Shown here piece after piece: positions 1 to 64,000 of a stretch of DNA of 64,000 bases (the stretch's first letter is position 1; every line of letters begins with the position of its first letter). Position numbers and translations under genes: made by a program. The stretch covers positions 12,716 through 76,715 of the forward strand of contig JAGXTJ010000034.1 of assembly GCA_018333655.1 (NCBI GenBank), written 5' to 3'. The DNA comes from Bacillota bacterium (lineage in GTDB: Bacteria; Bacillota; UBA994). The notes under the pieces were generated by a model. The model ran no database searches and had not been told where the DNA came from. It worked only from the letters and a program-made list of their open reading frames with translations.

Positions 1-1957
1 GCCAACGTTCAGGGTGAACTGAGCCTGTAGGAGACCAAATAACGCCCTGCACCCGATTGGCGATCGCTGTAACTCCGGTGCGCTGGAACAGCCAGAAGTA
101 GGGCAGCTCGCGATTGAGGATGACGTCGATTTGCTGGTATATACGGCGGCGCTCAGCCATGTCGAGGGTGGCTCGGCCGGCATCGATAAGGGCATCAACC
201 TCCGCATTGCGGAATTGCGGGTCGTTAAAGCCGAGGGTGCGTCCAGCAGGGCTACGTGCAGCCTGAGAGGAGTGGAAGAAGCTGAACGGGTCGGGATCGA
301 CACCTAGTGACCACCCGCTCACGACTAAATCGAAGCGCCCGTGTTCCCAACGGTCAAGGAGGACCGACCATTCTAGAATTTCTTCAATTGTTTCTACGCC
401 GATGCGTCTCCAATAGCTGGCCATTAAGGTCACGACGTCGGTGCGAATGACATTGCCGGAATTTGTCTTGAGACGCAGGGTCAAACGCTGGCCGTCTTTC
501 ATACGCACGCCATCGCGGCTACCCGCCGGTACGCGCCAGCCCGCGGCATCCAGTAACTGCCGTGCTCTAACTGCGCTATGGGTGTATTCGTTAAGTCCCT
601 GTGCGCCAAAAGCCCAGGAAGTGGGAAGTTGGTGGCTGTGGATAACGCGGCCGCGGCGGTCAAGCACAGTTGCGATCATGGCTTCGCGATCGAGGCCTGT
701 CACTAGTGCTTCGCGCACCCGGCGGTCGCTTAAAATGGGGTGGTCAAGATTGACGGAGACATAGTCGTAAGCATGACTTGGCACTTCCCTAAAGTAGGCG
801 CGATTGGCGTGGTCGCGCAAAATGCGGTCGATGTGGTCGGTCATGAGGGCGCCGAACCAGTCTATGTCGCCGTTTTCCCAGGCGGCCTGCATAACGTTTA
901 GGTCAGGGTAGTTTCTAAAGATGACTGTTTCGATATAGGGGCGTGGCGACTGGAAAAACTGAGGGTTGCGTGTCATTTCGACAAACTGACCGGATACCCA
1001 GCGTGACAGTAGGTAGGGTCCGTTGGCGAGGGGGTTGCGGTTAAAGGCATGAGCGCGAAGTTCTCTTACTGGGACATTGCCGAGCACATGGTGCGGCAGT
1101 AGCCCTAGGCCGATGTTGAACAAGAAGGGGGCATCAACTTGCCGCATCTTGAAATCGACAATGCGGTCGTTGACGACAACGATCTCTTGCACATGGCGGA
1201 CGGCACCGCGCCGTGGTCCATCGTAGTCGGCATGTATGATTGAATCGAAGGTGAACTTGACGTCGCGTGCAGTAACGGGAACGCCGTCCTGCCACTTGGC
1301 GTTAGGGTTCAGCCAAAAGCGCCAGGTCAGTGTGGCGGGGTCCCATGCCCAACGGTCGGCGATGGCGTTCATGGGCTCGAGGTTCTCGCTTAGCCTGACA
1401 ATCCCCCAGTTGGTGCGTAAGTGGATCGCAGCCGAAGCTGTGTCGGAGGAGAGTATGGGGTTAAGAATGACTGGGTCCGCAGTGGCGCCAAATACCATGG
1501 AGCCGCCCACTCGAGGGGCAACATAGGGGGTGTGGTTGACCGTTACCGTCACTGCGCCGTCCCAAGTAACTTCTGCACCTAGCGCTTCAGCCACAAAGCG
1601 CAAGGGAACCATGGTCCTTCCCCCGACAATGGCGGGGGGTACCTCTAGTTGTCGCGATGGACCGTTTACCCAAGCGGTGCGGTTGCCAATTTGCAGCACC
1701 ACAGCCGATTCCCGCCGATAGGCGTTAATGGTGCTAGTGGCGTCTTCCCAGTGGACCTGTGCGCCGAGCGCTTCAAAGATGGCGCGCATGGGCACAAGGG
1801 TGCGTCCTTGCTCAATGCGTGGAGGCACTTCCATGGGTAGGGGCCTACCATTAATGAGGACGCGCCAGGGAGAGTTTGCTTGGGCGAAAGACAGGCCACT
1901 GAACAGTGCGACGACCATGAGAACGGCGAGAAGGCTGGCTAGGAATCGTTTGGGCAC
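1..1957 (-). CDS. Secreted solute-binding protein, family 5 (oligopeptide/nickel ABC-type SBP fold), with two N-terminal copper amine oxidase N-domain-like repeats. Partial: 3' end beyond window start
   Basis: Reverse-strand translation from GTG at 1957 (RBS GGAGTG upstream) gives a signal peptide (MPKRFLASLLAVLMVVALFSGLSFAQA). Two repeats follow that resemble CuAO N-terminal stalk domains (VPPRIEQGRTLVPMRAIFEALGAQVHWED; VPPAIVGGRTMVPLRFVAEALGAEVTWDG). After these comes a long SBP_bac_5-like body (e.g. HSHQLPTSWAFG..., WSLGVDPDPFSFFHSS). No stop codon before position 1. The + strand small ORFs over this span are antisense artefacts. Confidence 0.7.
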   Translation of the reverse strand, partial: MPKRFLASLLAVLMVVALFSGLSFAQANSPWRVLINGRPLPMEVPPRIEQGRTLVPMRAIFEALGAQVHWEDATSTINAYRRESAVVLQIGNRTAWVNGPSRQLEVPPAIVGGRTMVPLRFVAEALGAEVTWDGAVTVTVNHTPYVAPRVGGSMVFGATADPVILNPILSSDTASAAIHLRTNWGIVRLSENLEPMNAIADRWAWDPATLTWRFWLNPNAKWQDGVPVTARDVKFTFDSIIHADYDGPRRGAVRHVQEIVVVNDRIVDFKMRQVDAPFLFNIGLGLLPHHVLGNVPVRELRAHAFNRNPLANGPYLLSRWVSGQFVEMTRNPQFFQSPRPYIETVIFRNYPDLNVMQAAWENGDIDWFGALMTDHIDRILRDHANRAYFREVPSHAYDYVSVNLDHPILSDRRVREALVTGLDREAMIATVLDRRGRVIHSHQLPTSWAFGAQGLNEYTHSAVRARQLLDAAGWRVPAGSRDGVRMKDGQRLTLRLKTNSGNVIRTDVVTLMASYWRRIGVETIEEILEWSVLLDRWEHGRFDLVVSGWSLGVDPDPFSFFHSSQAARSPAGRTLGFNDPQFRNAEVDALIDAGRATLDMAERRRIYQQIDVILNRELPYFWLFQRTGVTAIANRVQGVIWSPTGSVHPERW

Positions 1958-2186
1958 AATTAATCACTCCTCTATTTGTTTTTGGGCAATGCCCCACTGG
2001 CAGGTTTTTGCGACAGGAAAAAAGTTCTTGTGCATAACATTTTAGCAACACAACAGGCCTTATAGTATTGAATATTGAGAAAGTAACAAAAACTTAATGT
2101 GATGATCGCAATTTCGACAATATTTGTGCAAGTTCCTGCATGTCGCTGCATATACTAAACAGGCATTAAGCAAAGGAGGTGTGGCC

Positions 2187-3554
2187 TTGGCAGAGAGGCG
2201 CGTTATGGTGACTATTTTATTGGTGGTGGTGCTATTTATCACATCACTAGGGGTGGGGAGTGCGATGCCACCGGCACATCGCATTGTCATTAATCTGCCA
2301 GCCTACCGGCTTTATCACTACGTAGGCGATGGGCGGGCAGGCGTGTACGATATTTCTATCGGCCATGTATCCACGCCTACCCCGGTAACGAGCAGTAATA
2401 GGCGCTTTGAGATTTTTCAAATGGTAAAAAACCCTGTGTGGCGTAATCCGCGTACGCGTCAGCTGGTGCCGCCTGGGCCTAGTAACCCTCTTGGTACGAG
2501 ATGGCTCGGTCTCATGAAAATTGACAGGGTAGTGCTCACCGGGCGCGAAACATGGGAAGCTTTGGCGCGTCAGTACAGAACCACGGTGACAGAAATATTG
2601 CGGGCCAACAACCTGCGCCAAGGTGCTGTGGTACGGGCGGGGCAGGTGGTGGAGATTCCTTATCACAATGGCTATGGTATTCATGGCACTAATGTACCTT
2701 TATCCATCGGTACGGCAGTATCGCTTGGCTGCATGCGCATGCGGAATGCAGACGTAGAAAGACTCTTTGACGCCTTGCCTAGTGGTCGTCGCGTTCCGGT
2801 AACAATTCTTTACGAGCCCTGGCGCGAGTACCGCGACTTGGTCTCTTTGGAGCCCTACATCGAAGTATTCTTTGATGTATATCGACGAGTGCCTGACTGG
2901 AGCGCAGGACTCACGGCAGCTGCGGCTCGCATCAATGCACCCATTTCGAGATGGCAACTCGAGGCGTTGCTGCAGCGATTTACAGGTTCGCACATCTTAA
3001 GTCACAGTCCCTTGGTGCACAACAACAACACCTTGGTCATGGTCGGTGCGCGCCATGTAGAGGGAGAATTCTACTTGCCGCCGAGAGTGGTGGAGCAGAT
3101 GCTAGGGGTCGAGTACCGTGCCGTCTACGGGGAGCATTTTCTGGGGGAGTGGCGGCTAAAGGAACGAGATATCTACCATAAGGAGACGGGGGTCCTGGTG
3201 TCGGCCCGTGTCATTTCGGAAATAGCAGGTAGAGCCTACTTCTTCGATGAGCTACGCAACACGCTTGAATTTTCCGTAACACGACTGGCTGTTCAGGGTA
3301 ATTTTCTTGGTTATAATCGTGTTTTGCTGCATCATGATGCTGGTCCGATGGTTGCTGTGGCGGATGTAGCGCCTCATCTCGGTCTTGCAGTGCAGGGGGC
3401 GCAAGAGGGACGAGTGCGAGTGGGGGGCCTTGAGTTAGTTGGTTTGTCTTTTGGTGAACAGACTTTTGTCTGTTTGCGCGAACTGCGCAGGCTGCCCCTA
3501 AACGCAGAGTGGGACCCGCGAAGCGGCTTGCTAGCCATCAGTCACAGGCGGTAG
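2187..3554 (+). CDS. L,D-transpeptidase (YkuD domain) with an internal LysM module and a long C-terminal extension; N-terminal TM/signal anchor
   Basis: TTG at 2187 lies 7 nt after GGAGG. YkuD signatures are present ([19 protein letters not shown]..., [42 protein letters not shown] with catalytic Cys). A LysM-like stretch ([37 protein letters not shown]) is inserted between them. Confidence 0.7.
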
Positions 3555-3567
3555 TCATGGCTTGTCC

Positions 3568-3599
3568 TAGGCATCAGTTAGCTCTGATGCCTTTTTTTC
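3568..3599 (+). terminator. Rho-independent terminator
   Basis: Hairpin aggcatcag/ctgatgcct followed by TTTTTTT, 14 nt after the stop of the L,D-transpeptidase gene. Confidence 0.7.
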
Positions 3600-3623
3600 G
3601 TTAAGGCTGTTATAATGAAATTG

Positions 3624-3649
3624 GGAACTCGCAGGACTTAGAAAGCGTC
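3624..3649 (+). promoter_or_regulatory. Candidate ECF-sigma-type (autoregulatory) promoter: GGAAC, 17-nt spacer, CGTC
   Basis: TGAAAT-tg-GGAAC at 3616-3628, 17-nt spacer, CGTC at 3646-3649. About 50 nt upstream of the ECF sigma start at 3701. Matches the -35 AAC / -10 CGT architecture of sigW/sigE-type promoters. Confidence 0.4.
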
Positions 3650-3700
3650 ATTATATAAAGCGGTTCAGATAAAGCGGTTGAGAAAGGGCGTGGCAGTATC

Positions 3701-4327
3701 TTGCGCTCTCATGAAGATGACAGAGAATTAGTAGCTAAGTCTCTAAGGGGAGATACCGAGGCTTTTCGGACGATTGTGGAACGCTATCAAGAACGAGTGT
3801 ACAATGTGGCCTTTCAAATGACTGGCAGCCATGAAGATAGCTTGGATCTCGCCCAAGATAGCTTTTTGCGGGTTTTTCGTGCGCTCAGCAGTTTTAAGGG
3901 TGATAGTTCGCTTGGCACTTGGATACATCGCATTGCCCATAATATTGTGATTGATGAGCTCCGCAAGCGCCGTAGGCGCCCTGTTGTAGCCATGAGTACG
4001 GATACCGTAGTGATTACAGAGGACGGCGAACACATGCTTGAGTGGAGCGCACCTATGGATGAGGCTCCTGAAGAGCAGTTGTTGCGCGCGGAAAAGAAGC
4101 GCGAAATTGAGCAAGCTCTGCAAAGAATTTCGCCCGAACATAGGTCGGTTCTCGTCATGAGAGACATTGAAGGTTTGACGTACGAGGAGGTTGCGGAAGT
4201 GCTGGGCCTTAACGTCGGTACAGTAAAATCGCGCCTCAATCGGGCGCGTTTAGCGTTACGAGAAAAACTCAAGGTAATGGAACAAGGCACAGGAATGCGG
4301 CGTCTAATAGAACAGAAGGGGGGGTAG
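3701..4327 (+). CDS. ECF (sigma-70 family, group IV) RNA polymerase sigma factor, SigW-like
   Basis: Region 2 and region 4 motifs are present: ELVAKSLRGDTEAFRTIVERYQERVYNVAFQMTG; IHRIAHNIVIDELRKRRRRP; VLVMRDIEGLTYEEVAEVLGLNVGTVKSRLNRARLALREKL. Confidence 0.85.
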   Translation: MRSHEDDRELVAKSLRGDTEAFRTIVERYQERVYNVAFQMTGSHEDSLDLAQDSFLRVFRALSSFKGDSSLGTWIHRIAHNIVIDELRKRRRRPVVAMSTDTVVITEDGEHMLEWSAPMDEAPEEQLLRAEKKREIEQALQRISPEHRSVLVMRDIEGLTYEEVAEVLGLNVGTVKSRLNRARLALREKLKVMEQGTGMRRLIEQKGG

Positions 4328-4332
4328 TAGAT

Positions 4333-4911
4333 ATGAACTGCACTTGGGTCAAAAACAATCTCTGCGACATATTGGACGGTCTACTGCCTTCTGACACTGA
4401 GGAACAGTATCAGGAGCACTTGGCTGACTGTGCTGAATGCCGCATGTTGCTGGCAGAAATTGCTCTCGACCAGCAAGCCTTGACTAGTTTGCCCCGTGTG
4501 TCTCCACCCGCCGAACTGATTGCCGGTGTACTAAGCGCTATTCGCCAGCCTGTAAAAAAAGCTCTCTGGCCATTTTTTGCCCCTCGCTTTGCCCCTGTAG
4601 CCGCCGCGCTAGCGATTATGGTCCTAGGTCTCAATTTCTGGATGGCCTACTTTCCCCATCCGTCAGCGACTCGCGAATCGGCCCTGATTGAGACGCAGAT
4701 GGCGCCGCGCCTGTTTGTGGCCGGAGGCGAGGAACCGGATTCAGAAGCCCCTGCAGCGACGGACAAGAGAATGGGCACAGCATCGCTAGATGCCGCCAGC
4801 GAAAGTGCCCTGCCAGAGCGGCCCTCGTTCCTCCTTGTATCATCTGCGCTCGGTGGCAGTATTTTCGTGGTGTGGGGTGCCATCGTCTTAGTCTGGTATA
4901 AGCGTTCGTAG
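4333..4911 (+). CDS. Anti-sigma factor, zinc-binding ZAS type (RsiW-like), single TM
   Basis: Lies 5 nt after the sigma gene. Has the HxxxCxxC motif (HLADCAECRM), a central TM helix (PVAAALAIMVLGLNFWMAYF), and a C-terminal TM helix. Confidence 0.7.
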   Translation: MNCTWVKNNLCDILDGLLPSDTEEQYQEHLADCAECRMLLAEIALDQQALTSLPRVSPPAELIAGVLSAIRQPVKKALWPFFAPRFAPVAAALAIMVLGLNFWMAYFPHPSATRESALIETQMAPRLFVAGGEEPDSEAPAATDKRMGTASLDAASESALPERPSFLLVSSALGGSIFVVWGAIVLVWYKRS

Positions 4912-4933
4912 GAACACATGCTTCATTGTTAAT

Positions 4934-5013
4934 GCGACAGCGGGGACGGTTCTTTTTGTCGGTTTTTGCGACAAAAAGAACCGTCCCCGCTGTCGTGCCG
5001 TCCCCGCTGTCGC
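4934..5013. repeat. REP-like perfect palindrome, copy 1: 27-bp stem, 7-nt loop, plus a 16-nt partial duplication of the right arm
   Basis: gcgacagcggggacggttctttttgtcg-gtttttg-cgacaaaaagaaccgtccccgctgtcg, then tg-ccgtccccgctgtcgc. Starts 23 nt after the anti-sigma stop. Near-identical copy at 16926-16988. Confidence 0.85.
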
Positions 5014-5104
5014 TAATGTTGGGTAAAGTTTGCATACGCCCTTGTCGTGACATGGTAAAAGCATGTAATATTGTAACCAGAGCTAAGTTGTAAGGGGGTA
5101 TTTT

Positions 5105-5875
5105 ATGATCAATTTGCAGACAACGGCCTTCCTAGATATTAAACTAGGTGACGGGCAACTGTCTTTTGGCGAGAGCGTAAAATCAGTGGAACCGGCTTGC
5201 CGTACGTTAGATGAAGCGCGCTATGCCTTTCTGGACGCCGAAGTAGCTGGAAGAACAGATCTATACTACATGTATCGCGACGTGGCGCGGGAGATTGATC
5301 GTGCTCACCTGGCTAAGTATGGTCTACGTTTTGACATCACCGTCATTATGCCTGGGCTTATTGGGCAAGAATTTAACAAGACTGTGGGGCATTATCATCC
5401 CGTCAAGAGTGGGACTACATACACCTATCCAGAAGTGTACGAAGTGCTCTCTGGCGAGGCGACATATCTTTTGCAGCGCCCAGGGCCTCTGGTGGGTAGA
5501 GTGGCAGACGCTTATGTGGTTGTAGCGCGAGCAGGCGACAAAGTCGTTATTCCGCCCGGGTATGGACACATCACCATTAACGCCAAAAGCGTCCCGCTGG
5601 TGATGACGAACTGGGTAGCGGCCGATTTCGCTTCGGTGTATGGCGAGATTAAGGACCTCCGCGGGGGAGCATACTACCTGCTAGAAAAGAACTCTACTTC
5701 TCTGTGGATGCCTAATCCCCGGTATACGGGACTGCCTGCTTTGCGGTTTAGGGCTCAAGAAGACTATGCTCAATTTGGCCTAAAGGCCAGTGAGCCTATG
5801 TACAAGCTGATTTTCGAGTCTCCAGAAAACTTGCGCTTCCTTACACATCCCGAAGAATTTGCTTGGGTAGAGTAG
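5105..5875 (+). CDS. Cupin-type glucose-6-phosphate isomerase (archaeal-type PGI family) candidate
   Basis: Cupin metal-site-like motifs TVGHYHPVKSGTTYTYPEVYEVLSGEATYLLQ and GDKVVIPPGYGHITIN. ATG with RBS AAGGGGG. Family assignment is from memory. Confidence 0.5.
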   Translation: MINLQTTAFLDIKLGDGQLSFGESVKSVEPACRTLDEARYAFLDAEVAGRTDLYYMYRDVAREIDRAHLAKYGLRFDITVIMPGLIGQEFNKTVGHYHPVKSGTTYTYPEVYEVLSGEATYLLQRPGPLVGRVADAYVVVARAGDKVVIPPGYGHITINAKSVPLVMTNWVAADFASVYGEIKDLRGGAYYLLEKNSTSLWMPNPRYTGLPALRFRAQEDYAQFGLKASEPMYKLIFESPENLRFLTHPEEFAWVE

Positions 5876-6045
5876 GAGATTCGCGTTTTCGTAGGCTTAG
5901 GCCACCGCACCCACAACGCCCGCCTGTGCACCTAGCAAGGCGGGCATTATCTTTACCCCCCGTCATACGCAACCTGTAAGGCTTTCTGCAGGTCAGCGGG
6001 GTTTGTAGTATACTAGCTTTAGTGATGATGTAGGATGGTGAGTTT

Positions 6046-8643
6046 ATGCCGCGCTTATTTTTGTTGGACGGATTCTCCCTAGCTTTTCGAGCTTTTTACG
6101 CCATAGACGTAGGGTTATCGACCAAGGATGGTCGTCCTACCAACGCCATATATGGTTTTGCGCTCATGCTCAACAAGCTGATTGAACACTACAAGCCAGA
6201 ATACATGGTGGCAGCCTTTGACCGTGGGCAACCTGTGGCCAGACTAGAGCGATACGCTGCCTACAAGGCGCAGCGTCCCAAGGCGCCTGAGGAATTGAGC
6301 CAGCAAATGGACTCCATCAAAGAGCTGCTCGCAGCATTCGGATGCCAAATATTAGAAGTAGAAGGCTACGAGGCGGATGATGTCATCGGCACTCTGACGG
6401 CAAGGGCTGAACAGGCGGGTATTCAGAGTGTGATTGTTACGAGTGACCGTGACAGCCTGCAGCTCGTTAGTCCACATGTTAAGGTTTTACTGACTAAGAA
6501 GGGTGTAAGCGAGACTGAACTTGTGGGTGAAAGTGAAGTGCGCGCCAAGTACGGCCTTGCTCCCGCCCAATTGATCGAGCTCAAAGCTTTTATGGGCGAC
6601 CCCTCAGACAATATTAAGGGAGTCAAGGGCATTGGTGAAAAGACGGCCCTCGCCCTTGTGCAGGAGTTTCACAGCGTGCAGGGTGTCTATGACAACATTG
6701 CCAATGTTAGCAAGGTAAGAGTGCGAGAGCTCTTGCAGGCAGGGCAGGAAGACGCTATGCTCAGCAAATTTCTCGCGACCATTGTCAGGGATGTCGCGTT
6801 CGATTTCGCCATGGAGGGCCTCTTGCCTAGAGAAACAGATGTCGCACGCTTAGCCATGCTGTACCGGGAGGTAGGGCTGAGTAGCTTGCTCTCACGGCTT
6901 CTAAGTCAGGCGCCTGCCCCCCTGCCTCCCGTTAATGACTCTCTTGTGGGAGAGGTGGTAGTGGCCAAGACGGCGGAGGACCTGACAGCCTATATTGCAC
7001 AGATTGACACGGCACGGCCAGTGGCCCTGTTTAAATCCGCGCCGCATTTCTTTGTGCTGGCTACTGGGAACCGCGCTCTAGCTGTGGAGACTCTAGGGCA
7101 GACTCTGCCGCCTAGCATGGAGAGGCTTCTGGCTGATGCTCGTCTGACGTGGGTAGTGAGCGGCTACAAGGAGCTCTTGGTGGACTTTAATAGGCGTGGC
7201 CTCACCTGGGCGGGTGAAGTTTTTGATATCGAGCTAGCAACCTACCTGCTCGACCCCACCCGTTCAAGCTACAGCGTGGGAGAGCTGGTGACACATTATC
7301 TAGATAAAACGATGGCTGACGATGCACAAGCTTTTGCTCTCCTCGCCCTAGAGCCAGTTTTAAGGGCGCAGCTTATCGAAAAAGAGCTTATCGACTTGTA
7401 CAGTCAAGTCGAGCTGCCTCTTAGTCGGGTGCTGGCTGAAATGGAGATCACCGGCATTGCGGTCGACAGTGGGGTTTTGCGAGAGATGGCCTGGCAAGCG
7501 AACCTGCGCCTTAAAGAAATCGTTACGGACATTTATGTTTTGGCGGGGGAGGAGTTTAACATCAGTTCCCCGAAGCAACTAGGGGTCATCCTCTTTGAAA
7601 AACTGAAGTTGCCCACTTCTAAAAAGACCAAAACCGGTTACTCCACCGATGCCGATGTCTTAGAGTCTTTAGCAGATCAACACCCTTTAGTCGGTAAGAT
7701 ACTTGAGCACCGTACGCTGGCCAAGCTGCATTCAACTTACTTGGAGGGACTACAAAAAGTAATTTCTCCTGTAGGCAGGATTCACACTACTTACAACCAG
7801 ACCGTAACCGCAACTGGGCGTTTGAGCAGCACAGAACCTAATTTGCAGAACATCCCCATCAGGCTGCCCGAGGGTCGGCTTATCCGCAAAGCCTTCAAGC
7901 CAGGGGCTAAGTTTACCCACATTTTAGCGGCTGATTATTCCCAGATTGAGCTACGCATCCTAGCGCATCTATCCAAGGACCCGATCTTGACCGCTGCTTT
8001 TTTACAGGGTGAAGACGTCCACCGCCGCACTGCCGCCGAAGTGTTCGGCGTAAGTCTAGATGAAGTCACCCCTAGCATGCGCGGGAGAGCTAAGGCCGTA
8101 AATTTTGGCATAGTCTATGGTATTAGTGATTATGGCCTGTCAAGGGACATCAAGGTAAGCCGCGCTGAAGCCAAGGCTTACATTGACAATTACTTCAAGC
8201 GCTATCGGGGCGTAAAGGAGTACATAGAGCGTACTATTGCCGAGGCCAGAGCTACAGGTTTTGTAACAACACTGCTGCATCGGCGGCGCTTTCTGCCCGA
8301 TATCAATAGCAAGAACTTCACTTTGCGCTCTTTTGCCGAGCGCACGGCTATGAATACGCCCATTCAGGGGACTGCAGCGGATTTGATCAAGCTTGCCATG
8401 GTAAAAATTGCTAGCGAACTCAAGCTTAAGGGTCTTTGCTCGCGCATGATTTTACAGGTGCACGATGAGCTAGTTTTTGAGACGACCGAAGCAGAGCTAA
8501 GCTTCTTAGCGCCCCTCGTGTGCCAAGCCATGGAGACAGCACTGGCACTAAGCGTTCCCTTGCAAGTGGACTTTAAGATGGGCTTAAACTGGTACGATCT
8601 TCGTCCCCTGACTATGGATAGGGCCGAGGCTCCACATGCCTGA
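6046..8643 (+). CDS. polA: DNA polymerase I
   Basis: 865 aa. 5'-3' exonuclease N-terminus (FLLDGFSLAFRAFYA). Pol A motifs KTGYSTDADVLESLA, RRTAAEVFG, RGRAKAVNFGIVYGISDYGLS, QVHDELVFE. Confidence 0.95.
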   Translation: MPRLFLLDGFSLAFRAFYAIDVGLSTKDGRPTNAIYGFALMLNKLIEHYKPEYMVAAFDRGQPVARLERYAAYKAQRPKAPEELSQQMDSIKELLAAFGCQILEVEGYEADDVIGTLTARAEQAGIQSVIVTSDRDSLQLVSPHVKVLLTKKGVSETELVGESEVRAKYGLAPAQLIELKAFMGDPSDNIKGVKGIGEKTALALVQEFHSVQGVYDNIANVSKVRVRELLQAGQEDAMLSKFLATIVRDVAFDFAMEGLLPRETDVARLAMLYREVGLSSLLSRLLSQAPAPLPPVNDSLVGEVVVAKTAEDLTAYIAQIDTARPVALFKSAPHFFVLATGNRALAVETLGQTLPPSMERLLADARLTWVVSGYKELLVDFNRRGLTWAGEVFDIELATYLLDPTRSSYSVGELVTHYLDKTMADDAQAFALLALEPVLRAQLIEKELIDLYSQVELPLSRVLAEMEITGIAVDSGVLREMAWQANLRLKEIVTDIYVLAGEEFNISSPKQLGVILFEKLKLPTSKKTKTGYSTDADVLESLADQHPLVGKILEHRTLAKLHSTYLEGLQKVISPVGRIHTTYNQTVTATGRLSSTEPNLQNIPIRLPEGRLIRKAFKPGAKFTHILAADYSQIELRILAHLSKDPILTAAFLQGEDVHRRTAAEVFGVSLDEVTPSMRGRAKAVNFGIVYGISDYGLSRDIKVSRAEAKAYIDNYFKRYRGVKEYIERTIAEARATGFVTTLLHRRRFLPDINSKNFTLRSFAERTAMNTPIQGTAADLIKLAMVKIASELKLKGLCSRMILQVHDELVFETTEAELSFLAPLVCQAMETALALSVPLQVDFKMGLNWYDLRPLTMDRAEAPHA

Positions 8644-9460
8644 ACTGCCCGAAGTTGAAACTATACGCCGTAGTTTGTTGCCACATCTTGTGGGCTTGCC
8701 TATCTTGGGGTGCGAGATTTACCTCCCCAAGTTGCTACAAAATCTCAGTGCAGAAGAGTTTAGCCAAAGCATTAGAGGTCGCCATGTAGAAGACATCTTA
8801 AGGCGTGGCAAGTACCTTGTGCTCAGGCTCTCAGGTGGATATACGCTGGTGGTTCATTTGCGCATGACCGGGCAGTTGCGGTTTGTTCACGAAGATGCGC
8901 CGTGCCCGCCACATACGCATATTGTGCTTAAGTTTGCGGCAGGAATGGTGCTGCGTTACACTGACATTCGTCAGTTTGGTTACTGGTTTTTGGCCCCGGA
9001 TAGCGGAATCGAGCAGGTGGCACGCCTAGAGCGGCTCGGTGTAGAGCCGCTAGCTCTAGATTTTACTGTTGGGCATCTCGAGGCGCTATTGCGCGGTCGT
9101 AGGGGTAAGATTAAGGCAGTGCTGCTTGACCAAGCGCGAATAGCGGGAGTAGGTAACATTTATGCCGACGAAGCCCTGTTTGGGGCTGGTCTGCACCCTG
9201 CGCGTGCTGCCGGTAGCCTTGCCCCGGAGGAAATTGCGCGTTTGCATAGGCACTTGCAGGAGGTGCTGAATCAAGGTATTCTTATGCGTGGCACTACTCT
9301 GCGCGACTATGTCGATGGCTCTGGCGAGAGTGGCGGTTTTCAGCATAAACTAAAAGTATATGGGCAGAAGGGCCAGCCTTGCTCAAAATGTCAGACGCCA
9401 ATTGCACGCTTGGTCATCGCAGGTAGGGGCACGCATCTCTGCCCCAACTGTCAGGTATAG
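8636..9460 (+). CDS. mutM: Formamidopyrimidine-DNA glycosylase
   Basis: Starts MPELPEVETIRRSL. C-terminal zinc finger CSKCQTPIARLVIAGRGTHLCPNCQ. 8-nt overlap with polA. Confidence 0.9.
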   Translation: MPELPEVETIRRSLLPHLVGLPILGCEIYLPKLLQNLSAEEFSQSIRGRHVEDILRRGKYLVLRLSGGYTLVVHLRMTGQLRFVHEDAPCPPHTHIVLKFAAGMVLRYTDIRQFGYWFLAPDSGIEQVARLERLGVEPLALDFTVGHLEALLRGRRGKIKAVLLDQARIAGVGNIYADEALFGAGLHPARAAGSLAPEEIARLHRHLQEVLNQGILMRGTTLRDYVDGSGESGGFQHKLKVYGQKGQPCSKCQTPIARLVIAGRGTHLCPNCQV

Positions 9461-9484
9461 GGCAACGAGAAGGGGAGAGAGGGC

Positions 9485-10087
9485 ATGGCAGTTCTTATTG
9501 GCATAACCGGGGGTATCGGTACAGGCAAGTCGACGGTGGCGGGTATGTTAGCCGCACTTAAAGTCCCCATCGTAGACGCCGACAAAGTCGCGGCTGAATT
9601 AATGCAGCCCGGTGAGGACGTATATAACGAAGTAGTGACTCACTTTGGGCGTACCATACTGCGACCAAATGGCATGATTGACAGGGCGAAGCTAGGAGCC
9701 CTTGTTTTTGCCGACGGCGAGAAGCGGCGCTTACTCGAGAGCCTGTCTCATGGCAGGATATGGTCTGAAATGATGGAAATATTTCGCTCGCTAGAAGTCG
9801 TGGGGCATTGCGCAGTAGCTTTTGAAGTGCCCCTCTTATTTGAGGCAAAATTAAACCAACTTGTAGATGAAGTATGGGTGGTTGTGTGCACGCATGAGAC
9901 CCAGCTCCAGCGTGTTATGGCGCGCGACCTCTCGGAAGAAGAAGCCCTGGTGCGCATGGCGACGCAGATGCCGCTAGCTGAGAAAATAGAACTTGCCCAC
10001 AGGGTGATATACACCGAGGGTAGCCTTGGGGACACTAAGATGCAAGTGGAGCGCTACTACATGAGCATTTGCGGAGGCGAAAACTAA
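9485..10087 (+). CDS. coaE: Dephospho-CoA kinase
   Basis: P-loop IGITGGIGTGKST and typical CoaE layout. Follows polA-mutM as in Bacillus. Confidence 0.85.
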   Translation: MAVLIGITGGIGTGKSTVAGMLAALKVPIVDADKVAAELMQPGEDVYNEVVTHFGRTILRPNGMIDRAKLGALVFADGEKRRLLESLSHGRIWSEMMEIFRSLEVVGHCAVAFEVPLLFEAKLNQLVDEVWVVVCTHETQLQRVMARDLSEEEALVRMATQMPLAEKIELAHRVIYTEGSLGDTKMQVERYYMSICGGEN

Positions 10088-10650
10088 GCGTGCGTCGGTA
10101 TGCCTTGTTGCTGACATTGGTCGCAGTCATGGTAGTTATGGCAGTACTCATCGCCCCGTCCCTGTGGCGCATTATCTACCCTTGGCCTTATCGAGACATA
10201 GTTCTGCGTTATGCCGAGCTACATGGCTTAGATCCCTTTCTAGTCGCGGCGGTCATACGGGTAGAGAGTAGCTTTAGAAGCAAGGCTGTATCGCCCAAAG
10301 GTGCGCGAGGGTTGATGCAAATTATTCCTACCACGGGGCAATGGATTGCCAGCCAAGTAGAGGTGCCAGATTACAGTGAAGATAGGCTCGACAACCCCGA
10401 GACTAACATTATGATGGGCACATGGTACTTAAGAAATCTTAAGGAACAGTTTGACGGCAACCTGGTCGTGGCGCTGGCCGCCTACAATGGAGGCAGAGGT
10501 AATGTCAAAAATTGGCTCAAAGAGGGTGTTTGGAGCGGCCAAGTGGCAGACATTGCGAGCATTCCCTTCTCAGAGACGCGACACTATGTTTGGCGCGTGC
10601 TGCGCATCCAACAAGTTTATCGCGAACTGTATGGCCGTAAAACACAATAA
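10069..10650 (+). CDS. Lytic transglycosylase (SLT domain), membrane anchored
   Basis: SLT catalytic motif AVIRVESSFRSKAVSPKGARGLMQIIPTTG, AYNGG. N-terminal TM helix. Start codon uncertain (TTG 10069 overlaps the coaE end). Confidence 0.75.
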   Translation: MRRRKLSVRRYALLLTLVAVMVVMAVLIAPSLWRIIYPWPYRDIVLRYAELHGLDPFLVAAVIRVESSFRSKAVSPKGARGLMQIIPTTGQWIASQVEVPDYSEDRLDNPETNIMMGTWYLRNLKEQFDGNLVVALAAYNGGRGNVKNWLKEGVWSGQVADIASIPFSETRHYVWRVLRIQQVYRELYGRKTQ

Positions 10651-10702
10651 TCTCCCTTGACACACGGACAGTTTGCTTGTAAGATAAGTATCGGCGGTTG
10701 AA

Positions 10703-10789
10703 GCCGAAGTGGTGGAACTGGCAGACGCGCTGCGTTCAGGGCGCAGTGAGTGAAAGCTCGTGTGGGTTCGAATCCCACCTTCGGCACCA
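10703..10789 (+). tRNA. tRNA-Leu (anticodon CAG), type II with long variable arm, CCA encoded
   Basis: Acceptor GCCGAAG/CTTCGGC. Anticodon stem-loop CTGCG-TTCAGGG-CGCAG. T-arm GGTTCGAATCC. Ends CACCA. Confidence 0.85.
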
Positions 10790-10817
10790 CTTACCTATTT
10801 TCAACGAGACATCAGCT

Positions 10818-10900
10818 GTCCGAGTGGCGGAACTGGCAGACGCGTACGTTTGAGGGGCGTATGGGAGACCATGTGGGTTCAAGTCCCACCTCGGACACCA
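10818..10900 (+). tRNA. tRNA-Leu (anticodon GAG), type II, CCA encoded
   Basis: Acceptor GTCCGAG/CTCGGAC. Anticodon loop TTGAGGG. T-arm GGTTCAAGTCC. Ends CACCA. Confidence 0.8.
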
Positions 10901-10907
10901 CAAAAAA

Positions 10908-10937
10908 CTAACACCAGGTAATACTGGTGTTTTTTTA
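10908..10937 (+). terminator. Rho-independent terminator after the tRNA pair
   Basis: acaccaggtaatactggtgt followed by TTTTTTT. Confidence 0.75.
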
Positions 10938-10968
10938 CTATACAAAGGAAGAAAGAGGCGTTGTGTTA

Positions 10969-11802
10969 ATGAGGCGCATTTTGTTTGCGGCTGTGATTGT
11001 GCTAGCTATACTTTCCCTCCTAGGTTGTCAGTCCCACTCGACTATACCAGCCCTCTTCACGGCACATTTTATTGATGTGGGCCAAGGCGACAGCATTCTC
11101 TTGCAGGCTGGTGCGCAGAACATACTTATCGATGCCGGTGACCGGGCGAGCGGTGCGCGGGTCGTTGCCTACTTGCGAGCCCAGGGCGTCCGCAAGATAG
11201 ACCTCTTAATCGCGACTCATCCACATGCAGATCATATTGGGGGACTAGAAGAAGTGTTTCAGCAAATGCCAGTGGCGCGCATCATCGATTCTGGGCAAGT
11301 ACATACCACGCAAACATTTTTAAACTACCTGAGGACAATTGACGACAAGAACATACCTTTCGAGACACCTGCTGGGCAGATTATCGAGTTGGCAGCCAAT
11401 GTAGAGCTTAGGGTTATTGGTCCGCTCCGAGCTTATGATAACTTGAACGATGGTTCAGTGGTCGTCATGGTTAGGGCAGGGACGGTCAGTCTTTTGCTCA
11501 CCGGCGATATGGAGAGTGACGCGGAGAGGGATCTGTTGCAGGCGGGGGGCTTGTCGGCTACAGTGCTCAAAGTCGGCCACCACGGCAGTAATACTTCGAG
11601 CACCACAGACTTTCTGCAGGCGGTGCGCCCAAGGGTAGCCATCATCTCGGTTGGAGCGGACAATTCGTTCGGCCACCCCTCCCCAGCCGTGCTTGCCCGC
11701 CTCAGGGAGGTAGGCGCTGACATCTACCGCACCGATAGACATGGCACTATAGTCCTCAGGACGGACGGGGAGACTTTTTCTATACGGACAGAGCGAAAAT
11801 AA
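10969..11802 (+). CDS. MBL-fold metallo-hydrolase lipoprotein (ComEC C-terminal-domain-like)
   Basis: Lipobox LSLLGCQS. Metallo-beta-lactamase motifs HFIDVGQGDSILL, LIATHPHADHIGG, KVGHHGS. Confidence 0.7.
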   Translation: MRRILFAAVIVLAILSLLGCQSHSTIPALFTAHFIDVGQGDSILLQAGAQNILIDAGDRASGARVVAYLRAQGVRKIDLLIATHPHADHIGGLEEVFQQMPVARIIDSGQVHTTQTFLNYLRTIDDKNIPFETPAGQIIELAANVELRVIGPLRAYDNLNDGSVVVMVRAGTVSLLLTGDMESDAERDLLQAGGLSATVLKVGHHGSNTSSTTDFLQAVRPRVAIISVGADNSFGHPSPAVLARLREVGADIYRTDRHGTIVLRTDGETFSIRTERK

Positions 11803-11824
11803 CCTAGGGGGTTTTGGCGTGAAG

Positions 11825-12043
11825 ATGATTGCCGTTGTGGATCGCATCGAGTCTCTGCAGGCAGTTCTTCTGCTCGGAGAAGAAGAGGTAAGGGTGTGCC
11901 TACCGTTGACTTGTTTACCGCCAATCAGCGAGGGGTCGGTACTCGACATTGCGATTACGCTCAATAAGTCCCAAGAAGAACAGCGACGATGCGAGGCTAC
12001 CATGCTTATGCAAAAGTTAAAGCGACCGCGCACAGAGACATAA
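11825..12043 (+). CDS. Small DUF3006-like protein, typical partner of MBL/ComEC-like genes
   Basis: IAVVDRIESLQAVLLLGEEEVRVCLPLTCLPPISEGSVLDI resembles DUF3006. Immediately downstream of the MBL gene. Confidence 0.45.
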   Translation: MIAVVDRIESLQAVLLLGEEEVRVCLPLTCLPPISEGSVLDIAITLNKSQEEQRRCEATMLMQKLKRPRTET

Positions 12044-12192
12044 GTCGGGGTGCTTCGCGGTTTGTCGCGCTAAAATGCCTCATTTGTCTGAATTTAGCGA
12101 AATGTTTTTTGTCACTAAAGTAACTCCATGGCAGGAACTCACAATATGGGTGTGGTATTCACCCTAAAAGTTGAGACGTGGAGGCGAGTTAG

Positions 12193-13005
12193 ATGCAAGA
12201 ACAGAGTGTTTACTACTGCGTGGTGCACGGAGATCGAAGGGATATGGCCTTTTCTTCGGACCGTGCCAAGCAAGAAATGGTTAATGCCCTGGCGGAGTGC
12301 AAAGCTTTCTCTAGTATCCATGTGTATGCCTTTGCTTTTTTGGAGTCACAAGTCCACCTCGCACTACAGGGCACAAGTAAGGGCTGTGTTGAGGTGGTCT
12401 CTCGGCTCTGTCCGACACGGGCAGGCGAGGGCCTAGGCGCGCGCTTTGAACGACATGTCTGTCATCCCGATCGGCGGCTTCTCACCCTTGCCGCCTACTT
12501 GCACCAGCTACCCGTGCGCTATGGGCACTGTCAGCACCCTAACTTAGCGCGTTATACCAGTCATTCCGCTTACTTGGGCGGAGAGAAATACCCGTTTGTA
12601 GATAGCGCAGCAATGCTCGCCTTACTTAGCCCCGACCGTAAAGAAGCCATTCGTCTTTATCTTGGCCTTTTGAAGAGAGAGGTAAGTCCCGCGGAGCTAG
12701 AGCAGGTATTTTGCCGCGAAGAGAATTCGCGTTCACATAGTGGCGTGCGGCATGTGCCAGATGTATTAGAGGCAATTGCTACGCATATTGAAGAGGTTAC
12801 GGGAGTGGCCCTAAGCATCATGCGCGGCAAGGGGCGCTCTCCACGCGTGGTCGAGGCGAGGCGTCGCCTGATCGCCAGTGCTGTTCTTGAGCATTCTGTC
12901 CCAGTCTCCGAAGTCGCGAAGTACTTGCATGTTCATCACTCCTATGTTTCGCGGCTGACCTTCTCACATTGTGACAGTGTGGGTAACGAAAGGCCTATCG
13001 CCTAA
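12193..13005 (+). CDS. IS200/IS605-family Y1 (HuH) transposase-like protein of the REP-associated (RayT-like) type, with C-terminal DnaA-domain-IV-like HTH
   Basis: SVYYCVVHGDRRDMAF, VYAFAFLESQVHLALQG (HuH motif), AAYLHQLPVRYGHCQHPNLARYTSHSAYLG (the RayT YI-x-NPV-like region). C-terminal LIASAVLEHSVPVSEVAKYLHVHHSYVSRL resembles DnaA C-terminal HTH. No TnpB/second ORF and no IS ends. The matching palindromes at 4934 and 16926 flank the region. Confidence 0.6.
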   Translation: MQEQSVYYCVVHGDRRDMAFSSDRAKQEMVNALAECKAFSSIHVYAFAFLESQVHLALQGTSKGCVEVVSRLCPTRAGEGLGARFERHVCHPDRRLLTLAAYLHQLPVRYGHCQHPNLARYTSHSAYLGGEKYPFVDSAAMLALLSPDRKEAIRLYLGLLKREVSPAELEQVFCREENSRSHSGVRHVPDVLEAIATHIEEVTGVALSIMRGKGRSPRVVEARRRLIASAVLEHSVPVSEVAKYLHVHHSYVSRLTFSHCDSVGNERPIA

Positions 13006-13071
13006 TTGCCTCTAGTGTGGGCATCTCTGCATAGTCTCCCAGTCTTTAGAGAAAAATACCCCTGAGGTCAG

Positions 13072-14631
13072 GTGAGGTCTGTGCGGAAGAAAGTAAGAGC
13101 ATTGCGAAAACCACTACCGGTCAAGGAATTTGCCAAGACTCCCACCGCGGAGGGCTGCTTCAGCGGCCATCTGGCTCATGATTGCGCCGGGTTAAAGGCC
13201 ATTTTGGCCAGCTCTGCCGATCTTAGAGAGCGCTTGTTAACCACCAGTAAAGGCACTCAGGGCGCGGTGCTCTACTTTGCCAATGTGGTCAATCTGCCCT
13301 TTGTCAGCGAATCCATCGTCGGGCCTCTGCAGAGACATGGGGGACGCTCTGACATGGAGTACATAGCGCAGCAGATTGTGCATGTGCCGGAATACAGTCT
13401 TGAGAGCGATCTGCAAAAAGTAGCCTGCGCTTTGTCCGATGGTGCTGTGGCCGTGCTCTTGGCGGGCGAAACATGTGTGCTACTAGTGCCGCTCTTTGCC
13501 ATGGAACACAGGCCGATTGAGCGAGCCATTCAAGAGGATATATTGATAGGCCCACACGAAAGCTTCTGCGAGAGTTTAGGCAGCAACATAGCCTTGCTGC
13601 GGCGCAGGATAGCGACTCCAGATTTTAAAGTAAAGGAACTGACTATTGGTCGTCGCTCGCGCACCACGGTGGCCATTTTGTACTTAGAACGCATTGCAGC
13701 AGCCAAGTTAGTCGACGAAATGGACGAGCGGCTACGGAGCATCGACATCGACTTTGCCTTAGGTATCACCTACTTAGCCGATTTTCTAGAGGACGACCCG
13801 AGGTCTGTCTTCCCTACTCTAAGGTCGACAGAAATCCCCGTCAGGGTAATGGCCGCACTAATGGAAGGGCGCGTCGCGGTCATGGCGGAGGGCGATAGTA
13901 GCGCGCTCATTGCGCCGACCTTTGCTCCAGAGTTCTTGCAGGCCTCCGAAGACTACTTTGACCGACCGATGTCGGGCACGTTTTTTCGCCTTATTAGGCT
14001 GGTGGGTCTGCTCCTCTCGGTTTTTCTCCCTGGCATGTGGATAGCGCTGGTGGCCTTTCACCATGGCATAATTCCGACTCCTCTATTTGACTCTATTGTC
14101 GCGGGCAGAGAGGGTGTCCCCCTGCCCACGGTACTTGAAATATTCGTGCTTATACTGGCCTTTGACCTGATCGTGGAATCGAGCACCAGGATGCCCACCC
14201 GCATTGGCCAGGCGCTTGGTATTGTCGGAGGCATAATTTTAGGGCAGGCGGCGGTGCAGGCGGGCTTAGTGAGCCCGGCCATGGTGATTGTCGCCGCCCT
14301 CACCGGGTTATCAATCTTCACGCAACCCTCTGTCACTTTTCTTTCACCACTACGTTTTCTCAAGTACCCCGTGCTTATCGCTGGTAGCATTTTAGGGGTA
14401 TTCGGTGTAGTCTGGGCACTAATCTATATTTTGATTGCTGTAACATCCTTGCGCTCCTTTGGTTATCCCTACATGTACCCCATAGCGCCCTTTAATTTGC
14501 GGGGGGCGATAGATGTTTTTGTCAGAGTGCCAAAGTTCATGCATCAAAAGCGGCCGTCAATACTGGCCTCGCCGGAGGAGATGCGCATGGACACCCCACT
14601 GCCCCGCCCCACACGCAGGAAAAAGCCATGA
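13072..14631 (+). CDS. Spore germination protein, GerA/KA family (A subunit)
   Basis: 519 aa. Soluble N-domain plus C-terminal 5-6 TM helices. Characteristic GerAA-like segments (VAILYLERIAAAKLVDEMDERL, FPTLRSTE, GRVAVMAEGDSSALIAPT). Confidence 0.85.
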   Translation: MRSVRKKVRALRKPLPVKEFAKTPTAEGCFSGHLAHDCAGLKAILASSADLRERLLTTSKGTQGAVLYFANVVNLPFVSESIVGPLQRHGGRSDMEYIAQQIVHVPEYSLESDLQKVACALSDGAVAVLLAGETCVLLVPLFAMEHRPIERAIQEDILIGPHESFCESLGSNIALLRRRIATPDFKVKELTIGRRSRTTVAILYLERIAAAKLVDEMDERLRSIDIDFALGITYLADFLEDDPRSVFPTLRSTEIPVRVMAALMEGRVAVMAEGDSSALIAPTFAPEFLQASEDYFDRPMSGTFFRLIRLVGLLLSVFLPGMWIALVAFHHGIIPTPLFDSIVAGREGVPLPTVLEIFVLILAFDLIVESSTRMPTRIGQALGIVGGIILGQAAVQAGLVSPAMVIVAALTGLSIFTQPSVTFLSPLRFLKYPVLIAGSILGVFGVVWALIYILIAVTSLRSFGYPYMYPIAPFNLRGAIDVFVRVPKFMHQKRPSILASPEEMRMDTPLPRPTRRKKP

Positions 14632-15710
14632 CCAAAATCAGCATAGGTCTGTCGCAGGGCTTCTTAATGATTGTGACGGTGACTGTGGGCACGGTTTTCT
14701 TCCCGGTGGCGGGTGTAGTTGTGCCGTTAGCCGGGGCTTCGGGCTGGATAGCGGTACTTCTCGCCTTTGCCGTGGCTTTGCCATGGTGTGCCATGGCCGC
14801 TTATCTCGCCCGCCACGGGCCGCCCGGCAACTGGGGAGGAGCCGTGTTGTCGTGGCTTGGGCCCGTGGTGGGGCGCATATTCTTGCTTTACTTTGCTTTT
14901 GTCTGGCTGTGGCTCGGTGGGTTACTGCTCGGGCAAACTGGTTTTGTTTTTCACGATATGGCTATGCCGCGCACACCGCCCGATGTCTTGAATTTTGCGT
15001 TACTGCTGCTGGTCGTGTTGGTGGACTACAAGGGGCTCGAGGTATTTGTGCGGACCATCGAAGCCTTGACGTGGCTAAGCATCATAGGTCTTTTGGGCTT
15101 TGTCGTCGGAGTGGTGCCGCTGACAGAGTTAGATAACTTGCTGCCGGTAATCGATGCCGCCCCCGCGCTCATTGCCCATGCCGCTCTGTTTTGCCTACCC
15201 TGGGCTATGGAAGGGGTGTTATTTGCTCTTTTCATGGGTGTGTTTCTGCGGCAGCGGTCAGGCCTGGGGGGGCTGTTTAGCCTTGCGGTCGGGGGGGCGG
15301 GAGTCTTACTGGCACTGATGACCGTGTTTACGCTCGGAGTACTGGGGAGGGGAGTCACAACTAGTTATCTCTACCCCACAGCCATACTGGCGCAAACCTC
15401 GCGTCCGGGCTTTTTCCTCGAGGGCATGGAGTTGTTTCTTTATCCGCTGTGGATTGTGGCGTCATTTGTGAAAATAGGGGCGGCGTTTACCATGGTTTCC
15501 CTGAGCCTAGCAGGAGTATGGTCGGGTTTTAGGCAGCCCTATCGTAGTTTGTTGCTTGGGGTGGTCTTCTTTATTATTGCCACGACACCCTCGCATATCT
15601 TTGCGCTTGTAGCCTCGATTTCTCGCGTCGACAATTCCTTCATAATGTCTTTTTATCTTATTCTGCCGTTACTCGCCTTGTGGGTGCGACTTAGGCGGCA
15701 CGAGGAGTGA
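14628..15710 (+). CDS. Spore germination protein, GerAB family (APC-type permease, B subunit)
   Basis: 360 aa, about 10 TM helices. Start MTKISIGLSQGFLMIV typical of GerAB. 4-nt overlap with the A subunit. Confidence 0.8.
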   Translation: MTKISIGLSQGFLMIVTVTVGTVFFPVAGVVVPLAGASGWIAVLLAFAVALPWCAMAAYLARHGPPGNWGGAVLSWLGPVVGRIFLLYFAFVWLWLGGLLLGQTGFVFHDMAMPRTPPDVLNFALLLLVVLVDYKGLEVFVRTIEALTWLSIIGLLGFVVGVVPLTELDNLLPVIDAAPALIAHAALFCLPWAMEGVLFALFMGVFLRQRSGLGGLFSLAVGGAGVLLALMTVFTLGVLGRGVTTSYLYPTAILAQTSRPGFFLEGMELFLYPLWIVASFVKIGAAFTMVSLSLAGVWSGFRQPYRSLLLGVVFFIIATTPSHIFALVASISRVDNSFIMSFYLILPLLALWVRLRRHEE

Positions 15711-15714
15711 GACA

Positions 15715-16917
15715 GTGAAAAGAGCCAAAATGCTACTTGTCGTCATTTTAAGCTTGCTCCTCGTTGGGTGCTGGGACCAGCAAGAGATTACCGCCCTCGC
15801 CTCCATTTCAGGATTAGGCTTTGATGTGGGCAGCTACGCCCACACCATGCGTATTTCGGTGTTAACATCACCGCCCCAACCATTCGGGGGTGGAGGTGGG
15901 GGGGGTGGTAGCAGACTGCGTGTTATCACCGTAGAAGCGGCATCCTTTACTGAGGGTATAACATTGCTGCAAGGACATTTGCGCCGCGAGCCGTTTTTTC
16001 TGCATCTCGGCTTTGTTGTCTTTGGCGAGGAGCTAGCTAAGAGCGGGCTCGATGGGGTGCTATCCGCCCTGCAGGGGCGTACGACGATTCGTGGCTCTGT
16101 GCCCGTCTTTGTGGCTCAGCAGACGGCAGAGGAGACGCTTAAGGCTCGCTCGGGGGGTGGGCATGCTCCCGGCGAAGATGTTGCTGATCTACGTGATAAT
16201 TTTGCTACGGCCCCACTAGGTCGCCACGTTAGTATTCACGAGGTGCGTAACACTTTGCTCGCACTGGGTAGTGAGCTAACCTTGCCCATCTTGGAGCTTG
16301 CTCCACTACGACTACAGGCTGGCGACGAAACTCCTGCGACTGGGGTCGGGGTCGCTGGCGAACAACTGCACGAGGTGTTTGTGCGGCGGATGGCTGTGTT
16401 TAGCCGCGACAGATGGGTGGCGGACTTAGATCAGTACTTAGTGCAGACCTTTGTCATGCTTAAGGGGGATACTAGAGTCGGCAGCGCTACCATTGTCGAC
16501 CCCGCCGATCCCACCAGTCATATGGGGCTTACTATTGTGAACTTCTCCGCGCGGTTTGATATCAAGAGTGGCGAAGAAACCGTCGAAATTACCATTTCGC
16601 CTCGCGTGCGGGCGGTAGTGCGCGAGGTTACAGGTACCTACAGCCTGCGAGATAGGGGGTTTGCGCCCATCGCCATGAACTTAGAGCAGGACATAGATCG
16701 CCAGGTACAGCAGGTGGTGGCCTTCTTGCAGGAAAACCAAGCCGATGCCTTAGGGTTTGGTCATATGCTGCGCCGTAGTAATCCCGCGGCGTGGTCTAAG
16801 CTAGAAGATCGTTGGAGCGAGGTTTTTCCGGCGGTGACTGTGCGCGTGAACACCGAGGTGAAAATAGAGGGCACGGCCATGGTGGCCAGATTCTTCGAAG
16901 TTAAGCGTGAGGACTAA
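15715..16917 (+). CDS. Spore germination lipoprotein, GerAC family (C subunit)
   Basis: Lipobox LLLVGCWD. Ger(x)C-like body. Contains a poly-Gly run (GGGGGGGGS). Confidence 0.8.
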   Translation: MKRAKMLLVVILSLLLVGCWDQQEITALASISGLGFDVGSYAHTMRISVLTSPPQPFGGGGGGGGSRLRVITVEAASFTEGITLLQGHLRREPFFLHLGFVVFGEELAKSGLDGVLSALQGRTTIRGSVPVFVAQQTAEETLKARSGGGHAPGEDVADLRDNFATAPLGRHVSIHEVRNTLLALGSELTLPILELAPLRLQAGDETPATGVGVAGEQLHEVFVRRMAVFSRDRWVADLDQYLVQTFVMLKGDTRVGSATIVDPADPTSHMGLTIVNFSARFDIKSGEETVEITISPRVRAVVREVTGTYSLRDRGFAPIAMNLEQDIDRQVQQVVAFLQENQADALGFGHMLRRSNPAAWSKLEDRWSEVFPAVTVRVNTEVKIEGTAMVARFFEVKRED

Positions 16918-16925
16918 TGCACTTT

Positions 16926-16988
16926 GCGACAGCGGGGACGGTTCTTTTTGTCGGTATTTGCGACAAAAAGAACCGTCCCCGCTGTCGC
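16926..16988. repeat. REP-like perfect palindrome, copy 2: 28-bp stem, 7-nt loop
   Basis: gcgacagcggggacggttctttttgtcg-gtatttg-cgacaaaaagaaccgtccccgctgtcgc. Stem identical to copy 1 (4934-4995); the loop differs by 1 nt. Starts 9 nt after the gerAC stop. Confidence 0.85.
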
Positions 16989-17038
16989 TGATCTCTTGGA
17001 CATAAACAAAGACCCCGCCGGATATACTCCCATGGGGG

Positions 17039-17560
17039 GTGTATATTTTGCGGGGTAAGTTGTTTTTCGCATTAGTCGCAGTAGTTGCGGCATTGCTTGG
17101 TGTTTGGACAGTCTATCAGAGCTATATTGATTCGTCTCCACTAGGGACAGATGGTAGAGAAGTAAGACTCTACTTTTCTAACCGCGAGGGCACGCAAGTC
17201 GTGGGCGAAAACAGGGCGCTGGCAGGGACAATTACGGCGGAGAAGATTGTTCGCGAGCTTATCAAAGGACCAGAGGCCCCTCACCTCTACCCGACTTTGC
17301 CGCCTAGCACGAGGCTCCTGAGTTTGCTTGTCCAAGGGCGAATTGCCTATGTAGACTTCTCGCGCGAGGTCCAAGACAATTTTCTGGGCGGCACGGCGGC
17401 TGAGTTGATGCTCGTGTACTCGGTGATTGCCTCCCTCACTGAAATGCCAGATATCGCGTCAGTGCAATTTCTCTTAGAGGGTCAAGTTAAAGAGAGTATT
17501 TGGGGGCATATCGACACTAGTGTCCCTCTGACACCAGACGCGCAGTTTATAGCCAGATAA
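17039..17560 (+). CDS. GerMN-domain (sporulation/germination) protein, membrane anchored
   Basis: N-terminal TM, then REVRLYFSN...LIKGPEAPHLYPTLPPSTRLLSL...AYVDFSREV...SVQFLLEGQ, typical of GerM-like domains. Confidence 0.55.
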   Translation: MYILRGKLFFALVAVVAALLGVWTVYQSYIDSSPLGTDGREVRLYFSNREGTQVVGENRALAGTITAEKIVRELIKGPEAPHLYPTLPPSTRLLSLLVQGRIAYVDFSREVQDNFLGGTAAELMLVYSVIASLTEMPDIASVQFLLEGQVKESIWGHIDTSVPLTPDAQFIAR

Positions 17561-18809
17561 ACCAGAGGAACGCTGCACCGATGGTGACTGCCACTATCGT
17601 CGTAGGCACGCCAATCTTCATAAATTCACCGAAAGAAACGCTATGCCCTTGCCGCCTCAACATGCCGACAGCGACCACGTTAGCTGAGGCACCGATAGGG
17701 GTGATATTGCCCCCTAGGCTAGTACTGAGGACAAAGGCAAACATAAAGAGCAAGGGATTAACGCCCATGCGTTCTGCTAGTAGCTGTGCTACCGGCAGCA
17801 TGGCAATGGTGTAGGGGATGTTGTCTACCAAGGCGGATACCGCCACGGAAACGACCACAATCAGCAGGAAGGCAGTAAGCAGGGAGTCACCCGCGAGAAC
17901 AGTCATGACATTGGCGACTTCCGTTATCACCCCCGTTACAGTGAGGCTACTAATGAGGACAAAGAGTCCGGCCAGTAAAAAGAAAGTCTGCCAGTCGAGC
18001 TTCGTCAATTCCATAGCAAAGAGGTCGTTGCTGTAGTTCCACAGTAGCGCCACTAGGCCGACCGCAACAGCAATGAGGCCCGGCAAGAAATCTGGTCTGC
18101 CCGGTACAAAAGAGGAACCGGCAAGCAGCATCACCAGTAAGCCTATAAAGAGCGTCGGTGTCCAAGAATAAACGCTAGGTAATTCCATCTTGCTGACAAA
18201 GCCTTTTGCATTGCGGAGAAACCTAAAAACGATGAACATGGCCGCGATAAAGCCGATTTGTACGGCGAAAAAGATGCCCGGCCTATTGTTTACCCAAAAG
18301 AAATCCATAAAAGTAAGGTTAGCGGCCGTAGCCAAGAGTATGCTTGGTGAGTCGCCGATCATGGTGGCTACCCCCTGCATGTTGGCGGCTATCGCTACCG
18401 AAATAAGTACGGGCACAGGTGAGGCTTTAACTTTGCGCGCTGTCTCTAAGGCTAGGGGCGCGACAATAAATACCGTCGCCACGTTCTCTACAACTGCGGA
18501 GAGCAGGCCAGAGAAGACGACAATAGATAGAAGAGAGAGCGCCGCGCTGCCGGAGGCGTTGACCATGCGCGTAGCCATGTAGGCTGGTGCTCCCGAGGCG
18601 ACAAACAGCTCGGCTAAAATCATGGTGCCGAAAAACAGTCCTAGAACATTCCAATTTAAGGCTTGCCAGGCTTGGTTTATGGTGATAATGCCCATCACCA
18701 CGAGGAGAAGTGACGCGCCCCAGACAAAGTAGAGTGAACGTTCTCGTTTTAGGATGAGCAAGAGATAGGTGAGGCCGAATACCAGGACAGCAATGGCTTG
18801 GTCGTTCAA
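17547..18809 (-). CDS. ArsB/NhaD-superfamily permease (CitMHS/DASS-like ion transporter)
   Basis: About 420 aa polytopic membrane protein. TTG start with GGAGGTG RBS 6 nt upstream; the longer 18956 start is unlikely. Confidence 0.55.
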   Translation of the reverse strand: MNDQAIAVLVFGLTYLLLILKRERSLYFVWGASLLLVVMGIITINQAWQALNWNVLGLFFGTMILAELFVASGAPAYMATRMVNASGSAALSLLSIVVFSGLLSAVVENVATVFIVAPLALETARKVKASPVPVLISVAIAANMQGVATMIGDSPSILLATAANLTFMDFFWVNNRPGIFFAVQIGFIAAMFIVFRFLRNAKGFVSKMELPSVYSWTPTLFIGLLVMLLAGSSFVPGRPDFLPGLIAVAVGLVALLWNYSNDLFAMELTKLDWQTFFLLAGLFVLISSLTVTGVITEVANVMTVLAGDSLLTAFLLIVVVSVAVSALVDNIPYTIAMLPVAQLLAERMGVNPLLFMFAFVLSTSLGGNITPIGASANVVAVGMLRRQGHSVSFGEFMKIGVPTTIVAVTIGAAFLWFIWL

Positions 18810-19024
18810 TTTAAACACCTCCGAAAATCTACACACATTACAAAGACCTCTGCCCGTTAGGACAGAGGTCTCGCTGCAAAGCATCGCTTTGTGCAGGGCC
18901 GGCGCGTCAGCGCGAGATGGCGACCATGCATTATTAGCTACTCCCCTCATGTGCACTAACAGTGTATCAGATTAGGTTGGCACTCACAACCCACTTTTAG
19001 TAGTATCCCCGCGCTCTCCTCGCA

Positions 19025-19053
19025 TTGACAAGCCCACATGGCTCAAGGATAAT
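19025..19053 (+). promoter_or_regulatory. SigA-type promoter candidate for murA (TTGACA, 17-nt spacer, GATAAT)
   Basis: TTGACA at 19025-19030, 17-nt spacer, GATAAT at 19048-19053, about 30 nt upstream of the murA ATG. Confidence 0.45.
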
Positions 19054-19085
19054 TGGGGGGTACAGATGTAAGTGAGGGTGAGAAA

Positions 19086-20333
19086 ATGAGCGCCATATTG
19101 GTCAAGGGTGGTAATAAACTTAAAGGCGAAGTGTCGGTCAATGGGTCTAAGTATGTGGCTCTCGCAGCTATACCAGCAGCGCTTTTAGCGAACAGCCAGG
19201 TTGTTCTGGAGAATATTCCGGACCTAAGTGACGTGCGCGTTTTCTGTGAGATTCTAGAGGGGATGGGGGCAAGGGCCTCCTTTGGGGGCGGAGTTGTCAC
19301 TATCGACCCTCGGGGACTACGCCACGCGGTTCCTAACCCGGCCTTAGTGAGGCAGTTGCGTGCTTCTTACTACCTGCTAGGTGCCCTGCTCGGCCGCTTT
19401 GGTGAGGCGGAAGTGGCCTTGCCTGGCGGTGATGATATCGGTCCCCGACCCATCGACCAGCATGTCAAGGGTCTGTGTGCACTAGGCGCCGAGACAAAGA
19501 TCCTGCACGGACATATTAAGGCGACATCGGTGGGGCTTAAAGGTGCCTCCGTCTATCTTGATGTGGCTAGCGTGGGGGCGACGATAAATATCATGCTCAG
19601 CGCGGTTCTTGCCGAAGGACAAACCATCATCGTCAACGCCTACCCGGCTCCGTGGATTATTGATCTCGCCAACATGCTTAATGCGATGGGGGCGAGAGTC
19701 TATGGGGCAGGCACAGAAACAATTCGCATTCAGGGTGTGAAAGCGCTCCATGGCTGCCAGCATGCCATTATTCCTGATCAGAGCGAGGCGGCCACCTTGA
19801 TGATTGCCGCTACCCTCACGGGGGGAGATGTAACGCTCCAAAATGTCATCCCCCTCCACTTGGGGTCAGTTACTGCTAAGCTACGCGAGACTGGGGCGGT
19901 AGTCTTACCTACGGAAGACAGTATTCGTGTCATCGGCCCACAGCGCCCTTCGGCCGTGAATGTCAAGACGCTGCCGTACCCAGGTTTCTTTACGGATTTT
20001 CAGGCACCCATGAGTACTCTTCTAACAGTGGCAGAAGGAACGAGCCTAGTCACAGAGACCATTTGGGAAGACCGCTTCAGGCATCTGGAAGAGTTGATCA
20101 ACATGGGGGCTAAAGTTCGTTTTGAAGGGCGTAGCGCTTACATAGAGGGCGTGCCGAAACTTACAGGCGCTCTCGTGCGTGGAACCGACTTACGGGCGGC
20201 GGCCTCGCTGGTCATGGCGGGCATGGTGGCCGAGGGGGAGACGCTGGTAGAAGGCATTATGCACATGGACAGAGGTTATGAAAAACTAGACCAAAAGCTG
20301 CGCGCGCTTGGGGCCGACATCACCCGGCAATAA
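19086..20333 (+). CDS. murA: UDP-N-acetylglucosamine 1-carboxyvinyltransferase
   Basis: MSAILVKGGNKLKGEVSVNGSKY...; EPSP/MurA fold signatures throughout. ATG 9 nt after RBS GAGGGTGAG. Confidence 0.9.
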   Translation: MSAILVKGGNKLKGEVSVNGSKYVALAAIPAALLANSQVVLENIPDLSDVRVFCEILEGMGARASFGGGVVTIDPRGLRHAVPNPALVRQLRASYYLLGALLGRFGEAEVALPGGDDIGPRPIDQHVKGLCALGAETKILHGHIKATSVGLKGASVYLDVASVGATINIMLSAVLAEGQTIIVNAYPAPWIIDLANMLNAMGARVYGAGTETIRIQGVKALHGCQHAIIPDQSEAATLMIAATLTGGDVTLQNVIPLHLGSVTAKLRETGAVVLPTEDSIRVIGPQRPSAVNVKTLPYPGFFTDFQAPMSTLLTVAEGTSLVTETIWEDRFRHLEELINMGAKVRFEGRSAYIEGVPKLTGALVRGTDLRAAASLVMAGMVAEGETLVEGIMHMDRGYEKLDQKLRALGADITRQ

Positions 20334-20416
20334 GGGCGTAATAAAAAAACTATTTGTCGTGAAAGGTATTTGTTGGTCGTGTAGCGAAGATATGTCTAGG
20401 TATTTGTTGGACATGG

Positions 20417-22237
20417 ATGGTGGTTACTATGAGTTCATCAAGATGGCGGACCTACCGGAGTCTCTTAGTCATGGTGTCGCTCTGCATTGCGGTGATTGTA
20501 ACTTATCTATGGCCTTTACCAGCACTTAACGCTTTGCTAGTTCTTGTGCTTGGCACGGTGGTTGGAGCTATTTACTACGGCTGGGTAGGCACGGGCATCG
20601 TCATGGCGGTGTATGCCGTGCCTGTAGCAGTTATGCACCTGCTAAATCGCGCGTCCATGGCGGAGTGGGCGTTGCTTTTGGCGACGATTTTTTTAGCCGT
20701 TCTCATAAGTTACCTTGCCATGCTCATCTCGGGACAAATTGTGCAGGAGCTTCGCCACAGGCGCCTAAAAACTCGCCAATTGCAGCGGGAGTTACGGCGC
20801 GTCAGATGTGTTTTGCATGCCACCGAGGAGATTATGAGGCGGTCTGACGTCCCAGATATTTTCGACACTGCCGTCAAGCGTGCGTGTAATATTTTGGGTG
20901 GCCATGGAGCGGGTGTCTGGCTATGGGAGGGCGAAAACTATACGCCGGTCTGCTTGGTAGAGTGGCCGAATGAAGTGCTGCCAAGTAGTTTTGTCGAGCG
21001 CAGAACAGAGCCAGCCAAGTATGAGGCTAGGCATTTTTATGAAGGCGGGCACAATGTGCTGCAGGCCACATTCCCCCATGGTGAGCATGCTGGCATTATC
21101 GCAGTTGTGGTCAAGGGTCCCCGACGTAAGTATAAAACAGCCCTGCAATCGCTCACTTCTTTAGCGCGTCTCCTAGGCGTCGCCTTGGCTAATGGCCGAA
21201 CTCTAGAGTCGCTGCGTGTATCAGCAGACTATCTCTCCCTGCTCAACGAACTAGGGCGGCGATTTGCGTCGAACTTGAGCTTAGAGGACTTGTTCAGTAC
21301 CATGTACCGCGAAGTGCGCAAAGTTATGGACGCGGAGGCCTTTTTTGTGGCCCTGTACAGTGCTCCGCAGCAAGAAATCGACTTGCGCTACATCTTTGAC
21401 CAAGGAACTAGAATTGCTCCGATGAAGTACTTATTGAACGACGGGCCTACATCGCGCGCCATCAAGTCACGAAAACCGGTGCTCTATCATGCTGATGCAC
21501 GTCTCATTCCTGGCGTGACGGTTATCGGTCTAGACACGCGCGTAGTGCAATCTGTGCTAGTGGTTCCTATATTTCTTGAGGACAAGGTCGTGGGTGCGCT
21601 TTCCGCACAGAGTTACAATGCCCACGCTTATTCCGAGGAGCATGTGCGCGTCTTATCCATTATTGCCAGCCAAGCCGCTATAGCTATAGACAATGCTAAA
21701 CTCTATGAGCAGACTCTAAACATAGCGATGAGTGATGGCATGACTGGGCTAGCCAATGCGCGCTCACTGCATCAATTTCTCGAGGACTTACTGCAAAACG
21801 CGCACACTAACGGCCGTGAGGTCTCGCTTCTCATGCTCGACTCCGACTGTCTAAAGTTAATAAACGATAAGTTTGGGCACCTAGCGGGTGATGACCACAT
21901 CATCAACCTGGCTGAGGTGCTGAGGGCCAATGTTAGAATTGGCGATTTGGTTGCGCGCTACGGCGGAGACGAGTTTGTCGTGGTTCTGCCTAATACCGCG
22001 ACTGAAGAAGCCTGCCTAATTGGCGATCGCATTCTCTCCGCTGTGCGCCAGACGCGGCATCAGGCAGGCAATATAAGCATGGCTGTCACCACGAGTGCCG
22101 GGGTAGCGACCTACCCCCACGACGCCACCACTGTCGACGAGTTGATTCGAGCTGCGGATGTAGCCATGTACCGCGCCAAAGAGGCTGGCAAAGACAGGGT
22201 AGTCTACGTGGGGGACCAGGTAGCTAGGACCGCCTAG
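20417..22237 (+). CDS. Membrane-anchored GAF-GGDEF diguanylate cyclase
   Basis: N-terminal TM helices and a GAF-like middle. GGDEF domain with intact RYGGDEF and an RxxD I-site (RIGD) 5 residues upstream. Confidence 0.8.
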   Translation: MVVTMSSSRWRTYRSLLVMVSLCIAVIVTYLWPLPALNALLVLVLGTVVGAIYYGWVGTGIVMAVYAVPVAVMHLLNRASMAEWALLLATIFLAVLISYLAMLISGQIVQELRHRRLKTRQLQRELRRVRCVLHATEEIMRRSDVPDIFDTAVKRACNILGGHGAGVWLWEGENYTPVCLVEWPNEVLPSSFVERRTEPAKYEARHFYEGGHNVLQATFPHGEHAGIIAVVVKGPRRKYKTALQSLTSLARLLGVALANGRTLESLRVSADYLSLLNELGRRFASNLSLEDLFSTMYREVRKVMDAEAFFVALYSAPQQEIDLRYIFDQGTRIAPMKYLLNDGPTSRAIKSRKPVLYHADARLIPGVTVIGLDTRVVQSVLVVPIFLEDKVVGALSAQSYNAHAYSEEHVRVLSIIASQAAIAIDNAKLYEQTLNIAMSDGMTGLANARSLHQFLEDLLQNAHTNGREVSLLMLDSDCLKLINDKFGHLAGDDHIINLAEVLRANVRIGDLVARYGGDEFVVVLPNTATEEACLIGDRILSAVRQTRHQAGNISMAVTTSAGVATYPHDATTVDELIRAADVAMYRAKEAGKDRVVYVGDQVARTA

Positions 22238-22691
22238 CCTTGCCGGAGATGTTGACGATGTCGATGGCGATAACGGTAGTTTTAGCCATCCCTGCGGCGG
22301 TAACGGGCGAAAACGGCACTTGTGCGTGTTTCTCAGTCAGCGCCGTTAAGGCCATCAATTTTTCCTCGGCATCACTTACAAAGCGTGCCACACCCTCTAC
22401 GATAGCACTGCGATAGTAGGTTCCATACTCGCATGCGCTGCCGCCACTTTTTATACCGTCTAGAAATGATACGGCAAAAGTGCACTGTGGGTTCTGGCGG
22501 AGGATTGTAATCTTGCGCCCCTCTGGTGCGCAGTGAAAGTAAATGCTTTGTTTATGCCAGACGAAATGAAGCGGAATGGCGTAGGGTATGTTATTCTCAG
22601 CAAGGGCTAAGTACCCAACAGTGGCCTCGCGCAAGTAACTCTGTGCTTCTTCATGGTCCACAGCGCGGTCAAGACGTCGCATATCCATCAT
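22224..22691 (-). CDS. Pyridoxamine 5'-phosphate oxidase-family (FMN-binding split-barrel) protein
   Basis: PNPOx-like split barrel (VGYLALAENNIPYAIPLHFVW...IYFHCAPEGRKITIL). Start ATG at 22691 with RBS GAGGAGG; the longer ORF-track start is unlikely. Confidence 0.6.
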   Translation of the reverse strand: MMDMRRLDRAVDHEEAQSYLREATVGYLALAENNIPYAIPLHFVWHKQSIYFHCAPEGRKITILRQNPQCTFAVSFLDGIKSGGSACEYGTYYRSAIVEGVARFVSDAEEKLMALTALTEKHAQVPFSPVTAAGMAKTTVIAIDIVNISGKARRS

Positions 22692-22780
22692 TTGTTTCCT
22701 CCTCATGGCGGTCTGTTGTTCGCCATATGCTAGCAATATGATATCTCTAAAACGGCGCTCTGGAAAGGAGGGGGATTTCG

Positions 22781-22993
22781 GTGGAGATCGTGATATGCCA
22801 ACTGACTCTCGAAGCCCTAGATAACAATCTTAAAGAGTACCTCACCCAAAACTGCGCGGACGACACTGTGCTAGTAGCTAAATGTATCGGATGTTGTGGG
22901 GAATGTGCCTCAACATATGTCGTTCTAGTTGATGGCGACCCTGTCGTGGCCAGTAGTCGCGAGAAATTGCTAGAGCGTTTGCACTCGCTTTAA
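22781..22993 (+). CDS. DUF1450-family small Cys-rich protein
   Basis: 70 aa. CIGCCGECA motif, VVLVDGDPV. GTG start after GGAGGGGG. Confidence 0.5.
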   Translation: MEIVICQLTLEALDNNLKEYLTQNCADDTVLVAKCIGCCGECASTYVVLVDGDPVVASSREKLLERLHSL

Positions 22994-23028
22994 AGACAAC
23001 GAGAGGGAAGCTAGAGGTGAAGGGCGCC

Positions 23029-23919
23029 ATGTGGCAAGGCATAGAGAGATGGTTGTCTTTTGACCCGGGCCGACGCGGCTTTGCGGGTAATTTGCGACCA
23101 GGTGACTTAGAACGTGGGACGAGGCGGCTGCAAAGTGCTAATAGCATTGCTGTCGCTACAGGGTTTTTCATCCCAGCGGCGCAGGCAGTAGAGAACGATG
23201 GCCCCTTGGGGGCTGTTTTTCTGGCTCGGGCACTGCTCGCTTTAGGTAAAGAGGTAGTTTTACTAGTTCCGGATACGGCAGAAGCGGCGTGCCAAGTGTT
23301 GTGCCAAGCGCTCGGCCTCAATTGCCGAGCGGTGCTCCTGTCGCCAGGACTCGTGAGCGAGCAGTTTATAGAGCAACTAGGTTGCGACACACTGGTCGTC
23401 ATCGAATACCCTGGTCAAGGGGGGGACAAAACCTGTCGCAATATGCGAGGCGCGGACATAACCCCGTACGTTCCGCTGCTTGATACGGCCTTCAACTACG
23501 CTAAACAGTGCGGTATCTTTACCATAGCGGTGGGGGATGGCGGCAATGAACTAGGTTGTGGCGGTAGAGGCAGTGTGGCGGTAGCACCCTGTGGCACCCC
23601 CATTGCGGCAGTGACTGAAGCAGAGGTGGTGCTCGCTGCTGGGCTAAGCAATTGGGGCGTTTATGCCCTCTTGGCAGCTTTGTCACTTCTAGAGAATAAG
23701 AATATGGTACCAACTCCGAGTGAGGAGCGTAGTCTCTTAGAGAAATTATGCCAGGTAGGAGTGGTAGACGGCTACCATTGCTTATGCCAAGCGACGGTAG
23801 ACGGGCAAGCAGCCGAGGTGTTAGCCGATGTACTACAAGATCTGCATAGAGCGGTGACAGATAGTCTTGACACACAGCGTAGCGTGGCTGTATCGTCAGT
23901 TTGGGTGGCAAACAGTTAA
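23029..23919 (+). CDS. Conserved hypothetical protein (possibly DUF4392 / D-glutamate-cyclase-C-like)
   Basis: Roughly 300 aa soluble ORF with IAVGDGGNELGCGG segment. Family assignment is uncertain. Confidence 0.3.
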   Translation: MWQGIERWLSFDPGRRGFAGNLRPGDLERGTRRLQSANSIAVATGFFIPAAQAVENDGPLGAVFLARALLALGKEVVLLVPDTAEAACQVLCQALGLNCRAVLLSPGLVSEQFIEQLGCDTLVVIEYPGQGGDKTCRNMRGADITPYVPLLDTAFNYAKQCGIFTIAVGDGGNELGCGGRGSVAVAPCGTPIAAVTEAEVVLAAGLSNWGVYALLAALSLLENKNMVPTPSEERSLLEKLCQVGVVDGYHCLCQATVDGQAAEVLADVLQDLHRAVTDSLDTQRSVAVSSVWVANS

Positions 23920-23936
23920 TGAGCAGGAGGAGAAAG

Positions 23937-24764
23937 ATGAATACCAAAGAAATCATGGCTTTAGCACTAGAGCTTGCCGGTCTTACAGAGGTACCCTCAG
24001 ACTCGGCCATTCTCGTGGCAGGTGAAAACATTAAGCGCGTACTGGTGGGCGTCGACATGGGCACAGCCGAAATTATGCTGGCCAAAGAGCTTAAAGTTGA
24101 TTTGGTCATCGGGCATCACCCCGTTGGCGGAACGGCTCGCACCGAATTTCCTGAGGTCATGAAACGCCAAGTAGACAAAATGGTGAGTGCTGGCATCCCA
24201 ATTAATAAAGCGCAAAAGGTCTTAGCCAAAAAGATGGGCGAAGTTGAGCGCGCTGGGCATGCCGCGAATTATGATCAGGCTTGGTCGGCGGCGAGGCTCC
24301 TCAACATGCCCCTTATTAGTCTTCATTCGCCAACCGATATACTGGCGGAACGGGCCGTCGAAAAGAAAATTGCCGACAAACTAGGTGACAATCCGCGTGC
24401 CACCTTGCAAGATGTCTTAGATGCCCTAGGGGAGATGCCGGAGTACCAAAAAACCCTGGCTAAACCAGTAATCAGGGTGGGTTCGCCCAAGGACTTTGTC
24501 GGCAAGCCACTCGTCATCATGGCAGGAGGCACTAATGGCGGGGTTGACGTCATTAAAGCATATTTTGAAGCCGGTATTGGCACCACTATCTCTATGCACA
24601 TGCCCGAGGACGTTATCAAGGCGGTTAAAGAGCAAAACATTGGCAACTGCATTGTGGCAGGGCACATGGCGAGCGACTCGGTGGGCATCAATATCTTTCT
24701 CGCAGCACTCGCGGAGAGAGGCATTGAGGTCTTACGCATGAGTGGAGTTATAGATCCCAAGTAA
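23937..24764 (+). CDS. Nif3-family dinuclear-metal-centre protein (YqfO/YbgI-like)
   Basis: DLVIGHHP motif and AGHMASD. Length and layout typical of Nif3. Confidence 0.6.
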   Translation: MNTKEIMALALELAGLTEVPSDSAILVAGENIKRVLVGVDMGTAEIMLAKELKVDLVIGHHPVGGTARTEFPEVMKRQVDKMVSAGIPINKAQKVLAKKMGEVERAGHAANYDQAWSAARLLNMPLISLHSPTDILAERAVEKKIADKLGDNPRATLQDVLDALGEMPEYQKTLAKPVIRVGSPKDFVGKPLVIMAGGTNGGVDVIKAYFEAGIGTTISMHMPEDVIKAVKEQNIGNCIVAGHMASDSVGINIFLAALAERGIEVLRMSGVIDPK

Positions 24765-24797
24765 ATGATAGAGAATTCTAGCCTAAGGAGGAAGTAG

Positions 24798-25976
24798 ATG
24801 CAAATTGCCGATCGCATTACGAGCATGCCCAAGTACCTGTTTGCAGAAATAGACAGGCTGAAGTGGGAGGCGCGGGCCAAGGGAGTCGACCTCATCAACT
24901 TGGGGGTGGGTGACCCAGATGTACCGACGCCGGATTTTATTGTCAATGCTATGGTTGATATTGTCAAAAATCAGCCTGCCACACATCAGTATCCGGAGTA
25001 CGATGGCGATCCAGCTTTTCGCCGCAGTGCCGCAGCCTACTTAAAAAAGCGCTTTTCACTCGATGTTCACCCTGACAAAGAGTTAGTAGCTTTGATTGGC
25101 TCCAAAGAAGGTATAGCCCATTTTGCTTTGGCGGTGGCAAACCCGGGTGACGTAGTTCTAGTGCCCGACCCTGCCTACCCAGTCTACTACATGTCGGCAG
25201 TTCTCGCGGGTGCCGAGCCATACCTTATGCCTTTGCTAGAAGAGAATGACTACCTGCCGGACTTTGCCGCCATACCCGCACACATACTGCGACGTGCCCG
25301 ACTAATGTACTTAAACTACCCCAATAATCCCACCGCCGCAGTGGCAGACCTGTCTTTTTTTGCTAAGGCGGTCGCTTTCGCCAAGGAACATAATATCGTC
25401 ATCTGCCACGATAACGCCTATGCCGAGATTACTTTTGACGGTTTTGTGGCCCCAAGCATACTGGAAGTACCGGGCGCCGAAGACTGCTGCATTGAGCTCT
25501 ACTCGCTGTCTAAGCCGCTCAACATGACAGGGTGGCGCATTGCTTTTGCCTATGGACAAGAGAAACTTATCGCGGCTCTCCGCAAGGTTAAAACGGCGAC
25601 TGACAGCGGGCCCTTCACGGCTATTCAGTTCGCGGCCATAGAGGGGTTAGCTAACCCCGACGCGACGATAGCCGGCATGCGCGATATCTATACGGCACGT
25701 CGTGACCGTGTTATCGCGCTGCTCAAGTCACTCGGGCTACCCTGTGCTTCGCCAAGGGCTTCGCTCTATGTGTGGCTACGAGTGCCAGAGCAGTTTCCTT
25801 CTTCGCAGGCCTTTTCCATGGCTCTTCTCGCTAGTCAAGGGGTAATTGTCTCTCCTGGCGTTGGTTTCGGGCAGTATGGGGAAGGTTACTTCCGCATATC
25901 GCTCACCACCCCCGATCATCGCCTCGACGAAGGACTCGAGCGCCTACGCAACTTCCTCTTAGAGAGCAAAAGTTAA
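24798..25976 (+). CDS. dapL: LL-diaminopimelate aminotransferase (DapL-type class I aminotransferase)
   Basis: KYLFAEIDRLK, LGVGDPDVPTP, LIGSKEGIAH, NYPNNPT, SLSKPLNMTGWRIAFA (PLP-Lys region). Closely resembles DapL sequences from memory. Confidence 0.7.
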   Translation: MQIADRITSMPKYLFAEIDRLKWEARAKGVDLINLGVGDPDVPTPDFIVNAMVDIVKNQPATHQYPEYDGDPAFRRSAAAYLKKRFSLDVHPDKELVALIGSKEGIAHFALAVANPGDVVLVPDPAYPVYYMSAVLAGAEPYLMPLLEENDYLPDFAAIPAHILRRARLMYLNYPNNPTAAVADLSFFAKAVAFAKEHNIVICHDNAYAEITFDGFVAPSILEVPGAEDCCIELYSLSKPLNMTGWRIAFAYGQEKLIAALRKVKTATDSGPFTAIQFAAIEGLANPDATIAGMRDIYTARRDRVIALLKSLGLPCASPRASLYVWLRVPEQFPSSQAFSMALLASQGVIVSPGVGFGQYGEGYFRISLTTPDHRLDEGLERLRNFLLESKS

Positions 25977-26007
25977 TTGGCTGCGGCTCTAACCATAGGT
26001 ATTTATA

Positions 26008-26043
26008 GGCTACCCCCACGCTACTCTAGGCGTGGGGGTAGCC
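26008..26043 (+). terminator. Terminator-like perfect 14-bp hairpin after dapL (U-tract replaced by intron insertion)
   Basis: ggctacccccacgc-tactctag-gcgtgggggtagcc. The intron 5' end GTGCG begins 3 nt later at 26047. Confidence 0.5.
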
Positions 26044-26046
26044 TAT

Positions 26047-27913
26047 GTGCGCCCGGCATGGGCGTTATCTCTAGGGTGAAAGTCCCGAACGGTGAAGGTA
26101 GCAGTAACCGTAGCTTAAGGCAAGGGTGTCCGCGGCGACGCGGAATCTGAAGGAAGCCGGCGGCAAACCTCTGGCCCGAGGAACACGAACCTCAAGTGAG
26201 GCTAGCGACAGGTGGATGAGTCTGCATAGTGAGACAAAGTCCTTGCTGCCAAAGTCTGTCGAGAGTAAATGAGGCGGGTAGATGGAGGGAAAGATAGCGC
26301 TCTTACCCGGGGAGACCTGCCAGCGTACCGACTAAGTTGGGAACTCGTACAGCAATGTGCGACTGAGCGGGCAGGAGTCAGCAGAGGCCATAGTACCCGC
26401 CTGCGGGGAAGGGCTGAACATGAAACGAGGTGAGCAAATGACAAGTTCGCGGAAAGAGCAAGGACAGCAGAAAACCCTTAACAGGGGCTCCTCACAGGAG
26501 GAAGTGGTGAATACACAGGGGACTGTGAGAGTGCAGAGCTCTTCCCCGGCACAAGTCAAGAGCTACACCTGCGGGACCGAGTATACCCTGCTGGAAGAGA
26601 TGTTGAAGCTAGATAACATGATGGCAGCCCTCAAGCGCGTAGAGCAGAACAAAGGAGCAGCCGGAGTAGATAAGGTAGACGTAAAATCCCTACGACCCTA
26701 CCTCAAAGAACACTGGCCTCGCATCAGAGGAGAGCTACTAGAGGGAACCTACAAGCCTCAGCCAGTCCGCCGAGTCGAAATCCCGAAATCCGACGGTGGC
26801 ATAAGGCTCTTAGGTATACCCACTCTAGTCGACCGTCTAATCCAACAGGGCCTCTCACAAGTTCTAACGCCAATCTTTGACCCCAGTTTCTCAAACAGTA
26901 GCTACGGCTTCAGGCCGAACCGTAGCACCCACCAGGCAGTCAAACAGGCAAAACAGTACATTGAGGACGGTTACAGGTACGTCGTTGACCTAGATCTGGA
27001 GAAATTCTTCGACCGAGTCAATCACGACATCCTAATGGCCCGAGTAGCCCGCAAGATCAAAGATAAGCGGATACTTGGACTCATCAGAGCCTACCTCAAT
27101 GCAGGAATTATGGCCAAGGGAGTATGCGTAAGAAGTGAACAGGGGGTTCCACAGGGTGGGCCACTTAGTCCAGCTCTATCGAATATAATCCTTGATGACT
27201 TGGATAAGGAGCTAGAGAGAAGGGGACACCGCTTTGTTCGTTACGCCGACGACTGTAATATTTACGTCAAGACGGAGCGAGCAGGGCAAAGAGTCATGGA
27301 GGGCGTAAAGAGATTTGTAGAGGATGAACTAAAACTCAAGGTCAACGAGCAGAAAAGTGCTGTTGACCGCCCATGGAAACGAAAGTTTCTAGGGTTCTCG
27401 TTCACAGCTGAGCGCAAAACACGTACACGTATAGCGCCCAAAGCCCGGGCAAGATTCGAGGACAAGGTGAGGGAACTCACCAATCGTTCGCGAAGCATGA
27501 GTATGGCGAAACGAATTGACCAGCTAAACGTGTACCTACGAGGATGGATGGGATACTTCTGCCTAGCTGACACGCGCAGCGTCATTGAGTCCCTAGACCA
27601 GTGGACTCGGCGACGCCTCCGTATGTGCTATTTAAAGCAGTGGAAGAAACCCAAAGCAGTCTACCATAACCTCGTCAAGCTTGGCCTAAGACCAGACTTC
27701 GCCAGAAACCTCAGTGGCTCAGGCAAAGGATACTGGCGATTAGCCAACACGCCGCAGATGAACATAGCCCTTGGTTTGGCCTTTTGGGCTAACCAAGGAC
27801 TATTGAGTTTGGTTCAGTTATATGACAAGCACCGTAGTGTTTCATGAACCGCCGTATACCGAACGGTACGTACGGTGGTGTGAGAGGACGGGGGTTAGTC
27901 ACCCCCTCCTACT
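26047..27913 (+). mobile_element. Group II intron, bacterial class C-like (inserted downstream of a terminator stem-loop); boundaries approximate
   Basis: 5' GTGCGCC at 26047. Intron-encoded RT ORF in domain IV. Domain V-like hairpin ccgccgtataccgaacggtacgtacggtgg at ~27856-27888. Domain VI-like stem to ~27913. Small size and no En domain in the IEP. Confidence 0.8.
26420..27847 (+). CDS. Group II intron reverse transcriptase/maturase (IEP)
   Basis: RT domains 0-7, including YADD (RFVRYADDCNIYV), and a maturase X domain (LRGWMGYFCLAD). ATG 26420 after GGGGAAGGG; the ORF-track 26357 start is probably too long. Confidence 0.9.
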   Translation: MKRGEQMTSSRKEQGQQKTLNRGSSQEEVVNTQGTVRVQSSSPAQVKSYTCGTEYTLLEEMLKLDNMMAALKRVEQNKGAAGVDKVDVKSLRPYLKEHWPRIRGELLEGTYKPQPVRRVEIPKSDGGIRLLGIPTLVDRLIQQGLSQVLTPIFDPSFSNSSYGFRPNRSTHQAVKQAKQYIEDGYRYVVDLDLEKFFDRVNHDILMARVARKIKDKRILGLIRAYLNAGIMAKGVCVRSEQGVPQGGPLSPALSNIILDDLDKELERRGHRFVRYADDCNIYVKTERAGQRVMEGVKRFVEDELKLKVNEQKSAVDRPWKRKFLGFSFTAERKTRTRIAPKARARFEDKVRELTNRSRSMSMAKRIDQLNVYLRGWMGYFCLADTRSVIESLDQWTRRRLRMCYLKQWKKPKAVYHNLVKLGLRPDFARNLSGSGKGYWRLANTPQMNIALGLAFWANQGLLSLVQLYDKHRSVS

Positions 27914-28014
27914 CGATTCACAGGCGAAATCTTCTTGCCACCAGCAGGAATAATTGTTCACAGGGCGAAGTAAAAGCTAGGACAAGCGAAGTATTTTGGA
28001 GGGGGGATTAAGGC

Positions 28015-29412
28015 GTGCTATCTAAACCGTTGCTAGAAGATGTCTTGCTGGCCGCACTCAGCACAGGAGGAGATTTTGCTGAAGTCTTTGTAGAAGATCG
28101 CTTCAGCACAACGCTCTCTATGGTCGGGGGCAAGGTGGACAGCGGTGTGTCAGGCCGCGACTATGGCATTGGCATTCGTATTCTCAAGGGAACAAACTAT
28201 GTCTATGCCTACACGAACGACTACGCTCGCGACAATCTCGTTAAGGTCGCGAAAGAGGCTGCGGCAGCTATACCTGGCCAGCTAGAGACAAGCGGACTCA
28301 CTTTGCGCTTTATGAAGGATGAGCCGCGGCAGATCAACCGCATCACCATCTATCCCCACGAGGTAGCCAAGGAGCGCAAGGTTGCTCTTATGACTCAGGC
28401 TTACCATGTAGCTAAAGGCTACGACCCAGTAATTTCTCAAGTTATGGTGCGTTACTTTGACGAAGACCAGAAAGTGCAAATTGCCAACTCTAGCGGTCTC
28501 TATGTTGAAGACCGCCGCGTGCGCACGCGCACGTCTATTACCGCCATTGCCTCTAAAGGGGCAGAAAAGCAGTCAGGGTTTTACGGCCCGGGTAGTCATA
28601 GGGGTTTTGAGTTCTACGATACTATTAACATCGACGATTACGCCCGCGAGGCAGCCAGAATAGCCACCACCATGATACACGCGCCTTATGCTCCTAGTGG
28701 GCGCATACCGGTTATTATCGACAACGAATTCGGCGGGGTTATTTTCCACGAGGCCTGTGGTCATAGCTTGGAAGCAACTTCGGTGGCCAAGAAGACGTCA
28801 GTGTTTGCGGACAAGTTAGGCGAAAAGATTGCCTCTGATGTCGTGAGCGCGGTGGATGACGGCACCATACCTAATGCTTGGGGCAGCCTCAATGTCGATG
28901 ACGAGGGGCATCTCTCACAGCGCAATCTACTTATTGAGAATGGTGTGCTTAAAGGGTACATGATCGACAAGTTTAACGGTCGCCGCATGAATATGCCTGC
29001 TACCGGCAATGCGCGTCGTCAGTCCTACAAGTTCGCACCTACCTCCCGCATGACGAACACCTTTATTTTACCGGGCAAAAGTACGCGCGATGAGATAATC
29101 GCGGCGACAGAATACGGCCTCTTCGCCCGCTACATGGGGGGCGGCTCGGTTAACCCAGCTACAGGCGAATTTAACTTTGCCGTCAATGAGGGCTACTTGG
29201 TCCGTAATGGCAAAATTGCCGAGCCGGTCAGGGGCGCTACTCTTATCGGCAAGGGGTCGGACGTGCTGATGTTAATCGACATGGTGGCAGACAATTTGGC
29301 CTGTGGGCAAGGTATGTGTGGCTCTATAAGCGGCTCTTTGCCTGCTGATGTTGGGCAGCCAACACTACGTGTCTCAGAAATGATTGTCGGTGGTAGAAAG
29401 GGGGACAAGTAA
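28015..29412 (+). CDS. tldD: Metalloprotease TldD
   Basis: HEACGHSLEA zinc motif; TldD/PmbA fold throughout. Confidence 0.85.
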   Translation: MLSKPLLEDVLLAALSTGGDFAEVFVEDRFSTTLSMVGGKVDSGVSGRDYGIGIRILKGTNYVYAYTNDYARDNLVKVAKEAAAAIPGQLETSGLTLRFMKDEPRQINRITIYPHEVAKERKVALMTQAYHVAKGYDPVISQVMVRYFDEDQKVQIANSSGLYVEDRRVRTRTSITAIASKGAEKQSGFYGPGSHRGFEFYDTINIDDYAREAARIATTMIHAPYAPSGRIPVIIDNEFGGVIFHEACGHSLEATSVAKKTSVFADKLGEKIASDVVSAVDDGTIPNAWGSLNVDDEGHLSQRNLLIENGVLKGYMIDKFNGRRMNMPATGNARRQSYKFAPTSRMTNTFILPGKSTRDEIIAATEYGLFARYMGGGSVNPATGEFNFAVNEGYLVRNGKIAEPVRGATLIGKGSDVLMLIDMVADNLACGQGMCGSISGSLPADVGQPTLRVSEMIVGGRKGDK

Positions 29413-30759
29413 GTGGAAGTGAGAGCATTCGTCGACCAACTCTTTGCTCTCGGTCATCGCCAAGGCTTTAGCGATATGGAGGCCTATGTGGCGATGCGCA
29501 ATCTCTTTCGCGTTGGGGTATTTAAGTCCGAAATAGATAGCTATACCCTAGCTGAGTCGCGCGGGCTGGCCTTTCGCGGCTTGATTAACGGCCGCATGGG
29601 GTATAGCTTTACCGAGAATCTGGCACTAGACTCCGTTAGAATGCTGGTCGAAGACGCCGCCGCCAATGCCTTGATTATTGACAGTGAAGACATAGAGGAG
29701 ATTTATAGCGGGGTTTTATCGGATACATACCACGAGCTAGACTCTTTTTCACCGGAGCTTGAAGAAGTGCCGGCGGCAGACAAAATAGCTTGGGCGAAAG
29801 ACTTGGAGCAAAAGGCCTATGCTTTGGATAGTAGGGTGTCCACCGTACAAGTCAGTATGGGCAACAGTTCTGGAGAGACGCGCATTATGAACACCCGGGG
29901 GTTAAATTTGGCCCACAAAGGAAACTTTGCCGATAGCTACATCGCGGTGGTGGCCAAGGAAGGTGACGACACTAAGAGCGCCTACGCCTTCTTCTCTTCG
30001 CGTGATTTCGCTAAGTTTGCGCATGCTGAACTAGCCAAAGAAGCGGTACAAGAGGCTACCTCTCTGCTTGGTGCCGAGTCAATTGCCTCTGGCACCTACA
30101 AGGTTCTCTTGCGGCACGATGTCGCTAGCGAGCTTCTCGCTACTTTTGCCTCATCCTTTTCTGCCGAGGCCGTGCAGAAAGGGCTCTCTCTCCTTAAAGA
30201 CAAGCTAGGTGAGGCCATCATGAGCTCGTCTATCACTATCATCGATGATCCCCTCCTCCCTGAACGGCCCAATTCTGCGCCTTTTGACGCCGAGGGCGTT
30301 GCCACCAAGACAAAAACAGTGGTGGGAGAGGGCAAGCTAGTTACTCTGCTGCACAATCTAAAAACGGCGAAGAAAGATGGCGTCGCCTCTACCGGCAATG
30401 CGCATAAGGCGGCGTTCAATGCCCCAGTAACAGTTGCCCCCACCAACCTCTATATTCAGGCGGGCGGCAAGGTGTACGCCGAACTCGTAGCAGAGTTAGA
30501 GAACGGCCTAGTAATCATCGCGGTGCAGGGTACTCATTCCGGTGCCAATCCTGTTTCGGGCGACTTTTCGCTGTCTGCCTACGGCTACCTAGTGGAGGAT
30601 GGCAAAGTAGTTCGCCCCGTCAACCAAATCACTATTGCGGGCAACTTCTTTGCTATGTTGTCAAATATTCAAGGTGTTGGCAACGACTTGCTGTTTAAGT
30701 ACGGTTCTGTGGCCTCCCCCTCCTTGCTTATCGGCTCTTTAGCCGTTTCTGGCAAGTAG
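29413..30759 (+). CDS. pmbA: TldE/PmbA protein
   Basis: PmbA/TldD family paralog directly after tldD (GYLVEDGKVVRPVNQITIAGN). Confidence 0.8.
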   Translation: MEVRAFVDQLFALGHRQGFSDMEAYVAMRNLFRVGVFKSEIDSYTLAESRGLAFRGLINGRMGYSFTENLALDSVRMLVEDAAANALIIDSEDIEEIYSGVLSDTYHELDSFSPELEEVPAADKIAWAKDLEQKAYALDSRVSTVQVSMGNSSGETRIMNTRGLNLAHKGNFADSYIAVVAKEGDDTKSAYAFFSSRDFAKFAHAELAKEAVQEATSLLGAESIASGTYKVLLRHDVASELLATFASSFSAEAVQKGLSLLKDKLGEAIMSSSITIIDDPLLPERPNSAPFDAEGVATKTKTVVGEGKLVTLLHNLKTAKKDGVASTGNAHKAAFNAPVTVAPTNLYIQAGGKVYAELVAELENGLVIIAVQGTHSGANPVSGDFSLSAYGYLVEDGKVVRPVNQITIAGNFFAMLSNIQGVGNDLLFKYGSVASPSLLIGSLAVSGK

Positions 30760-30791
30760 TAGCGGTAGTCAGCGAGAGCTATGGTAGTGAA

Positions 30792-30826
30792 AAGAGGCTG
30801 ACTCGAGTAATGCGAGTCGGCCTCTT
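30792..30826. terminator. Bidirectional terminator hairpin between convergent pmbA and rsmF-like genes
   Basis: aagaggctgactcg-agtaatg-cgagtcggcctctt (14-bp stem with 1 G-U pair). Flanking T/A-rich runs are weak. Confidence 0.45.
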
Positions 30827-32144
30827 AAAGCTTACGCAGTCCCTTGGGTAGATGATTCTTGACCTGCCCTTGTGAGGCCTTGCCAAGCCCAAGGGGGAAG
30901 CCCTCGCAGCAGATGAGAACCCAGCCTTCTACGTCGAGAGCACAGGGAATGACATGTCCGTGCAGGTAGGAGAGCAGTCTAGGGTCATCGCTTTTATAGT
31001 CAAGGCGCGGAAGATGGGGCGGAGTGAGAGATAGTGCGAAGGCATGGTCGGGGTGAAAGCGCTTCTCGTGTGCTGTGCCGAGCTTAAGACCAAGGCGAAC
31101 GATGCGTACCCCCACCAGGTCAGGCATGCCTCGCGGTATGCGGTAGAGGGTGTCGCCCTGGGCATGGAGGCGCGCGGAGTCTTGGGAGTATGACGGGCCC
31201 GCAAATTCTTGCATCAGTTTCACGGCTTTGCCGGGTGGCGCAGCCGGGCGAAACAAGCGCACTTTAGTCTCTGTTAGTGGTGTCGCTGTGTTCTTGGTCA
31301 GTACGGCACTAAACTGACCTTCGCCAGGCACTAGATGCGGCAGCAGGCGAACAGTTGGCTGATGTAACTGCAGCGAGCTCTCTTTGGCCGCCATATTCGC
31401 CAAAAGCCATTCATTTTCTTCCTCGGCAAAGGTGCAGGTTGAGTAGACCATTTTGCCACCACTGCGTAGCATGTGCAGGGCAGAAGTGAGGATCTCCTCT
31501 TGGCGGGCAGCCGAAGACGCTACGTGTTCGCTCCGCCAGCTTTGTCTTGCGGCGTAATCTTTGCGAAAGAGCCCTTCGCCAGAGCAAGGGGCATCGACTA
31601 GGATGCGGTCAAAATAGTTAGGCAGTGCCCGCGCTAGAACGGCAGGGGGTGAGTTAACCACCGCGAAATTGTCTGCACCGAAAGACTCGAGATTGTAAAC
31701 TAGGGTTTGGGCTCGCGCTGCGTCTACTTCATTGGCGACAAGCAAGCCCTGTCCCTGTAAATGAGCCAGTATTTGCGTGGCCTTGCCTCCTGGTGCCGCT
31801 GAGAGATCGAGTACTTTATGATGCGGTTCTACGTCTAGGGACTCTACTGGGTACATGGCGGACGCATCTTGGATATAGTAGAGTCCAGCCCAGTGCAGCG
31901 GATGCTGTCCGGGCTTTTCGTCACCAGCATAGTAGTAACCCGCACTGCACCAAGGGACTGGTGAAAGGTGAAAAGGCAGCCAGCGTAGAATATCTACAGG
32001 ACTTGTTTTCAGGGTATTAACTCGCAAGGCATAGGTGCGAGGTCCTTCTAGGGCGTCGAGCAATGCCTGCCCATGCTGGGGGTCTCGCGCCAGGATACGC
32101 GCCACAAACAGGGGGGGTAGTGATGGTAACGGCAGCCGAAGCAC
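30825..32144 (-). CDS. 16S rRNA m5C methyltransferase, RsmF/RsmB (NOL1/NOP2/Sun) family
   Basis: SAM-MTase motifs VLDLSAAPGGKATQI, ILVDAPCSGEGLFRK, MVYSTCTF. RVNTLK N-domain. The 5' end overlaps the divergent kinase gene by about 22 nt if the start at 32144 is correct. Confidence 0.75.
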   Translation of the reverse strand: MLRLPLPSLPPLFVARILARDPQHGQALLDALEGPRTYALRVNTLKTSPVDILRWLPFHLSPVPWCSAGYYYAGDEKPGQHPLHWAGLYYIQDASAMYPVESLDVEPHHKVLDLSAAPGGKATQILAHLQGQGLLVANEVDAARAQTLVYNLESFGADNFAVVNSPPAVLARALPNYFDRILVDAPCSGEGLFRKDYAARQSWRSEHVASSAARQEEILTSALHMLRSGGKMVYSTCTFAEEENEWLLANMAAKESSLQLHQPTVRLLPHLVPGEGQFSAVLTKNTATPLTETKVRLFRPAAPPGKAVKLMQEFAGPSYSQDSARLHAQGDTLYRIPRGMPDLVGVRIVRLGLKLGTAHEKRFHPDHAFALSLTPPHLPRLDYKSDDPRLLSYLHGHVIPCALDVEGWVLICCEGFPLGLGKASQGQVKNHLPKGLRKL

Positions 32145-33400
32145 CTTCTTTCCAGAGTAAGCTACTGCCTCTGCTCTACTTGGCCTCGCTCACTGTTTTT
32201 GTTAGCAATTTTAGTTACTTTCCCTTTGGTACCGCTTTTCGCTTCAGTCTCGCTGTGAGCGCCTTTGCTTTGTTCTTGCTCCTACGTTCTGATGTCAACC
32301 CCGCTGTGGGGGGGATAGTCACGGGAGTGGCCATTGTTCTTTTTCGCACCGTGCTCAGCACTTACATGGCGGGCCTGCCCATGGTGCCTGCCTTCTTGCG
32401 CCACTACCCCGCAGGTGTGTACTATCTCTGTTTCGGCAGTGGGTTACTCCTGGCGCGTCACCTCGTAAGTAGCACACCTCTGTACATTATTTCACTACTT
32501 GGTGCGCTCGACTTTTCCTCGAACATCGCTGAACTTATCTTGCGTGGTGATTTTGCTCTGCGCCTTGAGCCAACTATGTTCTACCTGCTTCTAGCGGTGG
32601 CTGCCATTCGAGCCACCTTAACTGGCTTAGCCTATACCGCCTACCTGCAAAAGGAAGATATTCTCAGGCGAGAACAAAGACAAAGGGAGTTTGAGCGCCT
32701 GCTGCTCCTGACCTCAGATGTTAACGGCGAATTGCTGTATTTTGAGCATGCTCTGGAGGATGTGGAGCGAGTAATGCACAAAAGTTACCAGCTGTATCAC
32801 AAACTGCGAGATGACAACCGCGACGAAGCGGCAATTGCGCTCGCGGTGACGCGAGAAATCCATGATGCCAAAAAAGACTTTGCCCGCCTAGGGGCACGCC
32901 TAAACGCAGTATTGCTGCGCGAGCGCGCCGACAAAAGTTTGGCCCTGCACACCTTAGTCGAAGTAGCAGTGAAAGCAAATCAAGCACTGGCCCTTGAGTT
33001 AGGGAAAAAAGTACAGATTCATTCTGAAATTACGGGTGCTGCGGACATCAGCAATTACCATCACGTTCTGTCAATAATCAATAACTTGATGAGTAATGCT
33101 GTCGATGCGATTGTGCATCAGGGCGAGGTTTGGCTCAAGTTGGAGGTTAATGCCAGTAGTTTAGCGGTGACGGTCGCCGATAATGGGGTAGGCATTAACT
33201 TAAGTGACCTGCCAATTATCTTTCGCCCAGGTTTTACGACGAAGTTCAACCCGCATAATGGACAAGCCTCTACCGGTCTTGGTTTAGCGCAGGTGCAGAA
33301 CATTGCGGAGAGTCTCGGTGGCAAGATCACTGTTCGGAGCGAAGTGGGGAGCGGCACCCTGTTTACAGTAACACTGCCTATAGGGGGAAGCTTTGTATGA
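32123..33400 (+). CDS. Sensor histidine kinase with polytopic membrane N-terminus (DcuS/CitA-type kinase core; GlnK/YcbA-like)
   Basis: About 6 TM helices. H-box-like REIHDAKKDF. HATPase_c G-boxes (DNGVGINLSDLPIIFRPGFTTK, GLGLAQVQNIAESLGGKITV). GlnK-like assignment is tentative. Confidence 0.65.
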   Translation: MVTAAEAPSFQSKLLPLLYLASLTVFVSNFSYFPFGTAFRFSLAVSAFALFLLLRSDVNPAVGGIVTGVAIVLFRTVLSTYMAGLPMVPAFLRHYPAGVYYLCFGSGLLLARHLVSSTPLYIISLLGALDFSSNIAELILRGDFALRLEPTMFYLLLAVAAIRATLTGLAYTAYLQKEDILRREQRQREFERLLLLTSDVNGELLYFEHALEDVERVMHKSYQLYHKLRDDNRDEAAIALAVTREIHDAKKDFARLGARLNAVLLRERADKSLALHTLVEVAVKANQALALELGKKVQIHSEITGAADISNYHHVLSIINNLMSNAVDAIVHQGEVWLKLEVNASSLAVTVADNGVGINLSDLPIIFRPGFTTKFNPHNGQASTGLGLAQVQNIAESLGGKITVRSEVGSGTLFTVTLPIGGSFV

Positions 33401-34257
33401 TAAAGTATCTCTTCTACATAGTTGATGACGATATCGCTATTAGGCGCATGCTTAGGGAGTTTGTCCGTGAGGGGCAGCTCGGCGAAGTAGTTGGTGAGGC
33501 CGAACGGGGCGATACAGCCCTGCAGTTCTTAGCCAGCACACCGGTCGACATTGTACTCGTTGACTTGCTGCTGCCGGACATGGATGGCATAACATTGGTG
33601 CGGTCAGTCAAGTCGAGAGGGGATACTGCCTGTGTGATGATTTCCGAGGTGCAGGCCAAAGACATGGTCGGCGAAGCCTACGAGGCTGGTATCGAGTTTT
33701 TTATCCACAAGCCACTTAACTCGCGAGAAGTACAGGCCGTGTTGGGCAAAGTTAGCGAGACTTTGCGCTTGAAAAGAGCGGTAGGGAATATCTATCGTTC
33801 AGTTTCTGAGATTGCCAGCGTGGAAAGGCCTGCGCCAAGGTCGCGCACCGACCGAGCGCGCGCTAAAATGAGAGGCGTACTGCACGACATGGGGATAGGT
33901 GGCGACAGCGGCGCCCGCGATCTAGAAGAGGCCGCGCTGTTCATTGCCAACTGTCAGGTAGGCGACATGTTCGCGGTGAAGGACTTGCTGTCCTTTGTCG
34001 CGGGGGAGAGTCAGACATCACAAAAAGCAGCCGAACAACGCATGCGGCGTGCGATTTCGGCTGCGCTCCGGCACTTGGCGGCGCTAGGGTTAGAAGATTA
34101 CGGCAACCCCCGTTTTGAGAACTACGCCGCAACCTTCTTTGATTTTAATGAAGTGCGCCGTGAGATGCGTAGTCTCGAAGGGGAGGAAACCTACGGCGGG
34201 AAAGTAAGCCTGAAAGGCTTTCTCTCTGCCTTGGCCCATTACTCACTTGCTCCTTAG
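33397..34257 (+). CDS. Response regulator (receiver domain plus uncharacterised C-terminal output domain; GlnL/YcbB-like)
   Basis: Receiver motifs IVDDD, DIVLVDLLLPDMDG, KP. 4-nt overlap with the kinase gene. C-terminal domain not recognised with certainty. Confidence 0.65.
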   Translation: MIKYLFYIVDDDIAIRRMLREFVREGQLGEVVGEAERGDTALQFLASTPVDIVLVDLLLPDMDGITLVRSVKSRGDTACVMISEVQAKDMVGEAYEAGIEFFIHKPLNSREVQAVLGKVSETLRLKRAVGNIYRSVSEIASVERPAPRSRTDRARAKMRGVLHDMGIGGDSGARDLEEAALFIANCQVGDMFAVKDLLSFVAGESQTSQKAAEQRMRRAISAALRHLAALGLEDYGNPRFENYAATFFDFNEVRREMRSLEGEETYGGKVSLKGFLSALAHYSLAP

Positions 34258-34258
34258 A

Positions 34259-35746
34259 CTAGCGGATAATCTTGATGTGCTCGGCAGTGGGGTCCTCAGT
34301 ACCGTAAATCTGGACATCGGCTTTCTTTAGTCTGCGTACATAGTCAATGATGTCCTGCGTCAAGATCTCGCCCGGGCAGATAAGGGGTATGCCCGGTGGG
34401 TAAGACATAAGCATTTCAGCGACGATTTTCCCTTTGGCCTGTTCTAGAGGTACGCGCTTACTGTCAGCATAAAAAGCTTCGCGGGGGAGGTAGGCGAGTG
34501 CGGGAATAGGTGGCAATTCAATCACCTGCTCGCGCACGTCTTGTACAGTGTACTTGCGCGCAATTTCAGAGAGCGCGTGCACTAGGGCTCGTACAGTTTC
34601 CTTGGTGTCAGCGATAGTGACCACACACAAAACGTTGTAGAGATCAGATAGATCCACCTGGATGTGGAAACCCTGACGCAGAATGCGCTCGATTTCAAAA
34701 CCGGTGATACCTAGGGCACGCACATTGATACAGAGCTTAGTGGGGTCGTAGTCATGGCAGCCAAGTTGCCCGACTAGGTCATTGCCATAAACATAGAGAC
34801 CGGGGATGTTGTTGTTAATCTCGTAACGTGCCCAGTTGGCAATGTTGATCGCGTGTGTCAACATCTCGTGTCCGCGGAAAAACGCTTGTTTGCGAGAGAC
34901 GTCAATGGAAGCTAAGAGGGGATAGGAAGGACTTGTTGTCTGGGTCAGATTGAGGGTGGTCTTGGTGTAGTCGTGGTCAACCAAGTCGCCCCGCGTCAAG
35001 AGTAAGCTGCTCTGTGTCATGGAGCCGAGCAGTTTGTGGGTGCTCAACGCCGCCATATCCGCACCTGCCTCCATAGCCGAAATTGGCAGGCCGGGGTGAA
35101 AACACAGATGTGCCCCATGAGCCTCATCGACCAAGACAGGAATTTCGTAATCCTCGGCGATTTCAACGATGCGTTCTAGCTCGGGGGCCATACCATAGAA
35201 AGTGGTGTTAGTAAGCAAAATGGCTTTAGACTCAGGATGCTGGCGCAAGGACTGGCGAACCTCATCCGCAGTAATAGCCATGGCAATGCCAAGGTAGTTG
35301 TCGACATAGGGCTGAATGTAGACGGGCTCGGCTCCGGTGAGAACAAGGGCAGAGACAACAGATTTATGAACATTGCGGGGTACAACTATCTTGTCCCCAG
35401 GGCGTAGCGTGGTCATCATCATGCAGTGAATGCCGGCGGTGGTGCCGTTACTGAGAAAATGAGCAAACTCCGCGCCAAAGGCCTCTGCCGCTAGTTCCTG
35501 GGCCTCGGCAATGGGGCCGTGTGGCTTGTAAATACTGTCTAAATCTGGCATGATAGTGAGATCGATGTTCATGATGTTTCGCCCTACAAAACGGGTGAAC
35601 TCAGGCAAACCTTTGCCGTGCTTGTGCCCAGGTACATGAAAAGAAAGTGTGCCTGCTCTCACATAGCTACGGAGCGCGTCAAATACGGGAGTTCGGCTTT
35701 GCCTGCGCTCAAGTGCAATGCGGGCTTGGTCTTTCCTATTTTTCAA
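34259..35746 (-). CDS. PLP-dependent Orn/Lys/Arg decarboxylase (Bacillus SpeA-type arginine decarboxylase family)
   Basis: SFHVPGHKHG, FLSNGTTAGI, PLP-Lys region ALSTHKLLGSMTQSSLL. TTG start at 35746 with GGAGG RBS; the ORF-track 35860 start is unlikely. Confidence 0.75.
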   Translation of the reverse strand: MKNRKDQARIALERRQSRTPVFDALRSYVRAGTLSFHVPGHKHGKGLPEFTRFVGRNIMNIDLTIMPDLDSIYKPHGPIAEAQELAAEAFGAEFAHFLSNGTTAGIHCMMMTTLRPGDKIVVPRNVHKSVVSALVLTGAEPVYIQPYVDNYLGIAMAITADEVRQSLRQHPESKAILLTNTTFYGMAPELERIVEIAEDYEIPVLVDEAHGAHLCFHPGLPISAMEAGADMAALSTHKLLGSMTQSSLLLTRGDLVDHDYTKTTLNLTQTTSPSYPLLASIDVSRKQAFFRGHEMLTHAINIANWARYEINNNIPGLYVYGNDLVGQLGCHDYDPTKLCINVRALGITGFEIERILRQGFHIQVDLSDLYNVLCVVTIADTKETVRALVHALSEIARKYTVQDVREQVIELPPIPALAYLPREAFYADSKRVPLEQAKGKIVAEMLMSYPPGIPLICPGEILTQDIIDYVRRLKKADVQIYGTEDPTAEHIKIIR

Positions 35747-35912
35747 TGTGCCGCCTCCTTCTGCCGCTCGCGCATCTTGGCGTGAGTTTGATGACTTATA
35801 CGCGTATAACGTTATATTAAACGCATAGGGGGGAATCTTCAATAGTTCTACAGCAGACATGGCAGGAAATTTTCAGTCCGCGGCAAAGAGCTGGTCAAAA
35901 CGGTGGTAAGGA

Positions 35913-38396
35913 GTGAGCAAAGTGGACGCGCGTATTATATCTCCCGAGGAGTATCTAGGGTTTGCAGTTGGGGCTGACCGCTGCCTTGCTGATTGGGAAC
36001 AAGTAGTGGGGTATTTTCGCCTGGCTGCAGAAGCGAGCCCGAGAATTGCCTTTTCCGTAATAGGTTCGTCTACTGAAGGGCGGCCGCTAGGTGTGGCGAC
36101 CATTACTTCGCCGGAGAATCACCTGCACTTAGAGGAGTTTCGCCAAGTGCAAAAGCTTCTCGCCGATCCAAGGCTACTTAGTAATGACGAAGCAGCTTTG
36201 CTTTTGGATTCAGGCAAGACAGTGGTGCTTATCACCTGTGGCATACATGCTACCGAAGTGGGAGCCGCGCAGATGAGCATGCAGCTTGCTTACGAGCTGG
36301 CGACAGGTGAAGATATAGAGACCAGAGAAATTCTTGCTAACACTATTCTTCTCCTCGTGCCCTCTCTAAATCCCGATGGGCTGGACTTAGTGGTCAATTG
36401 GTATAGAGAAACCCTAGGCACTCGTTTCGAAGGGACGGCCCCGCCTGTTCTCTATCACAAGTATGCGGGTCATGACAATAATCGAGATTGGTTTATGTTT
36501 ACGCAACAGGAGACTCGCCTTGCGGTCCTGCACTTGCACAACCATTGGCACCCGCAAATTGTACTGGATATGCACCAACAAAACGCAGACGGTCCTCGCA
36601 TGGTGTTGCCGCCCTATATTGACCCATACGACCCGAATGTCGACCCCCTTATTAGACAAAATGCCGCCTGGCTCGGTCAAGCTATAGCAGCAGAGCTTAC
36701 GGGCAGGGGTAAAACGGGGGTGATGACAAATGTAATTTATGATGCCTACTCCCCCAATCGCGCCTACCAACACTACCATGGCGGGGTGCGTATTCTTGCT
36801 GAGGTGGCCAGCGTGCGCCTTGCTACACCCATTGCTCTAGACTTCGGTGACTTACAGGCAGGTCGCGGACAGGACCCGAAAATTGCCACTTGGAATCATC
36901 CCGCAGTGTGGCAAGGAGGGGAATGGCGCCTTAGAGACATCGTAGAATATAGTAAGATTTGCGCGTGGGCCTGCTTGCAACATGCCGCCAAGTTTCGCCA
37001 GCAATGGTTGCGTAATTTTTATGCTGTGGGGTGCAAGGCCGTTGCCGCCAAAGAGAGCCCTTATGCCTACCTTGTTCCTCGTGAACAAAGGGACGCCCAA
37101 GTGGCGCGCGAAATGCTCGAAATACTCATGTTTGCTGGGGTTGAGCTTCATGAGGCAGGGCAAGCGTTTGTCGCTGACGGCATAGACTATGCAGCGGGAA
37201 CCCGGGTAGTCCTTATGCAGCAGCCCTATGGTTGTTTCGCCAAAACAATGTTAGAAAAGCAGACCTATCCCGACCTACGTCTTTATCCGGGTGGGCCACC
37301 AAGACGCCCTTACGATTCCACCGCCCATAGCTTGCCCATGCAAATGGGTGTGGTAGCAGTGGAAGTACGGGCAGCCTTTGTGGCCGAACTGACAAAAGTG
37401 ACGCACCTCTCGCCGTTTGTACGGTCTGGTCGGCCTAAGCCAAAAATGAAGTGGCTGTACATACGCCCCGAGGCGAACCGTAGCTTCACGGCCATTACGC
37501 AGATCATAAAAGCTGGTTACCGGGTGTATAGGTTGTTCTACGAGCTAGACTCGCCACGGCTTCCGCCAGGTACCTTTGTCGTTTCTTCCGCGGCCCACAG
37601 GCTGGCTGTAAACTTAAGTGAAAAGTACGGCCTGGAAATCGGCTACCTAGAACATCTAGACCTAGAGGGAGCAGAGCTGCTTAAGATACCCCGTATTGGT
37701 GTCTACAAGAGCCATGTGCCCAACCCAGACGAAGGTTGGCTGAGATTTGTGCTTCTGGAGTATGAATTTTGTTTTGACATTTTAGATGATGCCGCGATAC
37801 GCCACGGGGCTCTTGGCGAACATTATGACGCCATCATCTTACCGTCAGCGCTGACTAAAGTTTTCAGCGAAGGGCACGCACAGGGGACATATCCTGCTCC
37901 CTACACGGGTGGGCTGGGTACACTCGGTGCAAAGGCGCTCTACCTTTTTGTCGAGGGCGGGGGCACGGTAGTTGCTGTTGACGGTGCCTGTGAATGGGTA
38001 GTACGTGAGCTAGCCTTGCCCGTACGGAATGTCGTTGCTAATTTACCTGAGAGCGAGTTTTACGCTCCTGGTTCATTTCTGCGTGTAGCGCTAGACACAC
38101 ATCATCCTTTAGGGTACGGCATGCCTCGCGAGGCCATCGTGGTCTCTAACCATAGTCCGGCTTTCGCTGTAGACAATGGCGGCAAAATAATCGGAAGGTA
38201 CCCTGTGGGCAGCCCCCTTGCGGCTGGATGGTTACTTGGCGGCGAGAAACTACAGGGTAGAGCGGCGCTAGTAGAGTGTTCTCTTGGGCTAGGTAGAATC
38301 ATCTTATGTGGCTTTCGTCCTTATTTTCGGGCCCAAGCGAGAGGAACATACAAGGTGCTTTTTAATGCGTTACTGCACTCTGTCCTAGAAAGGTAG
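35913..38396 (+). CDS. Large M14-family zinc carboxypeptidase-like protein with extended C-terminal region
   Basis: HxxE zinc motif in ITCGIHATEVGA. Later His cluster HLHNHWHPQIVLDMHQQ. 827 aa. GTG start after AAGGAG. Confidence 0.6.
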   Translation: MSKVDARIISPEEYLGFAVGADRCLADWEQVVGYFRLAAEASPRIAFSVIGSSTEGRPLGVATITSPENHLHLEEFRQVQKLLADPRLLSNDEAALLLDSGKTVVLITCGIHATEVGAAQMSMQLAYELATGEDIETREILANTILLLVPSLNPDGLDLVVNWYRETLGTRFEGTAPPVLYHKYAGHDNNRDWFMFTQQETRLAVLHLHNHWHPQIVLDMHQQNADGPRMVLPPYIDPYDPNVDPLIRQNAAWLGQAIAAELTGRGKTGVMTNVIYDAYSPNRAYQHYHGGVRILAEVASVRLATPIALDFGDLQAGRGQDPKIATWNHPAVWQGGEWRLRDIVEYSKICAWACLQHAAKFRQQWLRNFYAVGCKAVAAKESPYAYLVPREQRDAQVAREMLEILMFAGVELHEAGQAFVADGIDYAAGTRVVLMQQPYGCFAKTMLEKQTYPDLRLYPGGPPRRPYDSTAHSLPMQMGVVAVEVRAAFVAELTKVTHLSPFVRSGRPKPKMKWLYIRPEANRSFTAITQIIKAGYRVYRLFYELDSPRLPPGTFVVSSAAHRLAVNLSEKYGLEIGYLEHLDLEGAELLKIPRIGVYKSHVPNPDEGWLRFVLLEYEFCFDILDDAAIRHGALGEHYDAIILPSALTKVFSEGHAQGTYPAPYTGGLGTLGAKALYLFVEGGGTVVAVDGACEWVVRELALPVRNVVANLPESEFYAPGSFLRVALDTHHPLGYGMPREAIVVSNHSPAFAVDNGGKIIGRYPVGSPLAAGWLLGGEKLQGRAALVECSLGLGRIILCGFRPYFRAQARGTYKVLFNALLHSVLER

Positions 38397-38485
38397 ATGG
38401 CGCAGGCGATTGGAAGGGACATCCATTTGCGAGGAAAGGCCTGCTCTGATATTCTAAGAGAAGATGGCGAGTGGAGGAGAAGTAC

Positions 38486-38860
38486 ATGGATTATCGTAAA
38501 ACGAAGGTGCAAGCAGTCATATTAAATGGGCACTATGTCCTCATGGTAAGAACGCCGGGGGGCATTTGGGGTTTACCGAGCGGTTATGCCGAAGAAGGAG
38601 AGACGCCGGATATCGCTCTCTTGCGTGTTGTCAGCGAGACTACCGGTTATGAGGTGCGGGTCAGAAAGCACCTCACGCGTGAGAAGCTGAACGACGAGAA
38701 CTGCAGGCTGTTGCTGACTTTTCTGGCGGAGGGTCTCTCTAAGCAGTACGACCCTAAGGCACATAGGGGCCCCCTCGAAGTAGATTGGCGAAGCATACGC
38801 TCGCCCGAGCTCAAAGAAGAAATCTATGACAAACACTTGGCGGGCAAAGAAAGAATTTAA
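38486..38860 (+). CDS. NUDIX hydrolase
   Basis: Nudix box GLPSGYAEEGETPDIALLRVVSETTGY. Confidence 0.7.
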   Translation: MDYRKTKVQAVILNGHYVLMVRTPGGIWGLPSGYAEEGETPDIALLRVVSETTGYEVRVRKHLTREKLNDENCRLLLTFLAEGLSKQYDPKAHRGPLEVDWRSIRSPELKEEIYDKHLAGKERI

Positions 38861-38886
38861 GGATAGGTAAGTAGGGAGGCGTGAAT

Positions 38887-40065
38887 ATGTCAGAGAAGTT
38901 GCGTTTTGTGGAAGAGGTAGTTAACGATCTCAAAGACAGCGGCTTGTACAATGATATTAAGGTAATCGGCAGTGCCCAAGGGGCCTGGATTGAGATTTTG
39001 GGCCAGAGGGTTCTCAATTTATGTTCTAACAACTACTTAGGCCTCGCTAACGACCCGCGTCTATGTCAGGCTGCCAGCGAGGCCATTGCGACTTTTGGTG
39101 TGGGCCCTGCAGCAGTGCGTAGCATCGCCGGCACGACGGCACTACATGAGGCCCTAGACAAGCAAGTTGCTCAGTTTAAGCGTGTTGAAGCTGCACTGAC
39201 ACTGCAGTCTGGTTTTATGGCCAATGTGGCTGTTATACCAGCTTTAGTGGGTAAGGGCGACACCATTGTCTCAGATGAGCTCAACCATGCCAGTATCATT
39301 GACGGTGCACGCCTAAGCCGCGCCGAGATAAAACCATACAAACATAATGACATGTCTTCACTAGAGGCTATACTCAGTGAAATCAAAACGGGGCGCATCT
39401 TGGTCATCAGCGATGGGGTCTTCAGCATGGACGGCGATATTGCGCCCTTGCCAGAGATCGTGGCCATAGCTGATCGTTTCGGCGCCATGACTATGGTAGA
39501 CGATGCCCACGGCGAAGGTGTTTTAGGCGAGAACGGGCGAGGCATTGTGGACCACTTTCACTTGCATGGTAAAGTTGACGTAGAGGTGGGCACTTTTTCT
39601 AAGGCTATTGGCACCATTGGTGGTTTTGCCGCAGGTAGCACTAACCTTATCAATTATCTGAAGCAAAAGGCCCGTCCTTTCTTGTTTAGCTCCGCACTCA
39701 CACCCGCCGATGTTGCTTCAACCTCTAAGGCGATAGAAATACTGACCGAGAGTGGCGCACTGGTCGAAAAATTATGGGAAAACGCTGCCTACTTCAAAAG
39801 CGGTATGAGCAGCCTAGGTTTTAATATCGGCATTAGTCAAACCCCCATCACCCCAGTTATGCTAGGTGATGTGCAGTTAGCGACGCAATTTAGCCGTGAG
39901 CTGTTCAAACGTGGTGTCTTTGCCACAAAAATAGGTTTCCCCACCGTGCCGCATGGTAAGGCACGCATCCGCGCCATGATCTCTGCTACCCATAGCCAAG
40001 AAGATCTCGACTTCGCCCTCGCCCAATTCGCCATCGTTGGCCGCGCCCTCTCCGTCATCTCTTAA
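38887..40065 (+). CDS. kbl: 2-amino-3-ketobutyrate CoA ligase / 8-amino-7-oxononanoate synthase family (Kbl-like)
   Basis: [57 protein letters not shown] (PLP-Lys), [21 protein letters not shown]. Closest to Kbl from memory. Confidence 0.7.
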
Positions 40066-40201
40066 CCTCCCCAATCCCCCCCTTTCCCAGTTCTCGTCTC
40101 TATCTTCTTGTTTCCTGCTTCTATCTTCTTACCTCTAACTTCTTGCCTCTTGTCTCTTGTTTCTTATCTCCTGCCTCTTGCCTCTTCTATCTAACCTCTA
40201 G
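40066..40201 (+). repeat. Polypyrimidine (C/T-only on + strand) low-complexity tract with degenerate ~21-nt periodicity
   Basis: Intergenic kbl-yhaM. cctccccaatcccccccctttccc...tctatcttcttg tttcctgcttc tatcttcttacc tctaacttcttg cctcttgtctcttg tttcttatctcctg cctcttgcctcttc tatctaacctctag. Almost no purines over about 135 nt. Confidence 0.8.
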
Positions 40202-40216
40202 TTAAGGCGGTGTCGT

Positions 40217-41203
40217 TTGAAAAAGATATACATCAGAGATCTTGCCGTGGGCATGCAAATCAAGAGTCCTTTTATTGTGGTCGATAGAAGGCTCATCAAT
40301 TACACCCGCAATGGGGCACCAGCTTGCGGGCTCGTCCTGACGCTCGGGGATAGGACGGGCAAAGCCTCGGCGGTTACCTGGCACGAGGCCCTTGTCAAAG
40401 ACTCATCCTACCGCAAAGATGATGTCGTGTTGGTCATGGGTAAGGTGCAGGACTACAAAGGCGAGAAGCAAATTTATCTGGAAGAAGTCTCTAAGGCCAA
40501 CTTGGCAGAAGTGAACGCCGAAGATTTTTGTGCTCCTCCACCACGGCCCATAGATGCGATGTGGCGCGAGCTAGAGGGGTACATGGCGACCATCAGTAAT
40601 CCCTATCTTAAAGCGCTGCTAGCGGCTTGCTTTGCTGACCCGCAAATTAAACATGCCTTTTGTCAGACCCCTGCCGGACGCGAAGTCCATCATGCCTACA
40701 CGGGGGGTCTCTTGCAACATACTCTAGAAGTTATCTCTTACGCGGAAAAGATGGTTGAAGTGCAAGGCAATTACCTGAATCGAGATTTGCTTCTAACGGG
40801 CGCAATTCTCCACGATTATGCTAAAGTGGACGAATACGAGCTGCGTGCTTTTACATATGACTTTACGGACCGCGGGAGGCTCATCGGGCATCTCGTACTA
40901 GGTTCGGAAAGAGTCGGTAAACTTGCTCTGGGCATAGAGAACTTCCCCCCGTTGCTTCGTGATGAACTTCAGCACATGATCTTAAGTCATCACGGGCACC
41001 GCGAATGGGGTTCTCCTGAAGAACCCAAGACCGCTAACGCCGTGGCCTTACACCTGGCAGATCTCACCAGTGGGAAGATAGGGCAGGTAGAGCGAATCAT
41101 TAAAGACACTTTGTCGCTTGGCGAACGTTGGTCCGCCTGGGACAAGCGACTAGAGTGCGCAATTTTAGCAGCTAACTGGGGAGGCGAGGATCATGAAGCG
41201 TAA
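40217..41203 (+). CDS. yhaM: 3'-5' exoribonuclease YhaM (OB-fold plus HD domain)
   Basis: N-terminal OB fold. HD motifs HHAYTGGLLQHTLEV, LHDYAKV, HMILSHHG. Confidence 0.75.
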   Translation: MKKIYIRDLAVGMQIKSPFIVVDRRLINYTRNGAPACGLVLTLGDRTGKASAVTWHEALVKDSSYRKDDVVLVMGKVQDYKGEKQIYLEEVSKANLAEVNAEDFCAPPPRPIDAMWRELEGYMATISNPYLKALLAACFADPQIKHAFCQTPAGREVHHAYTGGLLQHTLEVISYAEKMVEVQGNYLNRDLLLTGAILHDYAKVDEYELRAFTYDFTDRGRLIGHLVLGSERVGKLALGIENFPPLLRDELQHMILSHHGHREWGSPEEPKTANAVALHLADLTSGKIGQVERIIKDTLSLGERWSAWDKRLECAILAANWGGEDHEA

Positions 41204-41606
41204 TCTGTCCATTCTCTTGGTTGTCGTGGTCGTGGGCATCGTTTGGTACCTGTCTAGACCGGCGGTTCCCGCTATAAAGTCTGTCGCACCGCTTACCGAG
41301 TTCCATCAGGCCATCGAACGAGGGCGCCCGATTTTCATTATGTTTACGAAGACGGGTTGCAGTTCCTGTGTGGCCATGTATCCCATTGTGCAAACCCTCA
41401 AGGATGAATTTGAGGACCGTATGGCGATGATTGTTGCCGACATCGGGGACGACCAAGGCTGGGAATTGTCCAGAGAGTTTGACTTTAGGGCTGTACCGCA
41501 CTTTATTGTGATTGGCAATCAAGGGGGCCAAGATACCTATACCGGGCACACAACGGCAGAACAACTACGTGGAATGATAGAGGCAGCGTTGGCGTGGGCG
41601 CCTTAG
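41193..41606 (+). CDS. Membrane-anchored thioredoxin-like protein (CxxC = CSSC)
   Basis: N-terminal TM helix. FTKTGCSSCVAMYP thioredoxin-fold active site. Paired with ccdA downstream. Confidence 0.6.
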   Translation: MKRNLSILLVVVVVGIVWYLSRPAVPAIKSVAPLTEFHQAIERGRPIFIMFTKTGCSSCVAMYPIVQTLKDEFEDRMAMIVADIGDDQGWELSREFDFRAVPHFIVIGNQGGQDTYTGHTTAEQLRGMIEAALAWAP

Positions 41607-42271
41607 AGACTTTGCAGTCCCTGCTGACGGGCAATTTTCCGGTGGCCTTGTTGGCCTCTTTTTTCGCCGGACTACTCACAAGTTTTTCTCCTTGTGTCAT
41701 TGCCATGTCTCCTGTAGTGCTCGGCTATGTTGGTGCCTATGGTGGTAACAATAAATTGCGCAATTTACAGTTAGTCGTGTTCTTGGTAGTCGGCCTAGCA
41801 GTGGCCTTTGCCATACTCGGGCTCATTGCTGCGCTCATTGGGGGTATTTTCGGTCAGCTTTCTGACGTAGCGCCGCTAGTCCTCGGAGCCGTGCTGATCA
41901 TTGTGGGGCTAAACTTGATGAAACTAGTTACTATTCCAGCCCTTGGCCTAAAGAAATGGCCAGTCCGCGTCAGCGGCAGAGGCGGCGCATTTTTGACAGG
42001 GCTCTTTTTTGGTGTGGCGGCCTCGCCATGCGCTACTGGGTTTCTGGCCGTTATTATCAGCCTGGCAGCGGTCTCGGATCGCCCCCTGCAGAGTGCAGCC
42101 CTGCTCTTTGCCTACGGCCTAGGACATGGCGTCCCCCTCATAATCGTGGGACTGACCGCCGGAACTATTAAATCGTTGCGTCAATTTAGTCAGTACTGGG
42201 ATTATTTCTCTTATGTGGCAGGGTTGCTGTTCGTCGGTGTTGGTGTTTACCTGTTTGCCTTGTGGCTGTAG
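41594..42271 (+). CDS. ccdA: Cytochrome c-type biogenesis protein CcdA (DsbD-like thiol-disulfide transporter)
   Basis: Two conserved Cys in TM helices (SFSPCVIAM; AASPCATGF). 6 TM helices. Confidence 0.8.
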   Translation: MGALETLQSLLTGNFPVALLASFFAGLLTSFSPCVIAMSPVVLGYVGAYGGNNKLRNLQLVVFLVVGLAVAFAILGLIAALIGGIFGQLSDVAPLVLGAVLIIVGLNLMKLVTIPALGLKKWPVRVSGRGGAFLTGLFFGVAASPCATGFLAVIISLAAVSDRPLQSAALLFAYGLGHGVPLIIVGLTAGTIKSLRQFSQYWDYFSYVAGLLFVGVGVYLFALWL

Positions 42272-42296
42272 TCATAGTCATAACGTAGTTCGACAA

Positions 42297-42326
42297 GAAC
42301 CTGTGAGTCTTTCACAGGTTTTTTGC
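42297..42326 (+). terminator. Rho-independent terminator after ccdA
   Basis: aacctgtga-gtcttt-cacaggtt followed by TTTTT. Confidence 0.75.
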
Positions 42327-42368
42327 TATGGCATAAACTAAGGCAAAAGCAACAGGGGGTGGAGAAAT

Positions 42369-43505
42369 ATGAGGGTGCTATTCGCCCTGCCCCCAGCGCC
42401 AGCAGTTTCAGGGTTGTCCCTAGTGCGAATCTATGTCCTTCGCCTTGCGGCTGCTCTCGTTCGGCGGGGAATGAGTGCGTATGTGCTAATGCCACATAAC
42501 ACAGAGCCATCCTATCCAGAGGTGGCAGGGCTCAAAGTAATCTACTGGCCAGACAATGACAATCCGAGTTTGCGTGCCATCCTGAGGGAGATTCGACCCC
42601 ATGTCGTGCAGGTAGAAAACCGCCCGGAGCTAGTACCCGACATTCGCCAGGCCTTTTCTGGGCAATTGGTGCTCAACTTGCACCATCTATGGCCCCTAAG
42701 GAGGGAAAATATATCGCGAGATGCCTTGCGCGTGGCGCTATGCCTCGTAGACCACATTGTACTCGGCAGTTACTATGAGAAGAGTCTCTTCTTGGGTCGG
42801 TTTTTTGGTTTGCGCTGTCGCACCCATGTGGTCTATCCGGGGGTAGATGTGGAAGAATTCCGACCGTATACCGGCGACGCCGTACTGCAGCGCGAGAGAA
42901 CCCAGTGGCGTCAGCGCCTTGGTCTAGCAAAGCAGGATTTTGTCGTCCTCGCGGTGGGCCAGAGTGGCGCACAGTCGGGAATAGACATCGTTTTGCAGGC
43001 CGCCAAGCTAGCCAATATCAGGCATCTAAAGGTGCTCCTTGTGAATGCCAATCTCGATGACTTATCGACTACGGGGTATGTGAACCCAAGCTTAGCTCCT
43101 GCTCTAATTGCTCCCCCTGCTCGCCTATTTGACACCGCTAATGCGCGCGATTTACCCGCCCTCTACCGTGTTGCCGATGCCTTTGTCTCACCCAGTCAGG
43201 TGCGCACTTCACTGGGCATGGTCAACTTGGCGGCACAAGCGTCTGGCTTGCCTCTAGTGACCGGCCTGCGCGGAGGTATTGTGGAGATGGTGGACCATAG
43301 GTGGACGCTTCTCTTGCGCAAGCACGGTGAGGCCAGTGCTTGGGCCAACGCCCTGCTTACCATTCTGCGAAGTGAAAGACTGCAGACGGAGATGGCCTTT
43401 CGTGGTCGAGAATTTGCCAAAGGTTTTGGCTGGGAACAGAGCGCACGGGGCTTTTTGCCGCTCTATAGTGGTTTTGCGCCACCCCGACCCTTCGGTTCCA
43501 GCTAA
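42369..43505 (+). CDS. Glycosyltransferase family 4 (GT-B, group 1)
   Basis: C-terminal GT1 signature (FVSPSQVRTSLGMVNLAAQASGLPLVTGLRGGIVEMV). Start uncertain. Confidence 0.65.
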   Translation: MRVLFALPPAPAVSGLSLVRIYVLRLAAALVRRGMSAYVLMPHNTEPSYPEVAGLKVIYWPDNDNPSLRAILREIRPHVVQVENRPELVPDIRQAFSGQLVLNLHHLWPLRRENISRDALRVALCLVDHIVLGSYYEKSLFLGRFFGLRCRTHVVYPGVDVEEFRPYTGDAVLQRERTQWRQRLGLAKQDFVVLAVGQSGAQSGIDIVLQAAKLANIRHLKVLLVNANLDDLSTTGYVNPSLAPALIAPPARLFDTANARDLPALYRVADAFVSPSQVRTSLGMVNLAAQASGLPLVTGLRGGIVEMVDHRWTLLLRKHGEASAWANALLTILRSERLQTEMAFRGREFAKGFGWEQSARGFLPLYSGFAPPRPFGSS

Positions 43506-43600
43506 CTTTAGCGCGTAATAGTACGAATTGTGTCGCAAAGAAATGCTTGGCAATTTCGTGGCAAAATGTTATCATTTTATCAAAAGACAGGAGGGTGATG

Positions 43601-43843
43601 GTGGTGTTTGTCACCTTGGTTAGTACGGAAAAACAAGTCGCTGCCATAGTCCGTTTGCGCGATGATAGCCAGGTAGAGATTGCCACCGAACAAAAATCAC
43701 TCTCCGAACTGCTAAGTCAAATCTATCGACCCATGATGACCCCCATGGAGTTCGCGCTGGCCAATCACCTGCTCAACGGGTTTCGCGAGCTTGGCATTAC
43801 TTGGGAAGTAAGGCTGAGAGAAGAAAGTATGTGTATAGAGTAG
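43601..43843 (+). CDS. Small hypothetical protein (about 80 aa)
   Basis: ATG after GGAGGG RBS. No recognised family. Terminator-like hairpin downstream. Confidence 0.3.
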   Translation: MVFVTLVSTEKQVAAIVRLRDDSQVEIATEQKSLSELLSQIYRPMMTPMEFALANHLLNGFRELGITWEVRLREESMCIE

Positions 43844-43851
43844 GTGCCCGC

Positions 43852-43884
43852 AAACTGTCGACGCAGTTGTCGGCAGTTTTTTGT
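43852..43884 (+). terminator. Rho-independent terminator (imperfect stem)
   Basis: aactgtcgac-gcagt-tgtcggcagtt followed by TTTTTT. Confidence 0.5.
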
Positions 43885-43980
43885 TTGAGGCCGAGAAGAA
43901 ACTTAAGTGTTGAATGTGGTTAGCGAGTCTAGGGTGTGGTAGAATGGGCAATGGAGAGTGCAGATGCGGAGGGGTTTTTT

Positions 43981-45081
43981 ATGCGCGAAATCATCAAGTT
44001 AAGTCTAATACTTGCCATTATTTGCTCTGTTGCCGGCGCGGCATTAGCAGCCACCTATTCTGTAACGAGCAATATCATCGCTGAGCGGCAGCAGGCGGAG
44101 TTAAATATGCGCCTGCAGGAGCTCCTACCACTCGCGGATACTTTCACCCCTGTGGTGGCCGATGGCGTGACTTACTACCTGGCAACCCGCGCGGGGCAGC
44201 CTGCAGGGGCCGTGATGGTGGCGGCGGGCAGGGGATATGCCGGACCCATAGATTTGTTGGTGTCTTTTGCGGCTGATGGCAAGGTGCAGGGTGTTAAGGT
44301 CACCGGTCACAGTGAGACGGCGGGCATTGGAAATCGGGTAGAGACGCCAAGCTTTTTAAGACAGTTTGTTGGCAAAGAACAGGGGCAACCAGTTGCTATC
44401 GGCCAAGACATTGTCGCTGCTACAGGCGCTACAGTCTCGGCGCGTGGGGTCGCGGCAGGCGTGCGCCAGGCCATTGCCGACTTTAATGTGCATGTACTAC
44501 GCGCTCCCCCAACTATTGAAGAGTTCGACTTGTCGCGCGTGCGCGATGGCGTATATAAGGGAGAAGCTCCGGGCTTTTATGGCCCAGTCACGGTTGAGGT
44601 CACCGTTCTCGGCAGCAAAATCACACAAGTCACGGTTAGCCACGTTGATACGCCAGAGGTGGCAGATGAGGCTGCGGAGATCATTCCGCGTCGCATAGTT
44701 GACAAGCAGCATTTTCGGGTCGATGTAGTGTCAGGAGCGACCGCTACAAGTGAAGCCATCATGCTGGCGGTGCGAAATGCAGTACCAGAGCCCGTCTTAG
44801 AAATTAGCGAGTTGGCAGATGGCGAGTATGAGGGTGAAGGCGAAGGCTTAATGGGCCCCATCCGGGTTCGCGTTACAGTACAAGGTGGTAGGGTGGTCAA
44901 CATCGGAGTTCTGGCGCATAGCGAGACGCCCGACTATGCTGCCCGTGCTTTTCCGGTGATCACAGCGGCGGTCATGGAGAAACAGGCTCTGCAAGTTGAC
45001 GTCGTGAGTGGAGCGACCGCGGCGAGCGAGGGGCTACTGACTGCACTCAAAACAGCTCTAGAAAAAGCGCCGCTCAGGTAG
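43981..45081 (+). CDS. Membrane-anchored extracytoplasmic protein with three FMN_bind (RnfG/NqrC-type) domains
   Basis: N-terminal TM helix. Domain 1 RnfG-like (VTGHSETAGIG..., IVAATGATVSARGV). Domains 2 and 3 each carry a flavinylation-type motif (VDVVSGATATSEAI; VDVVSGATAASEGL). ATG 7 nt after GGAGGGG. Confidence 0.75.
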   Translation: MREIIKLSLILAIICSVAGAALAATYSVTSNIIAERQQAELNMRLQELLPLADTFTPVVADGVTYYLATRAGQPAGAVMVAAGRGYAGPIDLLVSFAADGKVQGVKVTGHSETAGIGNRVETPSFLRQFVGKEQGQPVAIGQDIVAATGATVSARGVAAGVRQAIADFNVHVLRAPPTIEEFDLSRVRDGVYKGEAPGFYGPVTVEVTVLGSKITQVTVSHVDTPEVADEAAEIIPRRIVDKQHFRVDVVSGATATSEAIMLAVRNAVPEPVLEISELADGEYEGEGEGLMGPIRVRVTVQGGRVVNIGVLAHSETPDYAARAFPVITAAVMEKQALQVDVVSGATAASEGLLTALKTALEKAPLR

Positions 45082-45107
45082 CGCAAGTAGTATTTGACTG
45101 ATTCATT

Positions 45108-45143
45108 AAGCTACCGTCTAGGGTGGTAGCTTTTCACTTTTTG
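45108..45143 (+). terminator. Rho-independent terminator between the FMN-binding gene and mrpE
   Basis: aagctacc-gtctagg-gtggtagctt followed by ttttcacttttt. Confidence 0.6.
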
Positions 45144-45154
45144 GAGGTGGCAAT

Positions 45155-45655
45155 GTGCCCAGTTGGAAACGCAGGTTAGGCTGGACTGTAGTCCTGTTCT
45201 TAACTTGGATACTATTTGCCCAGAGCTTTCATTGGCAATCGCTGATAACCGGGATTGTGGTAGCTTTTTTTGTCACAATGTGGAACGATGATTTGCTCCT
45301 TAGTCTAAGCAACGACTTACATGTAGAGCGTAGGACTATGGTCCAGTGGTTTATGTTTGCGGTGTGGTTAGTAATTGATATATGCAAAGCCGCCTGGCAA
45401 GTAGCTGTGGTTGCCTGTGCGTTTCGCATGGACATACAGCCCCAGTACGTAACGCATCCCATCAAAGTGCATGAACCTGCCATGCGCATGGTTCTGGCCA
45501 ATAGTATTACTCTGACACCAGGCACCCTTACTGTGGAGGCTCCGCAAAAGGGTGAGTTTGTGGTGCATGCCCTGACGGACGCGGCGGCCGAGGGCCTCAA
45601 AGACTGGCACATCGAGAATCGTCTGGTGGCCATAGAGAGGAGACTGCCTAGATGA
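45155..45655 (+). CDS. mrpE: Mrp-type cation/H+ antiporter subunit E
   Basis: MnhE-like (ITLTPGTLTVE). 4-nt overlap with the next gene. Confidence 0.75.
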   Translation: MPSWKRRLGWTVVLFLTWILFAQSFHWQSLITGIVVAFFVTMWNDDLLLSLSNDLHVERRTMVQWFMFAVWLVIDICKAAWQVAVVACAFRMDIQPQYVTHPIKVHEPAMRMVLANSITLTPGTLTVEAPQKGEFVVHALTDAAAEGLKDWHIENRLVAIERRLPR

Positions 45656-45921
45656 CATTATCGGCCTTGCTCATCACCTGCCTAGGGTTAGTTCTGCTCA
45701 CCTTTGCTGCCCTCTATCGCGCTGTGGCTGGGCCCACACCGGCAGATCGGGTGGTGGCCATTAACGTGATTGGCACAAAAACCATGGTCGTACTCATATT
45801 AATTGGTTATATTTTTCAGGAGGCTCCGTTCTATATCGACGTGGCCATGGTCTATGCGCTTATTAGTTTCTTGCTGACTATTGGCGTTGCGCGCTACCTC
45901 GAAAAAGGCACCATTGTGTGA
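45652..45921 (+). CDS. mrpF: Mrp antiporter subunit F
   Basis: 89 aa, 3 TM, MnhF-like. Confidence 0.7.
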   Translation: MTLSALLITCLGLVLLTFAALYRAVAGPTPADRVVAINVIGTKTMVVLILIGYIFQEAPFYIDVAMVYALISFLLTIGVARYLEKGTIV

Positions 45922-45936
45922 GGAAGGAGCAACAAC

Positions 45937-46251
45937 ATGATTAACTTGCTTGCTGAAATCATCGGCGTTGCCTTTCTATTGGCGGGGTTCTTTTTCTTTG
46001 CCGCCGGCACGCTTGGCCTTATTCGTTTCCCCGATGTCTTGACACGCATGCATGCCACCACCAAGTGCGATACTTTGGGCGCAGGGCTGATCCTGGTGGG
46101 GCTAATGTTCTTTTCGGATTCTGTCTACCTTATGTTGAAGTTGGCCGTAATTATTGTATTTCTGTGGATAGCCAACCCCACCGCCGCGCACTACATGGCT
46201 CGCGCGGTCTACCGCACCGAAGGGAGTGACGACAGTGCTGGCAGCGATTAA
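45937..46251 (+). CDS. mrpG: Mrp antiporter subunit G
   Basis: 104 aa, MnhG-like (ANPTAAHYMARA). Confidence 0.7.
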   Translation: MINLLAEIIGVAFLLAGFFFFAAGTLGLIRFPDVLTRMHATTKCDTLGAGLILVGLMFFSDSVYLMLKLAVIIVFLWIANPTAAHYMARAVYRTEGSDDSAGSD

Positions 46252-46477
46252 TATCCTCCTTTTGGTATTTTTGGTGATTTGTGCCGTTGTCGTAGCTCGC
46301 ATCAAGGATTTGCTCAGCGCGGTTATCATTTTTGGGGCTTACAGCATGGTCATGTCTATTATTTGGCAGCAGCTTCACTCGCCTGATATCGCGATCACGG
46401 AGGCAGCTATTGGTGCAGGCGCTACGTCGTTGCTATTCTTGGCCGCTATTAGCCGCACAAGGAGGCATGAAGAATGA
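46235..46477 (+). CDS. DUF4040 (MbhD / MrpA-C-terminal-like) small membrane subunit
   Basis: HSPDIAITEAAIGAGATSLLFL matches the DUF4040 core. Start GTG at 46235 or 46226. Confidence 0.6.
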   Translation: MLAAINILLLVFLVICAVVVARIKDLLSAVIIFGAYSMVMSIIWQQLHSPDIAITEAAIGAGATSLLFLAAISRTRRHEE

Positions 46478-46755
46478 AAAAAGTTTTGCCCGTACTTGTA
46501 CTGGCGGCCATTGGCGTTTTGCTGGTCTTGACTGTGGCCGAAATGCCGACCTTTGGCGATAGCTATGCCCCGGCGCACCGCGGAGTTATGGACAAATACT
46601 TGCAAGATAGCGCTGTGGACACGGGGGCGATCAACACAATTGCCGCCATCATTTTAGACTACCGCGCCTACGATACTTTGGGAGAAGCTACTGTGCTTTT
46701 CGTAGCTGTTTTGGCTGTTACTGCGGCGCTTCACGGGGGCGGACATCATGCATGA
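46474..46755 (+). CDS. MnhB-domain small subunit (MbhE-like)
   Basis: INTIAAIILDYRAYDTLGEATVLF motif. Confidence 0.6.
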   Translation: MKKVLPVLVLAAIGVLLVLTVAEMPTFGDSYAPAHRGVMDKYLQDSAVDTGAINTIAAIILDYRAYDTLGEATVLFVAVLAVTAALHGGGHHA

Positions 46756-47188
46756 TCTCATTCTTGAAGTTGTAAATCGCTTACTCTTGCCTTTCATTCA
46801 GCTTTTCGGCATGTACATTCTCTTTCACGGCCACCTCTCCCCTGGTGGAGGCTTCTCGGGTGGTGCCGTCATCGGGGCAAGCTTAATACTTTACAGCTTG
46901 ACATTCCGCTTTGCTAAAGTTAAACACCGCATGGACCATGACACCTCGGTCTTTTTTGAGGCGGCTGGTGCGCTAATTTACGTGGGGATAGGCTTTGTCG
47001 GCCTGTTTTTTGGCTACAACTACCTTACCAACAGAGGTGTTTTTCCCCTCGGCGTACCAGGGCAGCTATGGAGTAGCGGCATGATTCTCGTCATCACCCT
47101 CGCCCTAGGGGCCAAAGTGAGCGGCACGATTCTGTCACTATTCCAAGAACTCTTGGAAGGGGGGAGTGATGAACATGGTACTCCTTGA
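46748..47188 (+). CDS. mrpB: Mrp antiporter subunit B
   Basis: GHLSPGGGFSGG motif. Confidence 0.7.
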   Translation: MHDLILEVVNRLLLPFIQLFGMYILFHGHLSPGGGFSGGAVIGASLILYSLTFRFAKVKHRMDHDTSVFFEAAGALIYVGIGFVGLFFGYNYLTNRGVFPLGVPGQLWSSGMILVITLALGAKVSGTILSLFQELLEGGSDEHGTP

Positions 47189-47546
47189 ACGGCTGTACAC
47201 TAACATCTACTACTTAGTTGCGGTGGTGCTCTTTGTCATTGGGTTTCACACTATGCTCACTCACAAGAACCTCATCAAAAAATTGATGGCTCTAAATATC
47301 ATGGATACCGCCATTTTTCTCTTCTTTGTGGCCATTGGGTATCGTCAAGGCGGGCAGGCTCCTATACTCGTGCCTGGGGTCGAGAAGTTTGTCAACCCAA
47401 TCCCGTCCGCGCTAATTCTCACTGGTATAGTTATTTCTGTGAGCTTTACCGCCTTTGCGCTGGCACTGGTGGTCCTCCTTTACAAACACTATGGGACCCT
47501 TGATTCTGATGAAATAATCGCGATTAGAGGCAAAAAACATGTTTAG
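47175..47546 (+). CDS. mrpC: Mrp antiporter subunit C (NuoK-like)
   Basis: 3 TM. NuoK/MnhC-like (KNLIKKLMALNIMDTAIFLFFVAIG). Confidence 0.7.
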   Translation: MVLLERLYTNIYYLVAVVLFVIGFHTMLTHKNLIKKLMALNIMDTAIFLFFVAIGYRQGGQAPILVPGVEKFVNPIPSALILTGIVISVSFTAFALALVVLLYKHYGTLDSDEIIAIRGKKHV

Positions 47547-49005
47547 TATAAGTCATGCCCCTATTCTTATGGTCGTTACACTACTCATGACTGCGTTTGT
47601 CGTGCCGCTTGTGCGTAAGAACATGCGCCTAGCCAAAGGGCTTTTTCTTGGCGCCGGTCTCATAGTTGTTGCGCTAGCAGTATTAATTACCTTAGAGGTG
47701 CTACAGTCTGGCACCATGATTTATGCGGTGGGGGAATGGTCTGCACCGCATGGTATTGAGCTCGTGGTAGACGCCTTCGCGGCCTATGCTTCTTTGGTAG
47801 TTTCTGTTATTTCCTTTATTATATACTGGTTTATCGTTTTTGCCCCCCGTGAAGTCAACTATGAGGCGGGCTACTATGCCTTGATTCTACTACTGTCCGC
47901 GGCTATGCATGGCATTGTCATGGCTGGTGATATCTTTAATCTCTTTGTCTTTGTCGAGATTAGTTCACTGGCAGCGGTCGCTATTATTGCGGTAAAGGGA
48001 ACTAAGGAGAGTATCGAGGCCAGCTTTCGTTACCTGATGTTGAGCGCACTTGGTTCAGGGGGGCTCTTGTTTAGTATCGCCCTGCTCTTTATGATAACGG
48101 GGCATCTTAACATGGGCTACATGAGGGTAGCTCTCGCTACCACGGCAGGGCAGTACCCCTTGAACCTGTTGACGGCCCTAGCCTTTATGGTCATTGGGCT
48201 AGGCGTCAAGTCAGCGCTCTTCCCCCTTCATATCTGGTTGCCTGATGCCCATGCTAATGCCCCTACGGGCTCGAGTGCACTGCTCTCGGGGCTTGTCGTT
48301 AAAGTATATGTTATTGCCTTCATGCGCATCGCCTACATGTTGCTTGGCATGGATCTATTTTATATCTTGCCACTTCGCCAAATTCTCCTTGTTTTGGCGG
48401 CACTGGCCATTATAGCTGGCTCCGTATTCGCCATTGTGCAGGACAATATTAAGCGCCTTTTGGCATTTTCTACTGTTGCACAGGTTGGGTACATCTTTCT
48501 TGGGTTTTCTTTGCTAACCGCAAGGGCAGTAGAAGGTGCAATTTGGCACATTCTTATCCATGCCATCATGAAGACATTGTTGTTTTTGGCTGTTGGTGTG
48601 GTTATACAGCAGAGTGGGTACAAGAAAATCTCCCAGGTACATGGCCTGGCGCGCCGCATGCCGTTGACTTTTGCCTGCATCACCCTAGGTGCTTTGTCTA
48701 TGGTCGGTATACCGGGTACAGCGGGTTTTATCTCCAAGTTGTATCTCGCGCTAGGAGCGCTCGATGCTGGTCTGGTTATTTTTGCCGTACTAATTCTTAT
48801 TAGCAGTCTCTTGTCTGCAATCTACTATTTTCCCCTCATTATTACGGCCTACTTCGGACATGATGCTTCGCCGGATGTTAAGGAACCTAGTCTCGCCGTG
48901 CGCTTGCCGCTGGTCATTCTTTCCTTGGCAATTCTATTTTACGGCCTCATGCCCTCGATGTTGCTGCCTTTAGTGCGTCAAACGGCCTTGCTGATAACGC
49001 GTTAA
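47539..49005 (+). CDS. Antiporter-like subunit MrpD / NuoN-M family (proton-pumping membrane subunit)
   Basis: 488 aa, about 14 TM. Proton_antipo_M signatures (LFVFVEISSLAAVA, LPDAHANAPTGSSALLSG). Confidence 0.8.
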   Translation: MFSISHAPILMVVTLLMTAFVVPLVRKNMRLAKGLFLGAGLIVVALAVLITLEVLQSGTMIYAVGEWSAPHGIELVVDAFAAYASLVVSVISFIIYWFIVFAPREVNYEAGYYALILLLSAAMHGIVMAGDIFNLFVFVEISSLAAVAIIAVKGTKESIEASFRYLMLSALGSGGLLFSIALLFMITGHLNMGYMRVALATTAGQYPLNLLTALAFMVIGLGVKSALFPLHIWLPDAHANAPTGSSALLSGLVVKVYVIAFMRIAYMLLGMDLFYILPLRQILLVLAALAIIAGSVFAIVQDNIKRLLAFSTVAQVGYIFLGFSLLTARAVEGAIWHILIHAIMKTLLFLAVGVVIQQSGYKKISQVHGLARRMPLTFACITLGALSMVGIPGTAGFISKLYLALGALDAGLVIFAVLILISSLLSAIYYFPLIITAYFGHDASPDVKEPSLAVRLPLVILSLAILFYGLMPSMLLPLVRQTALLITR

Positions 49006-49021
49006 ATTTGGAGGGTTGGTC

Positions 49022-50503
49022 ATGAGTTTGTTACTTCAGTCGCCAGTTTTGGCGGTTATTATTCCCTTGCTGTTCTTTGTCGTCATTTACATGGTCGAGC
49101 GGCGCTCTTGGCGACTGCGCAATGCACTAGCTGTGCTCGCCCCACTCGCCTCGTTTGTGTTTTTAGCGAGCAACTACTCCCGTGTGCTCGCGGGAGAGAG
49201 AGTCTTGATTGAGTTTCCTGCGATACTGCCGCCACTAGGCATGTCTTTTAGTGTAGACTACCTCTCGCTACTTGTGGGTCTTGTGGTGTCGGGAGTGTGG
49301 TTCTTAGTGGCAGTCTATTCTACGGAGTACATGGTCAAGGAACATGCCAAGAACCGCTACTATCCCTTCTCGACCCTGACCTTGGCAGGAACCATGGGAG
49401 TGGTACTCAGTGGAGATCTGTTTACGCTCTTTTTGTTCTTTGAGCTGATGTCTCTCTCGGCGTATGTATTGGTAGTTCATGAAGAAACAGCCGAAGCCAT
49501 GCGGGCGGGGTATAAGTACCTGGTGCTCACTATTATCGGCGGGCTAGCCTTGTTTTTTGCCATTATCGCCGTCTTCGAAATTGCGGGCACGGTCTCTTTT
49601 GCCTCCGGTGGCTTTATTGCCGAGGCCAGCGGACTAGCAGTACTAGCCTTCTATGGCTTCCTTATTGGCTTTGGTATCAAGGCAGGGATAGTTCCCTTGC
49701 ATGTCTGGCTGCCCGAGGCACATCCTGTTGCTCCTAGCCCAGCTAGTGCTTTGCTTTCGGGCATTATGCTTAAGACCGGGGTTTACGGCCTCATACGTGT
49801 TGTCTTCAATGTATTCGGTCACGAGGTAGTAAGGGCGGGCGGTTTGGATACAGTTCTGCTAGGTTTAGCTGCCGTGACAATTTTTCTCGGCTCAGCGGTA
49901 GCCATCGCCCAAGATGATATAAAAAGGCGTCTTGCCTATTCGAGCGTTGGACAGATGGGCTATATCTTGCTCGGCATCGGGCTTTTGCAGGAGAGGGCTT
50001 TAATCGGGGCCATTTTTCATATCTTTGCCCACGCCATCATGAAGGCCACACTGTTTTTGTCGGCTGGAGCGATTATCTACAAGACCGGCAAGAGGCGTGT
50101 ATCGGAGTGGCGAGGCCTTGGCCGCGAGATGACGGTCACCATGGTCTCCTTCACCGTAGCCGCTCTCTCCATGATTGGCATTCCGCCCTTGGTTGGTTTT
50201 GTCTCGAAGTGGGAGTTGGCCCTAGGGTCACTTGACGCGGGGAGCTGGGGCTTTGTCATCCTGCTCTTGCTCAGCTCACTGATGAATTTTATCTACTACT
50301 TCCCTGTCATTCAAAATACCCTTTTTGGCGAGCAACACGCAGCCAAAGAGGTGTCCCCCAAAACTCGTGAATTACCTTTAGCCATGCTTGCGCCCATTGT
50401 CTTCATGGCTCTGGTCATTGTTTTTGTCGATCTCTTTCCGCAAAGCGGGGTGCTTGACTTGGCTAAGCGGGCAGCCCAGGCACTATTTCTCGTTGTTAAG
50501 TAA
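49022..50503 (+). CDS. Antiporter-like subunit MrpD / NuoM family (paralog 2)
   Basis: 494 aa. LFLFFELMSLSAYVLV, WLPEAHPVAPSPASALLSG. Confidence 0.8.
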   Translation: MSLLLQSPVLAVIIPLLFFVVIYMVERRSWRLRNALAVLAPLASFVFLASNYSRVLAGERVLIEFPAILPPLGMSFSVDYLSLLVGLVVSGVWFLVAVYSTEYMVKEHAKNRYYPFSTLTLAGTMGVVLSGDLFTLFLFFELMSLSAYVLVVHEETAEAMRAGYKYLVLTIIGGLALFFAIIAVFEIAGTVSFASGGFIAEASGLAVLAFYGFLIGFGIKAGIVPLHVWLPEAHPVAPSPASALLSGIMLKTGVYGLIRVVFNVFGHEVVRAGGLDTVLLGLAAVTIFLGSAVAIAQDDIKRRLAYSSVGQMGYILLGIGLLQERALIGAIFHIFAHAIMKATLFLSAGAIIYKTGKRRVSEWRGLGREMTVTMVSFTVAALSMIGIPPLVGFVSKWELALGSLDAGSWGFVILLLLSSLMNFIYYFPVIQNTLFGEQHAAKEVSPKTRELPLAMLAPIVFMALVIVFVDLFPQSGVLDLAKRAAQALFLVVK

Positions 50504-50514
50504 GGAGAGGGAAG

Positions 50515-52752
50515 ATGGATTCTCTGAACTTGTTGCTCTTAACTCCGACCATCATTCCCATTCTAGGTGCGGTGCTGATTTTATGCGGGACGGTGCGTTC
50601 TTGGTTGTGGCCTCGCCTTGTGGCGGTGGTGGCAGGGCTGCTTACGCTCTCCTCTACTGCTCTGATCTTCCAGCTCGGCCGAAACGGCACTGTACTAGAA
50701 CTCAATCTACTTCAAGTCGTAGACTATGGACTGAGCTTTCGTCCCTCCTTCTTGGGGTCGACTCTGGCCCTGCTTGTCGCGGGGTTATGGGTGCTGGCGA
50801 CCTTGTTCGCAGCTTCTTACCTGCAACACACACATTCGCCGCGGCGTTTTTTCTCTTTTTTTCTCCTCAGCATGAGCGGCTGCCTTGGCGTATTCTTGGC
50901 CGCGGATTACTTTACCCTCTTTGTCTTCTTTGAGTTTATGACCTTCACGGCCTATCCCCTAGTCGTTCATGCGGAAAACGATCACGCTCGCCGAGCGGGG
51001 GATATCTACCTCTACATGAGCGTCGCTGGTGGGCTAGTACTGCTATTTGGCGTCTTGCTACTGGTTTGGACGACGGGTACGGCCGAGATAACGCCGCAGC
51101 TGCATGTATTGCTGGAGAGAGGCGTCAACCCCTATGCCGTGGCCCTGATGTTTGTCGTAGGTTTTGGGCTCAAGATGGGCCTTGTTCCCCTCCATATCTG
51201 GCTGCCCTACACATACACCTCTGCCCCTGCCCCGGCAACGGCCATGCTTTCTGGTGCCATGAATAAAACTGGCGTCTATGGCCTGGTGACTTTTTTGACC
51301 ATCACTCTGGCCGGCAATTCCGCTACTCTCGCGAGTGCCGCTGCACGCGTACAGGAGAACCTCGGCTTGGTGTTAATGGTGGTGGGGCTGGCCACGATGT
51401 TAATCGGGGGCTATCTCGCCTTAATTCAAAACAACATCAAGCGCCTGCTGGCCTATTCGAGCGTTAGCCAGATGGGCTACATACTGCTGGCAGTGGCCTC
51501 AGTGATGTACCTCACCAAGGAAGGTGGCTTAGCTCACACGGCAGCCGTCTACCACGCCTTCAACCATGCCTTGTTCAGCACAGCCTTGTTTCTTTTGGCA
51601 GGCGTAATCTATCTTGCCGCAGGTAGCCTCCACTTGGAACGCCTGGGTGGCTTAGCACGTTTCCTGCCATTTACGGCGATTACTACTCTTATCGCCGCCT
51701 TGTCTGTACTGGGACTACCTGGTTTCGCTGGCTTTGGTAGCAAGACCTTAATCCATAAAGCCCTCGTAGCCGCAGCAGAGCATGGCGCCAGCCCGTGGTT
51801 GCTCCTAGCTGAAAAGCTATTTGTCGTAGGCAGTGCCATCACCGCCGCTTACTTCATCAAACTGTACTTGGGTGTGTTTTTTGGCCAGTTTAAAGGTGAG
51901 CGCCTGCGTAGCCGGCACGAAGGATGGCTCTCGCGGGGGGTTCTCACCCTCTTAAGTGTGAGTATGTTACTTGTCGGCGCCTTTCCGGGGGCTGTTATGC
52001 GTTTCTTTAGCCTTGCAGCGGAAGGAACCCTGGTTAATACAGCCTACTTGGCCAAGAAGCTGCCAACTATCAATTTTTGGACGGCCTATGCCTACGGTGG
52101 GGTGTTTTGGCCCTTTGTCATAGGTGCGGGTTTGTATATTTTGGCCAAGTACAGTGGCCTGTTTGGCTGGCGTTACCCGAAATGGCTGTCTATTGAGGGG
52201 GTTATTTTTCGTCCGGCCTACCAGGCCTTCCTCATTTTTTGCTGTCGCTACGCCACTAAGGCCGATGGGGGCATTTGCGATGTCTATGACAGGGGTGGTA
52301 CCATTTCTGGCCGTTTGTTGCGTCGTGTCAAGAGGTTTGACGACCTCATTGATGAAGGCTATGATGCGGTGGGGCACGGCACCACGCAACTTGTTGAACA
52401 GGCTAGGCAGCTCGATCAGGGCGTGGGCAAGATGTACAAAGTTGCGGGGCAGCGTGCGCAGGCCGTTGCACAGACTATGAGTGCTCTTGACGCTAGTGTG
52501 AGTGTTGGCTACGCCAAGGCCGGTGAGGCCGCCTTGCGCGTTACCGAAGGCCTGACAGAATTAGAGCAGTACGCCGAAGAGGGCGCGACTCAAGCAGCTG
52601 TAATCATCACTTCAAGAGAAGCTCTCGCTCCACGCGTCTCCGAAGACACCGCTTTCAACTTGCAGAACGTGACCATCGGGTCACTTATTGTCGCCGTGCT
52701 TTTGCTTATATTGCTGGCTATCCTGTACATCTTCGGCGGACAAGTTTTGTAG
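50515..52752 (+). CDS. Antiporter-like subunit, MrpA/NuoL family, with about 180-aa predicted helical extramembrane segment and a single C-terminal TM helix
   Basis: 745 aa. LFVFFEFMTFTAYPLV, WLPYTYTSAPAPATAMLSGAM. C-terminal region (GTTQLVEQARQLDQG...AEEGATQAAV) is followed by the TM helix IGSLIVAVLLLILLAILYIF. No MrpB-like fusion. Confidence 0.8.
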   Translation: MDSLNLLLLTPTIIPILGAVLILCGTVRSWLWPRLVAVVAGLLTLSSTALIFQLGRNGTVLELNLLQVVDYGLSFRPSFLGSTLALLVAGLWVLATLFAASYLQHTHSPRRFFSFFLLSMSGCLGVFLAADYFTLFVFFEFMTFTAYPLVVHAENDHARRAGDIYLYMSVAGGLVLLFGVLLLVWTTGTAEITPQLHVLLERGVNPYAVALMFVVGFGLKMGLVPLHIWLPYTYTSAPAPATAMLSGAMNKTGVYGLVTFLTITLAGNSATLASAAARVQENLGLVLMVVGLATMLIGGYLALIQNNIKRLLAYSSVSQMGYILLAVASVMYLTKEGGLAHTAAVYHAFNHALFSTALFLLAGVIYLAAGSLHLERLGGLARFLPFTAITTLIAALSVLGLPGFAGFGSKTLIHKALVAAAEHGASPWLLLAEKLFVVGSAITAAYFIKLYLGVFFGQFKGERLRSRHEGWLSRGVLTLLSVSMLLVGAFPGAVMRFFSLAAEGTLVNTAYLAKKLPTINFWTAYAYGGVFWPFVIGAGLYILAKYSGLFGWRYPKWLSIEGVIFRPAYQAFLIFCCRYATKADGGICDVYDRGGTISGRLLRRVKRFDDLIDEGYDAVGHGTTQLVEQARQLDQGVGKMYKVAGQRAQAVAQTMSALDASVSVGYAKAGEAALRVTEGLTELEQYAEEGATQAAVIITSREALAPRVSEDTAFNLQNVTIGSLIVAVLLLILLAILYIFGGQVL

Positions 52753-52768
52753 GAAGGGAGTGACAGTC

Positions 52769-53125
52769 TTGACCGCGTTCGACAAAAAAATAGCAGTAAT
52801 CATACTGCTAGTGGCACTTGTCATGATGGCGGGGGTACTTTACAGGCGTGTTGTGACCCCACCCGGTCAACAGTCTGTCATCTTGGTTGACAACAGGGTG
52901 GTGACCACGGTGGTTCTTGCTCCTAATGCGGAGAAAAGAGATTTCATGGTGCAAGGGGTGCGGGGCGAAAGTGTTATTCGTGTCGAAGGCTCCTACATTA
53001 GCATTGTGTCCTCGGCTTGCCCAGATCAGCTCTGTATAAAGATGGGTCGTAAGAGCCGCCCTGGCGAGGTCATCGTCTGCCTGCCTAACCGAGTGGTAGT
53101 CAGGATTGAGGGCAATGAGCACTAG
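52769..53125 (+). CDS. NusG_II (DUF1312) family membrane-anchored protein with CPxxxC motif
   Basis: TTG 6 nt after AGGGAGTG. N-terminal TM helix. ACPDQLCIKMGRKSRPGEVIVCLPNRVVVRIEG matches the PF07009-type signature. Starts 17 nt after the NuoL-like gene stop. Confidence 0.7.
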   Translation: MTAFDKKIAVIILLVALVMMAGVLYRRVVTPPGQQSVILVDNRVVTTVVLAPNAEKRDFMVQGVRGESVIRVEGSYISIVSSACPDQLCIKMGRKSRPGEVIVCLPNRVVVRIEGNEH

Positions 53126-54314
53126 CTTGCCCGGCCACAAAACCACTGGCAAACGCCCAGTGTAAATTGTAGCCCCCGCAGCGACCGTGCACGTCGAGAA
53201 CCTCTCCGGCGAAGTAAAGTCCCCCTTGCACTTTGGAGCACAGGGTGGCGGGGTCGACCTCATCTAGCGGAATACCCCCCCAGGTTGTCTGTGCTTGTTC
53301 CCAAGTGTGGAGCCCAACAATGGGAAAATCCCACCAGAAAAGCTGGCGGCTCAATCGTGCTAGCTCGGCCCGCGACAGGTCTCCGGCGAACTTCTTATGT
53401 TCTAAGCCAGCTTCTTTTAGAACAGGGAGGCAGAGCTGGTGGGGGAGGTAGCCTGCGAGCGCCTCGCTCGGGGCCTTGAACGAGAGTTCTCCCAGGTAAT
53501 GGCGCAAGAAACCGAGCAGTTTACTTTCGGTGGATTCTTCATATGCTAACTTCAGGCGTAAAGTAAGGCCCTGGCGATGACCTATGGCGCGTGAGAGGTC
53601 AAAAACAGGGATGCCAGAGAGGCCATAGTCAGTGAAAAGAACTTCGCCGTGCTCAGAGAGGCCTAGTTCTGGTATAGCCACTGTGGCCGCCAAGCGTAGC
53701 CCCGACAAGGTCTTGAGATGTGCAGATTGTAGCCGCAGTCCTACTAGGGCGGGGGAGGGAGCGAGTAGGCTATGCCCGAGGGCTTCTGCCAGTCGGTAGC
53801 CATCTCCAGTGCACCCAAGCTTTGGGGCGGCCATCCCACCTGTGGTGAGGAGCACCCGCAGGCCTTGGCTCTGCCCTGTGCCATGACGGAGAGTAAACCC
53901 TCGTGAAGTTGCTTCGATGCTGTGCACGGGGGAACTGACCGCGGTGGCAACCCCCTGGCGCGCTAGTTCGCTTAGAAGCACAGTCAGCACACTTGCGGCC
54001 TGCTTAGTGCGAGGGTACCATCTGCCCTCCTCACTGATGATGAGGAGACCTAGTTCGCCAAAAAAACGTTTTGCAGCTTGGTTGTCAAAACGCCGTAGAA
54101 CTTTTTCTGCTACTCCGACATTGGTGCTGACAAAATTATCTAACGACCAGTGGTCGTTGCCGAGGTTGCAGCGTCCATTACCGGTGGCCAGAATTTTTTT
54201 GCCGAGCTTGGCGTTTTTTTCGATGATGAGTACTTTCGCACCCCGTCTAGCGGCCACAATTGCCGCTACTAGCCCCGATGCTCCGCCACCAACAACCACT
54301 AAGTCATAAATCAT
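53100..54314 (-). CDS. FAD-dependent oxidoreductase, HI0933/BaiN (aminoacetone-oxidase-like) family
   Basis: Rossmann GxGxxG (DLVVVGGGASGLVAA). HI0933-like body. ATG at 54314; the ORF-track extension upstream is unlikely. Confidence 0.75.
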   Translation of the reverse strand: MIYDLVVVGGGASGLVAAIVAARRGAKVLIIEKNAKLGKKILATGNGRCNLGNDHWSLDNFVSTNVGVAEKVLRRFDNQAAKRFFGELGLLIISEEGRWYPRTKQAASVLTVLLSELARQGVATAVSSPVHSIEATSRGFTLRHGTGQSQGLRVLLTTGGMAAPKLGCTGDGYRLAEALGHSLLAPSPALVGLRLQSAHLKTLSGLRLAATVAIPELGLSEHGEVLFTDYGLSGIPVFDLSRAIGHRQGLTLRLKLAYEESTESKLLGFLRHYLGELSFKAPSEALAGYLPHQLCLPVLKEAGLEHKKFAGDLSRAELARLSRQLFWWDFPIVGLHTWEQAQTTWGGIPLDEVDPATLCSKVQGGLYFAGEVLDVHGRCGGYNLHWAFASGFVAGQASAHCPQS

Positions 54315-54387
54315 AGTAAGGATTCGCCTCCTACTTCTAGTTGACAGTCGAGGTTCTCGAGGTTTGTACAAGAAAGGACTAAGATTT

Positions 54388-55146
54388 ATGCGTGCATTAA
54401 TACAGGGCTTTATTTTAGGGCTGGTCGTTATCCTTCCCGGTATGAGCGGGGGAACAGTATTTCTTATCATGGGTCTTTATGAGAAAATGATCGCCGACTT
54501 GGTGCGTTTTAACTTGCGTCCCTATGTGCCGATATTCGGCGGCATGGTGGTTGGTATATTCGTAGGGGGCACCGTTTTTGCTCTCGTGTTTGAGAGATTT
54601 CGTGATGTGACGGTGGCCTTTCTCTTTGGCAGCCTCCTAGCTTCTGTACGCGCTGTGCTTGGCGGTGGGCCAAGCCCTAGTGTGCCACGCGTGCTTGCTA
54701 TGTTGGCAGGTTTAGCCGCAGGGCTCATCTTCGGGGCAGAACCCATGATGATGGCGCAGGAAGCGGTGGTGGTCAGTCCCCTTACTTTGCTCATCGGGGG
54801 TGCCTTGAGCACAGCAGCCATGGTTTTGCCGGGTGTGCCGGGTAGTTCCATACTTATTATAATGGGCATCTATGATACCATGCTCTACTATATCAAAGAA
54901 ATGATACTTGGGCAGTTAGCTATTTTTGCTGTAGGCAGTGTGGGGGGCCTATTTTTACTGGCCTATGTGCTCGACAAGCTCTATGCGCGCTATCGCGATC
55001 TTTTGTCCTACTTCTTCGCCGGGCTGATCCTAGGCTCAACTAGGGCCCTCCTGCCGACAGAGTTTACTCTCTTTGTCGTGCTGAGCTTCGTAGTAGGCTT
55101 CATGGTCATGTGGCCTCTTGGCGGCAAGGGGCAAGCTACAACCTAG
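54388..55146 (+). CDS. DUF368-family membrane protein (PopT-like polyprenyl-phosphate transporter family)
   Basis: Internal repeat with PGMSGGT...LPGVPGSS motifs typical of DUF368. Confidence 0.65.
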   Translation: MRALIQGFILGLVVILPGMSGGTVFLIMGLYEKMIADLVRFNLRPYVPIFGGMVVGIFVGGTVFALVFERFRDVTVAFLFGSLLASVRAVLGGGPSPSVPRVLAMLAGLAAGLIFGAEPMMMAQEAVVVSPLTLLIGGALSTAAMVLPGVPGSSILIIMGIYDTMLYYIKEMILGQLAIFAVGSVGGLFLLAYVLDKLYARYRDLLSYFFAGLILGSTRALLPTEFTLFVVLSFVVGFMVMWPLGGKGQATT

Positions 55147-55149
55147 TAT

Positions 55150-55941
55150 CTATACTGGGCGTCCCCTTACGGGCACCAGAGAGATTTGGGGGACGTTTTC
55201 ACTGGGGTGCGTAAATACTACTACTGGGCAGCCATAGACGGCCTCAATGAGCGGAGGACGCAGTACTTCTAGGGGAGTCCCCTTAGCAGTCAGTTCTCCC
55301 TGTGACAAGACCAAGAGTCGCTCACAGTATAGAGCGGCCAAGTTTATGTCGTGGAGTACCGTAATAATGGTCATGCCCTCTTGCGACAAAGACTTTAAGA
55401 GCGATAAGAGCTCCATCTGGTGCTTGATATCAAGATGCGCGGTCGGTTCGTCTAGCACGAGTAGGGGGCAGTCTTGGGCGAGGGCGGTAGCGATGCGCGC
55501 CCGCTGCTTTTCGCCGCCGCTCAAGGTGCTAAGGTGTCTACCCTCTAGGTCGATTATTCCCGCCTTGGCAAGTGCCTGATTGACCAGTTCCTCATCCCTT
55601 GGGGTCGCGCCCTGAAGTAGTGACTGGTGGGGTAGGCGGCCTAGGTGGGCCAGTTCTCGCACCGTTAAGTCGATGCCTAGCACACTCTCCTGTTCGACTA
55701 CCGCTAAGTGCTGCGCCATTGCTCGGTGCGAGAGCTTGGCCAGTGGGTAGCCAGCAAGCCACACCTCGCCACTTTGTGGGGTCAGCCAGCGGCTCATGAT
55801 TTTCACTAATGTCGATTTTCCGGAGCCGTTAGGTCCTATTATTCCGGTCAAAGTGCCTTTAGGGAACTCTGCGTTAATGTTCTTCAAGACAGGCCTATGG
55901 GCGAAACTAAAAGAAACATTAGAGATAACTAGCGGGTGCAT
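55150..55941 (-). CDS. ABC transporter ATP-binding protein (iron-siderophore/cobalamin type, FecE/BtuD-like)
   Basis: Walker A GPNGSGKST. Signature LSGGEKQR. Walker B LLVLDEP. Confidence 0.8.
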   Translation of the reverse strand: MHPLVISNVSFSFAHRPVLKNINAEFPKGTLTGIIGPNGSGKSTLVKIMSRWLTPQSGEVWLAGYPLAKLSHRAMAQHLAVVEQESVLGIDLTVRELAHLGRLPHQSLLQGATPRDEELVNQALAKAGIIDLEGRHLSTLSGGEKQRARIATALAQDCPLLVLDEPTAHLDIKHQMELLSLLKSLSQEGMTIITVLHDINLAALYCERLLVLSQGELTAKGTPLEVLRPPLIEAVYGCPVVVFTHPSENVPQISLVPVRGRPV

Positions 55942-56981
55942 TAGATCATCGCCTTTCGGCTTCTAGCAAGCAGGTATAAAAAGAAAGGTCCGCCCACCAA
56001 GGCCGTGATAATGCCAACTGGTAGCTCTGTCGGTCGCAGGATAAAGCGCGAGGCAATGTCAGCAGTGGTCATAAAAATAGCGCCGACCAAGGCGGAATAA
56101 GGCAGCAGGCGGCGATAATTTTCTCCGCCTAAAAGGCGTGCCATATGAGGAGTCATCAGGCCCACAAAGCCAATGACGCCACTGACAGCTACTGCGGCCG
56201 CTGTGAGCAGGGCGGTAGAACACAGGAGGAGGAAACGTACCCTTTCGACATTAACCCCCAGGTGATGCGCAGTCATGTCACCTAGGCTGATGGCCGTGAG
56301 GTAGCGGTGGTAGAAAAAAGCCAGCATGTATCCCGCTACAAGGTAAGGCGCCGCCAAAACTACATGGTGCCAGCCGCGTGCCGCAAAGCTACCCATTAGC
56401 CAGAAGAGCAGGGGATGGATTCTATTGCCGCTAAAGTATACCATGAGGGAAACTAGGGCCGAAAGAAAACTACTCATGGCTATGCCTGCCAGCAGTAACC
56501 CTAAGGTGGAACGGCCAGCTACGCGGCGGGCGAGCAGTAAGACGATGAGCAAAGTGACCACAGCGCCTATGAAGGCCATGGGTGTAATCGCGCCCAGCCC
56601 GAAGATGCTAAACTGCAAGCCAAGCAGCATGGCGGAGGCGGCCCCAAGACTAGCACCCGCCGAAACGCCCAAGATATGGGAGTCAGCGAGACCATTATGG
56701 AGAAGCCCCTGTAGGACGGCCCCTGCTGTGGCCAAGCCAGCGCCCACCATGGCGGCCAGTATTACGCGCGGCAGTCGTAGCCGAAAAATAACAATGGTTT
56801 CGTAGTCCCATTCTGTAGCCGGCTGGGACATTAACTGCACCAGGGCTGGCCCAAAACGGGCAGGGGCGATATCTACCGCCCCCAGCACCATGCCAGCAAG
56901 CATTACGAGCGCCAAAACTAGGGAGAGGGTGACGACTAGTCGCCCTCTCTTTAATTTCTCTACAACCCTGACTAACGCCAT
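55941..56981 (-). CDS. FecCD-family ABC permease (BtuC/FhuB-like)
   Basis: About 9-10 TM, FecCD-like. 1-nt overlap with the ATPase gene. Confidence 0.8.
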   Translation of the reverse strand: MALVRVVEKLKRGRLVVTLSLVLALVMLAGMVLGAVDIAPARFGPALVQLMSQPATEWDYETIVIFRLRLPRVILAAMVGAGLATAGAVLQGLLHNGLADSHILGVSAGASLGAASAMLLGLQFSIFGLGAITPMAFIGAVVTLLIVLLLARRVAGRSTLGLLLAGIAMSSFLSALVSLMVYFSGNRIHPLLFWLMGSFAARGWHHVVLAAPYLVAGYMLAFFYHRYLTAISLGDMTAHHLGVNVERVRFLLLCSTALLTAAAVAVSGVIGFVGLMTPHMARLLGGENYRRLLPYSALVGAIFMTTADIASRFILRPTELPVGIITALVGGPFFLYLLARSRKAMI

Positions 56982-57874
56982 AAGTCGGGGTGAAGTAGCC
57001 TGGCCATCTCGCGCAGGCCCAAGGCTAGGCGCGGACCTGGGCGCAGTACAAGGTCTTCGTTGACCAGGTAGACGCGATTGTTTGCTATAGCGGGCACAGT
57101 CTCCCAGTTCGCCCTTTGCTTAATGGCCTCCACAGTCTCTGGGCCATGCCCACGGAACATGACAGTTGGCTTTTGGGCCAGTATTTCTTCCAGTGACAAA
57201 ACGGGGAAGTTGGTGGCGGCGTTGCTAGCTAGGTTGATTCCGCCTGCCCGCGTGATGAGCTCATGGATAAAGGTATTGGGTCCGGCACTGGTGATAGGGT
57301 CATGCCAGATCTCAAAGTAGACCAATGGACGGCTGCCCTCTGCTAACCCCCGCGTCTTTTCCTCCACTTCGCGCATGGCAGCGGTCAGTTCCTGCTCAAT
57401 GGCTTGCGCTTGCCTTGTAGTACCTGTGGCCTGGCCCAAAAGGGCGGCGTTAGCGATTACTTGAGCAATGTTCTTGGGGTCTACAGCGAGAACCGGAATG
57501 TTTAACTGCTCTAGTTGTTCTACGACAGCCTGGTGCAGGCTAGCGGCAACGACTAGATCAGGCTTTACGCTGACAATTTTTTCTACCGAGGGGGGGCCAA
57601 AGCCGCCTACCTTTTCTTTGGTCTGTGCCAGAGCGGGATAGTTACAAAATTCAGTTACGCCCACAATTTTGTCACTTAGGCCGAGGGCAAAAAGCAACTC
57701 CGTGGTGCTTGGAGCCAGAGAAACGATGCGTACCGCCGGTTTCTCGAGGGTGATTTGGCGCCCGAAGTCATCCGTTAGGACGATAGGTCTTTGAAAAAGT
57801 GCTGTGATGGGTGCACAGCCGGCCGCAACAAGCGCCAGAATGGCGATTAGGGCCAACAGGGAAAGTTTTTTCAC
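56972..57874 (-). CDS. Periplasmic-binding-protein-type SBP for cobalamin/iron-siderophore (BtuF-like lipoprotein)
   Basis: Lipobox LVAAGCAP. Cluster A-II SBP fold. Sits downstream of a cobalamin riboswitch. Confidence 0.75.
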   Translation of the reverse strand: MKKLSLLALIAILALVAAGCAPITALFQRPIVLTDDFGRQITLEKPAVRIVSLAPSTTELLFALGLSDKIVGVTEFCNYPALAQTKEKVGGFGPPSVEKIVSVKPDLVVAASLHQAVVEQLEQLNIPVLAVDPKNIAQVIANAALLGQATGTTRQAQAIEQELTAAMREVEEKTRGLAEGSRPLVYFEIWHDPITSAGPNTFIHELITRAGGINLASNAATNFPVLSLEEILAQKPTVMFRGHGPETVEAIKQRANWETVPAIANNRVYLVNEDLVLRPGPRLALGLREMARLLHPDLWR

Positions 57875-57971
57875 AGAGAGACCTCCTTAATATTGTGAGA
57901 CGGTACGAAACACAAGAACAATGTAACAGTTTAGCAAGTCCACTTGTTAAGTTGCAGTACATCCCCTCTCC

Positions 57972-58005
57972 CATAAAGTAAAAATCCTCAACCTTGAGGT
58001 TGAGG
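57972..58005 (-). terminator. Riboswitch expression-platform terminator (minus strand)
   Basis: On the minus strand: CCTCAACC-TCAA-GGTTGAGG followed by ATTTTTACTTTAT. About 100 nt upstream of the btuF-like start. Confidence 0.55.
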
Positions 58006-58019
58006 ATAGGTAGAGCAAA

Positions 58020-58245
58020 AGGGGGCCCCCCATGGCTCTGACCCAGTCCCCTCGACCGAAGGACGGTGTCTGCATCGTGGGGGCAGGTCTCCTGGCTCTG
58101 GGATTCGCGCGCCCGGCTCCTTCCCGTCTGCTACTAGAGACAGTGGTCTTGCCGGGTACTACCCATTACAGTGGCGGGACCGCTCAGGACTTTAACCTGA
58201 TTCCCTTTTAATCCCCACAAACGGGGAACCTCCACAAAGGCTATT
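58020..58245 (-). promoter_or_regulatory. Cobalamin (AdoCbl) riboswitch
   Basis: Minus-strand reading contains AAGGGAATCAGGTTAAAGTCCTGAGCGGTCCCGCCACTGTAA (B12 box GCCACTG, + coordinates 58169-58175) and downstream GGGAAGGAGCCGG...CAGGAGACCTGCCC. Matches the cobalamin riboswitch consensus from memory. Confidence 0.7.
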
Positions 58246-58295
58246 TAATTGCACTACAAGTATAGCACATAAGGACATCGCGCAAAAGCTAGTCT

Positions 58296-58637
58296 TTACC
58301 TGCTGTGATGCGGGCACACTACGAGGTGAAAGTCGCCATAGAGATATGGTGTGCCATGTACGGGGCAGCTTGGTTTGCGATCGAGAAAGCGCAGAAAGAG
58401 CTCATGAGGTTGTAGCGGGTACTTGCCGTAAGTAACAGCAAAATACTCTGTTGCGTTTTGCACTACGTTTTGATTAAATCTACATGCGGCTACTTCCCAC
58501 TTGGTAGGCTCTGCAGGCGGGTCATTGGTGACGGCGGCCACGTCTAGTAGGCGGGTTGTAGCCACGGTGAGAATGATAGCGAGCAAAGTCACAACCATTA
58601 AGAGTTCGAGGAGCGAAAATCCTGCCTGTTGGCGCAT
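58296..58637 (-). CDS. Prepilin-type N-terminal cleavage/methylation domain protein (type IV pilin/pseudopilin-like), orphan
   Basis: MRQQAG|FSLLELLMVVTLLAIIL class III signal with Glu at +5. ATG 8 nt after GGAGG. Confidence 0.55.
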   Translation of the reverse strand: MRQQAGFSLLELLMVVTLLAIILTVATTRLLDVAAVTNDPPAEPTKWEVAACRFNQNVVQNATEYFAVTYGKYPLQPHELFLRFLDRKPSCPVHGTPYLYGDFHLVVCPHHSR

Positions 58638-58711
58638 TGCGAGAACCTCCTTTATAGAGAAGTGTTCCCGACTCGGCAACTAACAAGTACTGAAAGCAGG
58701 GGTGCGCACGC

Positions 58712-60163
58712 ATGTTAAAGCAATTGCTCGTTTTGGCGGATAAACTCCCCATCTATGTCGTGGGTGGAGCGGTGCGGGACTTGTACCTCGGCCGTACAAG
58801 TTGCGACTACGACTTACTAATTCCCGCGCCAGGGTTCATGACTCATCTCGGGGAGATCTCCCTGCTGCTAGGGCAGCAACCGTTTGCCCTGAGCCATGAA
58901 AACCAGCATTGGCGCTACCATAAGGAAGGTGCCGTACTTGACATCGCCCCGCTCTACAAGAGCCTGGGGGACGATCTAGCACGGCGCGACTTCACTGTCA
59001 ATGCTATGGCCATGGAGCTAAGAGACTTCTTGGCGAAAGATCTAGAAAAAGTTCATGATTATCACTTCGGGCGGGAGCACCTTGCCTCACGAACTCTAGT
59101 TCTCACCTCCCCTCTGGCTTTCACCTCTGATGCGCTGCGAATTTTACGCGCAGCACGCCTTAAAGCCGAACTTGGCTTTACCGTCAGTGGTCACCTGGAG
59201 GCAAAAGTTAGTGCCGCGCTCGAACCATTACGGCACTGCCCTGGGGAAAGGGTGTGGGCTGAACTAAAGAGGATTACAGTAGCTCCTTTTGCTATATCTG
59301 CCTACATGTGGCTAGAGCAGCAGGGGGTCTTGGCGGCGTTGTTCCCGGAGCTAGAAGCCGGAAAGGGAATTTCACAGAACCAGTATCACGCTTTTAGCGT
59401 GCATGAACATTCTTGGCGGGCCTTTTCCGGCTATGTAAACCTATGGCAAGCCCCTGATTTTCTCGAACAAACCGTCCGCGAATGCGTGGTGCGAGATCTA
59501 AGGTGCCTGCCCATGAATTTAGAGGCTGTTTGTAAGTTGGGGTCGCTCTTGCATGACATCGGTAAGCCGCCGTCTCGCGTGGTGCGCGCCGAAGGCAAAG
59601 TTACCTTCTACCGGCACGAGCAAATCGGCGCGGGGATGATTGGGCCCATGGTACAACGTTTACGCTTAGCAAGCAGAGAAGCCAAGCTGCTAGGCCGCTT
59701 TGTGCGGTGGCATACCTACTTGGCGCAGTTGTCACGTCAACCGCGCCTTCATGAAGGGCATCTCTTTCGCGTGGCCAGTCGACTAGGCGAGCACAGCGTT
59801 CCCATTGCGCTCTTTAGTGTGGCCGACCTACTCGCTAAAGGGGAAGAAATGGAAAGGGACGAAAGCTACAAGAGGGTTGTGGCCACCCTCAATCGCTTCT
59901 TGCAGGCCTGGTATTTTCAGCATGACGAAGTAATCCGCCCCTCACTCCCCCTGAACCCAGCGGAGCTTGCTATCGAGTTACAATTGACCCCGGGGAGCTG
60001 GCTGCAAGAGACGATGACTCATCTCGCAGAGCAAGCTGCACGGGGCCATGTAAAAACCAAGGAGCAAATGATAACGCTGGCAAAACAATTTTGCCAGCGT
60101 AGCGAAGATGTCTTAGCGAACTCGCGCATGACCTTGGTAAACAAGACCACGTCCTCCGTCTAA
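58712..60163 (+). CDS. cca: CCA-adding tRNA nucleotidyltransferase (PolyA_pol head plus HD domain)
   Basis: GGAVRD...DYD nucleotidyltransferase motif. RxxRF-like region (ALRILRAARL). HD domain LLHDIGK. Confidence 0.8.
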   Translation: MLKQLLVLADKLPIYVVGGAVRDLYLGRTSCDYDLLIPAPGFMTHLGEISLLLGQQPFALSHENQHWRYHKEGAVLDIAPLYKSLGDDLARRDFTVNAMAMELRDFLAKDLEKVHDYHFGREHLASRTLVLTSPLAFTSDALRILRAARLKAELGFTVSGHLEAKVSAALEPLRHCPGERVWAELKRITVAPFAISAYMWLEQQGVLAALFPELEAGKGISQNQYHAFSVHEHSWRAFSGYVNLWQAPDFLEQTVRECVVRDLRCLPMNLEAVCKLGSLLHDIGKPPSRVVRAEGKVTFYRHEQIGAGMIGPMVQRLRLASREAKLLGRFVRWHTYLAQLSRQPRLHEGHLFRVASRLGEHSVPIALFSVADLLAKGEEMERDESYKRVVATLNRFLQAWYFQHDEVIRPSLPLNPAELAIELQLTPGSWLQETMTHLAEQAARGHVKTKEQMITLAKQFCQRSEDVLANSRMTLVNKTTSSV

Positions 60164-61864
60164 GGTGACAATCTGCCCGTCTTTAAGAAGGCCGGTAGCG
60201 CCATTTATGCCTACAATCGTAGCCTTGTTGAGGTTAAGCCCCACGATAGCCCCGTGTGAGGTGAGGCCACCCTCCTCGGTGATCAGGCCAGCAGCTCGCT
60301 CTATGGCCGGAATGTAGTCGCTGTCGGTAGCGAACGTAACCAGTATATCACCCGCTTGTGTCTTGGCATTGGCCTCTGCCGCGTTCTTAGCAATCGTAAC
60401 TCGCCCTTCAGCGGTAATGGCGCCGATACCTGTGCCCTTAGCTAAGACATCGCCAACTACGTGTACCTTGAGCACATTGGTCGTGCCCGGCACACCCACA
60501 GGGATGCCCGCGGTGATCACTACCAAGTCGCCGTTTCTTATTAACCCCGCACTTAAGGCGCGCTGTACCGAACCGTCGATCAGGTCATCGGTAGTCGCGA
60601 TAGGTAGACCAACGAGAGGAGCGACCCCCCACTGCAGGTTCAGACGTCTTGCCACAGCGGCACTCGTGGTAATGGCAATGATGTGCGCGGCGGGGCGGTG
60701 CTTAGATACCATGCGTGCCGTCCAACCTGATTGGGTGGGCGTGATAATGGCCGCCGCGGTGAGTTCAGTAGCTACTTGTACGGTGGCGTGGCTAATGGCG
60801 TCGGTGACAGTGGAATTGCGCACCTGGCAGGCATCAACGTTAGCCTGGCCATATTGCAGTGCTTGTTCAGTGCGGAGAGCAAGGCGCGCCATGGTCTGCA
60901 CGGACAAAAGGGGGTACTTGCCGCTGGCAGTCTCTCCCGATAGCATAATGGCATCGGTACCATCAAAAATAGCATTAGCCACATCACTAGCCTCGGCACG
61001 CGTGGGGCGGGGATTACGCATCATGGAGTCGAGCATTTGCGTTGCCGTAATCACCGGCTTGCCAGCGCTGTTAGCTTTACGGATCATTTCTTTTTGTATG
61101 ATGGGCACTTCTTCGGCTGGAAATTCAACTCCCATATCGCCGCGTGCTACCATGAGACCATCGGCTACCTTCAGGATGGCATCGAGATTGTCAACGCCCT
61201 CCTTATTTTCAATCTTAGCAATAATGGGGATGTTGGCACCTAGCCCTTCGATAAAACGGCGCACCGCGTAAACATCATTGGCATTGCGCATGAAGGAAGC
61301 CGCTATGTAGTCAACGCCCTGTTCCACGCCGTAACGCAGGTCGGCTTCATCTTGTGGAGACAATACAGGGAGGTTAATACGCTTTCCGGGCACGTTAATA
61401 CCCTTGCGATTGCTCAACAGGCCGCCCACAATAACTTTGCAGACGACACTGTCGTGGGTGGTGTAGAGAACACTGAGCTCAAGCAGGCCATCATCCAAGA
61501 GCAGGCGGTCAAGGGGGGCGACATCTTGTGGCAGGCGCAGGTAGCTCACGCCTACTCGCTCCACACTGCCTGGCACCGCTTGGGTAGTGAGGGTAAAGGT
61601 GTTACCAGGAATAAGTTCAATAGGGCCGTCAGCGAAGGTGCCGATGCGAATCTCGGGGCCCTTGGTGTCTAGCATTATCGCGACATGCTTGCCTAGATCT
61701 TGTGCCGCTTGACGTAAATTGCCCAAACGTACCCCGTGTTCCGCATGGCTACCATGCGAAAAGTTTAGTCTCGCTACATCAAGCCCTGCTCTAATCAGGT
61801 CGCGCAACATTTCAGGGCTCTCGCTAGCTGGCCCAATGGTGCAGACAATCTTTGTTTTTCTCAT
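60113..61864 (-). CDS. pyk: Pyruvate kinase with C-terminal PEP-utilising mobile domain
   Basis: MRKTKIVCTIGPAS, ARLNFSHG, MVARGDLG-type motifs. PEP-utiliser-like C-terminus. ATG 8 nt after GGAGG. About 51-nt convergent overlap with cca. Confidence 0.9.
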   Translation of the reverse strand: MRKTKIVCTIGPASESPEMLRDLIRAGLDVARLNFSHGSHAEHGVRLGNLRQAAQDLGKHVAIMLDTKGPEIRIGTFADGPIELIPGNTFTLTTQAVPGSVERVGVSYLRLPQDVAPLDRLLLDDGLLELSVLYTTHDSVVCKVIVGGLLSNRKGINVPGKRINLPVLSPQDEADLRYGVEQGVDYIAASFMRNANDVYAVRRFIEGLGANIPIIAKIENKEGVDNLDAILKVADGLMVARGDMGVEFPAEEVPIIQKEMIRKANSAGKPVITATQMLDSMMRNPRPTRAEASDVANAIFDGTDAIMLSGETASGKYPLLSVQTMARLALRTEQALQYGQANVDACQVRNSTVTDAISHATVQVATELTAAAIITPTQSGWTARMVSKHRPAAHIIAITTSAAVARRLNLQWGVAPLVGLPIATTDDLIDGSVQRALSAGLIRNGDLVVITAGIPVGVPGTTNVLKVHVVGDVLAKGTGIGAITAEGRVTIAKNAAEANAKTQAGDILVTFATDSDYIPAIERAAGLITEEGGLTSHGAIVGLNLNKATIVGINGATGLLKDGQIVTLDGGRGLVYQGHARVR

Positions 61865-61963
61865 ACTTGCCGCCTCCCACCACAACTTGTCTTTATTCTA
61901 ACATATGGACCTATGTTTCAATGTGTATTTGTAATCTCCTGTATCAAGGTGCCCGCTTGCTCT

Positions 61964-62482
61964 CTAAAATATGATAATGCCCACGAGCCCCGCCGCAAGA
62001 AGAAGCAAAATTGGGTTAAATTTAGTGCGCAGCATCAGGATTAGCACGGTAACAGCAATGGCAGCGCTACGTATATCGTTAATCGTTAGTCTGCCCACCG
62101 AAATTGCTGCGGAGAATATGAGCACTACCACGACAGGACGAACGGCGGCCAAGGCGGCCTTTAATTGCGGTGCACCGTTAAAGCGCACGAAGAGGAAGGC
62201 GAAGGTCATGACGGTAAGAAGAGAAGGCGTAACTACCCCTAGGGTCGCCGCCGTGCCCCCAAACAGACCTCCCATTTTGTAGCCAACAAAGGTGGCTGAA
62301 TTGATAGCAATCGGACCAGGCGTAATTTCCGCTACTGCCAGGATATCGATGAATTGCTGTGCCGTGAGCCAGGCCTGATTGCGCACGACCTCTCGCTCAA
62401 TGAGCGGTATCATCGCGTAGCCACCGCCGAAGCTAAAGAGTCCAATCCTAAAGAAGCTTACAAAGAGTTCCCAGATGATCAT
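61964..62482 (-). CDS. chrA: Short-chain chromate transporter ChrA (C-terminal-half homolog, YwrA-like)
   Basis: ChrA half-protein (FGGGYAMIPLIEREVV). 4-nt overlap with the partner gene. Confidence 0.7.
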   Translation of the reverse strand: MIIWELFVSFFRIGLFSFGGGYAMIPLIEREVVRNQAWLTAQQFIDILAVAEITPGPIAINSATFVGYKMGGLFGGTAATLGVVTPSLLTVMTFAFLFVRFNGAPQLKAALAAVRPVVVVLIFSAAISVGRLTINDIRSAAIAVTVLILMLRTKFNPILLLLAAGLVGIIIF

Positions 62483-63072
62483 GGCGATGTTCCCGGGCGA
62501 CGCTGGCGATAGTGATAAACAAGGCCAAACAAGGCGGCGCCAGCAATAATGACAGCGGGGTGCCAGTTAGAATTTAGACTAATCAGCAGCGCTACCGCTG
62601 CGAGGCCCATGCTAAAGTTATCTACCAGCACTTTTTTACCGAGGGTGAGGGCAGCGGCAAAGATGAGGGCCACCACCGCCGGGCGAATGCCTTTAAAAAA
62701 ATCGAGCACAATGGGACCAGGCGTAGTCGCGGTAAGAGTAGCGGCCAGCAAGGTTATGATAATAAAGGAGGGCAAGACGGCGCCTAGGGTGGCTACGGCA
62801 ACACCGGGCAGGCCGAGAAGCTTGTAGCCCGTAAAAATGGCCGTGTTGATGGCAATCGCCCCCGGGCTCGACTGTGCAACGGCCAGCACGTCGATAAATT
62901 CCTGTTCGCTTTGCCATCCTCTTGTATGTACAATCTCGCGCTCTATAACTGGCAACATGGACAGCCCTCCGCCAAAAGTGAAAGCTCCAACTTTGCAGAA
63001 ACTCCAAAAAAGGGCGGTGAGGGTGGGGGGGGTAGGGTGCTCCAATGCAATCACTCTCCTAAACACATGCAC
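62479..63072 (-). CDS. chrA: Short-chain chromate transporter ChrA (N-terminal-half homolog, YwrB-like)
   Basis: FGGGLSMLPVIEREIV motif. Pairs with the downstream half as in B. subtilis ywrB-ywrA. Confidence 0.7.
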   Translation of the reverse strand: MHVFRRVIALEHPTPPTLTALFWSFCKVGAFTFGGGLSMLPVIEREIVHTRGWQSEQEFIDVLAVAQSSPGAIAINTAIFTGYKLLGLPGVAVATLGAVLPSFIIITLLAATLTATTPGPIVLDFFKGIRPAVVALIFAAALTLGKKVLVDNFSMGLAAVALLISLNSNWHPAVIIAGAALFGLVYHYRQRRPGTSP

Positions 63073-63200
63073 ATTATAGCATAAGGGGAACTCGTTTAGC
63101 GCATGGTTATCGTGAGAGTAGTTGCGGCCGACAGCAGGAAATCACTGTGCACTGTGGAACGAATAAATGTAGCATGACCAAGAGCAAGAGTGAATATAGG

Positions 63201-64000
63201 AGGGCATTTATGGAAATTAAGACGATCATGGTTGTAGGCGCGGGTCAAATGGGGAGTGGAATCGCTCAAGTAGCTGCCCAAAGTAATTACACAGTGCTCC
63301 TCTGCGACCTCTCGAGTGAGTACCTTAGCAGAGCCCAAGCAAACATAGCTAGGGTCTTGACTAAAGCAGTGGAGAAGGGCACTCTGTCTAATGACGAAAA
63401 AGAGGCCACCCTATCACGCCTCACGGTCACCACGGAAATGGACAGGGCTGTAGAGGCCGATCTCGTCATTGAAGCGGTGAGCGAGAATGTTGAAGTCAAA
63501 AAAGGGGTCTTTATAGAGCTAGATCGCACCTGCGCCCCCCATGCCATCTTAGCTAGTAATACTTCAAGCCTTTCTTTAACGCAGTTAGGGTCTTTCACTA
63601 AGCGCCCAGCGAAGGTCATTGGGCTGCATTTTATGAACCCGGTGCCCATCATGCAGTTGGTGGAAATTATACACGGGCAATCTACCAGTGACGAAACCGT
63701 GGCTGTAGCTAGCGAAGTGGTGCGCCGCATGGGCAAAACTGGTATACTAGTCAATGACCATCCAGGCTTCGTGGTCAATAGATTGCTAGTCCCCATGATC
63801 AATGAGGCGGCCTTCTGTTTGCAAGAAGGCGTAGCTAAAGCCGCCGATATCGACGCTATCATGAAGCTTGGCGCGAACCATTCCATGGGTCCGCTCAGCT
63901 TAGGAGACCTAATTGGTCTCGATGTATGCTTGGCCATTATGGAAGTCTTGCATCGCTCTCTGGGAGAAGATAAATATCGCCCTGCGCCGCTGCTACGCAA
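63201..64000 (+). CDS. hbd: 3-hydroxybutyryl-CoA dehydrogenase (partial, continues beyond window)
   Basis: MEIKTIMVVGAGQMGSGIAQ NAD Rossmann. 3HCDH motifs (SNTSSLS, HFMNPVP, NDHPGFVVNRLL). No stop before 64000. The minus-strand ORF 63287-64000 is antisense artefact. Confidence 0.85.

Follow-up and report, generated by a model that had tools for sequence, protein, structure and literature searches.

The DNA analysed here is a 64-kb stretch of a Bacillota contig (64,000 nucleotides, hereafter the window), which contains two long hairpins with near-perfect or perfect 27/28-bp stems, as judged by sequence inspection. Copy 1 (4934-4996) starts 22 nt past the stop codon of a zf-HC2 anti-sigma gene (4333-4911), itself located downstream of an ECF sigma gene, and copy 2 (16926-16988) starts 8 nt past the stop codon of gerAC (15715-16917), which belongs to a gerA-type operon. 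In copy 1, the left module (4934-4961, plus strand) is the exact 28-mer GCGACAGCGGGGACGGTTCTTTTTGTCG, which reads cGACAgc-GGGGACGGTTCTTTT-TGTCg and matches the upstream (left-end) module of the RayT elements described below; the plus-strand spacer, or loop, GTTTTTG (4962-4968) separates it from the inverted right module (4969-4996, minus strand), which is its reverse complement with one mismatch at the outermost base (T for C). Copy 2 is formed by the same left module GCGACAGCGGGGACGGTTCTTTTTGTCG (16926-16953, plus strand), the loop GTATTTG (16954-16960, plus strand) and a right module (16961-16988, minus strand) that is the exact complement of the left one, the whole doublet being 63 nt long. 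No more than these two copies occur in the window. An initial annotation, made from the letters alone, had described one palindrome shared by two loci, placed shortly after stop codons, with loops differing by a single nucleotide and with a partial duplication of the right arm at copy 1. All of this is borne out: the 28-nt arms are identical at both loci (with no arm match in 100 dinucleotide shuffles), the loops and the distances to the stop codons are as given above, and copy 1 is followed, at 4998-5013 (plus strand), by a reiteration of its right arm's outer half, CCGTCCCCGCTGTCGC.

As RNA, the hairpins are predicted to fold at -57 to -61 kcal/mol (z-scores of -9 to -12.7), and the copy 2 doublet has a predicted fold of -39.5 kcal/mol as single-stranded DNA (ssDNA). 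The lack of a U-tract, which had also been remarked upon, is confirmed, given that neither palindrome is followed by a T-run or called by an intrinsic-terminator scan. Searches against Rfam at gathering thresholds gave no match at either locus, and in E-value mode just generic long-hairpin matches (eukaryotic miRNA precursors), far under threshold, were obtained. Matches to identical proteins assign the window to a Dethiobacter-like lineage of uncultured Firmicutes, which has been assembled repeatedly. The palindromes recur in independent assemblies (the NCBI MAG GCA_018336025.1, JGI, ENA and Logan), and this recurrence of identical sequences rules out an assembly artefact. The palindrome is additionally a recurrent assembly breakpoint: short-read contigs of independent samples stop inside it (L006, L013-L016 and L140-L146), the usual behaviour of sequences that are repeated or strongly self-complementary.

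Conservation of the copies in position among relatives, which the initial annotation had named as an argument for a gene-specific terminator, is not what is seen at the copy 2 site. In two related species (L148 and L149), the gene order from gerAC to the Germane-domain gene and the conserved downstream spacer are kept and copy 2 is missing, the gerAC-Germane intergenic region measuring 66 and 57 nt in these relatives versus 121 nt in the window. One of the two has no trace at the site, and the other keeps just CGACAGAGGG...TCG, which resembles the outer stem.

The copy 1 site is also variable, here through the insertion of another element. An insertion sequence (IS) breaks copy 1 within its right arm, after ...GAACCGT, in three independent assemblies, with the empty site present in other assemblies and in the window. 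This IS is DDE-type; its inverted ends are CAGACTGTG / CACAGTCTG, the C-terminus of its transposase is weakly IS1182-like and it is accompanied by a 4-bp duplication of CCGT (4981-4984 in the window; the junctions in other strains are found in L009-L011 and L139), and its insertion point is the same CCGT where the half-arm reiteration begins. A single event of insertion into copy 1 was seen. The junction in L009-L011 (at about 10650) was considered as a further module copy or as a mis-join, and both were rejected, since L139 (1-300) shows the IS insertion.

Throughout the family, each arm corresponds to one module of ~27-33 nt, nnxGACAnn-GGGGACGGTTCTTTT-TGTCx'nn, with the consensus nnxGACAnnGGGGACGGTTCTTTTTGTCx' when written out. 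The module consists of a short stem (xGACA / TGTCx', whose outer pairs co-vary) that closes a conserved loop of 13-17 nt, GGGGACGGTTCTT. Among 150 distinct units, the base before GACA and the base after GTC form a Watson-Crick pair in 125 (43 expected), with all four pair types represented, and the next two pairs further out are likewise above expectation. The covariation test was confined to 57 solitary units, so that the doublet hairpin cannot be the cause of the signal; in these units 75.9% of the cells are paired (versus 64.9 +/- 1.4 in shuffles) and the covariation score is 0.310, against 0.143 +/- 0.016 in shuffled sets (0/500 reach the observed value) and 0.05-0.13 in slid registers. 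Based on this covariation in solitary units, we conclude that a conserved loop closed by a short stem makes up the basic unit, and the window palindromes are two such stem-loop units placed head to head. In the subtype of the window (x = C) the unit stem is just 5 bp long and is predicted to be weak as ssDNA (-3.5 kcal/mol, z -1.1).

The 19-mer core of the module is invariant in our sample by ascertainment (it was used as the query), which overstates its true conservation; partner arms and gene-flanking copies do vary, with AGGGACGG, GGTGACGG, TTCTTTTGTC (four T) and TCTCCTGTC among the forms found. The GTAG tetranucleotide is absent from the 5' end of the module consensus, and CGTC (the complementary strand of GACG) sits inside the conserved loop and not at a terminus.

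Pairs of modules show a marked preference for one arrangement. Within 90 nt of each other, 46 adjacent pairs are in the order plus then minus (as are both window copies), 2 are minus then plus and 16 are direct. The plus-to-minus order is the one in which modules surround the RayT gene, and because the 46:2 ratio of orientations matches the ends of that element, we interpret the doublet as an element remnant with its interior removed, in the manner of a REPIN or a MITE. In 25/130 modules, versus 3/130 in a control window, the minus end is followed closely on its 3' side by a repeat of the outer half-arm or by a full tandem copy, and the same right-end reiteration occurs at the Sporomusa and Petroclostridium RayT elements. 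The extra half-arm of copy 1 is therefore a family trait of the minus end and not a one-off.

The 19-mer core (GGGGACGGTTCTTTTTGTC) has matches in at least 120 unrelated metagenome stretches, where it occurs in single units, in inverted pairs (with spacers of 6-63 nt) and in tandem arrays, on contigs that range from GC-rich to AT-rich; 226 modules (with up to 3 errors) were counted in 790 kb of matched metagenome loci. This abundance, together with the bracketing of RayT genes by modules (see below), upholds the proposal of a dispersed REP/BIME-like palindrome, or minimal MITE, over independently evolved terminators. Additionally, the family is not limited to the two copies of the window, given that the GCGACAGC subtype was seen as a doublet for a third time, here with its right arm decayed, at an unrelated locus (L044) from a sample that contains the source organism. 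When 185,579 species-representative genomes were scanned for an exact 20-mer, 5 single-arm matches and no hairpins were returned; the pattern was narrow (the x'=G subtype makes up ~8% of the units, and the isolates fetched in this work carry the four-T variant) and the collection left out the source genome. The named hosts of the module are Bacillota only. A spread beyond this phylum was considered on the basis of 20-mer matches in Opitutales and Bryobacteraceae and rejected, since these have no GACA stem and are chance or partial matches. A scan of viral contigs gave no matches, leaving phage carriage unsupported.

Concerning genomic placement, 110 of the 164 units in the metagenome loci are intergenic according to crude gene calls, with the remaining 54/164 inside "ORFs". 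When two neighbouring genes are present, the unit lies between convergent genes in 26 cases, between co-directional genes in 35 and between divergent genes in just 5 (5/66). The 3' end of the nearest gene is found at a median distance of 36 nt, and within 100 nt in 77% of the units. Of the solitary units, 25 point the same way as the upstream gene and 17 the opposite way, which is no significant preference (p = 0.28).

In a Pfam census of 173 module-flanking ORFs, Y1_Tnp was found in 4, amid ~290 unrelated families, and a fifth, partial Y1 gene was recovered by tblastn. The complete genes (L023, L038, L104 and L133) have inverted modules on both sides, at 6-54 nt, and the one in L127 does so in part; overall, the module brackets a complete Y1/HUH gene in 9 unrelated loci, 5 of them fetched by protein alone. 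The encoded proteins (250-285 aa, with the HxH and YIHxNPVKAG motifs intact) score 84.3, 84.1, 68.9 and 67.5 bits against the NCBIfam model "REP-associated tyrosine transposase" (NF047646, cutoff 80), and 16.6-18.6 bits against the IS200 model NF033573 (cutoff 55), on which ground membership of the IS200 TnpA family was rejected. In their alignment H60, H62, Y119, N123 and P124 are invariant, and the sole PDB match of the resulting profile is E. coli TnpA_REP (4ER8, E 8e-7). All have a C-terminal extension of ~110-130 aa, with weak Pfam matches (HTH_7/HTH_23 in L023, and PF13560 in some homologues). This RayT family comprises at least 1,568 matches at E <= 1e-10, with existing RayT or REP-associated annotation in Sporomusa, Petroclostridium, Geosporobacter, Desulfitobacteriaceae, Syntrophomonadaceae and others, and most of its protein clusters were seen on one contig each.

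The association was put to a prospective test with five loci from four named Bacillota isolates, chosen by protein alone, and modules were found at 5/5. At these loci the plus module ends 47-64 nt before the start codon and is followed by TTGAC, and the minus module begins at the last base of the stop codon (being displaced in one of them). A substitution-only pattern missed the modules around the isolate RayT genes, and it was an indel-tolerant search that found them. Further solitary and doublet modules are present inside the five 20-kb isolate loci, above the shuffled rate. Two of the loci (L155 and L156) lie in Sporomusa carbonis CP155570, which thus has at least two copies of the gene; their RayT proteins are identical, and over 848 nt their DNA is 99.9% identical. 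The identity starts 2-3 nt outside the stem of the left module, which places the left boundary of the mobile unit at this point, and the two identical copies appear, from their sequences, to be IS-like, unlike the single-copy classical RAYTs. In one of the S. carbonis RayT loci, within an IS-rich region, the right module is displaced by 1.5 kb through an IS256-type insertion with an 8-bp duplication (GAAGTTAG), and this element sits exactly between the RayT stop codon and the right module.

The window has its own RayT-family ORF (12193-13005, plus strand), located between the two palindromes, which is degenerate: HUH is replaced by QVH in its Y1-like N-terminal domain, and a conserved HTH is found at the C-terminus. 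Pfam at 1e-3 gave nothing for this ORF (weak matches being Bac_DnaA_C, E 0.068, and HTH_23, E 0.006, with PF08299 precomputed for 6 relatives), the NCBIfam REP_Tyr_transpos model gave E 3.4e-4, yet 20.5 bits (cutoff 80), and the family profile had no PDB match. In an hhalign comparison, nevertheless, the family of the ORF aligns with the module-bracketed RayTs at 99.6% probability (E 7e-24), the C-terminal HTH being part of the 248 aligned columns, and it is based on this profile-profile comparison that we regard the homology, which is not recovered by Pfam or PDB searches, as real. Across 17 aligned relatives, Q-V-H replaces HUH (one member has HVH), L replaces the N of the Y---NP motif and the Tyr position is occupied by Y, F or H, while the HTH segment VHHSYVSRLT is invariant. 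In relatives, too, the ORF is located after Lactamase_B and DUF3006. No modules were found next to it or to its orthologues, nor anywhere in 47 kb of fetched contigs from relatives that keep the orthologue. Judged by its sequence, the ORF is probably a fixed, non-catalytic RayT derivative, and it is unlikely to be the enzyme that moves the window copies, since the catalytic motifs are lost, flanking modules are missing and the gene is syntenic in relatives whose fetched contigs yielded no module. The "RayT-like gene" of the initial annotation is thus RayT-like by homology, but with QVH and Y---LP, with no flanking modules and in a syntenically fixed position. No catalytically intact RayT was found inside the 64-kb window.

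Two further observations were made around this ORF. About 75 nt upstream of it (window ~12100-12125) there is a sequence, GTTTTTTGTCAC (GTTTTTAGTCAC in L149), conserved in both L148 and L149, which is like the 3' half of the module and could, as a weak suggestion, be the relic of a former upstream module. Additionally, L148 (2201-6394) and L149 (8809-14687) have a 4-6 kb Fe-hydrogenase/NADH-dehydrogenase-like cluster that separates the gerA operon from the QVH ORF; this cluster is missing from the window at 13005-13072, which indicates an indel at this junction.

Given that modules bracket Y1/HUH genes at 9 loci, the window elements look like the two ends of such an element minus the gene. We therefore consider it likely that the palindromes are non-autonomous, REPIN/MITE-like doublets, in which the terminal modules of a RayT/TIRYT-type Y1 (HUH) element are placed head to head and the gene between them is gone. 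The analogy with TnpA_REP and IS200/IS605 suggests an enzyme of the RayT class that would recognise the folded module on ssDNA, would cut beside it, and would then move or copy the doublet in trans; copies would persist where harm is small, that is, just past stop codons. We infer the enzymology, the present mobility in the source genome and the effects on transcripts from that analogy.

The placement just described is also what would be expected of gene-specific transcription terminators, in this case of the anti-sigma gene and of the gerA operon, and both hairpins do lie 8-22 nt past stop codons, share the strand of the gene upstream and have a very stable RNA fold. A terminator, however, would hardly come without a U-tract, uncalled by the scan and with 28-nt arms identical at unrelated loci; two related species have the flanking genes and the conserved downstream spacer but no copy 2, and the module occurs in hundreds of unrelated contexts, including around RayT genes. 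As an account of the origin of the hairpins, terminator function is largely refuted, and we give it next to no credence. A different possibility is that the hairpins are mobile-derived and are kept mainly for a role in the 3' UTR at the RNA level, namely exonuclease protection, an RNase III site or attenuation of read-through (GPI; Germane-domain gene). RNase III cleaves long double-stranded RNA stems, and the 28-bp perfect RNA stems of the window suffice in length for this enzyme; a 28-bp RNA stem probably impedes exonucleases or serves as an RNase III substrate. REPs have been reported in such RNA-level 3' roles (PMC3733652), and the strong bias to positions just past stops, with divergent promoters avoided, agrees with them. 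Selection against disruptive insertions explains this bias equally, though, solitary modules have no orientation bias (25 to 17, p = 0.28, as above) and copy 2 is missing in relatives, and so retention mainly for an RNA role seems unlikely to us.

The modules might instead be double-strand binding sites of the resident QVH/HTH protein, a domesticated, dead RayT that would serve in regulation or in chromosome organisation. Over its full length the ORF is homologous to the module-bracketed RayTs, with the HTH (VHHSYVSRLT) invariant and the catalytic residues lost, and it is fixed in synteny across species, as a host gene would be. Against this, its orthologues persist in relatives without a module in the 47 kb of fetched contigs, and no module lies near the ORF itself, which makes such a function, suggested by sequence features, quite improbable. 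Two more far-reaching proposals, which we regard as doubtful, can be added. In the first, the module would define a REP-like system widespread in Bacillota, whose large RayT subclass (TIRYT/2.1), reported to lack REP-like hairpins, would in fact recognise a stem-loop, with the 13-17-nt loop conserved across genera and the stem co-varying. In the second, independent of it, the lineage of the window would retain its dead, syntenic RayT paralogue, with an intact HTH, so that the host has a DNA-binding factor which would act on the modules or hold them in check.

The system can be compared with several groups of described elements. With REPIN-RAYT systems (Bertels & Rainey 2011, PMC3116915; Nunvar 2010, PMC2817692; TnpA_REP structure 4ER8, PMC3479197) it shares extragenic stem-loop repeats, here dispersed over many metagenome loci and mostly past gene 3' ends, an inverted doublet as the replicating form, a Y1/HUH gene with inverted copies of these repeats on either side and a protein that scores as a REP-associated tyrosine transposase. 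It differs from them in that the module has no GTAG, the defining tag of classical REPs; a short stem and a large conserved loop take the place of a mostly paired palindrome, and the core is common to many genera, whereas classical REPs are species-specific. Additionally, the hosts here are Bacillota and not Proteobacteria, and the RayT has a C-terminal, HTH-like extension and, in S. carbonis, identical duplicates. CGTC-tagged REPs (Di Nocera 2013) were considered and rejected as a match, since CGTC is here in the loop and not an unpaired terminal tag, and an associated transposase exists. The DDE-type IS inside the copy 1 right arm has a counterpart in the use of REPs as IS targets (ref. 12 in PMC3733652).

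The closest described relatives appear to be the TIRtrons/TIRYT (subclass 2.1), with the subclass assigned from protein architecture. TIRtrons are RAYT-like genes flanked by inverted repeats that share GGGGWSAS (Di Nocera 2013, PMC3733652); part of these repeats belong to families of moderate abundance, in which they occur in dimers or clusters, and some are "double palindromic" (PMC3733652). TIRYT has been equated with the TnpA_REP subclass 2.1, with Bac_DnaA_C/HTH-like (HTH_23, HTH_28) C-termini, for which "no REP-like sequences" or secondary structures were reported to flank the genes (Quentin 2018, PMC6006769). The present proteins are likewise Y1 HUH homologues of TnpA_REP with Y---NP and a C-terminal extension that may be of the HTH type, and the module reads GGGGACGG, a 7/8 match to the published motif GGGGWSAS. 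In contrast to what was described, the flanking module here is a co-varying stem-loop, and it is a modest new point of this work that the flanking repeat of a TIRYT-type RayT would, from covariation in the sequences, be such a structure. Subclass 2.1 probably corresponds to the "Group 1" RAYTs, which occur in Clostridia with flanking 16-mers that are modestly abundant (Bertels 2017, PMC5581495); the Di Nocera survey makes no mention of Firmicutes (PMC3733652). Finally, IS200/IS605 elements and their MITE derivatives also have a Y1 HUH enzyme, hairpins at both ends, gene-less two-end derivatives and no obvious long target duplication, but the proteins studied here score 17-19 bits against the IS200 model versus 67-84 bits against the RAYT model, and carry the Y---NP motif and an extra C-terminal domain. 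A literature string search with the core sequence found nothing relevant.

REP/REPIN-RAYT biology is known almost entirely from Proteobacteria, and for the largest HTH-bearing RayT subclass the literature reports no gene-associated hairpin repeats. The module provides a searchable sequence that links a RayT of this kind with a stem-loop repeat dispersed among Firmicutes that form spores or come from gut or digester, accounts for long perfect palindromes that break short-read assemblies and mimic terminators, and constitutes a defined substrate for the biochemistry of RayT enzymes. In annotation, post-stop hairpins of the module type ought to be masked as relics of mobile elements, and calls of terminators or small ORFs at these sites avoided.

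Some other features were observed in the course of the analysis. A second dispersed repeat of ~100 nt (…AGAAGCAAGAGGCAAGACGCAAGAG…TTATTAACCACAGAGGACACAGAGTA…GGAGTTTAGTTGCGCAGTC), from the source organism or its sample, is present in L009 (10680-10780) and twice in L044 (156-291 and 5705-5801), where it abuts the module doublet and gives a BIME-like mosaic. In the window there are two tRNA genes (10703-10786 and 10818-10897, plus strand) and a cobalamin riboswitch (58065-58248, minus strand, 116 bits), all unrelated to the hairpins. The window also contains a group II intron (Rfam D1-D4 and D5-6; 26129-27917), with an RT-maturase ORF at 26357-27847, which lies ~80 nt past a perfect hairpin with 17-nt arms (26005-26046) downstream of an aminotransferase gene, a placement that resembles that of introns targeting terminator hairpins.

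Follow-up and report, generated by a model that had tools for sequence, protein, structure and literature searches.

The protein encoded by gene X, a 270-aa reading frame in a stretch of 64,000 nucleotides of DNA from a Bacillota bacterium (referred to below as the window), is probably a domesticated and catalytically disabled descendant of the TIRYT transposases which now works as a DNA-binding protein, and the long palindromes found upstream and downstream of it were probably spread by another TIRYT. An earlier note on this DNA had interpreted the gene as a RayT-like transposase and had suggested that the two palindromes are its cognate substrates. The structural part of that interpretation is borne out by the analysis described here; the proposed pairing is not. 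The positions of the gene, its domains, its neighbours and the palindromes are collected in Table 1.

The reading frame contains the peptides that had been quoted from it, and its setting is as originally described, with the gerA operon beginning 66 nt downstream and a tRNA-Leu pair 1.3 kb upstream. X is the only Y1-type ORF within the 64-kb window, no TnpB was found near it in the same window, and no inverted repeats bracket X or its orthologs, generic scans having returned short and inconsistent pairs alone; the description of a solitary gene with neither IS ends nor a neighbouring TnpB is correct. When degenerate relics of terminal repeats were sought around X and six orthologs, the scores fell inside the shuffled null, and a scan for sigma-70 promoters and terminators around X gave nothing above expectation. 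None of the PADLOC defence models matched X, and those that matched the MBL protein upstream of it were generic MBL-domain models only. X shares the Y1/HuH fold with the TnpA proteins of IS200/IS605 elements, which are multicopy, have subterminal hairpin ends and are often accompanied by tnpB, whereas X occupies one syntenic locus, has no such ends and no TnpB, carries an additional HTH and a degenerate catalytic set, and has no match of its own to Pfam Y1_Tnp. As the sole Y1 ORF of the window, with ortholog loci that are syntenic, it has the character of a single-copy, vertically inherited chromosomal gene.

Table 1. Positions in the window of gene X, its domains and motifs, the neighbouring genes and the two palindromes
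Feature	Position	Strand	Remarks
Gene X (270-aa catalytically degenerate TIRYT-like protein)	12193..13005	+	ORF, 19 homolog clusters, two-domain composition, dN/dS
N-terminal Y1/HuH-fold domain, aa 1 to ~135	12193..12597	+	Foldseek and profile A2
Degenerate HuH motif Q53-V54-H55 (RayT H59-M60-H61)	12349..12357	+	Residue mapping to 4ER8
Helix alpha-D equivalent Y102-L-H-Q-L106-P-V-R-Y110-G (RayT Y115...N119...H123)	12496..12525	+	
C-terminal DnaA-domain-IV-like HTH, aa ~186-260	12748..12972	+	Domain model and PDB matches
Conserved upstream non-coding blocks AAATGTTTTTTGTCAC ... GCAGGA	12100..12136	+	Kept in orthologs with as little as 45% protein identity
Syntenic upstream neighbours of X: MBL-fold protein 10927-11802, DUF3006 protein 11819-12043	10927..12043	+	
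tRNA-Leu(CAG)	10703-10789		1.3 kb upstream of X
tRNA-Leu(GAG)	10818-10900		1.3 kb upstream of X
gerA-type germinant receptor operon (GerA, spore permease, GerAC)	13072..16917	+	Directly 3' of X
Palindrome copy 1, head-to-head dimer of TIR-type hairpin unit	4934-4995 (to 5013 with extra partial right arm 4998-5013)	.	Fold -53.9 kcal/mol
Palindrome copy 2, 9 nt after the gerAC stop	16926-16988	.	Fold -57.1 kcal/mol

The composition of the protein as modelled, a RayT-like Y1 fold followed by a DnaA-domain-IV-like HTH, holds at the level of the family, the profile and the structure only. The Pfam check proposed in the earlier note is negative for X itself, which has no match to Y1_Tnp at E<=1 and a sub-threshold match to Bac_DnaA_C (E=0.068, score 13.7 against a threshold of 31.5), and positive at the level of the family, 13 of whose 19 members match Y1_Tnp and 17 of whose 19 members match Bac_DnaA_C, the best at 6.4e-7. 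On the NCBIfam RayT model REP_Tyr_transpos (NF047646) there is a gradient from the intact relatives (66-84 bits) through other members of the X family (42-44 bits) to X itself, whose 20.5 bits do not reach the cutoff of 80. Sequence searches of the PDB with the single sequence or the family profile (A1) returned nothing meaningful; the domains of X were resolved there only by a broader profile (A2), which matches 4er8 at 1.4e-6 and also matches DnaA, and by structure models. For the AlphaFold model of X built on the family alignment (pLDDT 77), the top Foldseek match in the PDB is 4er8_A, a structure of E. coli RayT in complex with a REP hairpin (probability 1.00, E=1.9e-4, TMt 0.52), followed by the ISDra2, IS608 and IS200 transposases, while for a separate model of residues 186-270 (pLDDT 83.5) each of the 10 best PDB matches is a DnaA DBD, with TM of 0.70-0.76. 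The two-domain reading that had been offered from the bare sequence is correct, because the profile and structure matches are to RayT over the N-terminal part and to DnaA domain IV over the C-terminal part.

The likeness of the tail to DnaA domain IV extends beyond the fold to the basic segment GKGRS..VV.ARR, which X keeps, and to the recognition helix. The recognition signature of DnaA is H-[ST]-x-V, in the form DHTTV, and its counterpart in X is HHSYV, which lies in a region (V247-HHSYVSRLT-256) that does not vary among seven aligned orthologs and is conserved to at least 90% over the 19 family members. DnaA differs from X in having an AAA+ domain and in the Pfam score of the tail, which in X is below threshold. 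The fold and the signature, together with the presence of polA in the neighbourhood, could be taken to suggest that X binds DnaA boxes and thereby affects replication, perhaps by competing with DnaA or modulating it. The 13 DnaA boxes counted, however, against 10.7 expected, amount to no enrichment in the window or near X, most of the base-contacting positions differ from those of DnaA, and thousands of TIRYTs have this tail while being flanked by repeats that are unlike DnaA boxes (PMC6006769), so that this role is quite improbable.

An exhaustive profile search placed X in its wider setting. At E<=1e-3 it retrieved 18,445 representative clusters, with many full-length matches of about 270-320 aa; only 3 representatives are better than 1e-90, the next standing at 1e-41, and X appears from these scores as a divergent twig of a large superfamily. 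The mainstream members pass Pfam Y1_Tnp and are near the threshold on Bac_DnaA_C or HTH_23. A fusion to a DnaA-type HTH, which the earlier note considered unusual, is in fact a published architecture (PMC6006769, PMC3733652), to which these clusters belong: proteins composed of Y1 and an HTH have been described as subclass 2.1 of the TnpA_REP-like proteins (Quentin et al. 2018, PMC6006769), a subclass that was equated in that study with the TIRYTs, or TIRtrons, of Di Nocera et al. 2013 (PMC3733652). X resembles the TIRYTs in its domains (a RayT-like Y1 followed by a C-terminal HTH of the Bac_DnaA_C/HTH_23/HTH_28 type), in its length and in clear profile homology. The published description of the TIRYTs states that the first HUH His, the Asn ligand and the Tyr are “conserved in all” of them (PMC3733652 / PMC6006769), and sequences without HuH/Y were deliberately discarded from surveys as pseudogenes (PMC6006769).

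It is in these residues that X departs from the class. The active site of RayT consists of Y115, H59-M60-H61, N119, H123 and E161 (PMC3479197), and a profile-to-4ER8 alignment maps H59 to Q53, H61 to H55, Y115 to Y102, N119 to L106 and H123 to Y110 of X. The peptide ESQVHLALQG, in which a HuH motif had been reported, reads Q53-V54-H55 at the motif, and X is therefore without the His-hydrophobic-His pair of RayT, the first His being the one that is missing. The substitutions are a property of the family, as a comparison of its members (n=20) with the 147 next-best superfamily representatives indicates. The first HuH position is Gln in 18/19 members of the X family and His in 147/147 of the other representatives; the column of the Asn metal ligand, four residues after the nucleophile, is Leu in 20/20 and Asn in 145/147 elsewhere; and the nucleophile column itself holds Tyr in 10, His in 6 and Phe in 4 members of the family, compared with Tyr in 145/147 elsewhere. 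The full H,H,Y,N set is found in 0/20 and in 145/147, respectively. X itself keeps Y102 and H55, and the catalytic Tyr that an alignment to RayT was expected to locate is accordingly present in X, in a column that varies among its relatives and with Leu at the position of the Asn. One family member (P0017) keeps H-V-H and may be an intermediate in the catalytic loss, and P0020 may be another. In some HUH enzymes (the HUQ variants) a Gln serves as metal ligand, which, like the Y102 still present in this protein, counts against a loss of activity.

The comparison with the E. coli RayT/TnpA_REP itself (PDB 4ER8; PMC3479197) shows the same mixture of likeness and difference. Both are chromosomal genes in single copy with vertical inheritance, the N-terminal part of X has its best structural match in RayT, and the two have in common the alpha-D motif x-Y-x-H-x-(N/L)-P-V and a W/Y-x-S-S/T-H segment; RayT, however, has 165 aa and no HTH tail and is flanked by its own REPs, while X has an HTH tail and no flanking repeats, and the residues H59/H61/Y115/N119/H123 of RayT stand against Q/H/Y (variable)/L/Y in X.

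The X family is small. Among 5.8 billion proteins only 19 clusters of X homologs were found, and every one is from an uncultured member of the Bacillota, under the label Dethiobacter sp., Firmicutes or Peptococcaceae. The position of X is constant in every ortholog locus examined, over a range of 43-78% protein identity, and the gene order is polA-fpg-mntP-coaE-SLT-(MBL-DUF3006 or pst)-X, convergent with hydABC, and then gerA; the MBL/DUF3006 pair precedes X in loci L001, L008, L010 and L136-L145. The HydABC-type [FeFe]-hydrogenase operon that separates X from gerA in relatives is absent in the window lineage, which is why X abuts gerA there. A functional link between X and the hydrogenase operon was considered and rejected, since the orientation is convergent and X is kept in the window lineage, where the operon is absent. 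A role for X as a regulator of gerA is likewise unsupported as a conserved role, because the adjacency is particular to the window lineage.

The ORF is intact in 20/20 family members, and in four ortholog pairs dN/dS is 0.14-0.21 at dS of 0.8-1.5, values which indicate that X is under purifying selection. The disappearance of the catalytic residues and of terminal repeats, and scores that are sub-threshold on curated family models, could also be expected of a decaying, functionless relic of a TIRtron, a pseudogene in the making, but such a relic is disfavoured to the point of being highly improbable because of the purifying selection acting on the intact ORFs, the synteny kept throughout that range of identities, and the conservation of the 10-residue HTH segment in seven orthologs and family-wide, to which the conservation of a promoter-like element upstream may be added.

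The two 27-28-bp palindromes that had been pointed out in the window are real. They form 27/28-bp perfect stems with a 7-nt loop, for which the chance expectation is 0.00, and they are 98% identical to each other; the 20-mer arm occurs 4 times in the window against 0.00 expected. The nearest ones lie 7.2 kb upstream and 3.9 kb downstream of X. Each consists of two copies, head to head, of a widespread hairpin unit, GACAnnGGGGACGGTTCTTTTTGTC, which is about 29 nt long and takes the form NNGACAnn-GGGGACGGTTC-TTTTTGTCNN in metagenome stretches, at least 120 of which, from organisms of 27-71% GC, contain the 19-mer core of the palindrome. The outer stem of the unit (the u2-d1 pair) co-varies, being paired in 83% of cases compared with a shuffle mean of 41% and showing four Watson-Crick pair types, and an inverted pair of units within 90 nt is present in 25/120 metagenome loci. 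The palindromes thus have the properties of dispersed hairpin repeats of the REP/TIR type: they are structured, co-varying, dispersed, often dimeric and situated next to Y1 genes. In 185,579 species-representative genomes, a set which does not include the source genome, the arm nowhere formed a palindrome, the scan giving 5 isolated single-arm matches in unrelated taxa. A search of positions 1-20000 against Rfam gave two tRNAs and sub-threshold matches of miRNA precursors to the long hairpins, and nothing more, so that the palindromes fit no described RNA family, and a search of the literature for the repeat core gave chance primer matches only. Several short-read contigs begin or end exactly at palindromes, as expected of a multicopy repeat.

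The association of this unit with Y1 genes is found at loci other than that of X. In 4/120 metagenome loci a catalytically intact Y1+HTH (TIRYT) gene is bracketed by GGGGACGGTTC units, which in one of them (L022) are present as dimers on both sides of the gene, and in a fifth (L126) a unit lies about 50 nt upstream of a truncated Y1 gene. Since units cover only about 4% of the 790 kb searched, the presence of a unit within about 60 nt of 5/5 Y1 genes is very unlikely to be due to chance (of order 1e-5 by our own estimate). The arrangement of the bracketed genes is that of TIRtrons, in which the inverted repeats on either side of the gene have GGGGWSAS in common and can give rise to families of dispersed repeats, often as dimers (PMC3733652). 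The window palindromes resemble this class of TIR in being dimeric and dispersed and in their sequence (GGGGACGG, compared with the consensus GGGGWSAS). One part of the suggestion that a REP/RayT-like system is present consequently stands, in that the palindromes belong to a repeat family linked to Y1+HTH genes (four complete loci and one partial); the other part, that X is the enzyme of this family, does not.

The evidence against that second part comes from the orthologs of X and from closely related strains. Neither the palindrome nor even the 11-mer core of the unit is present in 10 ortholog loci (about 130 kb in total, with about 10-17 kb around each). In L139, which encodes an identical X protein, the palindrome after gerAC is missing; this locus and the 78% relative L010 have at that spot the short hairpin CTACGAC-AGAGG-GTCGTAG, and copy 2 is therefore variable among strains. 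At the site of copy 1, loci L136, L137 and L141 contain only fragments of the right arm, with unrelated DNA upstream, which places copy 1 at a strain rearrangement junction. RayT genes are flanked by their cognate REP hairpins and X is not. With the HuH pair absent as well, a cognate pairing of X with the palindromes is not supported by these comparisons. The invariance of its recognition helix suggests that X has a conserved target, a part that the palindromes, being lineage-specific, cannot play.

The terminal repeats of the closest relatives point in the same direction. Terminal inverted repeats bracket the genes of intact relatives in L022, L037, L103, L132, L146 and L149, which distinguishes them from X and its orthologs, and the closest intact relatives of X are TIRtrons with other repeats than the unit of the palindromes: P0021 has GGTACCTGGTTTGCTTTATTGTC, and P0022 has another pair. 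By score, the P0021 group (157 bits) stands nearer to X than do the TIRYTs with GGGGACGGTTC units (75-105 bits).

These observations can be set against the hypothesis that X is an active RayT-like nuclease with the 27-28-bp palindromes as its substrates, so that a REP/RayT system would exist in a Gram-positive spore former. Much about X and the palindromes is compatible with it, including RayT as the best structural match, the presence of Y102 and H55, the single-copy and vertical inheritance that X shares with RAYTs, the mobility and polymorphism of palindromes among strains and their tendency to break assemblies as multicopy repeats do, and the occurrence of the unit beside related Y1+HTH genes elsewhere. 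The hypothesis is nevertheless improbable. The replacements of H59 by Gln and N119 by Leu are fixed in the X family, the nucleophile is Phe or His in 10/20 orthologs which are nonetheless under purifying selection, X has no flanking repeats, the ortholog loci are devoid of the unit, the palindromes present vary between strains whose X protein is identical, and a unit known from at least 120 metagenome stretches of such varied GC content is far more widely spread than a family of 19 clusters.

A candidate target of X that is shared with its orthologs is its own upstream region. A block TTTTnGTCAC, 75-85 nt upstream of X, is present in the window and in 4/6 ortholog loci, being absent from L005 and L006, and GCAGGA, 55-65 nt upstream, is present in 7/7 (the window and six ortholog loci). 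The blocks are promoter-like or operator-like in appearance and may be what is left of a terminal repeat upstream of the ancestral gene, and it is plausible that the conserved region containing them is bound by X. The inner end of the TIR unit has the sequence TTTTnGTCAC as well, a likeness which is not above the shuffled null; in L001 the upstream sequence is AGGGAAAAGTTTTTAGTCAC, which compares with AGGGGACGGTTCTTTTTGTCAC in the unit.

Another possibility is that X, dead as an enzyme, still recognises TIR-type hairpin DNA or its derivatives. It would then either repress or modulate the mobility of repeats or regulate transcription from an operator derived from its own former terminal repeat, an exaptation of a transposase as a regulator in which the binding site was kept. 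The identity of the upstream block to the inner end of the unit, its persistence at 45% identity, the correspondence seen in L001, the retention of both the Y1 fold and the HTH under selection and the presence of palindromes of a related class in the same genome as X all argue for this possibility, which we nevertheless consider unlikely, given that the likeness of the X flank to the unit is within the shuffled null, that two of the ortholog loci are without the block, that the 10 ortholog loci contain zero units, and that X is nearer to the TIRYT group with a different TIR sequence. A shade less likely still is the proposal that X is a transposase turned transcription factor which retains recognition of the remnant upstream repeat (TTTTnGTCAC), of TIR-type hairpins or of both, and which regulates host genes or restrains the mobility of repeats.

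The reading of X as a domesticated and disabled TIRYT descendant can be outlined as follows. X has kept both of its folds, while the first His of the HuH motif, the Asn ligand and the conservation of the nucleophile have been lost. It has no terminal repeats and occupies, as a single copy, one syntenic site in a small Dethiobacter/Peptococcaceae-like clade of Bacillota. Judging by the residue changes, the protein would no longer cut DNA; it would act through its HTH as a sequence-specific DNA binder, whether as a regulator or as an architectural factor, and the surface with which the Y1 domain once bound hairpins would possibly assist in binding. The palindromes would most likely have been spread not by X but by an intact TIRYT, assumed to be located elsewhere in the genome or else now lost. 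X differs from the TIRYTs in the missing first HUH His, Asn ligand and conserved Tyr, in the missing flanking TIRs and in the confinement to one syntenic locus in a narrow clade.

RAYTs are the textbook “domesticated” bacterial transposases. RAYTs and TIRYTs alike are described as keeping their catalytic residues, and the X clade is without them yet selected at a fixed locus; it appears to show a second step of domestication, in which the chemistry has been lost and the DNA-binding scaffold retained. X would accordingly be a tractable case in which to ask what purpose a dead Y1 transposase still serves. The linkage of the GGGGACGGTTC hairpin unit to intact TIRYT genes in Bacillota-rich metagenomes extends the existing picture of TIRtrons. 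The impact of these results is moderate, the architecture and the repeat class having been known already and the function of X being inferred, but if the reading of X as a transcription factor is true, the gene would provide a case of conversion from transposase to regulator in a clade of alkaliphilic spore formers.

A hairpin unit of about 29 nt, NNGACAnnGGGGACGGTTCTTTTTGTCNN, which occurs in the window at 4934-4995 (palindrome 1) and 16926-16988 (palindrome 2), is widespread in metagenomes, among them those of termite guts, digesters and rumen, in organisms that span 27-71% GC (loci L016-L135), and tandem or head-to-head dimers are a frequent arrangement. Across these metagenome loci and the window, the outer stem of the unit co-varies and its core is invariant. 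The unit has no Rfam family, and no mention of its sequence was found in the literature.

The GGGGACGGTTC units around the catalytically intact Y1+HTH (TIRYT) genes of metagenome loci L022, L037, L103 and L132 have the geometry of a TIRtron, that is, of a TIRYT gene bracketed by terminal inverted repeats (TIR). The TIRYTs associated with these units possess a short-type HTH tail, whereas X, the catalytically degenerate TIRYT-like protein of the window, has a DnaA-like tail. At the locus of P0021, the nearest relative of X that is catalytically intact, two copies of GGTACCTGGTTTGCTTTATTGTC lie upstream of the gene (L146:2804-2971) and one inverted copy overlaps its stop codon (L146:3886-3918); the pattern of this TIR is loosely parallel to that of the window-type unit, GGGGAC-GGTTC-TTTTTGTC.

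Locations of TIRYT genes with GGGGACGGTTC units and of features near X (L001, L010: X ortholog loci)
Feature	Location
Intact TIRYT gene, directly bracketed by units	L022:4150-5230
Intact TIRYT gene, directly bracketed by units	L037:11800-12700
Intact TIRYT gene, directly bracketed by units	L103:1300-2260
Intact TIRYT gene, directly bracketed by units	L132:150-1100
Truncated TIRYT gene, unit upstream	L126:1-260
Conserved pair upstream of X (MBL-fold and DUF3006 proteins)	window 10927-12043
Conserved non-coding blocks AAATGTTTTTTGTCAC and GCAGGA upstream of X	window 12100-12136
Hydrogenase operon comparison	window 13005-13072 vs L010:2201-6394 and L001:8809-14687

The GCAGGA block and a downstream GTA(A/T)T-like element are kept in all seven ortholog loci; the block has a possible resemblance to a sigma-H-type -35 box (AGGA). 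The MBL-fold protein has a signal/lipoprotein-like segment at its N-terminus, and its matches to several PADLOC MBL-domain models (LmuA, RTasMBL, Avs1a) probably reflect generic domain similarity. Between X and gerA, relatives carry a HydABC-type electron-bifurcating [FeFe]-hydrogenase operon of 4-6 genes, convergent with X, which has been lost or moved in the window lineage, leaving X 66 nt from gerA.

G-rich runs (GGGGGTGGAGGTGGGGGGGGT) occur at window 15886-15906, where the run codes for a poly-Gly linker in GerAC, and at 63013-63033. The repeat family D1 (window 48439-51488) comprises three segments of about 62 nt with 66-74% identity, spaced about 1.5 kb apart, which look like a conserved motif of three adjacent paralogous genes (antiporter/NuoLMN-like).

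Palindrome 2 is present or absent by strain (window 16917-17039 vs L139:6078-6145 and L010:10390-10457). The "empty" sites contain a short hairpin, CTACGAC-AGAGG-GTCGTAG, exactly at the place of the 63-nt palindrome, with which it has the outer CGAC/GTCG bases in common; a simple, clean-ended insertion therefore does not account for the junction. In some strains only two right-arm fragments of palindrome 1 are left, CCGTCCCCGCTGTCG twice (window 4860-5013 vs L136:200-330, L137 and L141), and the DNA upstream of these fragments is unrelated. Palindrome 1 marks a rearrangement junction at strain level. The breaks of the short-read contigs L141-L144 coincide exactly with the palindromes.

Follow-up and report, generated by a model that had tools for sequence, protein, structure and literature searches.

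A recently mobile class C group II intron behind a stem-loop between dapL-type and tldD-type genes of an uncultured Bacillota lineage

INTRODUCTION

Group IIC introns have been known since the mid-2000s to lie behind terminator-like hairpins. One of the closest described systems is GsI-IIC, an intron of Geobacillus stearothermophilus and the source of the GsI-IIC RT (PDB 6AR1), which PMC3683930 refers to as a group IIC intron RT. For exon recognition, B.h.I1 of Bacillus halodurans serves as the model IIC intron (PMC1702495). Hallmarks of the class are a domain V with a CGC instead of an AGC triad and a distal stem reduced by 2 bp relative to IIA and IIB introns, and an 11-nt ε′ bulge with a conserved AGGAA motif (PMC1702495). 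A further system of known structure is the intron-maturase complex of the IIC intron of Eubacterium rectale (PDB 7UIM and others).

Here we describe an intron in a 64-kb stretch of DNA (64,000 nucleotides; the window in what follows). An initial annotation, made from the letters of the sequence, had proposed a compact class C intron between dapL and tldD, inserted after a terminator-like stem-loop. Rfam models, the IIC hallmarks, the EBS1–IBS1 pairing and the matches to IIC RTs all agree with this proposal, and we put at about 95% the probability that a bacterial class C (IIC) group II intron, intact and recently mobile as a retroelement, occupies positions 26047–27917 of the window. We report the identity and anatomy of this intron, its exact boundaries, its EBS1–IBS1 pairing, its hairpin-linked choice of target and its recent mobility.

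The intron protein resembles that of GsI-IIC in having an RT, a thumb/X region and a short C-terminal domain, and in having no endonuclease. It differs by an extra N-terminal extension of ~49 amino acids, which is common to many class C relatives but not to the Bacillaceae-type ones, and the host belongs to a different, uncultured Bacillota lineage. With B.h.I1 the intron shares the compact ribozyme, the CGC triad, the shortened domain V, the AGGAA bulge, an EBS1–IBS1 pairing of 3–4 bp and the lack of EBS2. The likeness extends to the stem-loop, which in B.h.I1 lies 3–11 nt upstream of the splice site, and to the occurrence of several genomic copies behind different terminators. Unlike in B.h.I1, the stem at the dapL site reaches the splice site and holds IBS1, the distance being 0 nt when counted from the 17-bp stem and 3 nt when counted from the 14-bp core, which is rich in G+C. 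The dapL-site stem also differs in having no U-tract.

RESULTS

Genomic setting and exact boundaries

The intron occupies an intergenic site. Upstream of it lies a gene for a dapL-type LL-diaminopimelate aminotransferase (24798–25976, + strand, 392 aa; NF006756 554 bits, cut-off 507; Pfam Aminotran_1_2). The genes downstream are a TldD/PmbA-family pair (28015–29412 and 29413–30759, + strand). Both contain all three Pfam PmbA_TldD domains; with the NCBIfam TldD and PmbA models they stay under the equivalog cut-offs. Given a GC skew that is positive throughout the window, the + strand orientation of the intron fits, as we read the literature, insertion into the lagging-strand template. A near-identical MAG carries the label Thermaerobacter sp.; given this label, the host may be a thermophile.

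The boundaries were determined by comparison with empty sites. Nineteen metagenome contigs were collected by way of the DapL protein, and 18 of these have the uninterrupted site GCCTAT/TCACAGG (the slash marks the point of insertion). Flank identity was 99.7–99.9% in the seven contigs compared. The filled allele is represented, for example, by ENA ERZ27300239. It is unlikely that the empty contigs are assembly deletions, because at least 15 independent samples yielded them. Alignment of the filled and the empty sites defined an insert of exactly 1871 nt (26047–27917, + strand), in keeping with the ~1.87 kb estimated initially. BLAST break points, Rfam matches and copies of the intron elsewhere delimit the same complete group IIC intron. 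The junction alignment leaves an ambiguity of 1–2 nt, (A)T, which is settled by the GUGCG start, the terminal AU and the existence of relatives whose 5′ exon ends with C, G or A. The 5′ splice-site consensus GUGCG extends from 26047 to 26051 (+ strand), so the GTGCG start had been placed correctly from the outset; at the aligned position relatives start with GTGCG, GTGTG or GTACG. Sequence comparison and Rfam searches detected the intron, whole or in part, nowhere else in the 64-kb window.

Ribozyme domains

Of the six domains of a group II ribozyme, domains I–III and V–VI are recognisable with Rfam models, and the models for domain I (RF02001), domains II–III (RF01998) and domains V–VI (RF00029) all score above the Rfam gathering threshold on the intron. 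The domain I core (26129–26301, + strand) matches the full RF02001 model with 133 bits (E = 2.6e-27). In this alignment the 11-nt ε′ bulge AUCUGAAGGAA, which contains AGGAA, is unpaired (26145–26155, + strand). Domain II, the J2/3 linker and domain III (26341–26414, + strand) were assigned from the RF01998 match (64 bits) and the consensus fold. In the consensus fold of 56 related 5′ halves compensatory double changes occur in 67 of the 85 pairs.

At the 3′ end RF00029 matches positions 27847–27917 with 45 bits. The match confirms the domain V/VI-like region previously placed at ~27856–27913, although the claimed end was 4 nt short: the intron ends with CGAU, the last base being 27917. Domain V (27848–27879, + strand) is defined by the RF00029 alignment and by an alifold of 32 relatives with compensatory changes. 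It has a CGC triad at 27850–27852, a 2-nt bulge and a distal stem of only 3 bp (ACC/GGU), which appears as a four-column deletion relative to the RF00029 consensus. The triad and the short distal stem are conserved and covarying among the 32 relatives, in which domain VI covaries as well. Domain VI (27881–27915, + strand; RF00029 alignment and consensus fold) contains the predicted bulged branch-point A at 27911. All IIC hallmarks of PMC1702495 were found: the CGC triad with the short domain V, the AGGAA bulge, a 4-bp EBS1–IBS1 pairing and a stem-loop replacing IBS2.

Exon recognition

According to the Rfam alignment, positions 26220–26235 (+ strand) form the EBS1 hairpin, GUCU[GCAUAGUG]AGAC. 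EBS1 itself, AUAG (26226–26229), pairs over 4 bp with IBS1, CUAU. In the DNA, IBS1 (CTAT, 26043–26046, + strand) makes up the final 4 nt of the 5′ exon and lies within the 3′ arm of the stem. At the EBS1 loop positions, at least 3 bp are paired in 28 of the 33 distinct intron/exon combinations of relatives, whose sequences differ; shuffled controls averaged 5 and reached at most 12. The covariation across relatives supports the proposed EBS1–IBS1 pairing. The two features on which the initial annotation had staked its claim, domain V/VI and an EBS/IBS pairing (AUAG/CUAU), are thus both present.

An EBS2–IBS2 interaction is absent. Positions −5 to −12 are unrelated among the seven 5′ flanks in which this same intron occurs, all of them falling within hairpin arms, and neither the Rfam nor the alifold structure contains a second terminal loop in the domain I d region. 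The earlier suggestion that the stem is used in place of IBS2 is borne out by these seven sites, which have a hairpin and no common IBS2. The predicted IBS3 is the T at 27918 (+ strand), the base with which the 3′ exon begins, and T occupies this position in all six distinct 3′ flanks of the intron. A candidate for EBS3 is the conserved A of the GA bulge at 26218–26219, directly 5′ of the EBS1 stem. Covariation between EBS3 and the first base of the 3′ exon was sought in 24 relatives and gave no signal, because nearly all relatives carry T as this base.

The hairpin at the insertion site

The target stem-loop in the 5′ exon (26005–26046, + strand) is a perfect 17-bp inverted repeat with an 8-nt loop. 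It begins 29 nt past the dapL stop codon, and its arms (26005–26021 and 26030–26046) make up the third longest perfect inverted repeat in the 64 kb. In the initial annotation the hairpin was described as a perfect 14-bp repeat at 26008–26043, with the intron starting 3 nt downstream. The arms of this 14-bp core, GGCTACCCCCACGC and GCGTGGGGGTAGCC (26008–26021 and 26030–26043), are indeed exact, and the 3-nt distance is true of the core. The full repeat, however, has 17 bp, and because this perfect stem contains IBS1, the intron abuts the stem directly. The arm sequence recurs nowhere else in the window and therefore does not represent a repeat family there. The RNA fold of the hairpin has an energy of −43 kcal/mol (z = −4.9), and none of 200 shuffled sequences was as stable. 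An identical hairpin is present in the empty sites.

As in a terminator, a G+C-rich stem-loop follows shortly after the stop codon, but the T/U run is missing. The absence of the U-tract had been noted correctly, together with the idea that the intron had separated the stem from its T-run, which found no support. The empty site had been expected to consist of the hairpin plus a T-tract. In the 18 contigs it reads hairpin-TAT/TCACAGG, and no T-run follows the stem, the sequence being stem-TCACAGGCG, or TATTCACA if counted past the 14-bp core. Because intron-less strains read hairpin-TAT-TCACAGGCG without a T-run, the insertion did not cost the hairpin a U-tract. A terminator consensus scan of the empty site did not call the hairpin; its sole hit was a weak hairpin lying 32 nt farther downstream. 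Judged by these sequences, the dapL stem-loop has never been a canonical intrinsic terminator. The proposal that dapL termination now depends on the intron or host context finds no support, since the empty site lacks a T-run and the scan did not call this stem-loop.

The intron-encoded protein

The RT/maturase is encoded in domain IV (26438–27847, + strand, 469 aa; TIGR04416, RVT_1, GIIM). The YADD codons are at 27242–27253, and the TIGR04416 score of the protein is 433 bits (cut-off 300). A profile search of the intron protein yielded no match to HNH or any other endonuclease domain, only RVT_1 and GIIM matched, and the protein terminates ~50 aa past GIIM. The description of an RT/maturase with YADD and without an endonuclease was accurate. 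An alternative ATG at 26420 would give 475 aa. The start at 26438 is favoured because the ~49-aa N-terminal extension is conserved; many relatives have an ATG at −46 to −52. A 496-aa reading from a GTG (26357) and a short one from the ATG at 26600 were also considered and rejected: in contrast to the 475-aa and 469-aa readings, they are absent from the protein collection.

An ungapped alignment over 413 aa gives 61% identity with the GsI-IIC RT, with which the protein is collinear to the C-terminus. Among PDB entries the GsI-IIC RT ranks highest (576 bits), followed by the E. rectale IIC maturase (390 bits) and the RT fragments 5hhl and 5hhj (~298 bits), and lower in the ranking are LtrA (146 bits) and 6me0, a 562-aa maturase RT (124 bits). 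The E. rectale maturase matches over its full length and with the same domain order. It is a more distant relative, and its chain is without the N-terminal extension: the match begins at its residue 5, which corresponds to residue 56 of the 475-aa reading. The 61% identity to the GsI-IIC RT strongly implies that the intron protein belongs to class C, an assignment made by similarity.

Other copies of the intron

The same intron, with 0–1 nt difference in 1871, recurs at no fewer than six other sites, each behind a hairpin. This number is an estimate for which the 5′ and the 3′ flanks were counted separately, because several of the intron-bearing metagenome contigs are evidently chimeric across the intron repeat (in contigs L103 and L110 the 5′ flank of one site is joined to the 3′ flank of another). 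There are seven distinct 5′ flanks, in each of which the hairpin ends 0–7 nt upstream of the intron, and six distinct 3′ flanks, every one starting with T. At the other sites the 5′ exon ends with TTAT, ATAT, GTAT or AATT, and all that the seven insertion sites share is the hairpin and YUAU/U. These other sites are ordinary hairpins with T-rich tails, located after unrelated genes; one copy resides inside a prophage, where the terminase gene lies on one side and the portal gene on the other. In the copy that follows CTAATT (L102), just one of the three terminal exon positions can pair with EBS1, which reflects either loose specificity or an assembly quirk. A hairpin is found upstream of ~50 of the 55 distinct relatives, usually with a T-run. 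The closest curated plasmid and phage DNA is ~60–70% identical to the intron, the best matches (~70%) being on Alicyclobacillus plasmids.

The near-identical copies at other sites, together with the empty alleles, characterise the intron as a recently active retroelement. From filled and empty alleles at 99.7% identity or above, and from near-identical copies at seven or more sites, we infer that the intron is probably self-splicing and retromobile.

DISCUSSION

Endonuclease-less proteins also occur in classes D, E and F (PMC4424553), and an intron of one of these classes, with a IIB-like ribozyme, would home to a specific sequence and not to stem-loops. We consider such an assignment very improbable. 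Domain V has CGC, not AGC, and a distal stem of only 3 bp; the IIC-specific AGGAA bulge was found; EBS1–IBS1 comprises just 3–4 bp, and the seven sites are alike only in the hairpin and YUAU/U. The nearest solved proteins (576 and 390 bits) are all IIC RTs. Within class C, the IIC-attC subgroup inserts into attC sites of integron cassettes. Imperfect inverted repeats are targeted by these introns too (PMC4424553), and some of the more distant relatives have a common repeated GCCGCGCCAGCGGCTTCGTT-like target. The target described here, however, is a perfect, unbulged 17-bp hairpin directly past a housekeeping gene, no integrase match was obtained for any gene within ~4 kb on each side, and elsewhere this intron follows ordinary hairpins with T-rich tails, located after unrelated genes. 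Membership in this subgroup seems even less probable than that in class D, E or F.

Decayed copies are frequent among bacterial group II introns, and the element might be a fixed, immobile relic or a domesticated RT that merely resembles an intron. The chance of this is very small: the ribozyme domains and RT motifs are all intact, the alignment to the GsI-IIC RT is free of gaps over 413 aa, presence of the intron is polymorphic among strains whose flanks are at least 99.7% identical, and the copies at seven sites or more differ by 0–1 nt. The least credible reading, to which we assign a negligible probability, is that the RT belongs to a retron, a DGR or an anti-phage defence system. Matches to retron and Drt models do exist, but they are weak (at most 86 bits) and far under the cut-offs (235 for the best retron model, at 86 bits), whereas the group II intron RT/maturase equivalog scores far over its own. 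Moreover, a GIIM maturase domain is present and the ORF lies within a complete ribozyme.

For the mobile class C intron, the following mechanism can be proposed by analogy with the IIC family. Transcription of dapL probably continues past the stem-loop, which lacks a U-tract, and enters the intron, whose RNA would fold to a compact IIC ribozyme with domains I–VI. The RT/maturase encoded in domain IV would bind the intron RNA and promote splicing, in which the bulged A27911 would serve as branch point; the predicted ligated exon junction is GUAGCCUAU/UCACAGGCG, also written GGGGGUAGCCUAU/UCACAGGCGAAAUC. The excised RNA-protein particle would pick DNA sites by a stem-loop, a 3–4-nt IBS1 (YUAU) and T as the first downstream base, and the IBS1 of the new site would pair with the AUAG of EBS1 (26226–26229). 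The intron RNA would reverse-splice into the chosen strand. Since the protein is without an endonuclease, the DNA copy would be made from a primer supplied by replication. These steps are modelled, except for the last, which is observed: the insertion lies between genes, therefore neither coding sequence is damaged.

For biology at large the finding carries little weight, since the intron shows all features of a class that is already known. Its modest value is that of a clean natural example, for which many near-identical strains provide the exact empty site. Seven or more sites of a sequence-identical intron define the target as a hairpin, a 0–7-nt spacer ending with YUAU, then U. That one of these sites is without a U-tract supports the stem-loop, not terminator function, as the recognised feature. 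The protein could interest enzyme engineers on account of its 61% identity to the GsI-IIC RT, a thermostable enzyme in commercial use, and of its possibly thermophilic host.

A more far-reaching interpretation is offered tentatively, and we regard it as rather unlikely: the dapL site may represent insertion of a IIC intron into a non-terminator stem-loop, possibly within a co-transcribed dapL-tldD-pmbA unit, with phage as a vehicle for spread. If the three genes are co-transcribed, the intron-bearing minority strain would need read-through and splicing to express the downstream protease genes. The prophage copy between terminase and portal genes would, if this holds, make phage a vehicle of intron spread. 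Together with the abundant empty-site strains, the locus would then amount to a natural experiment on the target rules of IIC introns and on their cost to the host.

Boundaries of the intron

Empty sites were sought among contigs encoding the window DapL (LL-diaminopimelate aminotransferase) or a member of its cluster with at least 90% identity (n=19). In 18 of the 19 the gap between dapL and the downstream TldD/PmbA-family gene, tldD, is 167-168 nt, as against 2038 nt in the window, and the empty-site junction reads ...GCGTGGGGGTAGCCTAT/TCACAGGCGAAATC.... BLAST comparison of seven contigs (six with empty sites and the filled one) gave 99.7-99.9% identity over ~5.2 kb on the upstream side and as much as 3.9 kb on the downstream side. 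The filled site, in ENA ERZ27300239, is 100% identical to the window. In the six empty-site contigs the alignment breaks at 26046 and 27916-27917, which defines an insert of 1871 nt. By itself the alignment is ambiguous by 1-2 nt, (A)T, a point settled by relatives whose 5′ exon ends with C, G or A immediately before GTGCG. Starting with GUGCG and ending, as Rfam defines it, with ...CUCGAU, the intron therefore extends from 26047 to 27917 (+ strand), 4 nt beyond the end (27913) proposed in the initial annotation.

Ribozyme structure and exon recognition

Three Rfam group II models matched the + strand above their gathering scores, in agreement with the original intron call: RF02001 (domain I core, 26129-26301, 133 bits), RF01998 (domains II-III, 26341-26414, 64 bits) and RF00029 (domains V-VI, 27847-27917, 45 bits). 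The features that distinguish IIC ribozymes were listed by Toor et al. 2006 (PMC1702495), and all are present in this intron. In domain V (27848-27879) the triad is CGC (27850-27852) and the distal stem, ACC/GGU, has 3 bp; the RF00029 alignment shows a 4-column deletion relative to the general model. The distal stem covaries among 32 relatives (ACC/GGU, ACG/CGU, GCG/CGC). The epsilon′ bulge is the unpaired 11-mer AUCUGAAGGAA (26145-26155), and in domain VI (27881-27915) the bulged A is nucleotide 27911, with CUCG and then the terminal AU 3′ of it. In the consensus fold of 56 related 5′ halves, 67 of 85 pairs show compensatory double changes. Excluding the ORF, the ribozyme comprises only ~460 nt.

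The EBS1 hairpin GUCU[GCAUAGUG]AGAC (26220-26235) presents AUAG (26226-26229), which is complementary to CUAU, the final four exon bases (26043-26046). Loop and exon end co-vary in aligned relatives (GCAA-TTGC, ACAA-TTGT, TAAA-TTTA, TGAA-TTCA). At least 3 bp of EBS1-IBS1 are paired in 28 of 33 distinct intron/exon combinations among the relatives, whereas shuffling the exons among the introns (2000 trials) gave a mean of 5.0 and a maximum of 12 such combinations; the pairing expected at the proposed 5′ boundary was thus found. IBS2 is impossible, because the identical RNA occurs behind sequences that are unrelated at positions -5 to -12. The first base of the 3′ flank is T in all six distinct flanks. 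With hardly any variation at this position, EBS3 could not be fixed from the relatives; by analogy, a candidate is the conserved A in the GA bulge that immediately precedes the EBS1 stem on its 5′ side.

The intron-encoded protein

The ORF of the intron-encoded protein (IEP) lies between the Rfam matches and ends at 27847. Its only Pfam matches are RVT_1 and GIIM, and the YADD codons are at 27242-27253. Among proteins of solved structure the IEP is closest to GsI-IIC RT (576 bits, E = 6e-172), followed by the E. rectale IIC maturase (390 bits), two RT fragments (5hhl and 5hhj, ~298 bits), LtrA (146 bits), a 562-aa maturase RT (6me0, 124 bits) and a Cas6-RT-Cas1 fusion (122 bits). The alignment with GsI-IIC RT (61% identity over 413 residues) has no gaps and extends to the C-terminus, leaving no room for an endonuclease domain; the initial annotation had recognised none either. 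A retron or defence RT was considered and rejected: the top retron model (cut-off 235) scored 86 bits and every Drt model less, whereas the group II intron RT/maturase equivalog of NCBIfam (cut-off 300) scored 433 bits.

Readings of 469 aa (ATG 26438) and 475 aa (ATG 26420) are both found as called proteins in public assemblies. The 475-aa reading is conserved from residue 56 onwards. Bacillaceae-type relatives have the conserved Met itself as their start. Many class C relatives have an open frame of ~50 weakly conserved codons upstream of the conserved part, with an ATG at -46 to -52, which favours ATG 26438 as the probable start; GAGGTG is located 5 nt upstream of this ATG. The resulting N-terminal extension of ~49 aa (26438-26584), rich in S, Q, K and E, precedes RT motif 0. 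It is absent from GsI-IIC RT and the Bacillaceae relatives but common to many class C proteins of Acidobacteriota, Proteobacteria, Clostridia and Alicyclobacillus.

The target hairpin and dapL termination

The sequence preceding the intron (26005-26046) is ATAGGCTACCCCCACGC-TACTCTAG-GCGTGGGGGTAGCCTAT, and GTGCGCCCGGC... follows from 26047. The 14-bp arms noted initially are exact and unique in the window, but the perfect inverted repeat is 17 bp long (26005-26021/26030-26046), the third longest hairpin of the 64-kb window. The intron starts 3 nt from the 14-bp core and 0 nt from the full stem. As RNA the hairpin has a predicted stability of -43 kcal/mol (z = -4.9), equalled in none of 200 shuffles. 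It had been suggested that the intron parted this stem from its U-tract and altered dapL termination. This idea is unsupported, since in empty sites the stem runs into TCACAGGCGAAATC and a consensus terminator scan did not report it, its only call there being a weak hairpin of 7 bp, 32 nt further on (27932-27950). The dapL hairpin does not qualify as a canonical terminator, and this is not the intron's doing. More likely, some transcription passes the hairpin, which would also supply intron RNA.

The small hairpin at 27932-27950, in the tldD leader, is bracketed by a direct repeat, TTCACAGGCGAA/TTCACAGGGCGAA (27917-27970). The intron insertion point is the exact start of its first copy, and the prophage target described below likewise starts with TCACATGG. 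The repeat may have a regulatory role or may be coincidental.

The window also contains two copies of a perfect 27-28-bp hairpin (CGACAGCGGGGACGGTTCTTTTTGTCG, a 7-nt loop and the reverse complement) at 4935-4995 and 16926-16988, each just past a + strand ORF (ending at 4911 and 16917); a further, incomplete arm occupies 4996-5015, behind the first copy. The two copies appear to represent a palindromic repeat element of terminator-like form. Neither copy has an inserted intron, and the element is missing from all 111 fetched loci. Other features are a cobalamin riboswitch (RF00174, 116 bits, 58065-58248, - strand) upstream of minus-strand ORFs (55150-57874), and two neighbouring tRNA-Leu genes (anticodons CAG and GAG; 10703-10900, + strand).

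Insertion sites and mobility

The exact IEP was also found on 13 further contigs, where the intron DNA differs from that of the window by 0 or 1 nt, which indicates recent mobility. In several contigs, among them L103 and L110, the 5′ and 3′ flanks come from different sites; these are evidently assembly chimeras across the repeat, and the two kinds of flank were therefore counted separately. Counting 5′ flanks gives seven sites, of which dapL is one. The other six comprise a prophage site (L100 1535-3406; also L101 and L104) with a 100% identical intron, one that follows a small acid-soluble spore protein gene, one that follows an SLH-domain gene, and three more. A hairpin is present at every site. 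Its stem ends 4-7 nt before the intron, closer (3 or 0 nt) only at dapL. Most of the other sites have T-rich tails, and a hairpin with a T-run precedes the great majority of 55 distinct relatives in sequenced genomes. The exon ends at the seven sites are TTAT (three), CTAT, ATAT, GTAT and one poor AATT.

The prophage copy is located in a phage or prophage structural module, after a 213-aa gene, and has the large terminase gene on one side and the genes for the portal, a ClpP-type protease and the capsid on the other; its target is a canonical hairpin with the tail TTCTTAT. Phage may carry the intron from host to host. In contig L107 the 3′ end of the intron is joined to its own sequence from 27806 on, which implies a nested insertion into the IEP ORF of another copy. 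The nested target (27772-27805) is an 8-bp hairpin, CCTTGGTT...AACCAAGG, with ACTAT, and fits the target rule of the other sites, with CUAU after a hairpin and U as the next base.

Head-to-tail arrays of related IIC introns occur in L027 (3446-9091), L021 and L025. Of the three copies in Alicyclobacillus sp. ALC3, the second and third are each inserted immediately after the ...CUCGAU end of the copy before; there the role of target stem-loop appears to be taken by domain VI and that of IBS1 by GAU. A subgroup of more distant relatives (L064, L070, L059, L071, L051, L055, L067, L074) has the 5′ end GTGTGCTG, and all are located behind a similar motif, ...GCCGCGCCAGCGGCTTCGTT; this points to a target that is repeated or attC-like, not to a mixture of terminators.

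Proposed mechanism and class assignment

In the mechanism we propose, read-through transcription from dapL would be followed by folding of the IIC ribozyme, translation of the RT/maturase from domain IV and protein-assisted splicing. The RNA-protein particle would then recognise the stem-loop, YUAU and U, and reverse splice into DNA. As the IEP has no endonuclease, cDNA synthesis would be primed by replication, a route summarised for endonuclease-less introns in PMC4424553. GC skew is positive throughout the window and the intron is on the + strand, an orientation that would fit entry into the lagging-strand template; the argument is weak because the host genes share the same bias.

By every defining feature that could be tested the element is a IIC (class C) intron: the Rfam models, the IIC hallmarks, the EBS1-IBS1 covariation and the GsI-IIC RT match agree. 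The initial interpretation thus held for class, identity and setting, and was amended on three points: where the intron ends, how long the stem is, and the idea about the U-tract. The intron is neither an attC-type IIC intron nor a member of classes D-F. GsI-IIC is its closest characterised relative, and the nearest curated DNA, ~70% identical, is on an Alicyclobacillus plasmid. The family was already known, and the intron described here is a further IIC example.
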